In this document: one piece after another, positions 1-64,000 of the stretch | How the letters are laid out: every line of letters begins with the position of its first letter | Numbering within the stretch: position 1 is the stretch's first letter | Assembly (NCBI GenBank): GCA_964016885.1 | Contig: OZ024756.1 | Coordinates: 5,828,001-5,892,000 of the forward strand | Reading direction: 5' to 3' | Origin: Eledone cirrhosa | Lineage: Eukaryota | DNA length: 64,000 nucleotides | Made by a program: the position numbers and the translations under genes | The notes under the pieces: model-generated | The model's database searches: none | Seen by the model: only the letters and a program-made list of their open reading frames with translations | Told to the model about the DNA's origin: nothing

Positions 1-3000
1 ATATATAGAAAGACAGTTACTATATATAGAAAGACAGTTACTATATATAGAAAGACACAGTTTCTATATATAGAAAGACAGTTACTATATATAGAAAGAC
101 ATTTACTATATATAGAAAGACACAGTTACTATATATAGAAAGACAGTTACTATATATAGAAAGACAGTTACTCTATATAGAAAGACACAGTTACTATATA
201 TAGAAAGACAGTTACTATATATAGAAAGGCAGTTACTATATATAGAAAGACAGTTACTATGTATAGAAAGACAGTTACTATATATAGAAAGACAGTTACT
301 ATATATAGAAAGACACATTTACTATATATAGACAGACAGAGTTAATTCATATAGAAAGACAGTTACTATATATAGACAGACACAGTTACTATATATAGAC
401 AGATACAGTTACTATATATAGACAGATACAGTTACTATATATAGAAATAGTGTTACTATATATAGAAATACAGTTACTATATATAGAAAGACACAGTTAC
501 TATTTATAGAAAGACAGTTACTATATATAGAAATAGAGTTACTATATATAGAAAGACAATTACTATATACAGAAAGACACAGTTACTATATATAGAAAGA
601 CACAGTTACTATATATAGAAAGACAGTTACTATACATAGAAAGACGGTTACTATATATAGAAATACAGTTACTATATATAGAAAGACAGTTGCTATATAT
701 ATAAAGACACAGTTACTATATATAGAAAGACAGTTGCTATATATAGACAGACAATTACTATATATAGAAAGACAGTTACTATATATAGAAAGACACAGTT
801 GCTATATATAGAAAGACACAGTTGCTATATATAGAAAGACAGTTAATATATATAGACAGACAGTTACTATATATAGAAAGACAGTTACTATATATAGAAA
901 GACAGTTGCTATATATAGAAAGACACAGTTACTATATATAGAAAGACAGTTACTATATATAGAAAGACAGTTGCTATATATAGACAGACAGTTACTATAT
1001 ATAGAAAGACAGTTACTATATATAGAAAGACAGTTACTATATATAGAAAGACAATTACGATATATAGACAGACACAGTTACTATATATAGACAGACACAG
1101 TTACTATATATAGACAGATACAGTTACTATATATAGACAGATACAGTTACTATATATAGAAAGACAGTTACTATATATAGAAATACAGTTACTATATATA
1201 GAAAGACAGTTACTATATATAGAAAGACAGTTACTATATATAGAAAGACACAGTTTCTATATATAGAAAGACAGTTACTACATATAGAAAGACAGTTACT
1301 ATATATAGAAAGACACAGTTACTATATATAGAAAGACAGTTACTATATATAGAAAGACAGTTACTATATATAGAAAAACAGTTACTATATATAGACAGAT
1401 ACAGTTACTATATATAGAAAGACAGTTACTATATATAGACATATACAGTTACTATATATAGACAGATACAGTTACTATATATAGAAAGACAGTTACTATA
1501 TATAGAAAGACAGTTACTATATATAGAAAGACCGTTACTCTATATAGCAAGACAGTTATAATATATAGAAAGACAGTTACTATATATAGAAAGACAGTTA
1601 TTATATATAGACAGACACAATTACTATATATAGGCAGATACAGTTACTATATATAGAAAGACAGTTACTATATATAAAAAGACACTTACTATATATAGAA
1701 AGACAGTTACTATATATAGAAACACAGTTACTATATATAGAAAGACAGTTACTATATATAGACAGACACAGTTACTATATATAGACAGACACTGTTACTA
1801 TATATAGAAAGACAGTTACTATATATAGAAAGACAGTTACTATATATAGAAAGACAGTTACTATATATAGAAAGACAGTTACTATATATAGACATATACA
1901 GTTACTATATATAGACAGATACAGTTACTATATATAGAAAGACAGTTACTATATATAGAAAGACAGTTACTATATATAGAAAGACAGTTACTATATATAG
2001 AAAGACAGTTACTATATATAGAAAGACAGTTATTATATATAGACAGACACAATTACTATATATAGACAGATACAGTTACTATATATAGAAAGACAGTTAC
2101 TATATATAGAAAGACACTTACTATATATAGAAAGACAGTTACTATATATAGAAACACAGTTACTATATATAGAAAGACAGTTACTATATATAGACAGACA
2201 CAGTTACTATATATAGACAGATACAGTTACTATATATAGAAACACAGTTACTATATATAGAAACACGGTTACTATATATAGAAAGACAGTTACTACATAT
2301 AGAAAGACAGTTGCTATATATAGAAAGACACAGTTACTATATATAGAAAGACAGTTACTATATATAGAAAGACAGTTGCTATATATTGACAGACAGTTAC
2401 TATATATAGAAAGACATTTACTATATATAGAAAGACACAGTTACTATATATAGAAAGACAGTTACTATATATAGAAAGACAGTTACTATATATAGAAAGA
2501 CAATTACTATATATAGACAGACACAGTTACTATATATAGACAGAGACAGTTACTATATATAGAGAGATACAGTTACTATATATAGACAGATACAGTTACT
2601 ATATATAGAAAGACAGTTACTATATATAGACAGATACAGTTACTATATATAGAAAGACAGTTACTATATATAGAAAGACAGTTACTATATATAGAAAGAC
2701 AGTTACTATATATAGAAAGACACAGTTTCTATATATAGAAAGACAGTTACTATATATAGAAAGACATTTACTATATATAGAAAGACACAGTTACTGTATA
2801 TAGAAAGACAGTTACTATATATAGAAAGACAGTTACTCTATATAGAAAGACACAGTTACTATATATAGAAAGACAGTTACTATATATAGAAAGGCAGTTA
2901 CTATATATAGAAAGACAGTTACTATGTATAGAAAGACAGTTACTATATATAGAAAGGCAGTTACTATATATAGAAAGACACATTTACTATATATAGACAG

Positions 3001-6000
3001 ACACAGTTACTATATATAGAAAGACAGTTACTATATATAGACAGACACAGTTACTATATATAGACAGATACAGTTACTATATATAGACAGATACAGTTAC
3101 TATATATAGAAATAGTGTTACTATATATAGAAATACAGTTACTATATATAGAAAGACACAGTTACTATTTATAGAAAGACAGTTACTATATATAGAAAGA
3201 CACAGTTACTATATATAGAAAGACAGTTACTATATATAGAAATAGAGTTACTATATATAGAACGACAATTACTATATACAGAAAGACACAGTTACTATAT
3301 ATAGAAAGACACTGTTACTATATATAGAAAGACAGTTGCTATATATAGACAGACAATTACTATATATAGAAAGACAGTTACTATATATAGAAAGACACAG
3401 TTGCTATATATAGAAAGACACAGTTGCTATATATAGAAAGACAGTTAATATATATAGACAGACAGTTACTATATATAGAAATACAGTTACTATATATAGA
3501 AAGAGAGTTGCTATATATAGAAAGACACAGTTACTATATATAGAAAGACAGTTACTATATATAGAAAGACAGTTGCTATATATAGACAGACAGTTACTAT
3601 ATATAGAAAGACAGTTATTATATATAGCAAGACACAGTTGCTATATATAGAAAGACACAATTACTATATATAGACAGACACAGTTACTATATATAGAAAG
3701 ACAGTTACTATATATAGAAAGACAGTTACTATATATAGAAAGACAATTACGATATATAGACAGACACAGTTACTATATATAGACAGACACAGTTACTATA
3801 TATAGACAGATACAGTTACTATATATAGACAGATACAGTTACTATATATAGAAATACAGTTACTATATATAGAAATACAGTTACTATATATAGAAAGACA
3901 GTTACTATATATAGAAAGACAGTTACTATATATAGAAAGACAAAGTTTCTATATATAGAAAGACAGTTACTACATATAGAAAGACAGTTACTATATATAG
4001 AAAGACAGTTACTATATATAGAAAAACAGTTACTATATATAGACAGATACAGTTACTATATATAGAAAGACAGTTACTATATATAGACATATACAGTTAC
4101 TATATATAGACAGATACAGTTACTATATATAGAAAGACAGTTACTATATATAGAAAGACAGTTACTATATATAGAAAGACCGTTACTCTATATAGCAAGA
4201 CAGTTATAATATATAGAAAGACAGTTACTATATATAGAAAGACAGTTATTATATATAGACAGACACAATTACTATATATAGACAGATACAGTTACTATAT
4301 ATAGAAAGACAGTTACTATATATAAAAAGACACTTACTATATATAGAAAGACAGTTACTATATATAGAAACACAGTTACTATATATAGAAAGACAGTTAC
4401 TATATATAGACAGACACAGTTACTATATATAGACAGACACTGTTACTATATATAGAAAGACAGTTACTATATATAGAAAGACAGTTACTATATATAGAAA
4501 GACAGTTACTATATATAGAAAGACAGTTACTATATATAGACATATACAGTTACTATATATAGACAGATACAGTTACTATATATAGAAAGACAGTTACTAT
4601 ATATAGAAAGACAGTTACTATATATAGAAAGACAGTTACTATATATAGAAAGACAGTTACTATATATAGAAAGACAGTTATTATATATAGACAGACACAA
4701 TTACTATATATAGACAGATACATTTACTATATATAGAAAGACAGTTACTATATATAGAAAGACACTTACTATATATCGAAAGACAGTTACTATATATAGA
4801 AACACAGTTACTATATATAGAAAGACAGTTACTATATATAGACAGACACAGTTACTATATATAGACAGATACAGTTACTATATATAGAAACACAGTTACT
4901 ATATATAGAAACACAGTTACTATATATAGAAAGACAGTTACTATATATAGACAGACACAGTTACTATATATAGACAGATACTGTTACTATATATAGAAAG
5001 ACAGTTTCTATATATAGAAAGACAGTTACTATATATAGAAAGACAGTTACTATATATAGAAAGACAGTTACTATATATAGACATATACAGTTACTATATA
5101 TAGACAGATACAGTTACTATATATAGAAAGACAGTTACTATATATAGAAAGACAGTTACTATATATAGAAAGACAGTTACTATATATAGAAAGACAGTTA
5201 CTATATATAGACATATACAGTTACTATATATAGACAGATACAGTTACTATATATAGAAAGACAGTTACTATATATAGAAAGACAGTTACTATATATAGAA
5301 AGACAGTTACTATATATAGAAAGACAGTTACTATATATAGAAAGACAGTTATTATATATAGACAGACACAATTACTATATATAGACAGATACAGTTACTA
5401 TATATAGAAAGACAGTTACTATATATAGAAAGACACTTACTATATATAGAAAGACAGTTACTATATATAGACAGACAATTACTATATATAGAAAGACAGT
5501 TACTATATATAGAAAGACACAGTTGCTATATATAGAAAGACACAGTTGCTATATATAGAAAGACAGTTAATATATATAGACAGACAGTTACTATATATAG
5601 AAATACAGTTACTATATATAGAAAGAGAGTTGCTATATATAGAAAGACACAGTTACTATATATAGAAAGACAGTTACTATATATAGAAAGACAGTTGCTA
5701 TATATAGACATACAGTTACTATATATAGAAAGACAGTTATTATATATAGCAAGACACAGTTGCTATATATAGAAAGACACAATTACTATATATAGACAGA
5801 CACAGTTACTATATATAGAAAGACAGTTACTATATATAGAAAGACAGTTACTATATATAGAAAGACAATTACGATATATAGACAGACACCGTTACTATAT
5901 ATAGACAGACACAGTTACTATATATAGACAGATACAGTTACTATATATAGACAGATACAGTTACTATATATAGAAATACAGTTACTATATATAGAAATAC

Positions 6001-9000
6001 AGTTACTATATATAGAAAGACAGTTACTATATATAGAAAGACAGTTACTATATATAGAAAGACACAGTTTCTATATATAGAAAGACAGTTACTACATATA
6101 GAAAGACAGTTACTATATATAGAAAGACAGTTACTATATATAGAAAAACAGTTACTATATATAGACAGATACAGTTACTATATATAGAAAGACAGTTACT
6201 ATATATAGACATATACAGTTACTATATATAGACAGATACAGTTACTATATATAGAAAGACAGTTACTATATATAGAAAGACAGTTACTATATATAGAAAG
6301 ACCGTTACTCTATATAGCAAGACAGTTATAATATATAGAAAGACAGTTACTATATATAGAAAGACAGTTATTATATATAGACAGACACAATTACTATATA
6401 TAGACAGATACAGTTACTATATATAGAAAGACAGTTACTATATATAAAAAGACACTTACTATATATAGAAAGACAGTTACTATATATAGAAACACAGTTA
6501 CTATATATAGAAAGACAGTTACTATATATAGACAGACACAGTTACTATATATAGACAGACACTGTTACTATATATAGAAAGACAGTTACTATATATAGAA
6601 AGACAGTTACTATATATAGAAAGACAGTTACTATATATAGAAAGACAGTTACTATATATAGACATATACAGTTACTATATATAGACAGATACAGTTACTA
6701 TATATAGAAAGACAGTTACTATATATAGAAAGACAGTTACTATATATAGAAAGACAGTTACTATATATAGAAAGACAGTTACTATATATAGAAAGACAGT
6801 TATTATATATAGACAGACACAATTACTATATATAGACAGATACAGTTACTATATATAGAAAGACAGTTACTATATATAGAAAGACACTTACTATATATAG
6901 AAAGACAGTTACTATATATAGAAACACAGTTACTATATATAGAAAGACAGTTACTATATATAGACAGACACAGTTACTATATATAGACAGATACAGTTAC
7001 TATATATAGAAACACAGTTACTATATATAGAAACACAGTTACTATATATAGAAAGACAGTTACTATATATAGACAGACACAGTTACTATATATAGACAGA
7101 TACTGTTACTATATATAGAAAGACAGTTTCTATATATAGAAAGACAGTTACTATATATAGAAAGACAGTTACTATATATAGAAAGACAGTTACTATATAT
7201 AGACATATACAGTTACTATATATAGACAGATACAGTTACTATATATAGAAAGACAGTTACTATATATAGAAAGACAGTTACTATATATAGAAAGACAGTT
7301 ACTATATATAGAAAGACAGTTACTATATATAGACATATACAGTTACTATATATAGACAGATACAGTTACTATATATAGAAAGACAGTTACTATATATAGA
7401 AAGACAGTTACTATATATAGAAAGACAGTTACTATATATAGAAAGACAGTTACTATATATAGAAAGACAGTTATTATATATAGACAGACACAATTACTAT
7501 ATATAGACAGATACAGTTACTATATATAGAAAGACAGTTACTATATATAGAAAGACACTTACTATATATAGAAAGACAGTTACTATATATAGAAACACAG
7601 TTACTATATATAGAAAGAAGTTACTATATATAGACAGACACAGTTACTATATATAGACAGATACAGTTACTATATATAGAAAGACAGTTACTATATATAG
7701 AAAGACAGTTACTATATATAGAAAGACACAGTTACTATATATAGAAAGACAGTTACTATATATAGAAAGACAGTTACTATATATAGAAAGACAGTTACTA
7801 TATATAGACAGACACAGTTACTATATATGGAAAGACAGTTACTATATATAGAAAGACAATTACTATATATAGAAAGACAGTTACTATATATAGAAAGACA
7901 CAGTTACTATATATAGAAAGACAGTTACTATATATAGAAAGACAGTTACTGCATATAGAAAGACACAGTTACTATATATAGAAAGACAGTTACTATATAT
8001 AGAAAGACAGTTACTATATATATAAAGACACAGTTACTATATATAGAAATACAGTTACTATATATAGAAAGACAGTTACTATATATAGAAAGACAGTTAC
8101 TATATATAGAAAGACAGTTACTATATATAGAAAGACACAGTTACTAAATATAGAAAGACAGTTACTATATATCGAAAAACACAATTACTATATATAGAAA
8201 GACAGTTACTATATATAGAAAGACAGTTACTATATATAGAAAGACAGTTACTGCATATAGAAAGTCACAGTTACTATATATAGAAAGACAGTTACTATAT
8301 ATAGAAAGACAGTTACTATATATAGAAAGACACAGTTACTAAATATAGAAAGACAGTTACTATATATAGAAAGACAGTTACTATATATAGAAAGACAGTT
8401 ACTATATATAGACAGACACAGTTACTATATATGGAAAGACAGTTACTATATATAGAAAGACAGTTACTATATATCGAAAAACACAATTACTATATATAGA
8501 AAGACAGTTACTATATATAGAAAGACAGTTACTATATATAGACATATACAGTTACTATATATAGACAGATACAGTTACTATATATAGAAAGACAGTTACT
8601 ATATATAGAAAGACAGTTACTATATATAGAAAGACAGTTACTATATATAGAAAGACAGTTACTATATATAGAAAGACAGTTATTATATATAGACAGACAC
8701 AATTACTATATATAGACAGATACAGTTACTATATATAGAAAGACAGTTACTATATATAGAAAGACAGTTACTATATATAGAAACACAGTTACTATATATA
8801 GAAAGACAGTTACTATATATAGACAGACACAGTTACTATATATAGACAGATACAGTTACTATATATCGACACACAGTTACTATATATAGAAAGACAGTTA
8901 CTATATATAGAAAGACACAGTTACTATATATAGAAAGACAGTTACTATATATAGAAAGACACAGTTACTATATATAGAAAGACAGTTACTATATATAGAA

Positions 9001-12000
9001 AGACAGTTACTATATATAGAAAGACAGTTACTATATATAGAAAGACAGTTACTATATATAGAAAGACACAGTTACTATATATAGAAAGACAGTTACTATA
9101 TATAGAAAGACAGTTACTGCATATAGAAAGACACAGTTTCTATATATAGAAAGACAGTTACTATATATAGAAAGACAGTTACTATATATAGAAAGACACA
9201 GTTACTATATATAGAAATACAGTTACTATATATAGAAAGACAGTTACTATATATAGAAAGACAGTTACTATATATAGAAAGACAGTTACCATATATAGAA
9301 AGACACAGTTACTATATATAGAAAGACAGTTACTATATATAGAAAGACAGTTACTATATAGAGAAAGACAGTTACTATATATAGACAGACACAGTTACTA
9401 TATATGGAAAGACAGTTACTATATATAGAAAGACAGTTACTACATATCGAAAAACACAGTTACTATATATAGAAAGACAGTTACTATATATAGAAAGACA
9501 GTTACTATATATAGAAAGACACAGTTACTATATATAGAAAGACAGTTACTATATATAGAAAGACAGTTGCTATATATAGAAAGACAGTTACTATATATAG
9601 AAAGACAGTTGCTATATATAGAAAGACACAGTTACTATATATAGAAAGACAGTTACTATATATAGAAAGACAGTTGCTATATATTGACAGACAGTTACTA
9701 TATATAGAAAGACACAGTTACTATATATAGAAAGACAGTTACTATATATAGAAAGACAGTTAATATATATAGACAGACACAGTTACTATATATGGAAAGA
9801 CAGTTACTATATATAGAAAGACCGTTACTATATATAGAAAGACAGTTACTATATATAGAAAGACAGTTACTATATATAGAAAGACAGTTACTATATATAG
9901 AAAGACACAGTTACTATATATAGAAAGACAGTTACTATATATAGAAAGACAGTTGCTATATATAGAAAGACAGTTACTATATATAGAAAGACAGTTACTA
10001 TATATAGAAAGACACAGTTGCTATATATAGAAAGACACAGTTGCTATATATAGAAAGACAGTTAATATATATAGACAGACAGTTACTATATATAGAAAGA
10101 CAGTTACTATATATAGAAAGACAGTTGCTATATATAGAAAGACACAGTTACTATATATAGAAAGACAGTTACTATATATAGAAAGACAGTTGCTATATAT
10201 TGACAGACAGTTACTATATATAGAAAGACAGTTACTATATATAGCAAGACACAGTTGCTATACACAGAAAGAAACAGTTACTATATATAGACAGACACAG
10301 TTACTATATATAGAAAGACAGTTACTATATATAGAAAGACAGTTACTATATATAGAAAGACAATTACTATATATAGACCGACACAGTTACTATATATAGA
10401 CAGACACAGTTACTATATATAGAGAGATACAGTTACTATATATAGACAGATACAGTTACTATATATAGAAAGACAGTTACTATATATAGACAGATACAGT
10501 TACTATATATAGAAAGACACAGTTACTATATATAGAAAGACAGGTACTATATATAGAAAGACAGTTACTATATATAGAAAGACAGTTACTATATATAGAA
10601 AGACACAGTTTCTATATATAGAAAGACAGTTACTATATATAGAAAGACAGTTACTATATATAGAAAGACACAGTTACTGTATATAGAAAGACAGTTACTA
10701 TATATAGAAAGACACTTACTATATATAGAAAGACAGTTACTATATATAGAAAGACACAGTTACTATATATAGAAATACAGTTACTATATATAGAAAGACA
10801 GTCACTATATATAGAAATACAGTTACTATATATAGAAAGACAGTTACTATATATAGAAAGACACAGTTACTATATATAGAAAGACAGTTACTATATATAG
10901 AAAGACAGTTACTATATATAGAAAGACAGTTACTATATATAGACAGACACAGTTACTATATATGGAAAGACAGTTACTATATATAGAAAGACAGTTACTA
11001 TATATCGAAAAACACAGTTACTATATATAAAAAGACAGTTACTATATATAGAAAGACAGTTACTGCATATAGAAATGCAGTTACTATATATAGAAAGACA
11101 GTTACTATATATAGAAAGACAGTTACTATATATAGAAAGACACAGTTACTATATATAGAAAGACAGTTACTATATATAGAAAGACAGTTAATATATATAG
11201 ACAGACACAGTTACTATATATGGAAAGACAGTTACTATATATAGAAAGACCGTTACTATATATAGAAAGACAGTTACTATATATAGAAAGACAGTTACTA
11301 TATATAGAAAGACAGTTACTATATATAGAAAGACACAGTTACTATATATAGAAAGACAGTTACTATATATAGAAAGACAGTTGCTATATATAGAAAGACA
11401 GTTACTATATATAGAAAGACAGTTACTATATATAGAAAGACGCAGTTGCTATATATAGAAAGACACAGTTGCTATATATAGAAAGACAGTTAATATATAT
11501 AGACAGACAGTTACTATATATAGAAAGACAGTTACTATATATAGAAAGACAGTTGCTATATATAGAAAGACACAGTTACTATATATAGAAAGACAGTTAC
11601 TATATATAGAAAGACAGTTGCTATATATTGACAGACAGTTACTATATATAGAAAGACAGTTACTATATATAGCAAGACACAGTTGCTATATACAGAAAGA
11701 AACAGTTACTATATATAGACAGACACAGTTACTATATATAGAAAGACAGTTACTATATATAGAAAGACAGTTATTATATATAGACAGACACAATTACTAT
11801 ATATAGACAGATACAGTTACTATATATAGAAACACAGTTACTATATATAGAAAGACAGTTACTATATATAGAAACACAGTTACTATATATAGAAAGACAG
11901 TTACTATATATAGACAGACACAGTTACTATATATAGACAGATACAGTTACTATATATAGACACACAGTTACTATATATAGAAAGACACAGTTACTATATA

Positions 12001-15000
12001 TAGAAAGACAGTTACTATATGTAGAAAGACACAGTTACTATATATAGAAAGACAGTTACTATATATAGAAAGACAGTTACTATATATAGAAAGACAGTTA
12101 CTATATATAGAAAGACAGTTACTATATATAGAAAGACACAGTTACTATATATAGAAAGACAGTTACTATATATAGAAAGACAGTTACTATATATAGAAAG
12201 ACAGTTACTATATATAGACTGACACAGTTACTATATATGGAAAGACAGTTACTATATATAGAAAGACAATTACTATATATAGAAAGACAGTTACTATATA
12301 TAGAAAGACACAGTTACTATATATAGAAAGACAGTTACTATATATAGAAAGACAGTTACTGCATATAGAAAGACACAGTTACTATATATAGAAAGACAGT
12401 TACTATATATAGAAAGACAGTTACTATATATATAAAGACACAGTTACTATATATAGAAATACAGTTACTATATATAGAAAGACAGTTACTATATATAGAA
12501 AGACAGTTACTATATATAGAAAGACAGTTACTATATATAGAAAAACACAATTACTATATATAGAAAGACAGTTACTATATATAGAAAGACAGTTACTATA
12601 TATAGAAAGACAGTTACTGCATATAGAAAGACACAGTTACTATATATAGAAAGACAGTTACTATATATAGAAAGACAGTTACTATATATAGAAAGACACA
12701 GTTACTAAATATAGAAAGACAGTTACTATATATAGAAAGACAGTTACTATATATAGAAAGACAGTTACTATATATAGACAGACACAGTTACTATATATGG
12801 AAAGACAGTTACTATATATAGAAAGACAGTTACTATATATCGAAAAACACAATTACTATATATAGAAAGACAGTTACTATATATAGAAAGACAGTTACTA
12901 TATATAGACATATACAGTTACTATATATAGACAGATACAGTTACTATATATAGAAAGACAGTTACTATATATAGAAAGACAGTTACTATATATAGAAAGA
13001 CAGTTACTATATATAGAAAGACAGTTACTATATATAGAAAGACAGTTATTATATATAGACAGACACAATTACTATATATAGACAGATACAGTTACTATAT
13101 ATAGAAAGACAGTTACTATATATAGAAAGACAGTTACTATATATAGAAACAGAGTTACTATATATAGAAAGACAGTTACTATATATAGACAGACACAGTT
13201 ACTATATATAGACAGATACAGTTACTATATATAGACACACAGTTACTATATATAGAAAGACAGTTACTATATATAGAAAGACACAGTTACTATATATAGA
13301 AAGACAGTTACTATATATAGAAAGACACAGTTACTATATATAGAAAGACAGTTACTATATATAGAAAGACAGTTACTATATATAGAAAGACAGTTACTAT
13401 ATATAGAATGACAGTTACTATATATAGAAAGACACAGTTACTATATATAGAAAGACAGTTACTATATATAGAAAGACAGTTACTGCATATAGAAAGACAC
13501 AGTTTCTATATATAGAAAGACAGTTACTATATATAGAAAGACAGTTACTATATATAGAAAGACACAGTTACTATATATAGAAATACAGTTACTATATATA
13601 GAAAGACAGTTACTATATATAGAAAGACAGTTACTATATATAGAAAGACAGTTACCATATATAGAAAGACACAGTTACTATATATAGAAAGACAGTTACT
13701 ATATATAGAAAGACAGTTACTATATAGAGAAAGACAGTTACTATATATAGACAGACACAGTTACTATATATGGAAAGACAGTTACTATATATAGAAAGAC
13801 AGTTACTACATATCGAAAAACACAGTTACTATATATAGAAAGACAGTTACTATATATAGAAAGACAGTTACTATATATAGAAAGACACAGTTACTATATA
13901 TAGAAAGACAGTTACTATATATAGAAAGACAGTTGCTATATATAGAAAGACAGTTACTATATATAGAAAGACAGTTGCTATATATAGAAAGACACAGTTA
14001 CTATATATAGAAAGACAGTTACTATATATAGAAAGACAGTTGCTATATATTGACAGTCAGTTACTATATATAGAAAGACACAGTTACTATATATAGAAAG
14101 ACAGTTACTATATATAGAAAGACAGTTAATATATATAGACAGACACAGTTACTATATATGGAAAGACAGTTACTATATATAGAAAGACCGTTACTATATA
14201 TAGAAAGACAGTTACTATATATAGAAAGACAGTTACTATATATAGAAAGACAGTTACTATATATAGAAAGACACAGTTACTATATATAGAAAGACAGTTA
14301 CTATATATAGAAAGACAGTTGCTATATATAGAAAGACAGTTACTATATATAGAAAGACAGTTACTATATATAGAAAGACACAGTTGCTATATATAGAAAG
14401 ACACAGTTGCTATATATAGAAAGACAGTTAATATATATAGACAGACAGTTACTATATATAGAAAGACAGTTACTATATATAGAAAGACAGTTGCTATATA
14501 TAGAAAGACACAGTTACTATATATAGAAAGACAGTTACTATATATAGAAAGACAGTTGCTATATATTGACAGACAGTTACTATATATAGAAAGACAGTTA
14601 CTATATATAGCAAGACACAGTTGCTATACACAGAAAGAAACAGTTACTATATATAGACAGACACAGTTACTATATATAGAAAGACAGTTACTATATATAG
14701 AAAGACAGTTACTATATATAGAAAGACAATTACTATATATAGACAGACACAGTTACTATATATAGACAGACACAGTTACTATATATAGAGAGATACAGTT
14801 ACTATATATAGACAGATACAGTTACTATATATAGAAAGACAGTTACTATATATAGATAGATACAGTTACTATATATAGAAAGACACAGTTACTATATATA
14901 GAAAGACAGGTACTATATATAGAAAGACAGTTACTATATATAGAAAGACAGTTACTATATATAGAAAGACACAGTTTCTATATATAGAAAGACAGTTACT

Positions 15001-18000
15001 ATATATAGAAAGACAGTTACTATATATAGAAAGACACAGTTACTGTATATAGAAAGACAGTTACTATATATAGAAAGACACAGTTACTATATATAGAAAG
15101 ACAGTTACTATATATAGAAAGACACAGTTACTATATATAGAAATACAGTTACTATATATAGAAAGACAGTCACTATATATAGAAAGACAGTTACTATATA
15201 TAGAAAGACAGTTACTATATATAGAAAGACACAGTTACTATATATAGAAAGACAGTTACTATATATAGAAAGACAGTTACTATATATAGAAAGACAGTTA
15301 CTATACATAGACAGACACAGTTACTATATATGGAAAGACAGTTACTATATATAGAAAGACAGTTACTATATATCGAAAAACACAGTTACTATATATAAAA
15401 AGACAGTTACTATATATAGAAAGACAGTTACTGCATATAGAAATACAGTTACTATATATAGAAAGACAGTTACTATATATAGAAAGACAGTTACTATATA
15501 TAGAAAGACACAGTTACTATATATAGAAAGACAGTTACTATATATAGAAAGACAGTTAATATATATAGACAGACACAGTTACTATATATGGAAAGACAGT
15601 TACTATATATAGAAAGACCGTTACTATATATAGAAAGACAGTTACTATATATAGAAAGACAGTTACTATATATAGAAAGACAGTTACTATATATAGAAAG
15701 ACACAGTTACTATATATAGAAAGACAGTTACTATATATAGAAAGACAGTTGCTATATATAGAAAGACAGTTACTATATATAGAAAGACAGTTACTATATA
15801 TAGAAAGACGCAGTTGCTATATATAGAAAGACACAGTTGCTATATATAGAAAGACAGTTAATATATATAGACAGACAGTTACTATATATAGAAAGACAGT
15901 TACTATATATAGAAAGACAGTTGCTATATATAGAAAGACACAGTTACTATATATAGAAAGACAGTTACTATATATAGAAAGACAGTTGCTATATATTGAC
16001 AGACAGTTACTATATATAGAAAGACAGTTACTATATATAGCAAGACACAGTTGCTATATACAGAAAGAAACAGTTACTATATATAGACAGACACAGTTAC
16101 TATATATAGAAAGACAGTTACTATATATAGAAAGACAGTTATTATATATAGACAGACACAATTACTATATATAGACAGATACAGTTACTATATATAGAAT
16201 GACAGTTACTATATATAGAAACACAGTTACTATATATAGAAAGACAGTTACTATATATAGACAGACACAGTTACTATATATAGACAGATACAGTTACTAT
16301 ATATAGACACACAGTTACTATATATAGAAAGACAGTTACTATATATAGAAAGACACAGTTACTATATATAGAAAGACAGTTACTATATATAGAAAGACAC
16401 AGTTACTATATATAGAAAGACAGTTACTATATATAGAAAGACAGTTACTATATATAGAAAGACAGTTACTATATATAGAAAGACAGTTACTATATATAGA
16501 AAGACACAGTTACTATATATAGAAAGACAGTTACTATATATAGAAAGACAGTTACTGCATATAGAAAAACACAGTTACTATATATAGAAAGACAGTTACT
16601 ATATATAGAAAGACAGTTGCTATATATTGACAGACAGTTACTATATATAGAAAGACAGTTACTATATATAGCAAGACACAGTTGCTATACACAGAAAGAA
16701 ACAGTTACTATATATAGACAGACACAGTTACTATATATAGAAAGACAGTTACTATATATAGAAAGACAGTTACTATATATAGAAAGACAATTACTATATA
16801 TAGACAGACACAGTTACTATATATAGACAGACACAGTTACTATATATAGAGAGATACAGTTACTATATATAGACAGATACAGTTACTATATATAGAAAGA
16901 CAGTTACTATATATAGACAGATACAGTTACTATATATAGAAAGACACAGTTACTATATATAGAAAGACAGGTACTATATATAGAATGGCAGATACTATAT
17001 ATAGAAAGACAGTTACTATATATAGAAAGACACAGTTTCTATATATAGAAAGACAGTTACTATATATAGAAAGACAGTTACTATATATAGAAAGACACAG
17101 TTACTGTATATAGAAAGACAGTTACTATATATAGAAAGACACAGTTACTATATATAGAAAGACAGTTACTATATATAGAAAGACACAGTTACTATATATA
17201 GAAATACAGTTACTATATATAGAAAGACAGTCACTATATATAGAAAGACAGTTACTATATATAGAAAGACAGTTACTATATATAGAAAGACACAGTTACT
17301 ATATATAGAAAGACAGTTACTATATATAGAAAGACAGTTACTATATATAGAAAGACAGTTACTATATATAGACAGACACAGTTACTATATATGGAAAGAC
17401 AGTTACTATATATAGAAAGACAGTTACTATATATCGAAAAACACAGTTACTATATATAAAAAGACAGTTACTATATATAGAAAGACAGTTACTGCATATA
17501 GAAATACAGTTACTATATATAGAAAGACAGTTACTATATATAGAAAGACAGTTACTATATATAGAAAGACACAGTTACTATATATAGAAAGACAGTTACT
17601 ATATATAGAAAGACAGTTAATATATATAGACAGACACAGTTACTATATATGGAAAGACAGTTACTATATATAGAAAGACCGTTACTATATATAGAAAGAC
17701 AGTTACTATATATAGAAAGACAGTTACTATATATAGAAAGACAGTTACTATATATAGAAAGACACAGTTACTATATATAGAAAGACAGTTACTATATATA
17801 GAAAGACAGTTGCTATATATAGAAAGACAGTTACTATATATAGAAAGACAGTTACTATATATAGAAAGACGCAGTTGCTATATATAGAAAGACACAGTTG
17901 CTATATATAGAAAGACAGTTAATATATATAGACAGACAGTTACTATATATAGAAAGACAGTTACTATATATAGAAAGACAGTTGCTATATATAGAAAGAC

Positions 18001-21000
18001 ACAGTTACTATATATAGAAAGACAGTTACTATATATAGAAAGACAGTTGCTATATATTGACAGACAGTTACTATATATAGAAAGACAGTTACTATATATA
18101 GCAAGACACAGTTGCTATATACAGAAAGAAACAGTTACTATATATAGACAGACACAGTTACTATATATAGAAAGACAGTTACTATATATAGAAAGACAGT
18201 TATTATATATAGACAGACACAATTACTATATATAGACAGATACAGTTACTATATATAGAAAGACAGTTACTATATATAGAAAGACAGTTACTATATATAG
18301 AAACACAGTTACTATATATAGAAAGACAGTTACTATATATAGACAGACACAGTTACTATATATAGACAGATACAGTTACTATATATAGACACACAGTTAC
18401 TATATATAGAAAGACAGTTACTATATATAGAAAGACACAGTTACTATATATAGAAAGACAGTTACTATATATAGAAAGACACAGTTACTATATATAGAAA
18501 GACAGTTACTATATATAGAAAGACAGTTACTATATATAGAAAGACAGTTACTATATATAGAAAGACAGTTACTATATATAGAAAGACACAGTTACTATAT
18601 ATAGAAAGACAGTTACTATATATAGAAAGACAGTTACTGCATATAGAAAGACACAGTTACTATATATAGAAAGACAGTTACTATATATAGAAAGACAGTT
18701 AGTATATATAGAAAGACACAGTTACTATATATAGAAATACAGTTACTATATATAGAAAGACAGTTACTATATATAGAAAGACAGTTACTATATATAGAAA
18801 GACAGTTACTATATATAGAAAGACACAGTTACTATATATGGAAAGACAGTTACTATATATAGAAAGACAGTTACTACATATCGAAAAACACAGTTACTAT
18901 ATATAGAAAGACAGTTACTATATATAGAAAGACAGTTACTATATATAGAAAGACACAGTTACTATATATAGAAAGACAGTTACTATATATAGATAGACAG
19001 TTGCTATATATAGAAAGACAGTTACTATATATAGAAAGACAGTTACTATATATAGAAAGACAGTTGCTATATATAGAAAGACACAGTTACTATATATAGA
19101 AAGACAGTTACTATATATAGAAAGACAATTGCTATATATTGACAGACAGTTACTATATATAGAAAGACACAGTTACTATATATAGAAAGACAGTTACTAT
19201 ATATAGAAAGACAGTTAATATATATAGACAGACACAGTTACTATATATGGAAAGACAGTTACTATATATAGAAAGACCGTTACTATATATAGAAAGACAG
19301 TTACTATATATAGAAAGACAGTTACTATATATAGAAAGACAGTTACTATATATAGAAAGACAGTTACTATATATAGAAAGACAGTTGCTATATATAGAAA
19401 GACAGTTACTATATATAGAAAGACAGTTACTATATATAGAAAGACACAGTTGCTATATATAGAAAGACACAGTTGCTATATATAGAAAGACAGTTAATAT
19501 ATATAGACAGACAGTTACTATATATAGAAAGACAGTTACTATATATAGAAAGACAGTTGCTATATATAGAAAGACACAGATACTATATATAGAAAGACAG
19601 TTACTATATATAGAAAGACAGTTGCTATATATTGACAGACAGTTACTATATATAGAAAGACAGTTACTATATATAGCAAGACACAGTTGCTATACACAGA
19701 AAGAAACAGTTACTATATATAGACAGACACAGTTACTATATATAGAAAGACAGTTACTATATATAGAAAGACAGTTACTATATATAGAAAGACAATTACT
19801 ATATATAGACAGACACAGTTACTATATATAGACAGACACAGTTACTATATATAGAGAGATACAGTTACTATATATAGACAGATACAGTTACTATATATAG
19901 AAAGACAGTTACTATATATAGACAGATACAGTTACTATATATAGAAAGACACAGTTACTATATATAGAAAGACAGGTACTATATATAGAAAGACAGTTAC
20001 TATATATAGAAAGACAGTTACTATATATAGAAAGACACAGTTTCTATATATAGAAAGACAGTTACTATATATAGAAAGACAGTTACTATATATAGAAAGA
20101 CACAGTTACTGTATATAGAAAGACAGTTACTATATATAGAAAGACACAGTTACTATATATAGAAAGACAGTTACTATATATAGAAAGACACAGTTACTAT
20201 ATATAGAAATACAGTTACTATATATAGAAAGACAGTCACTATATATAGAAAGACAGTTACTATATATAGAAAGACAGTTACTATATATAGAAAGACACAG
20301 TTACTATATATAGAAAGACAGTTACTATATATAGAAAGACAGTTACTATATATAGAAAGACAGTTACTATATATAGACAGACACAGTTACTATATATGGA
20401 AAGACAGTTACTATATATAAAAAGACAGTTACTATATATAGAAAGACAGTTACTGCATATAGAAATACAGTTACTATATATAGAAAGACAGTTACTATAT
20501 ATAGAAAGACAGTTACTATATATAGAAAGACACAGTTACTATATATAGAAAGACAGTTACTATATATAGAAAGACAGTTAATATATATAGACAGACACAG
20601 TTACTATATATGGAAAGACAGTTACTATATATAGAAAGACCGTTACTATATATAGAAAGACAGTTACTATATATAGAAAGACAGTTACTATATATAGAAA
20701 TACAGTTACTATATATAGAAAGACACAGTTACTATATATAGAAAGACAGTTACTATATATAGAAAGACAGTTGCTATATATAGAAAGACAGTTACTATAT
20801 ATAGAAAGACAGTTACTATATATAGAAAGACGCAGTTGCTATATATAGAAAGACACAGTTGCTATATATAGAAAGACAGTTAATATATATAGACAGACAG
20901 TTACTATATATAGAACGACAGTTACTATATATAGAAAGACAGTTACTATATATAGAAAGACAGTTACTATATATAGAAAGACACAGTTACTATATATAGA

Positions 21001-24000
21001 AAGACAGTTGCTATATATAGAAAGACACAGTTACTATATATAGAAAGACAGTTACTATATATAGAAAGACAGTTGCTATATATTGACAGACAGTTACTAT
21101 ATATAGAAAGACAGTTACTATATATAGCAAGACACAGTTGCTATATACAGAAAGAAACAGTTACTATATATAGACAGACACAGTTACTATATATAGAAAG
21201 ACAGTTACTATATATAGAAAGACAGTTATTATATATAGACAGACACAATTACTATATATAGACAGATACAGTTACTATATATAGAAAGACAGTTACTATA
21301 TATAGAAAGACAGTTACTATATATAGAAACACAGTTACTATATATAGAAAGACAGTTACTATATATAGACAGACACAGTTACTATATATAGACAGATACA
21401 GTTACTATATATAGACACACAGTTACTATATATAGAAAGACAGTTACTATATATAGAACGACACAGTTACTATATATAGAAAGACAGTTACTATATATAG
21501 AAAGACACAGTTACTATATATAGAAAGACAGTTACTATATATAGAAAGACAGTTACTATATATAGAAAGACAGTTACTATATATAGAAAGACAGTTACTA
21601 CATATAGAAAGACACAGTTATTATATATAGAAAGACAGTTACTATATATAGAAAGACAGTTACTGCATATAGAAAGACACAGTTACTATATATAGAAAGA
21701 CAGTTACTATATATAGAAAGACAGTTGCTATATATTGACAGACAGTTACTATATATAGAAAGACAGTTACTATATATAGCAAGACACAGTTGCTATACAC
21801 AGAAAGAAACAGTTACTATATATAGACAGACACAGTTACTATATATAGAAAGACAGTTACTATATATAGAAAGACAGTTACTATATATAGAAAGACAATT
21901 ACTATATATAGACAGACACAGTTACTATATATAGACAGACACAGTTACTATATATAGAGAGATACAGTTACTATATATAGACAGATACAGTTACTATATA
22001 TAGAAAGACAGTTACTATATATAGACAGATACAGTTACTATATATAGAAAGACACAGTTACTATATATAGAAAGACAGGTACTATATATAGAAAGACAGT
22101 TACTATATATAGAAAGACAGTTACTATATATAGAAAGACACAGTTTCTATATATAGAAAGACAGTTACTATATATAGAAAGACACAGTTACTGTATATAG
22201 AAAGACAGTTACTATATATAGAAAGACACAGTTACTATATATAGAAAGACAGTTACTATATATAGAAAGACACAGTTACTATATATAGAAATACAGTTAC
22301 TATATATAGAAAGACAGTCACTATATATAGAAAGACAGTTACTATATATAGAAAGACAGTTACTATATATAGAAAGACACAGTTACTATATATAGAAAGA
22401 CAGTTACTATATATAGAAAGACAGTTACTATATATAGAAAGACAGTTACTATATATAGACAGACACAGTTACTATATATGGAAAGACAGTTACTATATAT
22501 AGAAAGACAGTTACTATATATCGAAAAACACAGTTACTATATATAAAAAGACAGTTACTATATATAGAAAGACAGTTACTGCATATAGAAATACAGTTAC
22601 TATATATAGAAAGACAGTTACTATATATAGAAAGACAGTTACTATATATAGAAAGACACAGTTACTATATATAGAAAGACAGTTACTATATATAGAAAGA
22701 CAGTTAATATATATAGACAGACACAGTTACTATATATGGAAAGACAGTTACTATATATAGAAAGACCGTTACTATATATAGAAAGACAGTTACTATATAT
22801 AGAAAGACAGTTACTATATATAGAAAGACAGTTACTATATATAGAAAGACACAGTTACTATATATAGAAAGACAGTTACTATATATAGAAAGACAGTTGC
22901 TATATATAGAAAGACAGTTACTATATATAGAAAGACAGTTACTATATATAGAAAGACGCAGTTGCTATATATAGAAAGACACAGTTGCTATATATAGAAA
23001 GACAGTTAATATATATAGACAGACAGTTACTATATATAGAAAGACAGTTACTATATATAGAAAGACAGTTGCTATATATAGAAATACACAGTTACTATAT
23101 ATAGAAAGACAGTTATTATATATAGAAAGACAGTTGCTATATATTGACAGACAGTTACTATATATAGAAAGACAGTTACTATATATAGCAAGACACAGTT
23201 GCTATATACAGAAAGAAACAGTTACTATATATAGACAGACACAGTTACTATATATAGAAAGACAGTTACTATATATAGAAAGACAGTTATTATATATAGA
23301 CAGACACAATTACTATATATAGACAGATACACTTACTATATATAGAAAGACAGTTACTATATATAGAAAGACAGTTACTATATATAGAAACACAGTTACT
23401 ATATATAGAAAGACAGTTACTATATATAGACAGACACAGTTACTATATATAGACAGATACAGTTACTATATATAGACACACAGTTACTATATATAGAAAG
23501 ACAGTTACTATATATAGAAAGACACAGTTACTATATATAGAAAGACAGTTACTATATATAGAAAGACACAGTTACTATATATAGAAAGACAGTTACTATA
23601 TATAGAAAGACAGTTACTATATATAGAAAGACACAGTTACTATATATAGAAAGACAGTTACTATATATAGAAAGACAGTTACTGCATATAGAAAGACACA
23701 GTTACTATATATAGAAAGACAGTTACTATATATAGAAAGACAGTTACTATATATAGAAAGACACAGTTACTATATATAGAAATACAGTTACTATATATAG
23801 AAAGACAGTTACTATATATAGAAAGACAGTTACTATATATAGAAAGACAGTTACTATATATAGAAAGACACAGTTACTATATATGGAAAGACAGTTACTA
23901 TATATAGAAAGACAGTTACTACATATCGAAAAACACAGTTACTATATATAGAAAGACAGTTACTATATATAGAAAGACAGTTACTATATATAGAAAGACA

Positions 24001-27000
24001 CAGTTACTATATATAGAAAGACAGTTACTATATATAGAAAGACAGTTGCTATATATAGAAAGACAGTTACTATATATAGAAAGACAGTTACTATATATAG
24101 AAAGACAGTTGCTATATATAGAAAGACACAGTTACTATATATAGAAAGACAGTTACTATATATAGAAAGACAGTTGCTATATATTGACAGACAGTTACTA
24201 TATATAGAAAGACACAGTTACTATATATAGAAAGACAGTTACTATATATAGAAAGACAGTTAATATATATAGACAGACACATTTACTATATATGGAAAGA
24301 CAGTTACTATATATAGAAAGACCGTTACTATATATAGAAAGACAGTTACTATATATAGAAAGACAGTTACTATATATAGAAAGACAGTTACTATATATAG
24401 AAAGACACAGTTACTATATATAGAAAGACAGTTACTATATATAGAAAGACAGTTGCTATATATAGAAAGACAGTTACTATATATAGAAAGACAGTTACTA
24501 TATATAGAAAGACACAGTTGCTATATATAGAAAGACACAGTTGCTATATATAGAAAGACAGTTAATATATATAGACAGACAGTTACTATATATAGAAAGA
24601 CAGTTACTATATATAGAAAGACAGTTGCTATATATAGAAAGACACAGTTACTATATATAGAAAGACAGTTACTATATATAGAAAGACAGTTGCTATATAT
24701 TGACAGACAGTTACTATATATAGAAAGACAGTTACTATATATAGCAAGACACAGTTGCTATACACAGAAAGAAACAGTTACTATATATAGACAGACACAG
24801 TTACTATATATAGAAAGACAGTTACTATATATAGAAAGACAGTTACTATATATAGAAAGACAATTACTATATATAGACAGACACAGTTACTATATATAGA
24901 CAGACACAGTTACTATATATAGAGAGATACAGTTACTATATATAGACAGATACAGTTACTATATATAGAAAGACAGTTACTATATATAGACAGATACAGT
25001 TACTATATATAGAAAGACACAGTTACTATATATAGAAAGACAGGTACTATATATAGAAAGACAGTTACTATATATAGAAAGACAGTTACTATATATAGAA
25101 AGACACAGTTTCTATATATAGAAAGACAGTTACTATATATAGAAAGACAGTTACTATATATAGAAAGACACAGTTACTGTATATAGAAAGACAGTTACTA
25201 TATATAGAAAGACACAGTTACTATATATAGAAAGACAGTTACTATATATAGAAAGACACAGTTACTATATATAGAAATACATTTACTATATATAGAAAGA
25301 CAGTCACTATATATAGAAAGACAGTTACTATATATAGAAAGACAGTTACTATATATAGAAAGACACAGTTAATATATATAGAAAGACAGTTACTATATAT
25401 AGAAAGACAGTTACTATATATAGAAAGACAGTTACTATATATAGACAGACGCAGTTACTATATATGGAAAGACAGTTACTATATATAGAAAGACAGTTAC
25501 TATATATCGAAAAACACAGTTACTATATATAAAAAGACAGTTACTATATATAGAAAGACAGTTACTGCATATAGAAATACAGTTACTATATATAGAAAGA
25601 CAGTTACTATATATAGAAAGACAGTTACTATATATAGAAAGACACAGTTACTATATATAGAAAGACAGTTACTATATATAGAAAGACAGTTAATATATAT
25701 AGACAGACACAGTTACTATATATGGAAAGACAGTTACTATATATAGAAAGACCGTTACTATATATAGAAAGACAGTTACTATATATAGAAAGACAGTTAC
25801 TATATATAGAAAGACAGTTACTATATATAGAAAGACACAGTTACTATATATAGAAAGACAGTTACTATATATAGAAAGACAGTTGCTATATATAGAAAGA
25901 CAGTTACTATATATAGAAAGACAGTTACTATATATAGAAAGACGCAGTTGCTATATATAGAAAGACACAGTTGCTATATATAGAAAGACAGTTAATATAT
26001 ATAGACAGACAGTTACTATATATAGAAAGACAGTTACTATATATAGAAAGACAGTTGCTATATATAGAAAGACACAGTTACTATATATAGAAAGACAGTT
26101 ACTATATATAGAAAGACAGTTGCTATATATTGACAGACAGTTACTATATATAGAAAGACAGTTACTATATATAGCAAGACACAGTTGCTATATACAGAAA
26201 GAAACAGTTACTATATATAGACAGACACATTTACTATATATAGAAAGACAGTTACTATATATAGAAAGACAGTTACTATATATAGAAAGACAATTACTAT
26301 ATATAGACAGACACAGTTACTATATATAGACAGACACAGTTACTATATATAGAGAGATACAGTTACTATATATAGACAGATACAGTTACTATATATAGAA
26401 AGACAGTTACTATATATAGACAGATACAGTTACTATATATAGAAAGACACAGTTACTATATATAGATAGACAGTTACTATATATAGAAAGACAGTTACTA
26501 TATATAGAAAGACAGTTACTATATATAGAAAGACACAGTTTCTATATATAGAAAGACAGTTACTATATATAGAAAGACAGTTACTATATATAGAAAGACA
26601 CAGTTACTGTATATAGAAAGACAGTTACTATATATAGAAAGACAGTTACTCTATATAGAAAGACACAGTTACTATATATAGAAAGACAGTTACTATATAT
26701 AGAAAGGCAGTTACTATATATAGAAAGACAGTTACTATGTATAGAAAGACAGTTACTATATATAGAAAGACAGTTACTATATATAGAAAGACACATTTAC
26801 TATATATAGACAGACACAGTTACTATATATAGAAAGGCAGTTACTATATATAGACAGACACAGTTACTATATATAGACAGATACAGTTACTATATATAGA
26901 CAGATACAGTTACTATATATAGAAATAGTGTTACTATATATAGAAATACAGTTACTATATATAGAAAGGCACAGTTACTATTTATAGAAAGACAGTTACT

Positions 27001-29481
27001 ATATATAGAAAGACCCAGTTACTATATATAGAAAGACAGTTACTATATATAGAAATAGAGTTACTATATATAGAAAGACAATTACTATATACAGAAAGAC
27101 ACAGTTACTATATATAGAAAGACACAGTTACTATATATAGAAAGACAGTTACTATACATAGAAAGACAGTTACTATATATAGAAATACAGTTACTATATA
27201 TAGAAAGACAGTTGCTATATATATAAAGACACAGTTACTATATATAAAAAGACAGTTGCTATATATAGACAGACAATTACTATATATAGAAAGACAGTTA
27301 CTATATATAGAAAGACACAGTTGCTATATATAGAAAGACACAGTTGCTATATATAGAAAGACAGTTAATATATATAGACAGACAGTTACTATATATAGAA
27401 ATACAGTTACTATATATAGAAAGACAGTTGCTATATATAGAAAGACACAGTTACTATATATAGAAAGACAGTTACTATATATACAAAGACAGTTGCTATA
27501 TATAGACAGACAGTTACTATATATAGAAAGACAGTTACTATATATAGCAAGACACAGTTGCTATATATAGAAAGACACAGTTACTATATATAGACAGACA
27601 CAGTTACTATATATAGAAAGACAGTTAATATATTTAGAAAGACAGTTACTATATATAGAAAGACAATTACTATATATAGACAGACACAGTTACTATATAT
27701 AGACAGACACAGTTACTATATATGGACAGATACAGTTACTATATATAGACAGATACAGTTACTATATATAGAAAGACAGTTACTATATATAGAAATACAG
27801 TTACTATATATAGAAAGACAGTTACTATAAATAGAAAGACAGTTACTATATATAGAAAGACACAGTTTCTATATATAGAAAGACAGTTACTATATATAGA
27901 AAGACAGTTACTATATATAGAAATACAGTTACCATATATAGAAAGACAGTTACTATATATAGAAAGACAGTTACTATATATAGAAAGACAGTTACTATAT
28001 ATCGAAAGACAGTTACAATATATAGACAGACACAGTTACTATATATAGAAAGACAGTTGCTATATATAGAAAGACAGTTACTATATATAGAAAGACAGTT
28101 ACTATATATAGAAAGACAGTTACTATATATAGAAAGACACAGTTGCTATATATAGAAAGACAGTTACTATATATAGACAGACAGTTACTATATATAGCAA
28201 GACAGTTACTATATATAGAAATTCCAGTTACTATATATAGAAAGACAGTTACTATATATAGAAAAACACAGTTACTATATATATAAAGACAGTTACTATA
28301 TATAGACAGACAGTTACTATATATAGAAAGACAGTTACTATATATAGAAAGACAGTTACTATATATAGAAAGACACAGTTACTATATATGAAAGACAGTT
28401 ACTATATATAGACAGACAGTTACTATATATAGACAGACATTTACTATATATAGCAAGACAGTTACTATATATAGAAAGACCCAGTTACTATATATAGAAA
28501 GACAGTTACTATATATAGAAAGACACAGTTACTATATATAGAAAGACAGTTACTATATATAGAGAGACAGTTACTATATATAGAAAGACAGTTACTATAT
28601 ATAGAAAGACAGTTACTATATATAGAAAGACAGTTACTATATATAGAAAGACACAGTTACTATATATAGAAAGACAGTTACTATATATAGAAAGACAGTT
28701 TCTATATATAGAAAGACAGTTACTATATATAGAAAGAGAGTTACTATATATAGAAAGACAGTTACTATATATAGAAAGACAGTTACTATATATAGAAAGA
28801 TACAGTTGCTATATATAGAAAGACAGTTACTATATAATGAAAAACACAGTTACTATATATAGAAAGACAGTTACTATATATAGAAAGACACAATTACTAT
28901 ATATAGAAAGACAGTTACTATATATAGACAGACAGTTACTAAATATAGAAAGACAGTTACTATATATAGAAAGACACAGTTACTGTATATAGAAAGACAG
29001 TTACTATATATAGACAGACAGTTACTATATATAGAAAGACAGTTACTATATATAGAAAGGCAGTTACTATATATAGAAAGACACAGTTACTATATATAGA
29101 AAGACAGTTACTATATATAGAAAGACACAGTTACTATATATAGAAAGACAGTTACTATATATAGAAAGACAGTTACTATATATAGAAAGACACAATTACT
29201 ATATATAGAAAGACAGTTACTATATATAGAAAGACACAGTTACTATATATAGAAAGACAGTTACTATATATAGAAAGACAGTTACTATATATAGAATGAC
29301 AGTTACTATAGATAGAAAGACACAGTTACTATATATAGAAAGACAGTTACTATATATAGAAAGACACTTACTCTATATTGAAAGACACAGTTACTATATA
29401 TAGAAAGACACAGTTACTATGTATAGAAAGACACAGTTACTATATATATAGAAAGACAGTTACTATATATAGAAAGACAGT
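1..29481. repeat. Satellite array, 21-bp monomer GTTACTATATATAGAAAGACA with 23-bp variants (extra CA); runs off the left edge of the window
   Basis: Continuous tandem copies are directly visible. The monomer contains the palindrome CTATATATAG. Variant monomers recur in ordered blocks. Confidence 0.99.
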
Positions 29482-29690
29482 TTCTTATATAGGCACTAGG
29501 CCAGCAATATTTGGGGCAGGAGAAAGTCGAGTAAATCGCCCCCCATGCGTAACAGATACTTTATTTTTTCGACCCCGTTAGGATGAAAGGCAAAGTTAAC
29601 CTCGGCAGGATTTGAACTCAGATCATAAAGGGCCGTAACTCAATGCTGCAAGGCATGGCGCCCGAGCCTCTTATCGATACTACAAATGTC
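29480..29690 (-). mobile_element. tRNA-derived SINE copy abutting the satellite
   Basis: Reverse complement of the family seen at 34260-34680 (GAGTTCAAATCC B-box-like motif, AACTTTGCCTTTCATCC core, 3' end GTGCCTATATAAGAAAC). Confidence 0.85.
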
Positions 29691-30098
29691 GGTGTTTTTA
29701 ATAACGCAATACTGTTGTTGGCGGAAGTAGGTACATTTTTGTGTTTCTCGTAAATGGATGATACTTAATCTTCTGTTAGTTTTAGCAATGGTGACTATCT
29801 TGTCCCCAATTTAAAAAAACAACAACAATCAAACATCCATTTGAACCAAGGATAAGATATTAATCAATGTTGTGTCTGTAATACAGTATACACCTGATAG
29901 TAATCCATCTACAGTTGTCATATTTAACACAGTTTGAATCACAGGTTTCTGTCCACTTCCGGTGCGCCATTGATGTTATATAGCTATCAAACAGTCAATG
30001 ATTGTCAGAAATTAAGTAGATCGGTCTTTTTACGCTGTTAAAGATTCGGCTAAACTTATGTCTTTTCAAGTAATAACTCACTCTCTGGCCTTATATCA

Positions 30099-31675
30099 TG
30101 TGTGTGTGTGTGTGTATTTGTGTATGTATGTGTGTATATATATGTGTGTATGTGTGTCTATGTGTCTATATGTGTGTGCATGTGTGTCTGTGTGTGTGTA
30201 TGTGTCTATATGTATGTGTGTATGTGCGTATGTATGTCTATGTTTGTGTGTGTGTGTATGTGTGTATATATCTGCGTGTGTATGTGTGCGTGTGTGTCTA
30301 TATGTCTGTGTGAATATGTGTGTCTGTCTTCATGTGAATCAGTGTGTATGTGTCTATATGTGTGTATGTTTGTGTGTGTGCGTCTATGCGTGTGTGTCTA
30401 TGTATGTGTGTACGTGTGTGTATGTGTGTGCGTGTGTATCTATGTGTGGGTGTATGTGTGTGTGTGTGTGTGTCTATGTGCGTGTATGTGAATGTGTGCG
30501 ATGTGTGCATGTGTCTATATGTGTGTGTTTATGTGTCTATATGTGTGTGTTTATGTGTGTTTGTCTCAGTGTGTCTGTGTATGTGTATCTGTATGAGTAA
30601 AGGTGTGTGTATGTGTGTCTATATATCTATGTGTAATGTGTATGTATGTATGTATATGTGTGTCTGTCTATGTGTGAATGTGCGCGCGTGGGTGTTTGTC
30701 TGTCTGTCTATGTGTGTGTAAGTGTGTGTGTATGCTTCTATATGTGTATATGTGTGTATGTGTGTCTATGTGTCTATATGTGTGTGCACGTGTGTCTGTG
30801 TGTGTGTATGTGTCTATATGTATGTGTGTATGTGCGTATGTATGTCTATGTTTTTATATGTGTGTGTGTATGTGTGTATGTGTGTCTATCTTTCTATATG
30901 TGTGTGTGTATGTGTGTGTGTGTGTTTGTATGTGTGTATATGTTTCTATATATGTGTGAGGTGTCTATGTTTCTATATGTGCGTGTGTATGTGTGTATGA
31001 GTGTGTCTGTGTGTCTGCGTGTGTATGTGTGTGTGCATGTGTGTGTATGTGTGCGTGTGTGTAAGTGTGCGTGTGTGTCTGCGTGTGTATGTGTGTGTGT
31101 ATGTATGTATGTATGTATGTTTTTATATATGTGTGTGTATGTGTGTGTGTGTGTCTATGTTTCTATATCTGTGTCTGTATGTGTGTCTATGTTTCTATAT
31201 ATGTGTGTGTATCTGTGTGTGTATGTGTCTGTGTGTGTATGTGTGTGCATGTGTGTGTGTATGTATGTGTCTGTGTGTATGTGTCTGTATGTGTATGGGT
31301 GTGTCTGTATGTGTGTGTATATGTGTGTATGTGTGTGTCTGTGCATGTGTTTGTGTGTGTGTGTCTGTGTGTGTGTCTGTATGTGTGTGTATGTGTGTGC
31401 CTGTGTATGTGTCTGTGTGTGTCTGTGTGGGTGTGTGTCTGTGTGTGTATGTGTGTATATGTGTGTGTGTATGTGTCTGTGTGGGTATGTGTGTGTATGT
31501 GTGTGTGTATGTGTCTGTGTGTGTATGTTTGTGTCTGTGTGTGTATGTGTGTATATGTGTGTGTGTATGTGTCTGTGTGGGTATGTGTGTGTTTGTGTGG
31601 GTATGTGTATGTGTGTTGTATGTATGTGTGTGTTTGTGTGGGTATGTGTGTGTGTATGTATGTGTGTGTCGGTGT

Positions 31676-31715
<40 letters not shown>

Positions 31716-31826
31716 TTGTGTGTATATATGTCTGTGTATGTGGGTGTATGTCTGTGTGTATGTGTCTGTGTGTGTATCTGTGTGTATATGTGTGCATGTG
31801 TGTGTGTATGTGTGTGTGTATGTGTG
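30099..31826. repeat. Degenerate (TG)n/(TATG)n microsatellite tract
   Basis: About 1.7 kb of TG-dominated simple sequence. All ORFs here are V/C/Y/M or H/T/I low-complexity artefacts. Confidence 0.97.
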
Positions 31827-31964
31827 AACAGATGACGTAGTTATCAACCCCCCTATACCATTAATACCTCAATGATACAAACTTTGTAGTTATGTTCCAG
31901 GTTTCTCACCTGTAGGTGACAGTCGACTAATACACCGGCTTTTATATTAAACAATTATATTATT

Positions 31965-32150
31965 AGATTGGCAGTGTTGGTAGAGGGTCGGACGCCATGC
32001 TTTGACGCATGGAGTTACCGCCCTTACCATTCTGAGTTCAAATCCCGCCGAGGTTAACTTTGCCTTTCATCCTTACGTGGTCGATAAAATAAAGTACCAG
32101 TAATACACGGAGTAATTTGCTGGTCTTGTACCAATAGTAGAAACAATTAT
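31965..32150 (+). mobile_element. SINE copy (same family)
   Basis: GAGTTCAAATCCCGCCGAGGTTAACTTTGCCTTTCATCC...GTCGATAAAATAAAGTACCAG...TAGAAACAATTAT. Confidence 0.85.
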
Positions 32151-32159
32151 GTCTTAATA

Positions 32160-32552
32160 AGGCGGTGGATTAGCCGTGACGTTAGAGGGGACAACATGCT
32201 TTATGGCATAGGGTTGCCACCCTTTACGATCAGAGTTCAAATCCTGCCGAGGTTAACTTTGTCTTTCATCCTTATGGGATCGATAAAGGCCAACAATTTG
32301 GAGAGGGGGGGGTCGATTAAATCGAAGCCAGTGCATTACTGGTGCTTAGAATCGGTGGAGCGTTGCATGCCATGCTTTATAGCAGATGGTTACACCTCTT
32401 TACGATCTGATTTCAAATCCCGTCGGAGTTTAACTTTGTCTTTCATCCTTACGAGGTCGATAAAATAAATTACCTGTAATGCACTGGTGTCGATTTAATC
32501 GATTTTCCCCTACCTCCAAATTGTTGGCATTATGCCTAAATCGGGAACCCTT
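32160..32552 (+). mobile_element. Two tandem SINE copies; the 3' part of the first (about 32287-32347) is inverted
   Basis: Two copies of the TTCAAATCC...AACTTTGTCTTTCATCC core. The segment GGCCAACAATTTGGAGAG...CCAGTGCATTACTGG matches the SINE 3' half in reverse. Confidence 0.75.
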
Positions 32553-32894
32553 ATATTAAGTCTTAATATATCGGAGGGAAGATCGAATAAAACTTCGATA
32601 TATTCGTAGTTATCACCATACCAAGTGAAGATCAAGCCCTTCGCCTTAGATATCTCCATTCAATTTTTTGTAAATATAAATTCCAGAGTTGTCTCTCATA
32701 TTTCTTTTGAAAATAATTTTCATTAATGGTAATAGCACACGTGTTCTCATTACGAGTTTAATTCAAATTGATTAAGCGTATTTTTGTGTCTCATAACTTT
32801 AATTATGCTGGGTGTCACTTGTCGGTATATTCCGCACATGAATATGATCAAATATTTGAATAATGATTTCCAATTTAATTATAACTTTTTAATT

Positions 32895-33100
32895 TAGACA
32901 CGAGGCCAAATATTCTGTTGGAAGGTAAAAACTGATGAAATCGACTCCGGTATTTCACTGGTATTTTATTTTATCAAACCTCGAAGGAGGAAAGGCAAAG
33001 TTGATCACAACGGGATTTGAACACAGGATGTTAAGGGCCTTAACTAAATGACGAACCCATGCTGTGCGACTCTCCAAGGATTCTGCCTATCCACCGCCCT
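32895..33100 (-). mobile_element. Diverged SINE copy
   Basis: GAAAGGCAAAGTTGA...GGGATTTGAAC...ATCCACCGCC, the reverse complement of the family. Confidence 0.75.
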
Positions 33101-33114
33101 CCTCTATATTTGAA

Positions 33115-33305
33115 TAATTGTTTCTACTTTTGGCACAATGCCAAACACAACCAGTACCATACTGGTACTTTATTTTATCGACCACGTAAGGATGAAAGGC
33201 AAGGTTAACCTCGGCGGGATTTTGAAATCAGAATGGCAAGGGCCGTAACTCTTTGCTGCAAAGCATGGCGTCCGATCCTCTACCGATACTTCTAATCCAC
33301 CGCCA
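33115..33305 (-). mobile_element. SINE copy
   Basis: TTGTTTCTACTT...CTGGTACTTTATTTTATCGACC...GGATGAAAGGCAAGGTTAACCTCGGCGGGATTT...AATCCACCGCC. Confidence 0.85.
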
Positions 33306-34094
33306 TATTTGAATAATGAAAGTAGTTAGCGAAAAGGAAAAATAATATAACTAGAATACGAAACACAAAGAAAGAAATCTAAAGATAAAGAAAAAATAAA
33401 TTTTGTCTTCTTCGTACGTAAATCTAAATTGAGTTATCTGTACAGCCTAATCAGTAATTCAGAAGATGGCAAGTTGTAGATAGAAGTTGTTGGTTCTCAG
33501 CATGGGGTGTAAAGTGTGAACTTTGATGACCTGTTTCGTTGGTGTTAATGAGGGGGGAAGATGAGATGAGAGAAGCTTTTGAACTATCCTGCTGTGTCAA
33601 TTATTCAAGTCATCAGCTATGACACAGCTGGACGGATGAAGGTTGTCTTACTTTGTACGGTGGTTTCTTATATTCTGGCACTAAGAAATCTGATATTTCA
33701 TTTGATATATAATATGTCATGTAAAACTACAATAACTGGAAATTTACAAATTGGATTAAACTCTGAACTGTCTTTTACCAATCTTACCGTGGACAATAAT
33801 ATCACATTCGAGCTTTGAATAAATGATTGCCTTATATGATGGTGACAAAGATGTGAAGTACACCTATCGTTGTCTTATGCGGCAGTGGTGACATCCGGCG
33901 TTCTTGGTCCTCAGACCACATCCTTGCTCATTGCTATCGGAGAGAAGTTGGCTACTCGCAAATGCTTTGGCTAACGAGGTTGAGTGCATTTCTCTCGCAG
34001 TCCTCTATTTTCTCTATTCTGTCTGCCAGAACCACGAGGTGGACTGACCCTTAAGTTTCATTTGTGGTGGGTGCAAGTGGAATGGATTTGCATT

Positions 34095-34250
34095 TCCTTA
34101 TATTGAGTTCAAATACTGCAGAAGTTAGCTTTACTTTTCATCATTAAGGAGTCGATAAAATAAAGTACCAGTAACGCACTGATTTACCTGACTTTCTTCT
34201 AGCTCAAAATGATTGGTTTTGTACATAAATCAGAAACCATTATTATTAGG
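34095..34250 (+). mobile_element. 5'-truncated, diverged SINE copy
   Basis: GAGTTCAAATAC...GTCGATAAAATAAAGTACCAG...AGAAACCATTATTATT. Confidence 0.7.
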
Positions 34251-34259
34251 GGAATTTGA

Positions 34260-34482
34260 GGGCGGTGGATTGGCAGTTACGGTAGCGGGCCGGACACCAT
34301 GCTTTGCAGCATAGAGTTACGGTCCTTTATGATCTGAGTTCAAATCCCGCTGAGGTTAACTTTGCCTTTCATCCTTACGGGGTCGATAAAATAAAGTACC
34401 AGTCACGCAATGGGGTCGATTTAATCGACTTTCCCCTCTCCAAAAATTGCTGGCCTTGTGCCTATATAAGAAACCATTATTA
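34260..34482 (+). mobile_element. Full-length SINE copy (long variant)
   Basis: GGCGGTGGATTGGCAG head, GAGTTCAAATCC box, core, 3' end GTGCCTATATAAGAAAC followed by a CATTATT tail. Confidence 0.88.
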
Positions 34483-34484
34483 AA

Positions 34485-34678
34485 GGGCGGTGGATTGGCC
34501 AAATCGGTAGAGGGTCGGACGCCATGCTTTTCAGCATAGAGTTACGGCCCTTTACGATCTGAGTTCAAATCCCGCCGAGGTTGACTTTGCCTTTCATCCT
34601 TACGGGGTCGAGAAAATAAAGTACCAGTAATGCACTGGGTAATTTCTGGCCTTGTGCCTAAAGTAGAGACAATTATTT
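34485..34678 (+). mobile_element. Full-length SINE copy (short variant), in tandem with the previous copy
   Basis: Same head and core. Lacks the GGTCGATTTAATCGAC segment. Ends GTGCCTAAAGTAGAGACAATTATT. Confidence 0.88.
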
Positions 34679-35006
34679 GTATGGTGGTTGTTATGTTAGC
34701 TAGCTGTGGATTTGTTGTGTCTCTTGTTTAACAAAGTTGGCTTAAAAACGATCGAGGATTACATAAATATGAAAACGAGAGAAAGCATCAAAATCAATCA
34801 AGTGATGAGAAATAGAGGCGTGGGGGGGGGGGAAGAAGGGCAGATCTGGTTGTATTAGAAAGTAGAGGAAAGGACTATAAATGCCATAAATGAGAGGAAG
34901 AGAATGGAACAAGCATGGACTAGGGCCACGGAGGAAAATATTCTATTGAATGTTATGCAGCTGGGTGATGGTGGGGGATATTTTAACTGATGAAAACTGA
35001 GAGATA

Positions 35007-35351
35007 ACGTATTTCCCGGCGCCGAAGACGCTTCGTCCTCGAGTACGAACCCTAATTTTGATTAAAAAAATTTGAAAAAAATAATTGTTTCTACTTTAGG
35101 CACAAGGCCAGCAAATACCCAGTGCATTACTGGTACTTTATTTTATCGACCCCGTAAGGATGAAAGGCAAAGTCAACCTCGGCGGGATTTGAACTCAGAT
35201 CGTAAAGGGACGTAACTATGCTGGAAAGCATGGCGTCCGACCCTCTAATTTGAAAAAAAATAATAAACAACCTTTTGCCTCCAGGACACATGCTAGATTT
35301 TTATGACTTATTTTAGGGGAAAAGTAGCGTCTTTGGCGCCGGGAAATACGG
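35007..35351. mobile_element. MITE of Tc1/mariner-pogo type with about 25-bp terminal inverted repeats and TA flanks
   Basis: CGTATTTCCCGGCGCCGAAGACGCT (35008-35032) vs AGCGTCTTTGGCGCCGGGAAATACG (35326-35350), 1 mismatch. TA at 35005-6 and 35352-3. Confidence 0.8.
35086..35246 (-). mobile_element. 5'-truncated SINE nested in the MITE, with target-site duplication
   Basis: Reverse-complement SINE flanked by AATTTGAAAAAAA(A)TAAT at about 35069-35085 and 35247-35264. Confidence 0.85.
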
Positions 35352-35771
35352 TACTTCTTCTTTTGACTTTGAGGATGTAGTGTGGTGGCTGTAATCGTGG
35401 AACTAGTACTGGATATTAGCAGCGGAGATGTTAACACTCATAAGTTGATAGTAGTGGTAATGTGTTGGAAATGCTAGTGGTAGTGGTTGTGTTTTTTTCT
35501 AGAAGAAGTACCACGTCCACGTATGTGCATATATTTTTTATCTCTCTCTCTATATCTATCTATCTATCTTGATAGAGTAAGACACGCTTCGCATCGACTC
35601 CGCTATTCCATCGGGATTTACCCTTACTATTGTAAGTACCGGATAAATTTTTTAGTGCAACACATTTGGAACACTAACCCCTGTTATTTAGGGAAACATT
35701 TTTGCATTTACCCCCTTTTTAGGGGGTAAAATAAATATCTATTTTTGCCGAAAAATTTCTTTCTTGGCAGC

Positions 35772-37463
35772 ATGGCGGAAAAGATGGCAGACATGTCTGC
35801 CATTGGCTCTGCCACGCCCCCCAAGTCTGAAGAACAAAAAATAATTACAACAAAATTAGACATTGAAACAAACAAACAAAATGAAAAAACAAATGTTAAG
35901 GAAAATGAGCAAACAGAAAACAAACAAACAGAAAATAATACAAATAACGACAGGGCAACTTTCGCCCAGAAAACAAAACAATCCATTACATACACACCAA
36001 TTGACCTAACTGCCGCCAGAGAAAAACTGGCCGAAGCAAAGAAACACATTGTTTTGGGGGAGAACGGAATGTTTTCCATTAACTCCCCCCCAGAATTCAA
36101 GAAAGCCAGAGCAGAAAACACAGTTCTCTACAGAACTATACTGAACCAGACAAGAAAGCCAGCACAGCCCAGCCAAATGGAAATAGAGTTAGTCCTAAAA
36201 GACTATATGAAGAATATTCTCTTCATACGAAAGGACCGACTCTATGGCAGCATTTCGGTCCTAACAAGAGACAAAGAAACGGCGGAGAAGCTTTCCCTAA
36301 GCCCACTCTCGTCGACAACATATAGCTTCTATCCCTCCTACATGGGTAGAAGAACACAGAGAGTAAAAGTAAAAACAATGCTGCCCACAATGGACTTCTG
36401 GTGGGCTATTGCTGGCTTCATTGATATGGGCGAAGACACAATGCTGTCAATGGGGAAGGCAACTGGAGATGCGTTCCTGGGAATGGGCCTCGACATACTA
36501 GTCCAAATGAGGCCCGAAAGAATAGCACAAATCCCGGATCGCATCTGGCTGGATGACCTTACCACAATAGACATAATTGTAGAGGGGAGAAGACCAGCAT
36601 GCTATTTATGCATGGAAAGGGGACACGTTAAGGCTAACTGCCCGAAACGTATCCCCCAAAAAGGACTATTGCCCACACCCACCACAAACAGTACACCAAC
36701 ACCACCCACCTCCAAAAATACACTAATACCACACACAGCAAACAAAATACAGACACCACCAACCACAAACACAACACAAACATCACCACCACCAGCACCA
36801 AACACAAGCACGACACAAAAATCACCACCACCAACCACAACACAAACATCACCACCACCATCACCAACCACAAGCACGACACAAACATTACCACCACCAC
36901 CACAAAACCCATTCCAAACAAATAATAAAAAAAACAGTAACAAATCTACCCCTCCCGCAAAAAAAAAACAACCACACAACACGTCCCTCCCACCTAGCGC
37001 TGAAGAGTTTCCCCCAACTTCTGAAGAAGAAGGAGGAGAAGCCTTCAGACAAGTTAAAAGAAAAAAAAGAAAACACACACCCAGCACACCACAAATAACC
37101 CACACACAAACACCAACTCCAATCAAAAACACCCCACCCTCAACACACAAAAATAAATCTGCGCCTCCCCTCTCCGAAACATTGACAGCATCACAAAAAA
37201 AGACGTTGCAATACACATATATAAATAAAGAAAACAAAAAACTGGTTAAATTAATAAACAATAACCCTATGGTGCAGACCGAAGGGCCAAACTTTATCTC
37301 AACAGAGAACTTCACCCATTTAAAAATGATAAAGGTCCCTCTGGACCTTTATCGTTCCTTAAAAGAACAATTTAGACCGGACGTGAGCCCCCCCCCCCCC
37401 CTGTTTAAAACCGTTGAATCGCGTCCTCTTGAAAGATTTCCCCATAACCGCCCCTCTCCCTGA
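35772..37463 (+). CDS. LINE ORF1 gag-like protein with zinc knuckle
   Basis: Open frame from ATG 35772. CYLCMERGHVKANC fits CX2CX4HX4C and is followed by a Pro/Thr-rich region and a basic KRKKRK stretch. Confidence 0.85.
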   Translation: MAEKMADMSAIGSATPPKSEEQKIITTKLDIETNKQNEKTNVKENEQTENKQTENNTNNDRATFAQKTKQSITYTPIDLTAAREKLAEAKKHIVLGENGMFSINSPPEFKKARAENTVLYRTILNQTRKPAQPSQMEIELVLKDYMKNILFIRKDRLYGSISVLTRDKETAEKLSLSPLSSTTYSFYPSYMGRRTQRVKVKTMLPTMDFWWAIAGFIDMGEDTMLSMGKATGDAFLGMGLDILVQMRPERIAQIPDRIWLDDLTTIDIIVEGRRPACYLCMERGHVKANCPKRIPQKGLLPTPTTNSTPTPPTSKNTLIPHTANKIQTPPTTNTTQTSPPPAPNTSTTQKSPPPTTTQTSPPPSPTTSTTQTLPPPPQNPFQTNNKKNSNKSTPPAKKKQPHNTSLPPSAEEFPPTSEEEGGEAFRQVKRKKRKHTPSTPQITHTQTPTPIKNTPPSTHKNKSAPPLSETLTASQKKTLQYTYINKENKKLVKLINNNPMVQTEGPNFISTENFTHLKMIKVPLDLYRSLKEQFRPDVSPPPPLFKTVESRPLERFPHNRPSP

Positions 37464-37607
37464 CACAACTCCAAATACCCCAACCCCACCACACACGTGT
37501 ACCCCCACACCACCACAAAACATCCCTCCACCCAACACACCTGATGCCATGGAAATTACGCAACCCGGAGAGGTAAGTGCTTTTCTTTCTTCACTTTCAA
37601 CACCAAA

Positions 37608-40600
37608 ATAGATCAATTGAGAGTTGGCTGTTTGAACGCGCGTGGCCTGGGCTCAGCTTGGAAGCAAGCAAAGCTTCTAAGTGACCTCAGGTCACAAAGT
37701 ATAGTTGTGATGGTTGTTTGCGAGAGTCGGATCAGCAGCGTGAGACAGCTGGCGCCCGCCTTCGATGACTTTGAGATGCACGCATCTCTCTGTCAACCCG
37801 GAGGCGGGGGGGGGGGAGTTGCCGTACTGCTGGATAAACGTCTGACTCTCGACGTACAGATTGTTCACTCGGACCCGGGGGGTCGATTACTGGTGCTGGA
37901 CGTCGGAGGCGGTGAAGGCGGGGCTTTCAGACTGGTCGGTCTTTATGCTCCCTTCGGGGCGGAAAGAGCCGACTTCTTCCAACGTCTGGAGACTTTTCTA
38001 GGAACGTCGCGTTCCCTGCTTTTAGTGGGGGACTGGAATGGAATCCTAGATGCGCGTTGGGACTATGCAGGGGCATGTCCCGATAGAGGGGGGTGCAGCA
38101 GCCTCAAGGGGTTACTCGATTGATTCGACCTGGTCGATAGATTTCGACTAGATTGTCCAACTGCGCCAACCTGGACCTGGGCAAACCGCAGTGGACAATC
38201 TAGATCGTACCTAGATAGGTTTTTGGTTAGGAGTAAGGATAGGGACGTATTTAGTTGTCCAGAACTGATCATGGTTGGCTATTCAGATCACAAATTAGTG
38301 ACCTGCGTGGTCAACCTTGATAGAACGCATAGACAGGGTCCCGGTTACTGGAAGATGAACTTGTCCTTACCGACAAAGAAAGATTACAGAAACCGGATTA
38401 GTAGCTTAGTTAAGATGCGGTTGACGGGAGCGATCGTCAACAGTAGGTGGTGGATATCTCTAAAGAGAGAGATTAGAGTAAGTTCGATAGGTTACAGTAA
38501 GGAACTAGCGGCGAATAGAAATAGGAGGGAAAGGGAGTTAACAGATAAACTAGAAGAGGCGATTAGGAGCGGAGACGTAGCCAGAGTGTTAGCGACGAGA
38601 ACGGCATTGAGCCAGTTCTTTGACGCGAAGCACGAAGGCTGCGTTGTCCGAAGTAAAATACGTGCTTTAGGAAACGAGGGGACCAAAGCTGTTAGCTGGG
38701 CCCGCGTGACAGAAGCCAAGAGTGGGATTAAATCCACCATTCGGTCTTTGCGAGACCAGGATGGATGGGTGATCCTTGAACCTGAGCGAATGTGCGAGAC
38801 CTTTCAAAGGCACTTTGCTCGACTGTTCGGAGGTGGCGGGGGGCCGGACGGGGATGTGGACTTCGGTCCATACCTAGACGGTCTACCGCGTCTTTCGAGC
38901 GGCGAAGCGGAGTGCTGCGAAAGGCCAATCACAGCCACTGAAATCGGGGAAGCGCTCAGCCAATGCAGCAGACGCAAATCCCCGGGTCTCGATGGTCTAC
39001 CATACGAACTTTATTTAGCTATGCCGGTCTTGTTCTCCGAACTCCTCGAGGCTGTCTATTGCAACTGGCAACAGAACGGGAGAATTCCCTGGTCTGTGAC
39101 CAAGGGCGTGGTCACGCTAGTGAGGAAGGACGAGAGCAAGGGGGACGACTTAAGTAACTTTAGGCCCATAACTCTGCTGAATGCAGAGTTACAGATTTTG
39201 GCCAAGGTGTTGGCGAAGAGGTTGGCGCTTGTGGTGGGTGGTTTGGTGGGAGACGCGCAGACATGCGCTATCTCGTCCAGGTCCATTCACGACAACCTCC
39301 ACCTCATGCGATACATCATAGAGAGGGTTGGCTACGAACCCGGCTTTGGTGGGGCCCTGATCAACTTGGATCAATCTAAGGCGTTCGATAGGGTCGACCA
39401 TGGTTACCTGGATGCGGTGCTAGCGGCGGCGGGCTTCGGACCCGTTTTCAGGGGCTGGATTTCTGCCATGCACAGTGGCAACATCTACTCTAGGATTAAA
39501 GTAAACGGCTACCTCTCGGAGCCGTTTCAAATCACCCGATCCATCAGACAGGGGTGCCCCCTCCCCTCCCTTCTGTACGTATTGACTCTCGAGCCACTGC
39601 TGCGGAAGTTGGAGTTGCTGCGGGGCATACCCCTGGAACCGGGATTGCACAAAGCGGTCTCGGCCTATGCCGACGACGTAACAGTAATGGTGGCGGACGC
39701 CTCGGAAATCGGGGCGATCGCCACCCTACTGGAGGAATACGAAAGGCTGACGGGGGCTAAGCTGAACCAGGACAAGTCAGTCGGTTTGCAACTCGGAACG
39801 TGGAGGGGCAAACCGATGCCGTTAGACGGTGTTGTCGGGCGGTGGACGGAGGGCCCGGTGAAGCTGCTCGGGGTCTGGTTCGGACCGGACCTCCAGGTGG
39901 AGAAGAATTGGGGCGAGGTGACGAGCAGGGTGTTTGCGCTGACCCAGAAGTGGGCCAAGTGCAAACTATCACTGAAAGGTCGGGCGGAGGTGACGAACGC
40001 TTACATAGCGTCCGTCATCTACTACCGCCTGACCGTCGTGCCTTGCCCCAAGGAAAAGCTCACCATCATGGTACGCATGCTCTTCCAGTTCCTCTGGAAG
40101 AAGCGGCCTCCCATGGTGAGGAGATCCATCTGCTGCCAGCACCCTTCGAAAGGAGGGCTGGGTATGCCGTGGCTGTTGATGCGTAGGCACGCATTGAGGC
40201 TACGGCATCTACAGGTATTCCTCAACGGTCAGCCGGTGTGGGCCCCGTTTGTGAGGCGAGCCTTCCCACAGCTCGTCTCGCTCACCGAACTGCAATCCTG
40301 GGTGAAGCAAAGACCGAGAAAACTGGGCAACTGGCACACTGAGTGTGCCCAGGCGCTCACGGCTATCTGGCAAGCGGACCCGACTGTCAGTGGAGAATCC
40401 ACCTCGACATTCTATAGAGGGTTGGTGGCTAGCAGGGGCGACGACACCCTTCGAGAGTCGCTAGGCATGGAGGAGGACGAACTGGCCAGCCTGTTCGGTA
40501 GAACTTTCGGCCCGGGACCCATGGACAACTTCCAGAGGTCCCTAGCCTGGCAGTGTTACCGGGGGGCTCTGCCCGTTCGAGAAAAGCTATACAGACACGG

Positions 40601-41048
40601 GCGCCCGGGCAGGGATCCCGCGAAAAAGATCTGTCCCAGATGCGTGCGCGACGAGGAAACCGTTGCGCATGCACTGGTACACTGCCCGGGCGTTGCCGAT
40701 CTGTGGGGCTACGTCGAACGACTGCTGTCGCGTGTGGCGCCGATTCGATTAACCGCCGAGTCTGTGGTGAACATCAAGCCGCCTCCTCCCTTCAGAAATG
40801 AAGCAGAGGCGGTCTTTCTGTGCGTAATAGCCATGATGAAAGAGGTTGTGTGGTGGACGCGCCTGAAAGGTCTGAGGTCGGGTGACTTTCTCTCCGGCCA
40901 TCACCTGGTTTACTTCTTCCGATACCACTTCGGAAGAAGAATCAGGATGGAGAGAGAAGTGCTTGGTCCCAGACAGTTTTATGAAAGGTGGGTGAAAGAA
41001 GCGAGAATGGCCCGTGTAAATGGGCCTTCTCTCTACATTGTTCTGTAG
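37608..41048 (+). pseudogene. LINE ORF2 (APE endonuclease, reverse transcriptase, zinc finger) with one in-frame stop
   Basis: ORFs 37617-38123 and 38223-41048 are in the same frame, separated by TGA 38121-38123. Motifs: LNARGL, GDWN, YLDRF, SDH (endonuclease); KSPGLDG, FRPITLLN, DQSKAFD, RQGCPL, YADD (RT); CPRC..ETVAHALVHC. Confidence 0.9.
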
Positions 41049-42594
41049 GTGAAGAAGTAAAGAGGAAAGGGGGAGCGCCTCCTCTCTGGGCTTCCCCCGC
41101 GAAAAGAGTTGCACACTTTTCGGGGGTATGTGCAATCCCCAACACGCCCCCTCCCTTTTGAGGACTTTTTATTGTTATATTATTATTGTTATTCCTTTTT
41201 TCTTTACTCGATTTATGTAAACTCCCCCACTGTGTAAATGTCCCCTTCTTTTGTGCCCTCGTGGCAAATAAATAGAAATTTATCTATCTATCTTTCTCTC
41301 TCGCTCTCTCCACACACTCACACACACAAACATACATACATACAGAGGCATACACATATGTTTATTCAAGAATAAACATGACACACACACAGATGTAAAA
41401 TACAGTCGTATCATTGTGTGTGTCTGTGCGTGTGCGCGTGTGTGCGCGTGTGTGTGTGTGAGTGTGGCTGATAACAAGTGGTTCCAAAGCGAACCCTTTA
41501 ACCACACAGCCATGCTACATATTTTACACTGTTCAATTTCTGCTAAAATTTATTCTGAATAATTTGTTTAGATAAAAATAGAAGACGACACTCCCTCAAA
41601 GGCAATCACATCTAACAAATGGGACATAAGACATAAGAATATATATATATATATATAACACGTTGAATTTTATTATATAAAATTATAACCGTTATCATTT
41701 ACCTAAAGTATACTGTATCACTAATACCTAATATATATCCATATATACTTCCCTGTATCTTTCTATACATAATTTTTAGTTAACTTCTAAATTTCTTGAT
41801 TAGTATTTATTTTGAACTATGAATAGTTAATGCATTTACACCCTGTTATATATATGTATATATTTAACTTTAGCATGCCTCAATCTATTATTTTATTTTT
41901 ATTTTCGTTATCATTTACCTAAAATATACTGGCTCATTAATATATATCTATAAACATAATCGTTATTTAAATATTTCTAACAATAAGTACTTCATAAGAT
42001 TTACATACCAAATATGTTGACAATGATTATCTTCGGTAAAGTTTACATTTAGGAAAATATTCAACAGTGTAAACTTTCCTTTCCGCTGGCCAGCTAAATC
42101 CTTTAAATGTTATCCTCAAAAAATTCAGAAGTTTAGAAATATTAACACACTTATAGAATTTACAAAACTAATAAATATAAATATGCAGTAATTTTTAAAA
42201 AAACCTAAAATCTTGATTCTTCACCCTAAAATAGCATAAATTAAATATTTTCAAACTTAACCGTTTAACTTTCGGAAAAAATCTCCTTCTGCATATATTA
42301 CCCCCCCCCCCCCCCCATCCCCTTATCTTTCCGTCTCTATAAATCCTATTTCAGTGGCTCTCATTGACTGTTATAATTCATGAGATGTTTTCCTAGATAA
42401 CCATAAATTGTAGAATCATACATTTCAAAATCTCTATAACTGTCACATTAACTAACCTTTTTCTTACTCACACATTCTCTATTGAATTTATTACGTTTTC
42501 GCATTTTCTCATTATTAGAGTATTTTTTCTCTTAGGTTAATCACTACCTTGATTAAATCTTAACCATTTAACATCTCAGGGTATGTCATGTATC

Positions 42595-42657
42595 ATTATA
42601 TTTTGTCTGATGAGGACGTACTGTTGTACATCCGAAATCTGTATAATAAAATGTAAT
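42595..42657 (+). ncRNA. Minimal type I hammerhead ribozyme motif (Penelope pLTR-like)
   Basis: Stem I ATTATATTTTGT/ATAAAATGTAAT (12 bp, 2 G-U); CTGATGA 42607-13; stem II GGACGTAC-tgtt-GTACATCC (1 mismatch); GAAA 42634-37; 2-bp stem III; AUA cleavage triplet. Confidence 0.75.
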
Positions 42658-42697
42658 TGATCAAAAGAACATCTATTTTATTAATATTTGTATTTTA

Positions 42698-42735
<38 letters not shown>

Positions 42736-42744
42736 ATGTATGTG

Positions 42745-42777
<33 letters not shown>

Positions 42778-43058
42778 TTCTATGTTGGAATTTGTTTTGC
42801 AAGATTTCTCATCTGAAAACCTGTGTTGAAGCAGGTATTGTTATAATTTGGGAGAGTCATGATACTAATAAAACACACGCACCTGTTCGTTTTGATTTCA
42901 ATTTATTACAAGTTTCCAGTCGGTTGGCTATATAACCAGAGGGTTGTTTGTTTATTGTCAAAGCTCTTCCGTCACACATTCTGTGACCTCCTCAGAGATT
43001 AATTTATTATTTTGTGTCTAAAGTTTGTTCTGTCCTACACCATCTTATTTGTGACACA

Positions 43059-43092
<34 letters not shown>

Positions 43093-43096
43093 TAGT

Positions 43097-43207
43097 GAAG
43101 GCGTGTGGCTGAGTGGTTAGTTGAATTCACAATCTTGAGGTTGTGAGTTCGATTCCTGGACCGGGCGTTATGTCCTTGAGCAAGACACTTTCTTTCACGT
43201 TGCTCTT
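43097..43207 (+). mobile_element. Fragment of a second tRNA-derived SINE family
   Basis: A-box-like TGGCTGAGTGG, B-box GAGTTCGATTCC, then the TGTCCTTGAGCAAGACACTT core typical of invertebrate SINEs. Confidence 0.7.
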
Positions 43208-43902
43208 TCTATCTGGAGTTGCAACCGATATATAGTACTAGCAATTGGAAAGACTAACGGAAGCATTGTTTACTCGGATCGATTTGACGAAAGTCGATCG
43301 ATCCTTTAATATATATATATATATATATACAATATATATATATATATACACGTATCGTATTACACCTGGTAGTGTTCCTGAAAAAGACGACCGATTAAAG
43401 AGAGATTTCTAGACTAGAAATAGATAGTAACTTAACCACTACCATGCTAGTCAATACATCGATCTGCCATTGTCAATCAATCCTCTGAAACGATCGTTTT
43501 TTTTATTGTACTATCCACAAACACATGAACTATAGTAAACCACGACTACCATGACGACCACGATGACGTCACATTGTATATGAGTGTGTATGTGTCTGTC
43601 AGTGCGTGTGTGTGTTTTCGAGTTGGTTACATACGTTAGGCCTCAGAGAATTAAAAACACACACACATCTACACATACAAATACATATGGAATGACAAGC
43701 AGGTGTGCGTGGATGTATGTCTTAGTGTCTCTGTCTTACTATAGGTATGTGAGTGTATGTCGGAGTGTATGTGTGTGTTGATGTATGTGTGTGTGAGTGT
43801 AAGTGTGATAATATTTATTTTAACGTTAGGCCTCAGAGAATTAAATACACACATACATATAGCGTTAGTAAATAAAAGGGACATACATATAGCGTTAGTA
43901 AA

Positions 43903-43965
43903 TAAAAGGGACGTAACTCTATGCTTCAAAGCATGGTGTCCGACTCTCTACCGATACTGCCAATG
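43903..43965 (-). mobile_element. SINE 5' head fragment
   Basis: AAAGGGACGTAACTCTATGC...AAAGCATGGTGTCCGAC...CTACCGATACTGCCAAT matches the reverse complement of the family head. Confidence 0.65.
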
Positions 43966-44344
43966 TCAAATATAATGTTCTTTAATGTCTAAAGAAAATT
44001 AATTGTCGCTGGAATGCTTAGACTGAAAATAAAATTTCGCCGGAGATATATTAGCAAAAAATCAATAAGTGTGTATGTGTGTGTGTCGGTTGGGGTGGGG
44101 GTGGGGGAAATAACGGTGGAGGCTGGTGTAATAACGGTGGAGTGGGGGACAAAATCTAAAAGATTACTAATCCGGTGGTACCGGGGTTTGATCTATTATT
44201 AGTCTCTAATGAAAACAATGGTAGAAACTGCCAGTGTTTCTTAGAATAGTGGTTCCTGTTAAATGACCATTCATTTAGAATATTGTGGAGAATTGGCTGG
44301 CATACGAACAAATATGGCCTCATACATACACATACTGACTTAAG

Positions 44345-44570
44345 CATACATAACTATACACACACATACATAACTATACACACCTATACACACGTATACA
44401 CACCTATACACACGCATACAAAACTGTACACACGCATACACACCTGTACACACACCAACGCACCTGTACACACACCAACACACCTGCACACACACCAACA
44501 CACCTGTACACACACCAACACACATGTACACATACCAACACACCTGTACACACACCAACACACCTGTATA
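44345..44570. repeat. 20-bp minisatellite ACACACCTGTACACACACCA
   Basis: Tandem copies visible, degenerate towards the left. Confidence 0.85.
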
Positions 44571-44996
44571 AATTAATACAGGACTTCAGTTATACTGTTA
44601 ACATTTTAAAATTCAATTTTCCTAACACAGAAGAGTTGTAGCTCACAGCTAATATAAATTTAAAATGTCAATAGCAGGATACAGTTATACAATTAACATT
44701 TTAAAAGTAATTGTTACCAATATACAGGGCTTCAGGTAGCTCACAGTCTATATAACTTTGAAAATGTCAATAGTTGAATATCTTATTTGAGCACCACACC
44801 AATCTAAATTGCTATCATTTTCCCAATAAAGGAATTCCAATGAGATACTTGAACCGCTCAATATAGCAACAGAAAATTGCCGTAGCACACTCTGTAGCAC
44901 ATATAAGGTCAAATTTGTCAAGTTTTCAGTTCCTTACAATGAAGACAACATTGTCATATCTAGAAGGCTGATGGAACCCTTCTTTCAACATGTGTC

Positions 44997-45398
44997 TCTA
45001 TAATTTATATACACTACCCTATATATAAGATATACTACGCTATATATTATATAAACTACGCTATATATTATATAAACTACGATATATCTTATATAAACTA
45101 CTCTATATATTGTATAAGTTACCCTATATATTATACAAGCTACTCTATATAATATACAAGCTGCCCTATATATTATATAAACCACCCTATATATTATATA
45201 AGCTACCCTATATATTATATAAACTACGCTATACATTATATAAACTACGCTATGTATTATATAAACTACTCTATATATTATACAAACTACCCTATATATT
45301 ATATAAACTACGCTATATATAATATAAACTAAGCTATATATTATATAAGCTAAAGCTATATATTATATAAACTACGCTATATATTATATAAACTACCT
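44997..45398. repeat. 21-bp minisatellite TATATATTATATAAACTAC(G/C/T)C
   Basis: About 19 tandem copies. Confidence 0.9.
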
Positions 45399-45757
45399 TG
45401 TTTTCAAATACCAAATATTACAGTAGATTATATAAACATTTGCATATGTGTAGTGATATGTATGTGTGTATATATGTGTATGTGTAATGAAATGTATGTG
45501 TGTAGTGACATGGATGTGTGTAGTGACATGTGTGTGTATAGTGAGATGTATGTGTCTGTGTCTGTGTGTGTAGTGAGATGTATGTGTATATATATATATG
45601 TGTGTTTGTGTGTAGTGACATGTATATAGGTATATATGTGTGTAGTGAGATATATGCGTGTATATATATATATATATGTGTGTGTGTATATATATATGTA
45701 CATATATATATATTTATATGCGTGTGTGTGTATATCTGTATATATATATATATATAT

Positions 45758-46405
45758 ACTATCAGTGGTACCCGGGATAAGGTATTTTGGAACGCGGGCC
45801 GCCACCAGACCTAATAGTGGAAAAACTGCATGTCTGGACAATATGTAAAGAAAATAAACCGGATACTCTGATGGCTGGATAATCTTTAAGATTTTCCTCG
45901 ATGAAGTCGGAAAAATGCAGGTTTTCACCTAATGCGGGGCCCTAGGGGATCAAGAAAATGAATTCTTTTTTTATGTGCATAATATGCCTTGAAATTTCGG
46001 GAAAATCGGCTATACGTAACGCCTCAAAAAGCTCTAAGAAGCTGAAATGAAAAAATGAAGTTTTTCACCTAATGCGGGCTCTAAGCCATAGAAAAGTTGG
46101 ATTTTCTTTGCTCACGGTATAAAGAAGAGATTGACTAATACATAATTACAATTTGAAGGAAATCGGTCTGACGTAACGCCTAAAAAAAACCCTAAAAAGC
46201 TGAAAAAAAACGCAGTTTTTCACCTAATGCGGGCCCTAGGGGATGAAAAAAAGTTGAATTTTTTAATGTCCATAGCACTCCCTGAAACATAAGTAATACA
46301 CATGTAAAGTTTGAAAAAGATCGGTTGGGTACTTCTAGAGTTTTAGGGATTCAAACTCTCTCTCACACACACACAGACATACATCCTCAGTTTTATATAT
46401 ATAGA
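45758..46405 (+). mobile_element. Putative non-autonomous Helitron-like (Lep1-type) element with internal subrepeats
   Basis: Begins next to (TA)n. TTTTCACCTAATGCGGG repeats at about 45922, 46063 and 46217. Ends AAGTTTGAA..ATCGG...(CA/CAGA)n...CTCAGTTTTATATATATAG. Family assignment is from remembered architecture only. Confidence 0.45.
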
Positions 46406-46559
46406 AGATATACACACACACTATATATACATACACACACACAGGTAGCGTCATAATGGTGTAATTCAGACAACCAGACATACAGACAGATATTATAAGG
46501 TTGCGACGTTGTAACTATGTACCTATCTAAAAAGACAGACTAAGGAAAAGAGAGTGAGA

Positions 46560-46736
46560 TCGCTAAATCGCCTAATGCGGTCCCTAGGGCATTGAACATT
46601 GGAAATATTATTTGTTCAAAACATTCACAAGACCATAAGTATTACATGTGTAAAGTTTGAAAACAATCGGTTGGGTGGTTCTCGAGTTTTAGGGAGTCAG
46701 ACAGACTGACAGACATTCTCAGTTTTAGATATATAG
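46560..46736 (+). mobile_element. Second, partial copy of the same element (3' end)
   Basis: CCTAATGCGG...TAAAGTTTGAAAACAATCGGTTGGGT...CAGACAGAC...CTCAGTTTTAGATATATAG parallels 46223-46405. Confidence 0.6.
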
Positions 46737-46854
46737 CTTACACAAACAATTGTCTATATTTCACAGTGTATCTTATACACAACAGAGAATGTCTGTGGAT
46801 GTCTTGCATTGGATATGGAATAGTCCATGTTAAACGGGTAGTTAAGGCTAGTCT

Positions 46855-47490
46855 TGTCTCATTCTCTTTCTACCTCTGTCTTTCTCTCTCTCTTTCTCCC
46901 TCTTTCTCTTTGTCTCTCTCTCTCTATCTATCTTTCTCTCTCTCTCAATCTATCTTTCTCTCTCCTTCTCTCTCTCTCTCTACCTTTCCCTTTCTCTCTC
47001 TCTCTCTATCTATCTTTTTCTGTTCTTCTCTCTCTCCCTCTCAACCTTTCCCTTTCTCTATCTCTCTCTCTCTATCTATCTTTTTCTGTTCTCTCTCTCC
47101 CTCTCAACCTTTCCCTTTCTCTATCTCTCTGTTTCTATCTTTCTTTTTCTCTCTGACTGCCTGTCTATCTCTCTGTCTCTCTCTGTTTCACCCCCTATCT
47201 CTATCTTTCTATCTTATTATCTCTTCTTATCTCTCTTTATCTTTCTCTCTTCTTCTCCCTCTCTATCTTTCCCTCTTCTTCTCTCTCTCTCTCCTCTGTC
47301 TTTCTCTTTCTCCCTATCTACCTGTCTATTTTTCTGTCTCTCTCTGTTTCACTCCCTCTCTCTATATTTCCCTCTCATCCCTCCTCTCTCTCTCTCTCTC
47401 TCTCTCCTCTCTCTGTCTACCTGTCTATATTTCTCTTTCACTCGCTCTCTGTCCACCACCTCTCTCTCACTCTTTTCTAATTCATCTCCC
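46855..47490. repeat. Degenerate (CT)n polypyrimidine tract
   Basis: Directly visible simple sequence. Confidence 0.95.
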
Positions 47491-48288
47491 TTAGACTCTG
47501 TTGAACTACAACATGAGAAAAAACTTTGCCGGAACACTCACAAGGCACTTTCTTTTCAAATTAACCATTACCATTGGTCACGATGGTCGGTTTTCTATTT
47601 ACCCTTTACAGTGTTACTTTGACTGAAAACCTTTCTTACATTTCTGTAAAGTCGTTGAAACTAAGTCTACACAAAAAGTACTTAAATAGACAAATTCTAG
47701 AAACGTCTTGTAAAAAGTTGTTTTTGTAAAAAAGCAATCAGTGAGAAATTATTTAGATTTTAATATCGATGAGATAAAACAACATAGAGATGGTCACATC
47801 CATTGTTAAAGAATATTGGTCTGGTAGTCATTAGTATGGAAGACTATATATTATGGTAATTGCGCCAAAGACATTGATTTGTTCACAAATCTAAGATATA
47901 TGAATGGCTTACAAGATAAGGTAAACGTTCTCTTATCAGACTATCTGATATCCGCTGGACGTTCAAAGAATCCAATAAAATGTATTAATATTTATTGATA
48001 ATTTTTCTTTTGTTTGGAGGATTACTGAGATAAAATATTTTACACAGCCATTTAAATGTATATTTTTCTTTTCATTTCTTTAAACAATGTAATTGGTAAA
48101 ATATTTAATACATCTATTTATCGCCACGTCTCCCCCTTTCAATTTCTATATTCATGCATAAATATATGTACGCACGCGCGCGCGCATGTGTGTGTTTGTG
48201 TGCTTCGCGGGTTCAATCGTGGGTAACCACAGTAACTAAAGTACTCAATACATAGAAGAGCATGAATATTTAATTTAGAAATTGGTTT

Positions 48289-48378
48289 TACAGGACTAGA
48301 AATGTTTCATTCGAAAGAAATCATCAGGAAAGCCGTTTCCTGATGATTTCCTTCGAATGAAACAGTTCTAGTGCTGTA
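48289..48378. repeat. 43-bp inverted repeat with a 4-nt loop; each arm carries CTGATGA...GAAAC
   Basis: Arms 48289-48331 and 48336-48378, 3 mismatches, loop GCCG. Confidence 0.9.
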
Positions 48379-48507
48379 GAAGTAATTTATATATTAAATA
48401 TATATAGGAAAACGTTTGACACCGTTCCTATTACCCACTCTACTACCCTAAGTATTGAGTACTCTGGTGCGGTATGGCCCATCTGATTCCTTACCACACA
48501 TCCTTCG

Positions 48508-52876
<4,369 letters not shown>

Positions 52877-52932
52877 TTTGAATCTAATTTCGGCGCGAAC
52901 AGGTTGAAAAACTAGATGTCTGATTTTGAGTT

Positions 52933-53011
52933 TGTCTCCTGATGAATCCTAACCCAGGAAATTCTTATTAATTGGATGTCTAAAAATACGGATGAAACCA
53001 TGGTAGAGATA
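52933..53011 (+). ncRNA. Type I hammerhead ribozyme, family C copy 1
   Basis: Stem I TGTCTC/GAGATA; CTGATGA 52939-45; stem II ATCC/GGAT closing a long loop; GAAA 52994-97; palindromic stem III ACCATGGT; GUA triplet. Confidence 0.8.
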
Positions 53012-53589
53012 TAATTACGGTATGTACACATTTCTTCTAAGTTTAATTTTACAACTAATTGTGTATGGTTGATGATATATTTAGTCAGTTTCCACATGCT
53101 GTCGAAATGTTGGATAAATATACTATATTGGGGCCACCGCGAAGAGGCCACTTTCGGTTATTTGTCGAAGATTTCTTCATAAGAGCCTTTCTTCTTATAG
53201 CTTGGTCTAATTGATTTTTATATGGTTAATTATGCTAATTGGAAGAAGAAACGGTATATATTTTATCTAATAATTCTAAAGACATGATTTATGATATATT
53301 GCTCTGATTATTTAATTTATTAATTCTTCATAGAGCTTAAAAGTGACCGGTTGCAACATATATATCTATAACTTTATGTATATGTAAAACTTTATATTTA
53401 ATAATCTCCCGTTAGGTTGAGATTAAATTTGGCGATATTTGGCTGCGCTTTCTAGCAACAAGCCTTCCCGCCGTAAGCAGCCAATCACATTCTTTCTAAC
53501 TTGACCACAGCCACATAGCGATTCTTAGCCATCTTTGAATCTAATTTCGGCGCGATCAGGTTGAAAAACTAGATGTCTGATTTTGAGTT

Positions 53590-53668
53590 TTGCTCCTGAT
53601 GAATCCTAACTCAGGACATTCCTATTAATTGGATGTCTAAAAATACGGATGAAACCATGGTAGAGATA
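53590..53668 (+). ncRNA. Type I hammerhead ribozyme, family C copy 2 (weaker stem I)
   Basis: CTGATGA 53596-602; ATCC/GGAT; GAAA-CCATGG-TA 53651-62; stem I CTC/GAG. Confidence 0.7.
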
Positions 53669-53951
53669 TAATTACGGTATGTACACATTTCTTCTAAGTT
53701 TAATTTTACAACTAATTGTGTATGGTTGATGATATATTTAGTCAGTTTCTACATGCCGTCGAAATGTTGGATAAATATACTATATTGGGGCCACCGCGAA
53801 GAGGCCACTTTCGGTTATTTGTCGAAGATTTCTTCATAAGAGCCTTTCTTCTTATAGCTTGGTCTAATTGATTTTTTATATGGTTAATTATGCTAATTGG
53901 AAGAAGAAACGGTATATATTTTATCTAATAATTCTAAAGACATGATTTATG

Positions 53952-54018
<67 letters not shown>

Positions 54019-54050
54019 GAAGTGGTTACACAACAGTTAGTTCACCACAC

Positions 54051-54087
54051 CGAGAAAAATTGTTTCACCTTACGGATCCTCAGCTCG
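54051..54087 (-). ncRNA. Degenerate minimal HHR in the Penelope pLTR
   Basis: Minus strand reads CGAG-CTGAGGA-TCC-gtaa-GGT-GAAA-CAATTT-TT-CTCG. Stem I CGAG/CTCG; stem III appears mutated. Confidence 0.6.
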
Positions 54088-54255
54088 TAATGGACATGGT
54101 TATACGGAACAGGAAGGTAAACAGTACGGACGCCCATGCGCAGAAACCATCACTTCACTCAGGCAATACTAAATTGCGTGCGAGAGGTGTAAGGGAGATA
54201 ACTGCGAAAGTCCGAAAGTTTCTATTTGATAAGAAAATTAGGATGTTGTTGTAAT

Positions 54256-54989
54256 TCAATCCAGAGCTTTGTAGTTATGTAAGAGGTGTTTGCAGACGTG
54301 TGGACAACGTGTGAAGAAATCATTTTTCGTGTTTAGGCAATCACTATTGCGTAATCTCTTTAGAATATTTATTCGTTCATCAATACATAGTCCACACAAC
54401 GGATTGTCCCTTGCATATGGCTTGGACTTAGTGATGGCTTTCCATTGAATGGAGTAGTCTATACTTGAGTCCTTGATGGACAATACGTGGCTCGCGAGTT
54501 TTGTGGATGAACGTCTGTCCGGGTACCTAAAGTTCGACTGTTGGTTCAGGAAACGTTCCTTAAATCGGCTCTCCGCCATACCCACGTAGGATTTGACATC
54601 CTGTGGTTGATTTGGTCTGTTGGAAGTGACCACAACTTCATAAAATACAGCGGGTGCGTTGCATTGATGTTGAAGGGGACAAGATTTGGGCTTACGGCAA
54701 GAGCACCCTGGTGGGGTGTTGCTCTTAGGGCTGCTTTCATGTTCTTAGCGCAGGAGTGTACTAGTTTTACTTGGGGTCGGTTAAAGATGGAGCGGTATTT
54801 ATGACCTATGGGAAAGGGTCTATCTAAGAGGACTAGAAATGTTTTGCCTACATTGGTATTAACGTTGAGTGAGAAGGGAGGAGAGAACCAGATAGTGTGT
54901 ATATTGTTACGCTTTCTTTCCTTATTGCTGTTGTTGTTAGTGGGAGAGTAAGTGATAGGTTGCGAGAAGCCGCTATTAGCTTCTCGCAA
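54256..54989 (-). pseudogene. Frameshifted C-terminal part of the Penelope ORF (linker and GIY-YIG nuclease)
   Basis: ORFs 54546-54989 and 54256-54633 encode consecutive parts of one protein in different frames. The RT core is absent. Confidence 0.85.
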
Positions 54990-55152
54990 ACAGGGAAGAT
55001 AAAGCTGACAGAGTTGTTTCGTACATTTTGGTACTTATCAAAGCTAACGACAATAGCGTAAGGTCTTCGAAATGCTTATAATTAAGCATACAGTGTATTT
55101 CAAAATAAACTGTATATGCTTTCATATATTTACCGCTATTTCAGAACACCAA

Positions 55153-55217
<65 letters not shown>

Positions 55218-55383
55218 AATTAATATTTAGTAACATATATATACATACAGATGCATATCAATGCTAGCAAATATATAGGTTTTGTCTTAGTAGCTTTGTG
55301 GTTCAATGCATGGGGTTGCAGAACAATAATATGAGAGACGTAAAGAAGAAAATTATAAAATTAACTTACTTACTAAAATATCA

Positions 55384-55463
55384 CTTCCAACTAATTAGTT
55401 TCTGGAATGGAATAAATATGTTTTCCGAAGAAGACATAGCGAATCATTGCGTCGTCAGGGAAG
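55384..55463 (-). ncRNA. Type I HHR, family A
   Basis: Reverse complement of the motif at 56376-56455. Confidence 0.8.
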
Positions 55464-55905
55464 ACTATTCTCATCTAAGTATCCAGGCAAAGCGTGGACC
55501 TTGGAAACTTATTAAAAAATAATTCAGTGGATAGAAAATAGCAAAGCGTGGACTGAATTCCTAGCCATTGAGAAAATCACTGCCTCTGCGCCGGTGTCAA
55601 ATTCAAAAAGAATCAATCACGTGACATCGAGGTCAATCAGTGGAAAGTGGTTTGCTAATAAGACGGCGGCCTGCCTGCTACCATAGCAGCAGTCATGGCC
55701 AATATTGCTCGACAAATAATTTGGAGATAATTATAAAGAATTAATATTTAGTAACATATATATACATACAGATGCATATCAATGCTAGCAAATATATGGG
55801 TTTTGTCTTAGTAGCTTTGTGGTTCAATGCATGGGGTTGCAGAACAATAATATGAGAGACGTAAAATAAGAAAATTATAAAATTAACTTACTTACTAAAA
55901 TATCA

Positions 55906-55985
55906 CTTCCAACTAATTAGTTTCTGGAATGGAATAAATATATTTTCCGAAGAAGACATGGAGAATCATTGCGTCGTCAGGGAAG
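55906..55985 (-). ncRNA. Type I HHR, family A
   Basis: Reverse complement of the motif at 56376-56455. Confidence 0.8.
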
Positions 55986-56375
55986 ACTATTCTCATCTAA
56001 GTATCCAGGCAAAGCTTGGACTCTGGAAACGTATTAAAAAATAATTCAGTGAAAGCAAAGAGTGGACTGAATTCCTAGCCATTGAGAAAATCACTGCCTT
56101 CTTTATAATTGTCTCCAAATTATTTGTCGAGCAATATTGGCCATGACTGCTGCTATGGTAGCAGGCAGGCCGCTGTCTTATTAGCAAACCACTTTCCACT
56201 GATTGACCTCGATGTCACGTGATTGATTCTTTTTGAATTTGCCACCGACGCAGAGGCAGTGATTTTCCCAATGGCTAGGAATTCAGTCCACGCTTTGCTA
56301 TTTTCTATCCATTGAATTATTTTTTAATAGGTTTCCAGAGTCCACGCTTTGCCTGGATACTTAGATGAGAATAGT

Positions 56376-56455
56376 CTTCCCTGACGACGCAATGATTCTC
56401 CATGTCTTCTTCGGAAAATATATTTATTCCATTCCAGAAACTAATTAGTTGGAAG
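56376..56455 (+). ncRNA. Type I HHR, family A
   Basis: Stem I CTTCC/GGAAG; CTGACGA 56381-87; stem II GCAATG/CATTCC extended by a hairpin with a C(TTCG)G loop; GAAA 56437-40; palindromic ACTAATTAGT; GUU triplet. Confidence 0.82.
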
Positions 56456-56897
56456 TGATATTTTAGTAAGTAAGTTAATTTTATAATTTTCTTATTTTAC
56501 GTCTCTCATATTATTGTTCTGCAACCCCATGCATTGAACCACAAAGCTACTAAGACAAAACCCATATATTTGCTAGCATTGATATGCATCTGTATGTATA
56601 TATATGTTACTAAATATTAATTCTTTATAATTATCTCCAAATTATTTGTCGAGCAATATTGGCCATGACTGCTGCTATGGTAGCAGGCAGGCCGCTGTCT
56701 TATTAGCAAAGCACTTTCCACTGATTGACCTCGATGCCACGTGATTGATTCTTTTTGAATTTGCCACCGACGCAGAGGCAGTGATTTTTTCAATGGCTAG
56801 GAATTCAGTCCACGCTTTGCTATTTTCTATCCACTGAATTATTTTTTAATAAGTTTCCAGAGTCCACGCTTTGCCTGGATACTTAGATGAGAATAGT

Positions 56898-56977
56898 CTT
56901 CCCTGACGACGCAATGATTCGCCATGTCTTCTTCGGAAAATATATTTATTCCATTCCAGAAACTAATTAGTTGGAAG
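56898..56977 (+). ncRNA. Type I HHR, family A
   Basis: Same motif; CTGACGA 56903-09, GAAA 56959-62. Confidence 0.82.
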
Positions 56978-57058
56978 TGATATTTTAGTAAGTAAGTTAA
57001 TTTTATAATTTTCTTATTTTACGTTTCTCATATTATTGTTCTGCAACCCCATGCATTG

Positions 57059-58824
57059 TACCGCTTACACTGAGGCCAGAGATGAGGCACTGATAGAGAA
57101 GATAAGAAGTGTGGGGAGAGCGGTTGACAGATCTGGATGTAAGGAGAGCTGGATGATCATCAACGAGATCACAGGGAGGAAGAGAAGGTGTTCCAGTCAG
57201 ATCCAGGGAACGGGGCACGAGGATAGGAAGAGGAAATGGCTAGACCATTTTAGGACCCTACTAGGAGAGCCACCCTCCACAGCCCAAAGCACTGGGGAGA
57301 TCAGGCGGCTGTTTGAGGAACTGGATATTGAGGCAGAGCCCTTCACCAGAGAGGATCTTAAGAGAGCCAAGAAGAGGATCAAGGAGGGCAAGGCTCAGGG
57401 AGAAGATGGAGTGGCATCAGAGGTGATGAAGAGGTGTGATTTTGATGATATCATCCTGGGGTTCTGTTACCCCGAATCAGGGGAGGATCAGTAACATCGT
57501 CCCAGTGCCAAAGAAGGGAGATCTCTCTAACACCAACAACTACAGGGGGATCTCACTGACGACACGTGTGGTAAAGACCCTCAACAGGATGATTCTTAAC
57601 AGGATCCAGCCTGAGGTGGAGAAGAAGCTCAGGGACAACCAGAACGGCTTCAGAGAGGGAAGATCAACCACCAGTCACATCCTGATGCTGAGGAGCATAT
57701 TAGAGGGAGCTAGAGCAAAGTGCCTTCCTGCGGTCATGGTTTTCATTGACTTTAGGAAGGCCTTTGATTTTGTGGACCGTCACTGCCTGATGAAGATCTT
57801 ACAGGCTTATGGAATCCCCAAGAGGACAGTGGACCTGATATCACTGCTCTACACCAACACTAAAGCCCAAGTCATTACACCTGATGGGATGACAGAGTTC
57901 TTTGAGATGCTGGCTGAAGTGTTCCAGGGAGATACATCGGCTCCCTACATTTTTATCATCGTAGTGTACTATTGTATGCGCCTTGCACTGGAGAAACACC
58001 AGGACACTGGCTTTACAGTAGAACCGGCTCAGAGCAGGAGAGTTAAGGCGAAAAAGGTATCAGATGCTGAATTTGCCGACGACATAGTTTTGGTGACAAA
58101 TACAGTGAAGGAGGCAGAGGATTTGATGCAGGAGGTTGAGACTGTGTCGATGAGTGTGGGGCTGAGAATGAATGAGACTAAAACAAAATATCTGGTAGAG
58201 AATGTTGAGAAGCAGGAGGAGATCACTAATATAGGCGGGAAGCTGCTAGAATTGGTTGAGGACTTCCTGTATTTGGGAGCAAAGATTGGGAATACGGAAG
58301 ATGATGTGGCTGAGAGGAAGAGCAAAGCCTGGGCGGCGTGTCACAGGTTGAGATCGGTGTGGAAGTCGAACCTTCGTGAAGACCTGAAAATCCGCCTCTT
58401 CATTGCTTTAGTGGAGTCTGTGCTGCTGTACGGGTCTGAGACTTGGACACTGACCAAGGAACTCACTCAGATGGTGGATGAGTGCTACACGAGAATGCTG
58501 AGGATGGCTCTGAACATTAATCAGCATACACTGAGGCTGAAAAACTCAGAGCTGTATGGGAGTCTCCCAAAAGTCAGCTCAACTGTGACACAGAGGAGAC
58601 TGAGGTTAGCTGGACATGCTCACCGACATCCAGAGTTGACATTGCACTCAGTGGTCCTGTGGGAGCCCCTACATGAACACACTGGAAGAGGAAGACCAAG
58701 GTTAACGTATGTTGATGCCCTAAGGACAGACACTGGTCTGTTGGAGACGAAGAACATGGCAGCGATAATGAGGGACAGAGACCGCTGGAGAGAACTCGTC
58801 CATGGATCTCGGGAATTTTACCCG

Positions 58825-58827
<3 letters not shown>
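57059..58827 (+). mobile_element. 5'-truncated RTE-type LINE (RT domain and C terminus), frameshifted near 57470, ending in (TA)n
   Basis: PVPKKGDL..NYRGISL, QNGFREGRST, FIDFRKAFD, QGD, FADD, FLYLG, LLYGSETW, RRLRLAGH, GRGRPR..DRDRW. Confidence 0.88.
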
Positions 58828-58871
<44 letters not shown>

Positions 58872-58945
58872 AAAATGGAACGGGAACAAAACATAGAAGC
58901 AATAAAAACAAAGGTTTATTAGTTTCACGCTCTTGAGTGTAGGGG

Positions 58946-58992
<47 letters not shown>

Positions 58993-59165
58993 ACTAACAT
59001 AGGCGCACAGATGCACGTCCATGCCAGCAAATACACAGGTTATGTCATAGTACCTAGGTGGTTCAATGCAGGAGGGTGCAGAACTATAATATAAAAGACG
59101 TAAAATAAGAAAATATTTTTTAAAAAATTTTTTAAAAAGTTTTTTACTTACTTACTTAAATTTTC

Positions 59166-59247
59166 ACTCCAACTAATTAGTTTCTGCAATGGGATAAAGA
59201 CAGTTACATAATCCAACTGTCGAGAATTCATTGCGTCATCAGGGAGT
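59166..59247 (-). ncRNA. Type I HHR, family B
   Basis: Reverse complement of the motif at 61693-61774. Confidence 0.82.
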
Positions 59248-59724
59248 CTATTCTCAGCTGAGCCTCCAGGCAATGCGCGGACACTAGCGGCTCATATAAA
59301 AATAATAATTCGGTAGAAAGAACCGCTAGGCGAGGACTGGATTCTATGTACTGAAATTCTCACTGCTTCCAGTCAAATGGCCGATTCTAAAGAATCAATC
59401 ACGTGACATAGAGGCTAGTTAGAAGGAATGGGATGGTAAGATGACTGACGCCTACTAACACCCCAACAAAAAAATTTTGAAGTGGTTTTGGCAGGTTTGC
59501 TCGACAAATCAGTGATTTGGAGATAAATATAGATAATTTAATATATCAACTAACATAGGCGCACAGATGCACGTCCATGCCAGCAAATACACAGGTTATG
59601 TCATAGCATCTAGGTGGTTCAATGCAGGAGGGTGCAGAACAATAATATAAAAGACGTAAAATAAGAAAATATTTTTTAAAAAATTTAAAAAAAAATTTTT
59701 TTTTACTTACTTACTTAAATTTTC

Positions 59725-59806
59725 ACTCCAACTAATTAGTTTCTGCAATGGGATAAAGACAGTTACATAATCCAACTGTCGAGAATTCATTGCGTCATCA
59801 GGGAGT
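59725..59806 (-). ncRNA. Type I HHR, family B
   Basis: Reverse complement of the motif at 61693-61774. Confidence 0.82.
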
Positions 59807-60280
59807 CTATTCTCAGCTGAGCCTCCAGGCAATGCGCGGACACTGGCGGCTCATATAAAAATAATAATTCGGTAGAAAGAACAGCTAGGCGAGGACTGGA
59901 TTCTATGTACTGAAATTCTCACTGCTTCCAGTCAAATGGCCGATTCTAAAGAATCAATCACGTGACATAGAGGCTAGTTAGAAGGAATGGGATGGTAAGA
60001 TGACTGACGCCTACTAACACCCCAACAAAAAAATTTTGAAGTGGTTTTGGCAGGTTTGCTCGACAAATCAGTGATTTGGAGATAAATATAGATAATTTAA
60101 TATATCAACTAACATAGGCGCACAGATGCACGTCCATGCCAGCAAATACACAGGTTATGTCATAGTACCTAGGTGGTTCAATGCAGGAGGGTGCAGAACA
60201 ATAATATAAAAGACGTAAAATAAGAAAATATTTTTTAAAAAATTTTAAAAAATTTTTTTTACTTACTTACTTAAATTTTC

Positions 60281-60362
60281 ACTCCAACTAATTAGTTTCT
60301 GCAATGGGATAAAGACAGTTACATAATCCAACTGTCGAGAATTCATTGCGTCATCAGGGAGT
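60281..60362 (-). ncRNA. Type I HHR, family B
   Basis: Reverse complement of the motif at 61693-61774. Confidence 0.82.
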
Positions 60363-60837
60363 CTATTCTCAGCTGAGCCTCCAGGCAATGCGCGGACACT
60401 GGCGGCTCATATAAAAATAATAATTCGGTAGAAAGAACAGCTAGGCGAGGACTGGATTCTATGTACTGAAATTCTCACTGCTTCCAGTCAAATGGCCGAT
60501 TCTAAAGAATCAATCACGTGACATAGAGGCTAGTTAGAAGGAATGGGATGGTAAGATGACTGACGCCTACTAACACCCCAAAAAAAATTTTGAAGTGGTT
60601 TTGGCAGGTTTGCTCGACAAATCAGTGATTTGGAGATAAATATAGATAATTTAATATATCAACTAACATAGGCGCACAGATGCACGTCCATGCCAGCAAA
60701 TACACAGGTTATGTCATAGCATCTAGGTGGTTCAATGCAGGAGGGTGCAGAACAATAATATAAAAGACGTAAAATAAGAAAATATTTTTAAAAAATGTTA
60801 AAAAACATTTTTTTTTTACTTACTTACTTACATTTTC

Positions 60838-60919
60838 ACTCCAACTAATTAGTTTCTGCAATGGGATAAAGACAGTTACATAATCCAACTGTCGAGAATT
60901 CATTGCGTCATCAGGGAGT
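60838..60919 (-). ncRNA. Type I HHR, family B
   Basis: Reverse complement of the motif at 61693-61774. Confidence 0.82.
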
Positions 60920-61391
60920 CTATTCTCAGCTGAGCCTCCAGGCAATGCGCGGACACTGGCGGCTCATATAAAAATAATAATTCGGTAGAAAGAACAGCTA
61001 GGCGAGGACTGGATTCTATGTACTGAAATTCTCACTGCTTCCAGTCAAATGGCCGATTCTAAAGAATCAATCACGTGACATAGAGGCTAGTTAGAAGGAA
61101 TGGGATGGTAAGATGACTGACGCCTACTAACACCCCAAAAAAAATTTTGAAGTGGTTTTGGCAGGTTTGCTCGACAAATCAGTGATTTGGAGATAAATAT
61201 AGATAATTTAATATATCAACTAACATAGGCGCACAGATGCACGTCCATGCCAGCAAATACACAGGTTATCTCATAGTACCTAGGTGGTTCAATGCAGGAG
61301 GGTGCAGAACAATAATATAAAAGACGTAAATTAAGAAAATATTTTTTTAAAAATTTTTTAAAAATTTTTTTACTTACTTACTTAAATTTTC

Positions 61392-61437
61392 ACTCCAACT
61401 AATTAGTTTCTGAGAATTCATTGCGTCATCAGGGAGT
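61392..61437 (-). pseudogene. Family B HHR with an approximately 36-bp deletion removing most of stem II
   Basis: GTTTCTG is joined directly to AGAATTCATTGCG; CAATGGGATAAAGACAG...CTGTCG is missing. Confidence 0.75.
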
Positions 61438-61692
61438 CTATTCACAGCTGAGCCTCCAGGCAAAAAAATTTTTTTGGGGTGTTAGTAGGCGTCAGTCATC
61501 TTACCATCCCATTCCTTCTAACTAGCCTCTATGTCACGTGATTGATTCTTTAGAATCGGCCATTTGACTGGAAGCAGTGAGAATTTCAGTACATAGAATC
61601 CAGTCCTCGCCTAGCTGTTCTTTCTACCGAATTATTATTTTTATATGAGCCGCCAGTGTCCGCGCATTGCCTGGAGGCTCAGCTGAGAATAG

Positions 61693-61774
61693 ACTCCCTG
61701 ATGACGCAATGAATTCTCGACAGTTGGATTATGTAACTGTCTTTATCCCATTGCAGAAACTAATTAGTTGGAGT
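61693..61774 (+). ncRNA. Type I HHR, family B
   Basis: Stem I ACTCC/GGAGT; CTGATGA 61698-704; stem II GCAATG/CATTGC with inner hairpin GACAGTT/AACTGTC; GAAA 61756-59; palindromic ACTAATTAGT; GUU triplet. Confidence 0.85.
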
Positions 61775-62246
61775 GAAAATTTAAGTAAGTAAGCAAAAAA
61801 ATTTTTTAAAAATTTTTTAAAAAATATTTTCTTATTTTACATCTTTTATATTATTGTTCTGCACCCTCCTGCATTGAACCACCTAGGTACTATGACATAA
61901 CCTGTGTATTTGCTGGCATGGACGTGCATCTGTGCGCCTATGTTAGTTGATATATTAAATTATCTATATTTATCTCCAAATCACTGATTTGTCGAGCAAA
62001 CCTGCCAAAACCACTTCAACATTTTTTGGGGGGTGTTAGTAGGCGTCAGTCATCTTACCATCCCATTCCTTCTAACTAGCCTCTATGTCACGTGATTGAT
62101 TCTTTAGAATCGGCCATTTGACTGGAAGCAGTGAGAATTTCAGTACATAGAATCCAGTCCTCGCCTAGCTGTTCTTTCTACCGAATTATTATTTTTATAT
62201 GAGCCGCCAGTGTCCGCGCATTGCCTGGAGGCTCAGCTGAGAATAG

Positions 62247-62328
62247 ACTCCCTGATGACGCAATGAATTCTCGACAGTTGGATTATGTAACTGTCTTTAT
62301 TCCATTGCAGAAACTAATTAGTTGGAGT
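62247..62328 (+). ncRNA. Type I HHR, family B
   Basis: Same motif as 61693-61774. Confidence 0.85.
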
Positions 62329-62800
62329 GAAAATTTAAGTAAGAAAGTAAAAAAATTTTTAAAAAATTTTTAAAAAAATATTTTCTTATTTTACGTCTTT
62401 TATATTATTGTTCTGCACCCTCCTGCATTGAACCACCTAGGTACTATGAGATAACCTGTGTATTTGCTGGCATGGACGTGCATCTGTGCGCCTATGTTAG
62501 TTGATATATTAAATTATCTATATTTATCTCCAAATCACTGATTTGTCGAGCAAACCTGCCAAAACCACTTCAAAATTTTTTTTGGGGTGTTAGTAGGCGT
62601 CAGTCATCTTACCATCCCATTCCTTCTAACTAGCCTCTATGTCACGTGATTGATTCTTTAGAATCGGCCATTTGACTGGAAGCAGTGAGAATTTCAGTAC
62701 ATAGAATCCAGTCCTCGCCTAGCTGTTCTTTCTACCGAATTATTATTTTTATATGAGCCGCCAGTGTCCGCGCATTGCCTGGAGGCTCAGCTGAGAATAG

Positions 62801-62882
62801 ACTCCCTGATGACGCAATGAATTCTCGACAGTTGGATTATGTAACTGTCTTTATCCCATTGCAGAAACTAATTAGTTGGAGT
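62801..62882 (+). ncRNA. Type I HHR, family B
   Basis: Same motif as 61693-61774. Confidence 0.85.
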
Positions 62883-63354
62883 GAAAATTTAAGTAAGTAA
62901 GCAAAAAATTTTTTTAAAAATTTTTTAAAAAATATTTTCTTATTTTACATCTTTTATATTATTGTTCTGCACCCTCCTGCATTGAACCACCTAGGTACTA
63001 TGACATAACCTGTGTATTTGCTGGCATGGACGTGCATCTGTGCGCCTATGTTAGTTGATATATTAAATTATCTATATTTATCTCCAAATCACTGATTTGT
63101 CGAGCAAACCTGCCAAAACCACTTCAAAATTTTTTTTGGGGTGTTAGTAGGCGTCAGTCATCTTACCATCCCATTCCTTCTAACTAGCCTCTATGTCACG
63201 TGATTGATTCTTTAGAATCGGCCATTTGACTGGAAGCAGTGAGAATTTCAGTACATAGAATCCAGTCCTCGCCTAGCTGTTCTTTCTACCGAATTATTAT
63301 TTTTATATGAGCCGCCAGTGTCCGCGCATTGCCTGGAGGCTCAGCTGAGAATAG

Positions 63355-63436
63355 ACTCCCTGATGACGCAATGAATTCTCGACAGTTGGATTATGTAACT
63401 GTCTTTATTCCATTGCAGAAACTAATTAGTTGGAGT
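63355..63436 (+). ncRNA. Type I HHR, family B
   Basis: Same motif as 61693-61774. Confidence 0.85.
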
Positions 63437-63908
63437 GAAAATTTAAGTAAGAAAGTAAAAAACTTTTTAAAAAATTTTAAAAAAAATATTTTCTTATTTT
63501 ACGTCTTTTATATTATTGTTCTGCACCCTCCTGCATTGAACCACCTAGGTACTATGAGATAACCTGTGTATTTGCTGGCATGGACGTGCATCTGTGCGCC
63601 TATGTTAGTTGATATATTAAATTATCTATATTTATCTCCAAATCACTGATTTGTCGAGCAAACCTGCCAAAACCACTTCAAAATTTTTTTTGGGGTGTTA
63701 GTAGGCGTCAGTCATCTTACCATCCCATTCCTTCTAACTAGCCTCTATGTCACGTGATTGATTCTTTAGAATCGGCCATTTGACTGGAAGCAGTGAGAAT
63801 TTCAGTACATAGAATCCAGTCCTCGCCTAGCTGTTCTTTCTACCGAATTATTATTTTTATATGAGCCGCCAGTGTCCGCGCATTGCCTGGAGGCTCAGCT
63901 GAGAATAG

Positions 63909-63989
63909 ACTCCCTGATACGCAATGAATTCTCGACAGTTGGATTATGTAACTGTCTTTATCCCATTGCAGAAACTAATTAGTTGGAGT
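63909..63989 (+). pseudogene. Family B HHR with a 1-nt core deletion (CTGAT-A)
   Basis: CCCTGATACGCAATG instead of CCCTGATGACGCAATG. This is either a real mutation or a consensus error. Confidence 0.65.
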
Positions 63990-64000
63990 GAAAATTTAAG

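Follow-up and report, generated by a model that had tools for sequence, protein, structure and literature searches.

Introduction

Insertion into (TA)n and inversion in head-to-head orientation have both been published as hallmarks of Penelope-like elements (PLEs), and the arrangement itself is known. According to the available excerpts of Arkhipova 2013 (PMC3846280), head-to-head is the most frequent PLE arrangement, and short palindromes found at PLE junctions led that author to propose self-priming. Excerpts of Craig 2021 (PMC8557442) give inverted 5'-truncated copies and a (TA)n bias as typical of PLEs, and the origin of their inverted structures as open. Pairs of hammerhead ribozymes (HHRs) on opposite strands, 100-700 bp apart, were noted in 2014 (PMC4209133), where the traits of PLE-type HHRs were also described: an extra nucleotide after A9, G10.1-C11.1 and a palindromic stem III. 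It is known that the PLE protein of Anolis cleaves and extends both strands, with an internal start (PMC11167929).

The link between retrozymes and PLEs has so far been drawn from the type of HHR, from distribution and from phylogeny. The typical unit of non-LTR retrozymes is 150-450 bp, and periods up to 1000 were searched by Li et al. 2026 (bioRxiv 10.64898/2026.07.22.740005), who give the origin of retrozyme multimers (by insertion of entire multimers or by growth in place, and from circular or linear RNA) as open. The main texts of Li et al. 2026 and of Cervera and de la Pena 2020 (PMC7229834), figures and supplements aside, make no mention of inverted arrays, the former using the word "inverted" once, in a reference title. 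Our literature searches, which covered main texts outside subscription papers, returned no report of multimeric inverted retrozyme insertions, and among papers on twin priming and Penelope none had a title pointing to PLE mechanism.

Results and Discussion

We analyzed a window of 64,000 nucleotides from Eledone cirrhosa (contig OZ024756.1, positions 5,828,001 to 5,892,000), which holds two arrays, A and B, of tandem units of 522 bp and 554-559 bp, respectively. The arms of each array were mapped by blastn of its unit against the window.

55158..55214, (TA)28, target repeat of array A at its left outer end, 4 nt (55211-55214) common to repeat and element
55215..56099 (start also read as 55211), minus, left (inverted) arm of A, 1.7 units: unit 156-522, then a full unit, then unit 1-5/9
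55980 and 55458, minus, 56381 and 56903, plus, HHR-like cores of A
56099, inversion junction of A, 1 base common to both arms
56099..57062 (end also read as 57058), plus, right arm of A, 1.85 units: a full 522-bp unit and unit 1-438/442
57063..58827, plus, 5'-truncated, broken LINE (RVT_1, E 1.5e-31), in the place of A's right outer end
58828..58867, (TA)20 at the 3' end of the LINE
58946..58990, (TA)22, target repeat of array B at its left outer end, 6 nt (58985-58990) common to repeat and element
58991..61463 (start also read as 58985), minus, left (inverted) arm of B, 4.5 units of 554-559 bp
59242, 59801, 60357 and 60914, minus, HHR cores of B that pass the strict descriptor; a fifth core at 61432
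61461..61464, inversion junction of B, 0-3 nt of microhomology, a blunt join at 61463/61464 being sufficient
61464..64000, plus, right arm of B, 4.6 units: four complete 554-bp units of two alternating types and a partial fifth
61698, 62252, 62806 and 63360, plus, HHR cores of B that pass the strict descriptor; a fifth core at ~63914

The head-to-head geometry of both arrays is present in the sequence. An earlier note on this DNA had placed the flips at about 56099 and 61462, and blastn with the junction context confirms both: in A the minus arm runs up to 56099 and the plus arm starts from it, and in B the flip falls at 61463/61464. Equally correct were its statements that the left-arm HHRs lie on the minus and the right-arm HHRs on the plus strand (from blastn and core positions) and that the left outer ends are fused to (TA)n, 28 repeats in A and 22 in B. 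The CAA microhomology that it saw in B is unneeded, as the right unit counted from 61464 is exactly 554 nt long, like the other three complete right units, and microhomology can therefore only be stated as 0-3 nt. Both arrays had been called giant, which suits B alone, whose stem of at least 2.3 kb has 2259 matches in the 2347 columns within the window, and not A, with a stem of 0.8 kb (781 matches in 809 alignment columns); neither stem is a chance match. The right arm of B reaches the end of the window, so its right outer end lies outside; that of A is absent, the arm being fused to the LINE with no (TA)n between.

These joins could be a sequencing fold-back or an assembly mis-join, and the extremely repetitive surroundings would favor such errors. 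We consider this highly improbable. The 200 nt on either side of the junctions are 26% and 28% mirror-identical, which is background, unpaired loops of 155 nt (A) and 203 nt (B) follow from the unit coordinates, and an overlap of at most 3 nt is too little for an overlap mis-join. The arms are not mirror images and carry arm-specific substitutions and private deletions, which makes a fold-back artefact unlikely. Among 17 sequencing runs listed for the junction stretch, none of them an RNA run, 14 contain part of it and none reaches half of its words (best 0.47), which speaks neither for nor against the joins.

Hammerhead motifs and class of the units

Units A and B are related non-LTR retrozyme-like units, 69% identical to each other and each with a hammerhead-like motif. 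Eight of the ten units of B pass a strict HHR descriptor, which gave no match on 200 shuffles of the region; core 61432 is missing 36 nt of stem II and the tenth, at ~63914, has a 1-nt core deletion. A representative type I hammerhead of B is as follows:

61693..61773, plus, 5-bp stem I, CUGAUGA, extra C, 6-bp stem II, extra A, GAAA, palindromic stem III, GUU triplet

None of the four units of A passes, owing to a C-C mismatch in stem II which comes in addition to the C-A opposition found at the base of this stem in both arrays; the motifs of A nevertheless keep the core, the 5-bp stem I and the palindromic stem III. At two positions of stem I both paired bases have changed between A and B, and pairing is kept. 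The HHR has the PLE-type traits listed above, and departs from them in the extra A before G12. There were no Rfam matches at gathering threshold in the window and, with E values of up to 10 allowed, no Rfam hammerhead was seen in either array (52800-61800); one HH9 match at 54994-55048 (17 bits, E 3.1) is weak and was treated as chance. Unconstrained folding of the array A HHR does not give the hammerhead shape. The units fold better as circles than 30 shuffles do (z ~ -4), which is no proof of circular RNA.

The arrays have a GC content of 0.36 (A) and 0.37 (B) and, apart from the LINE frame from 57009, their stop-to-stop ORFs are all shorter than 90 aa; an autonomous PLE is defined by an ORF with RT and GIY-YIG, and A and B are without one. 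Both unit lengths exceed the retrozyme range of 150-450 bp, which is descriptive rather than strict. HHR pattern scans gave no matches in metagenome contigs, viral contigs and prokaryote genomes, none of which are animal genomes. The class of mechanism appears to be a known one and the family probably new.

Surroundings of the arrays

The surroundings are a nest of repeated (TA)n insertions and extremely repetitive. Three further features lie to the left of array A:

48266..48402, third, older, head-to-head HHR-like palindrome, centre ~48334, its right arm continuing to (TA)n at 48509
52878..53957, plus, repeat C, 1.64 units of a 657-bp HHR unit between two (TA)n runs, not inverted
54019..55157, minus, 5'-truncated, broken PLE fragment, C-terminal endonuclease region with CxCX5C, CxxC and CxH motifs, 3' end on (TA)n

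The PLE fragment seems to be like those of the Hydra clade, its motifs having been matched by eye against the published description. Pfam gave no families and a homologue search none at E 0.001; the only lead came from the Atlas, with a score of 0.94 for a cluster in which 22% of the members carry GIY-YIG. It is the one PLE fragment in the window, and at the DNA level it resembles neither A nor B.

Origin of the inverted arrays

The best explanation, to which we assign a probability of roughly 0.6, is that A and B, two related non-coding HHR-like arrays with a central flip, each stem from one insertion in which a borrowed Penelope-like RT/endonuclease cut a (TA)n target and primed from both of its strands. 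Enzymes of PLEs are known to cut both strands of AT-rich DNA, to extend the two ends and to begin copying inside the RNA. Here the PLE enzyme would cut the (TA)n target on both strands, so that both target 3' ends become primers; each of them would anneal to an AT-rich site of a unit and be copied inward, and the two cDNAs, still incomplete, would meet at their 5'-truncated ends and be joined through 0-3 nt of microhomology, leaving the sense strands outward. The inversion would then be a by-product of insertion and no selected dsRNA device. This is the Penelope-type two-ended insertion that the earlier note proposed, and it is partly supported: the PLE-like inversion, the near-homologous left ends and the lack of central (TA)n stand in its favor, and the half of the proposal that concerns the right ends is beyond view. 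Neither center holds a (TA)n run, apart from the unit's own TATA at the junction of A, whereas (TA)n flanks the two non-inverted neighbors, repeat C and the PLE fragment, at either end. The PLE-type HHR likewise speaks for this explanation, as do the Hydra-clade-like PLE fragment and the third HHR-like palindrome, which belong to the same (TA)n nest. Weighing against it, no target-site duplication is readable, with the right ends outside view and the targets being microsatellites, and there is no cognate autonomous PLE for A or B within the window.

It is also conceivable that two independent insertions of opposite direction entered the same (TA)n, or that part of a tandem array was later inverted locally, and that the intervening DNA was then deleted. 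The nest of (TA)n insertions is in accordance with this, as are the markers that largely differ between the arms of B and the deletions close to the junction in both innermost left copies (in A, 8 nt at ~46 nt from it). We regard it as quite improbable, since no (TA)n remnant lies at either center, the arms within each array belong to the same family and are 96-98% identical, the left end and right-arm start of A overlap within 9 nt, an inversion of flanking DNA has no reason to end at a fixed unit site, and two or three occurrences would be needed in 16 kb.

Another reading starts from the LINE, which is 5'-truncated, has (TA)20 at its 3' end and follows the right arm of A directly, without intervening (TA)n. 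On this reading LINE machinery made A, RT having begun on LINE RNA at (TA)n and switched to A RNA while the second target end primed inside A. As an origin of A we find this very unlikely: the window shows no LINE joined to B, whose geometry and left-end site are the same, the HHR is of PLE type, and a later LINE insertion deleting ~90 bp of A's end would account for the join. It could still be that the LINE fused to the right arm is the real mobilizer.

Start site and template

Measured from the predicted cleavage site, the left ends lie 175-179 nt (A) and 180-186 nt (B) past it and only 10-20 alignment columns apart, and a longer 9-nt TA stretch ~25 nt upstream in A was left unused as left end. 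In unit coordinates the left end and the right-arm start overlap by 5-9 nt in A (p 0.036) and are separated by a gap of 62-68 nt in B (p 0.25, B alone not being significant); the combined p of 0.051 is post hoc and from two events only. For comparison, L1 twin priming leaves median deletions of 14.5 nt and duplications of 22 nt at the inversion point, in the available part of bioRxiv 10.1101/2024.08.27.596794. The near-continuity of left end and right-arm start hints at twin priming. On weaker grounds, both primers may have used one uncleaved linear multimer whose source was a mosaic array; a pair of separate multimeric RNAs has almost the same likelihood.

Variants were counted in B with homopolymer-run columns and columns past the end of L5 masked, which kept 442 of 560 columns. 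The right-arm copies R1 and R3, and likewise R2 and R4, have no differences in these columns, while on the left L2 and L4 differ once and L3 and L5 at three sites. Seven variant sites are common to two or three copies. The right-arm markers at 330, 334 and 384 occur in none of five left copies and the left-arm markers at 430 and 432 in none of the four right copies covering them; as the arms mostly have different markers, a single RNA would need a mosaic source. There are two weak cross-arm links, site 301 of A (L1 and R1 grouped against L2 and R2) and site 439 of B (L1 linked with R2 and R4), both in one alternating register. The earlier note allowed a multimeric or circular template, and for B a single circle is ruled out, a monomer by the seven shared sites and a dimer by the different alternating marker sets of the arms; identical units or one period through both arms, as expected from a rolling circle, were not found.

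The perfect alternation in the right arm of B could come from later local duplication, and more generally a short PLE-type inverted insertion of 1-2 units per arm may have come first, the arms, chiefly those of B, then growing in place in two-unit steps by unequal exchange or slippage, so that the inversion but not the size would be the scar. In its favor, two unit types with arm-specific markers take turns along each arm of B, the arms of A are no longer than 1.7 and 1.85 units, and local amplification is preferred in the Discussion of Li et al. 2026. We nevertheless think growth in place rather unlikely, because a start-of-unit variant in the adjacent L4 and L5 breaks the two-unit period, L3 and L5 differ at three sites, both arms must have reached similar length, and the alternation could equally be copied from the source array.

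We tentatively make a wider proposal: PLE head-to-head inversions would result from twin priming on a single uncleaved multimeric RNA, with primers at the same fixed internal site of different units, and multi-kilobase retrozyme arrays would then be inserted whole. Breakpoints taken modulo unit length would offer a genome-wide, sequence-only test of PLE mechanism. With units that can be told apart, a constant starting point and the scar of PLE insertion, such arrays allow the origins of retrozyme multimers and of PLE inversions to be tested by counting breakpoints throughout a single genome; the two events in this window can do no more than hint at the outcome.

Hairpin potential

Inverted arrays might instead be of use to the host, which would keep them as hairpin loci to silence the family through siRNA or editing. 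Both stems are long, with perfect runs of up to 350 nt in A and 451 nt in B, the plus-strand right arm of A and the LINE point into B with one AATAAA (58901) between, and small RNAs come from rotifer PLEs (available excerpts of PMC3846280). This is the least probable of the explanations considered. Any promoter within a unit would direct transcription away from the center and yield no hairpin, which would require read-through from beyond the array; A is truncated by the LINE, and the geometry is fully accounted for as an insertion by-product. An inherited A-to-I signature was rejected, there being no A-to-G excess among copies (1 of 13 sites in B, 4 of 21 in A).

Comparison with known systems

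Animal non-LTR retrozymes (PMC7229834; Li et al. 2026), proposed to be non-autonomous PLE derivatives, are like A and B non-coding, with GC below 50% and tandem units with a type I hammerhead, a motif that passes the descriptor in B and is hammerhead-like in A. The units of A and B are longer (522 and 554-559 bp).

From the excerpts of PMC3846280 and PMC8557442, PLE insertions with an inverted 5'-truncated pLTR, especially those of the (TA)n-targeting Hydra clade, share with A and B the 5' head-to-head inversion, tandem units, (TA)n, present at both left ends of A and B, and a PLE-type HHR with palindromic stem III. Unlike them, A and B are without ORF and their inverted part is itself multimeric, with up to 4.5 units; the junction loops of 155-203 nt take the place of the short palindromes described in PMC3846280.

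The 5' inversion of L1 by twin priming, as given in parts of Kojima 2010 (PMC2912911) and of bioRxiv 10.1101/2024.08.27.596794, has in common with the arrays the geometry, a forward start that lies close to the inverted end with a short overlap or gap, and microhomology at the outer end. A and B differ in having no poly(A) or L1 sequence, in a tandem template through which continuity is readable only modulo unit length, and in an internal start that seems to be a fixed site and not a chance match. Non-autonomous Chlamys PLEs such as MRC1 resemble the arrays as multicopy head-to-tail insertions mobilized by PLEs, as is proposed for A and B; they are green algal and mostly without HHR.

Geometry of the inverted arrays

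The strand flip placed by the earlier note in the middle of both head-to-head tandem arrays, A (units of 522 bp) and B, is borne out by blastn of one unit and by junction context. A runs on the minus strand over 55211/55215-56099 and on the plus strand over 56099-57058/57062, B is minus over 58985/58991-61463 and plus from 61464 up to the edge of the window, and in both the strand of the hammerhead ribozyme (HHR)-like cores matches that of the arm. In register, the stem of A has 781 matches in 809 columns and a loop of 155 nt, and the part of B's stem inside the window has 2259 matches in 2347 columns, with a loop of 203 nt. The left outer ends are indeed fused to (TA)n, with 4 nt (A) and 6 nt (B) in common; at the right end of A a 5'-truncated LINE stands in its place, and that of B lies beyond the window. 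One base is common to both arms at the A junction, and the CAA microhomology proposed for B is unnecessary, since its right arm from 61464 forms four units of exactly 554 nt. These complete units (61464-63679) keep their length despite shifts of A/T-run boundaries between copies; in the left arm, unit length ranges over 554-559 nt.

A sequencing or assembly artefact behind the inversions appears unlikely, because a fold-back would mirror the junction sequence and mirror identity across the flanking 200 nt is only 26% and 28%. Some substitutions are specific to one arm, and in the left arms the copies nearest the junction (55741-56099 in A, 61149-61463 in B) also carry private deletions of 8 nt and 36 nt, respectively, about 46-51 nt from the junction, that of B removing half of stem II. 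These deletions are perhaps the result of slippage at the end of cDNA synthesis.

Units and their hammerheads

The units of A and B are 69% identical and non-coding, with a GC content of 0.36-0.37. Their HHR, a putative one in A, is of type I, with a 5-bp stem I, CUGANGA and GAAA cores, a palindromic stem III, a GUU triplet, an extra C after A9 and G10.1-C11.1; two pairs of stem I are changed on both sides between A and B, with pairing kept. Our HHR descriptor, which gave no hits in 200 shuffles, was passed by 8 of the 10 B units and by none of the four A units, whose stem II has a C-C mismatch, and Rfam scored no hammerhead in A or B.

Each unit also holds a 26-nt block (e.g. 55607-55632, 59389-59414) with 96% identity between A and B, including a palindromic octamer which we take to be E-box-like and which one copy of A lacks. 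In both, about 130 nt ahead of the left-end site are conserved as well. These blocks are candidate promoter or enzyme-binding signals. The GTAAGT repeats directly after the HHR are presumably splice-donor-like.

Neighboring repeats

The DNA of the window is animal-like and rich in simple repeats. From 48509 onward, insertions lie nested within (TA)n, namely the HHR repeat C, a broken minus-strand Penelope-like element (PLE), array A, a LINE and array B.

1-29492: satellite of 21-nt units, 29.5 kb
35730-41048: long two-ORF LINE with RVT_1 and zf-RVT, one stop near 38123; presumably L1/Tx1-like
42607: lone type I HHR, 8-bp stem I, descriptor passed; (TA)n/(TG)n then at about 42697
48266-48402: D, older head-to-head HHR-like palindrome, cores at 48327 (minus) and 48340 (plus)
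48509-52877: (TA)n array, 4.4 kb, C-over-G skew
52878-53957: C, 1.64 units of a 657-bp repeat, non-inverted, (TA)n run on each side
55157-54019, minus: broken PLE, 5'-truncated, frameshifted, 3' end on (TA)n
57063-58867: LINE, 5'-truncated, break near 57470-57490, ending in (TA)20, fused directly to A's right arm; we take it to be RTE-like

Six HHR-bearing insertions were seen in the window, three head-to-head (A, B and D) and three not (C, the PLE fragment and the 42607 motif, for which no inverted partner was found in 41000-48500). The arms of D, about 66 nt at 86%, flank a 5-nt centre, and the right arm reaches (TA)n at 48509. C has a type I HHR with a palindromic stem III and a GUA triplet, only its first copy passes the descriptor, and blastn found no relationship to A or B. 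The PLE fragment has an HHR-like core at 54083, close to its 3' end, and CxCX5C, CxxC and CxH motifs, the set known from the Hydra clade, which targets (TA)n; by these motifs it may be Hydra-clade-like, for which the Atlas gives a lead only. It has no DNA similarity to A or B.

Mechanism of insertion

A Penelope-type insertion explains A and B best, with a probability of about 0.6. An inverted 5'-truncated copy beside a tandem is, as in the earlier note, described as typical of PLEs; (TA)n targeting is also typical (PMC8557442), and their most frequent arrangement is head-to-head (PMC3846280). HHR pairs on opposite strands at distances of 100-700 bp were recorded in 2014 (PMC4209133), and the PLE protein of Anolis cleaves AT-rich DNA and extends both strands, starting inside the RNA (PMC11167929). 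The proposal of one two-ended insertion per array holds in part: a single event for each array is favoured by the absence of a (TA)n run from the central junctions of A and B, compared with runs on both sides of the PLE fragment and of C, but the right outer ends are hidden by the LINE in A and by the window end in B.

The left ends lie 175-179 nt (A) and 180-186 nt (B) past the predicted cleavage site, a difference of 10-20 alignment columns, and the best TA-like stretch that A has near this left-end site is unused. These positions suggest a fixed internal start site (chance about 0.1 by a rough hand estimate). Twin priming, modelled for L1 (PMC2912911) with both target strands priming reverse transcription on one RNA, predicts that the outer end of the inverted arm would continue into the start of the forward arm. 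Left end and right-arm start overlap by 5-9 nt in A (p 0.036) and leave a gap of 62-68 nt in B (p 0.25), the combined p being 0.051 in a test set after the data were seen; at the same point L1 inversions have median deletions of 14.5 nt and duplications of 22 nt (bioRxiv 10.1101/2024.08.27.596794). Such continuity fits A well and B loosely.

The circular template also proposed is unsupported, as a single circle for B, by markers shared among copies. With homopolymer runs left out (442 of 560 columns kept), right-arm copies R1 and R3 are identical, as are R2 and R4, the two types being 5 sites apart; left-arm copies L2 and L4 differ at one site and have in common two markers absent from the right arm, and seven sites are each common to 2-3 copies. 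A single monomer circle would imply parallel mutation at seven sites, and one dimer circle would be expected to bring right-arm markers into the left arm, where three occur in none of the five copies. The templates left for B are a single linear multimer transcribed from a mosaic source array or two multimeric RNAs that differ from each other; alternatively, the insertion was short at first and its arms lengthened afterwards. In each array a single site (301 in A, 439 in B) ties the two arms together in one alternating register, which leans slightly towards one RNA. Linear multimers would stay uncut if the HHRs are weak, and multimeric retrozyme RNAs were seen in axolotl (PMC7229834).

Potential for double-stranded RNA

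RNA from read-through of an array would form long duplexes in which perfect pairing extends over as much as 451 nt. Because the sense strands point outward, unit-internal promoters are unable to make the hairpin and the transcript must enter from outside, for B, for example, from the LINE or the right arm of A, past AATAAA at 58901. No A-to-G excess was found among copies (1 of 13 sites in B, 4 of 21 in A). The dsRNA part of the earlier interpretation is unsupported; dsRNA predicted from the arrays is possible as a side effect of insertion.

Comparison with known systems

In the literature covered, main texts mostly of open-access papers, neither inverted retrozyme insertions of multimeric form nor the application of twin priming to PLEs was found. 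Non-coding HHR units in tandem are described as non-LTR retrozymes (PMC7229834), for which descent from PLE terminal repeats (pLTRs) has been argued (bioRxiv 10.64898/2026.07.22.740005), and the units of A and B exceed the 150-450 bp quoted for them. The traits of their HHRs match those of PLE-type HHRs, which require dimers and cleave weakly (PMC4209133), but differ in an extra A before G12, which makes ribozyme activity uncertain. D has at its centre a short palindrome, a type of junction described in PLEs. A and B form a new family within a known kind, with a known scar, and they give a modest, testable hint on the PLE mechanism.

Follow-up and report, generated by a model that had tools for sequence, protein, structure and literature searches.

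The analysed window, a stretch of 64,000 nucleotides of the genome of Eledone cirrhosa, contains a tandem repeat (family A) with a hammerhead core in each unit, as well as a second, collinear tandem repeat (family B). This locus raised the question whether such repeats are inert satellite DNA or elements whose RNA is selected to fold and, if the latter, by which enzymes they are copied. On the evidence presented below, family A is best explained (probability approximately 0.8) as a non-LTR retrozyme that carries a variant hammerhead and is likely a non-autonomous PLE, copied in trans by a Penelope reverse transcriptase-endonuclease.

Repeat analysis of the window yielded a unit length of 522 bp for family A, whose copies (55213–57062) form a head-to-head inversion with arms of 1.7 units (minus strand) and 1.8 units (plus strand). 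Units of families A and B showed no LTR, no ORF and a GC content below 50%, with a type I hammerhead in each tandem unit; a motif scan of the window located the hammerhead core in 4/4 A copies and in B copies. The features of the locus are:

54019–55157, minus strand: Hydra-like PLE fragment (endonuclease, CxCX5C linker, no CCHH); its 3' UTR holds a minimal U.U hammerhead
55158–55214, no strand: (AT)n microsatellite, left insertion target, with TATA microhomology at the junction
55213–56099, minus strand: family A inverted arm, 1.7 units (unit 148–522, then 1–522), with its 3' end ('end2', unit 522) at 55213
55384–55472, minus strand: hammerhead copy A-2 (C3 at 55458, predicted cut after 55389), with a C.C break in stem II and a broken pseudoknot loop (UUCGC)
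55906–55994, minus strand: hammerhead copy A-1 (C3 at 55980, predicted cut after 55911), with a C.C break in stem II
56100–57062, plus strand: family A direct arm, 1.8 units (reference unit 56107–56628), which stops at unit position 434, where a LINE begins
56190–56197, plus strand: predicted 'anti-stem I' strand CACUUUCC, complementary to the 3' strand of stem I, with a second copy at 56712–56719; a single compensatory event
56214–56222, plus strand: motif GTCACGTGA, conserved in the alignment
56328–56363, plus strand: hairpin immediately 5' of the ribozyme with compensatory changes (9 pairs, 4 changed on both sides, 90% of cells paired)
56367–56455, plus strand: hammerhead copy A+1, with stem I 56376–56380/56451–56455, core from 56381, palindromic stem III and predicted cut after U 56450
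56367–56371 and 56396–56400, plus strand: pseudoknot strands GAGAA and UUCUC of copy A+1
56388/56436 and 56390/56434, plus strand: C.A mismatch and C.C break, respectively, of copy A+1
56466–56471, plus strand: GTAAGT just 3' of the ribozyme, conserved in families A/B, E and F and varied in family D
56512–56628, plus strand: 117-nt tail from 'end1' (unit 405, window 56511) to end2 (unit 522); CATTGAACCAC is common to this tail and family E
56889–56977, plus strand: hammerhead copy A+2 (C3 at 56903, predicted cut after 56972), with a C.C break and a broken pseudoknot loop (UUCGC)
57063–58827, plus strand: 5'-truncated LINE reverse transcriptase fragment (RVT_1, E 1.5e-31), adjoining family A and followed by (AT)n
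58985–61464, minus strand: family B inverted arm, approximately 4.4 units of 554–559 bp, starting in (AT)n
61465–64000, plus strand: family B direct arm, which continues for approximately 620 bp beyond the window and stops at end1 into (AT)n

The LINE fragment is presumably of the RTE type, judging from its motifs, and GTCACGTGA is taken to be an E-box-like motif that may have a promoter role. TCACGTGA is present also in the pLTR of a PLE locus, L253. GTAAGT is possibly a 5' splice site or U1 site; inspection of the A/B alignment by eye revealed no conserved 3' splice site downstream of it.

Other repeats were observed in the window. A third tandem family (52876–53942; 657 bp, 1.6 copies), flanked by (AT)n runs, carries a type I ribozyme whose stem II is long (GTCTC/GAGAT in stem I, CCATGG in stem III, GUA) and has relatives at 72–86% in loci L231 and L263. 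At 55003–55045 (minus strand) lies a small hammerhead with a U3-A8 core variant, stem II GUAC/GUAC and a weak match to Rfam HH9, of which a close copy occurs within L253. Yet another hammerhead family (approximately 48297–48383, core 48340, plus strand; U.U first pair, stem III CAG..CUG, GUA) was found also in L255, L258, L262 and L264. Positions 1–29492 consist of a 29-kb array of a 21-bp unit (approximately 1,360 copies, 90% match), and positions 35730–41048 hold a LINE with two frames that appears to be nearly complete (a frame of 577 aa, followed by endonuclease-like and RT/zf-RVT frames, the latter of 974 aa).

The sequence-only reading had described A as a 522-bp repeat collinear with B, which was borne out by 386 identical positions among 504 aligned columns (76.6%) and by blastn (73% over 414 nt, E 4e-59). 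The cores CTGACGA in A and CTGATGA in B were recovered by the motif scan, GAAACTAATTAGTT was indeed invariant between the families, and the distal stem II hairpin of A was capped by C(UUCG)G as stated. That the two cores agree save for one free position was correct as to the letters; the first stem II pair, however, is C.A and not G-C. Both stem I sequences (CTTCC/GGAAG in A, ACTCC/GGAGT in B) were present, but their difference, which had been read as covariation, does not represent compensatory substitution: one pair has been inserted on both strands (ACTCC/GGAGT to ACTTCC/GGAAGT), and A has lost the outer A-U pair. The further claim, that differences between A and B preserve the ribozyme fold, did not hold in the window. 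At the base of stem II, all four A copies have GCAATG, a 5' strand identical to that of B, opposite CATTCC, which gives the C.C at 56390/56434, and this local A-versus-B difference thus breaks the fold. The pairwise argument from A/B covariation to selection on RNA structure is therefore weak, since it consists of a single compensated indel, a free position, columns that do not vary and a stem II pair that is broken, whereas the conclusion itself stood in larger alignments across subfamilies.

The broken pair is unusual within the lineage. A pattern for the A lineage matched 996 cores in the genome, and the paired G was present in 99/100 among the matches listed; the window copies are thus an exception in a family that keeps the fold. 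Forcing the hammerhead fold cost approximately 5 kcal/mol in the two window copies that were folded, versus 2.0 kcal/mol for a typical copy of A and 2.5 kcal/mol for B; even in typical copies, the minimum free energy fold was not the hammerhead. The four window copies are probably weak or inactive, and they are interpreted as the result of a single insertion, whose template already carried the broken pair in stem II. The stretch 56376–56977, which had been proposed for a cleavage assay, contains two ribozymes that both have the C.C break; it lacks the first pseudoknot strand (56367–56371), and the pseudoknot of its second ribozyme is also broken (UUCGC).

In the 3.0 Gb genome, the core pattern with a long stem II gave at least 10,610 exact matches, compared with 0 for the reversed-pattern control; the motif is not due to chance. 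The same core with a short stem II gave 52 matches (control, 1), and pattern scans of metagenome contigs and viral contigs yielded 0 core matches each. Copies of family A with 97–99% identity over a 151-nt query occurred on at least 11 contigs. In a tree of 40 representatives, based on the 245 nt upstream of the ribozyme (40/130 intact stretches, kept after removal of near-copies), A and B stood at the two ends of a ladder-like series of subfamilies. The more distant families D, E, F and G showed the same architecture with little or no sequence alignable to A/B. A family B array of approximately 19 kb, far beyond the typical insertion length, was observed at C1 301,308,000–301,327,500 (L045–L060).

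A larger alignment of relatives, as the sequence-only reading had proposed, retained the stems with pair changes on both sides, and RNAalifold recovered stem II and the distal hairpin unaided. In a hand-picked set of 26 diverse ribozymes, 95.9% of cells were paired, as compared to 90.1% after shuffling (0/500 as high) and at most 54.7% when the strands were slid. Pair II.2 was GC in 9, UA in 8, AU in 5 and CG in 3 of these sequences, and broken in one, a window A copy. On the 40-row tree, II.2 required at least three double changes (from UA to CG towards B, and from UA via AU to GC towards A), and II.5 changed from GC to UA on both branches. As the sequences are related, independent covariation events are few (about 5–6 double changes in the ribozyme on the tree). 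For the 26 ribozymes, the pairs that had changed on both sides were no more numerous than in shuffled alignments (204/500), and for a further alignment that included the upstream hairpin the corresponding figure was 32/500. Covariation was strong in stem II; in stem I, A/B varied by indel and wobble, and D/E by double changes. Stem III was invariant in A/B, and is uninformative there for that reason, with other palindromes in D, E, F and G. An extension of distal stem I (ACUUA with a downstream UAAGU) was rejected: it showed no double changes, and ACUUA pairs in the upstream hairpin. At the level of sequence, covariation showed selection on the RNA for folding into a type I hammerhead whose stem II is long and which includes a pseudoknot.

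This hammerhead has an unusual core. Families A/B contain the type I elements CUGANGA, GAAA and NUH, with an open stem I and GUU as the cut triplet, and are non-canonical in having C.A instead of G-C at the first stem II position (10.1–11.1). This pair is variable or U.U in E and F, mostly G-C in D, and unpaired in 8 of 25 D/E rows. Rfam hammerhead models gave no match to A or B at the gathering score or at E ≤ 5. In PLE hammerheads, G10.1-C11.1 is highly conserved, with one extra nucleotide after A9 (PMC4209133), and mispairs at this position have been used as a ground to reject matches (PMC4209133; PMC3088659), although natural U.U exceptions are known (PMC3088659; PMC7229834). Stem III consists of three pairs within a 12-nt palindrome, for which a hairpin was calculated at +1.5 kcal/mol and a duplex at -10.8 kcal/mol. 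These values fit the dimer cleavage known for PLE hammerheads (PMC6765202), which have a palindromic helix III and act as dimers (PMC4209133).

The pseudoknot is formed between GAGAA, 5' of stem I, and UUCUC in the internal loop of stem II. It occupies the place expected for the tertiary contact that links stem I to stem II, a role in which pseudoknots are known (PMC3088659). Covarying forms were GAGAA/UUCUC, GAAAA/UUUUC and GGAAA/UUUCC, the last of which is the form in family G. In 26 A/B sequences the middle pair was GC in 21, AU in 4, GU in 1 and broken in none, with one origin of the change on the tree; in the 25 D/E rows it was GC in 12, AU in 10, GU in 2 and broken in 1. Genome counts were 10,628 for GAGAA+TTCTC (control, 6) and 1,797 for GARAA+TTTTC (control, 33; GAAAA in 80/100 among the matches listed). 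The mismatched combination GAAAA+TTCTC gave 456 matches, of which approximately 27/100 among the matches listed were truly mismatched; 17/20 examined loci of this pattern carry GAGAAAA upstream.

A second long-range interaction was predicted. The anti-stem I strand lies approximately 185 nt upstream of the core, and its partner is the 3' strand of stem I, which would be the 5' end of the RNA after the predicted cleavage. Of 36 sequences, nearly all retain the six informative pairs. The compensatory column (CG 24, UA 10) represents one event, tied to the stem I insertion in the A lineage, and the remaining changes are wobble-preserving transitions. When representative natural monomers were folded as circles (22 of 25), anti-stem I formed in 18/22 and stem I in 2/22; the z-score of the monomer fold was -3.26. 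These folds predict that the anti-stem I helix may block the ribozyme in the circle and act as an off switch. With one evolutionary event and a prediction behind it, this switch is a lead. Viroid-like RNA replicons were considered and rejected: each unit has a ribozyme in one polarity (both strands carry one only through inversion), and the fold is branched, with 57–66% of positions paired.

How these RNAs return to the genome was deduced from 118 complete A/B-like insertions, taken from loci chosen for holding a ribozyme and a few of which may count twice. Their 3' ends fell at two fixed places, unit 405 (end1) and unit 522 (end2), 117 nt apart and 61 and 178 nt beyond the cut site, respectively. 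Inverted insertions combined end1 with end2 in 50 cases, end2 with end2 in one and end1 with end1 in none; 46 others had one standard end and a ragged 5' end, and 21, including the window A insertion, had other ends. Flanks were AT-rich at 75/80 end1 and 61/82 end2 junctions (136/162 standard ends), versus 12/53 of the 5'-truncated ends. The reference unit of family D holds a nested insertion at 1–150, and its ends were left out of the quantitative tally.

Most of these insertions were dispersed and 0.2–2.4 kb long, with fixed RNA-sense 3' ends and ragged 5' ends. Together with the repeated double changes in the stems, this leaves hardly any credibility to the notion of inert satellite DNA, spread by DNA recombination and carrying a relic hammerhead, which the length of some B arrays (approximately 19 kb on C1) and their period-2 alternation might suggest; such features indicate that DNA-level expansion probably acts after insertion. 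The distinction from inert satellite drawn in the sequence-only reading is supported by dispersed insertions with fixed ends in (AT)n, whereas its term 'replicating RNA-based elements' applies only in the sense of retrotransposition.

The direct arm of A in the window adjoins a 5'-truncated LINE that itself ends at (AT)n, as might be expected if the units were SINE-like passengers of a LINE, such as this presumably RTE-type element. However, the junction lies at unit 434, which is neither standard end, and it is one case in 118 insertions; no 3' end common to units and LINE was seen, and the two-end inverted pattern matches that of PLE copies in the same genome. LINE passengers are thus very improbable and largely refuted as an explanation. 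PLE insertions are described as partial tandems that include a 5'-truncated copy in inverted orientation, bear a tail at one side and target (TA)n (PMC8557442). The A/B insertions had the same layout of partial tandem, inverted 5'-truncated arm and one-sided tail, and their 3' ends showed the same preference for (TA)n.

The distance of both insertion ends from the cut site, at which neither falls, also bears on what the fold is selected for. It could have been selected not for catalysis but as a signal by which the PLE reverse transcriptase recognises or packages the RNA, with linear multimers and not circles as templates. In line with this, the C.A first pair and U17 are non-optimal for a hammerhead, a template with the C.C break was nevertheless inserted, and PLE hammerheads show low activity in vitro (PMC4209133). 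Moreover, the outer units of both A arms in the window have two variants in common (unit 224 and 293), as from one heterodimeric template. In both B arms (58985–64000), variants alternate with period 2 at sites that differ per arm. These patterns suggest multimeric templates or later expansion at the DNA level, and the differences between units within arms, with the period-2 alternation in B, disfavour a pure monomer-circle template model. On the other hand, catalytic core positions, C3-G8 and the stem I-stem II contact are all kept across barely alignable families, a conservation that for the A/B core is partly built into the search patterns, and family D keeps G10.1-C11.1 in 9 of the 25 D/E rows. 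Selection for recognition in place of catalysis is, on balance, unlikely, if clearly less so than either of the alternatives discussed above.

For the favoured reading, in which a Penelope enzyme copies the retrozyme in trans, two PLE families in the genome show the same two-end, (AT)n pattern, and mobilisation by PLEs would follow from this shared pattern. Their Neptune-like and Hydra-like labels rest on linker and domain motifs. The Neptune-like family (467 candidates) has a CX4CXXC linker, an RT frame with a C-terminal GIY-YIG, copies 96–99% alike to L253, a hammerhead in the pLTR and two ends into (AT)n at +111 and approximately +179 from this hammerhead. Its young member at L253:3273-8260 (C1 near 145.87 Mb) has a 938-aa stop-free frame, two pLTRs and a U3-A8 hammerhead, in addition to TCACGTGAC and motifs resembling CCAAT and TATA; what appears to be a 3' splice site precedes the ATG, and the element is a candidate source of the enzyme. 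The Hydra-like family, with 55,204 candidate places in the genome, is older; its hammerhead has GUU, the palindrome AACAATTGTT and U.U, and it likewise has two ends. No PLE with A/B homology was found by blastn and nhmmer over 75–94 PLE-containing loci, a small part of the 10,596 and 55,204 candidates; A/B matches at these loci were neighbouring retrozyme insertions only. GIY-YIG protein and family searches and 15 long-frame PLE stretches also yielded no A/B-homologous parent. A PLE frame beside L140 was rejected as parent, being a separate insertion beyond an (AT)n run.

A cycle can be proposed in which an upstream unit would drive transcription through the tandem. The resulting RNA would form the type I hammerhead, with an internal loop of its long stem II paired to the strand 5' of stem I, and would be cleaved after GUU, probably as a dimer via the palindrome AACUAAUUAGUU. 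The products would be RNAs of unit length, which may become circular; in both the linear and the circular form, the 5' end created by cleavage is predicted to pair with the distant CACU(U)CC strand, which would turn the ribozyme off. With UAU(AU) at end1 or end2 as microhomology, the RNA would then be primed at (AT)n, a mechanism suggested by the observed insertion pattern, in which inverted insertions take one end per arm.

Non-LTR retrozymes are likewise tandem, low in GC and non-coding, with a type I hammerhead per unit, and occur in thousands of copies and many subfamilies in genomes that also contain PLEs (PMC7229834; bioRxiv 10.64898/2026.07.22.740005); in the axolotl HHR_Amex2, the base of stem II is likewise mismatched (U.U, versus C.A here). 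The elements described here differ in their unit of 520–570 nt, compared with 170–400 nt (PMC7229834) and 51–972 bp (bioRxiv 10.64898/2026.07.22.740005), and in the extent of pairing given above. They also have a long interrupted stem II with a Watson-Crick pseudoknot in place of loop 1-loop 2 contacts, and inverted arms, two fixed ends and (AT)n targeting, the last three of which are not described for non-LTR retrozymes in the available text of these sources. In a test in Xenopus, 8/9 predicted retrozymes failed to cleave (bioRxiv 10.64898/2026.07.22.740005).

The insertion layout is shared with Neptune and Hydra PLEs (PMC8557442; PMC4209133). Like PLE hammerheads, those of A/B have a short stem I, a palindromic stem III and an unpaired nucleotide after A9 (PMC4209133), but they contain an extra unpaired A before G12 (C.A) and a stem II of approximately 50 nt. 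In contrast to PLEs, the units have no ORF, a tail of 117 nt versus the 30–40 bp described, and no sequence homology to the PLE families sampled in this genome. Non-autonomous PLEs of Chlamys, such as MRC1, are likewise non-coding derivatives with multicopy head-to-tail insertions; they differ in their similarity to the 3' ends of autonomous partner elements and in coming from a clade without canonical hammerheads (PMC8557442). Pseudoknots that join the regions of stems I and II are also a feature of the hammerheads described in PMC3088659, approximately 40% of which are predicted to use one and in which U10.1-U11.1 variants are known. The example assayed there is a metagenomic type II hammerhead, whereas here the 5' flank of an open stem I pairs with a stem II internal loop in an animal retroelement. 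Derivation of retrozymes from PLEs has already been argued in print (bioRxiv 10.64898/2026.07.22.740005). Neither this hammerhead form in retrozymes nor the rule of one of each end was found in the literature searched, as far as the accessible parts of these sources extend; published variants from work on PLE hammerhead dimers, and further alignments of PLE hammerheads (PMC4209133), may already include a C.A or pseudoknot form.

The origin of tandem and inverted insertions, tails and microsatellite bias in PLEs has been named as an open question (PMC8557442), and the role of PLE hammerheads is described as untested in vivo (PMC4209133). The protein-free template of 0.5 kb, which has thousands of copies and two ends of known position, and the young candidate enzymes in the same genome make the question of PLE insertion directly testable. 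Tentatively, the long stem II with its internal-loop pseudoknot and the free first pair could define an undescribed subclass of active hammerheads that works as an on/off switch, and the combination of end1 with end2 could expose two-strand priming by Penelope at two fixed sites in the RNA. Rfam does not detect the ribozyme variant, and descriptors in which positions 10.1–11.1 must pair would reject it, such that the number of families of this kind in other animals may be underestimated. If the tentative interpretation is true, an RNA of 500 nt would serve as a minimal template with which Penelope retrotransposition could be reconstituted in vitro.
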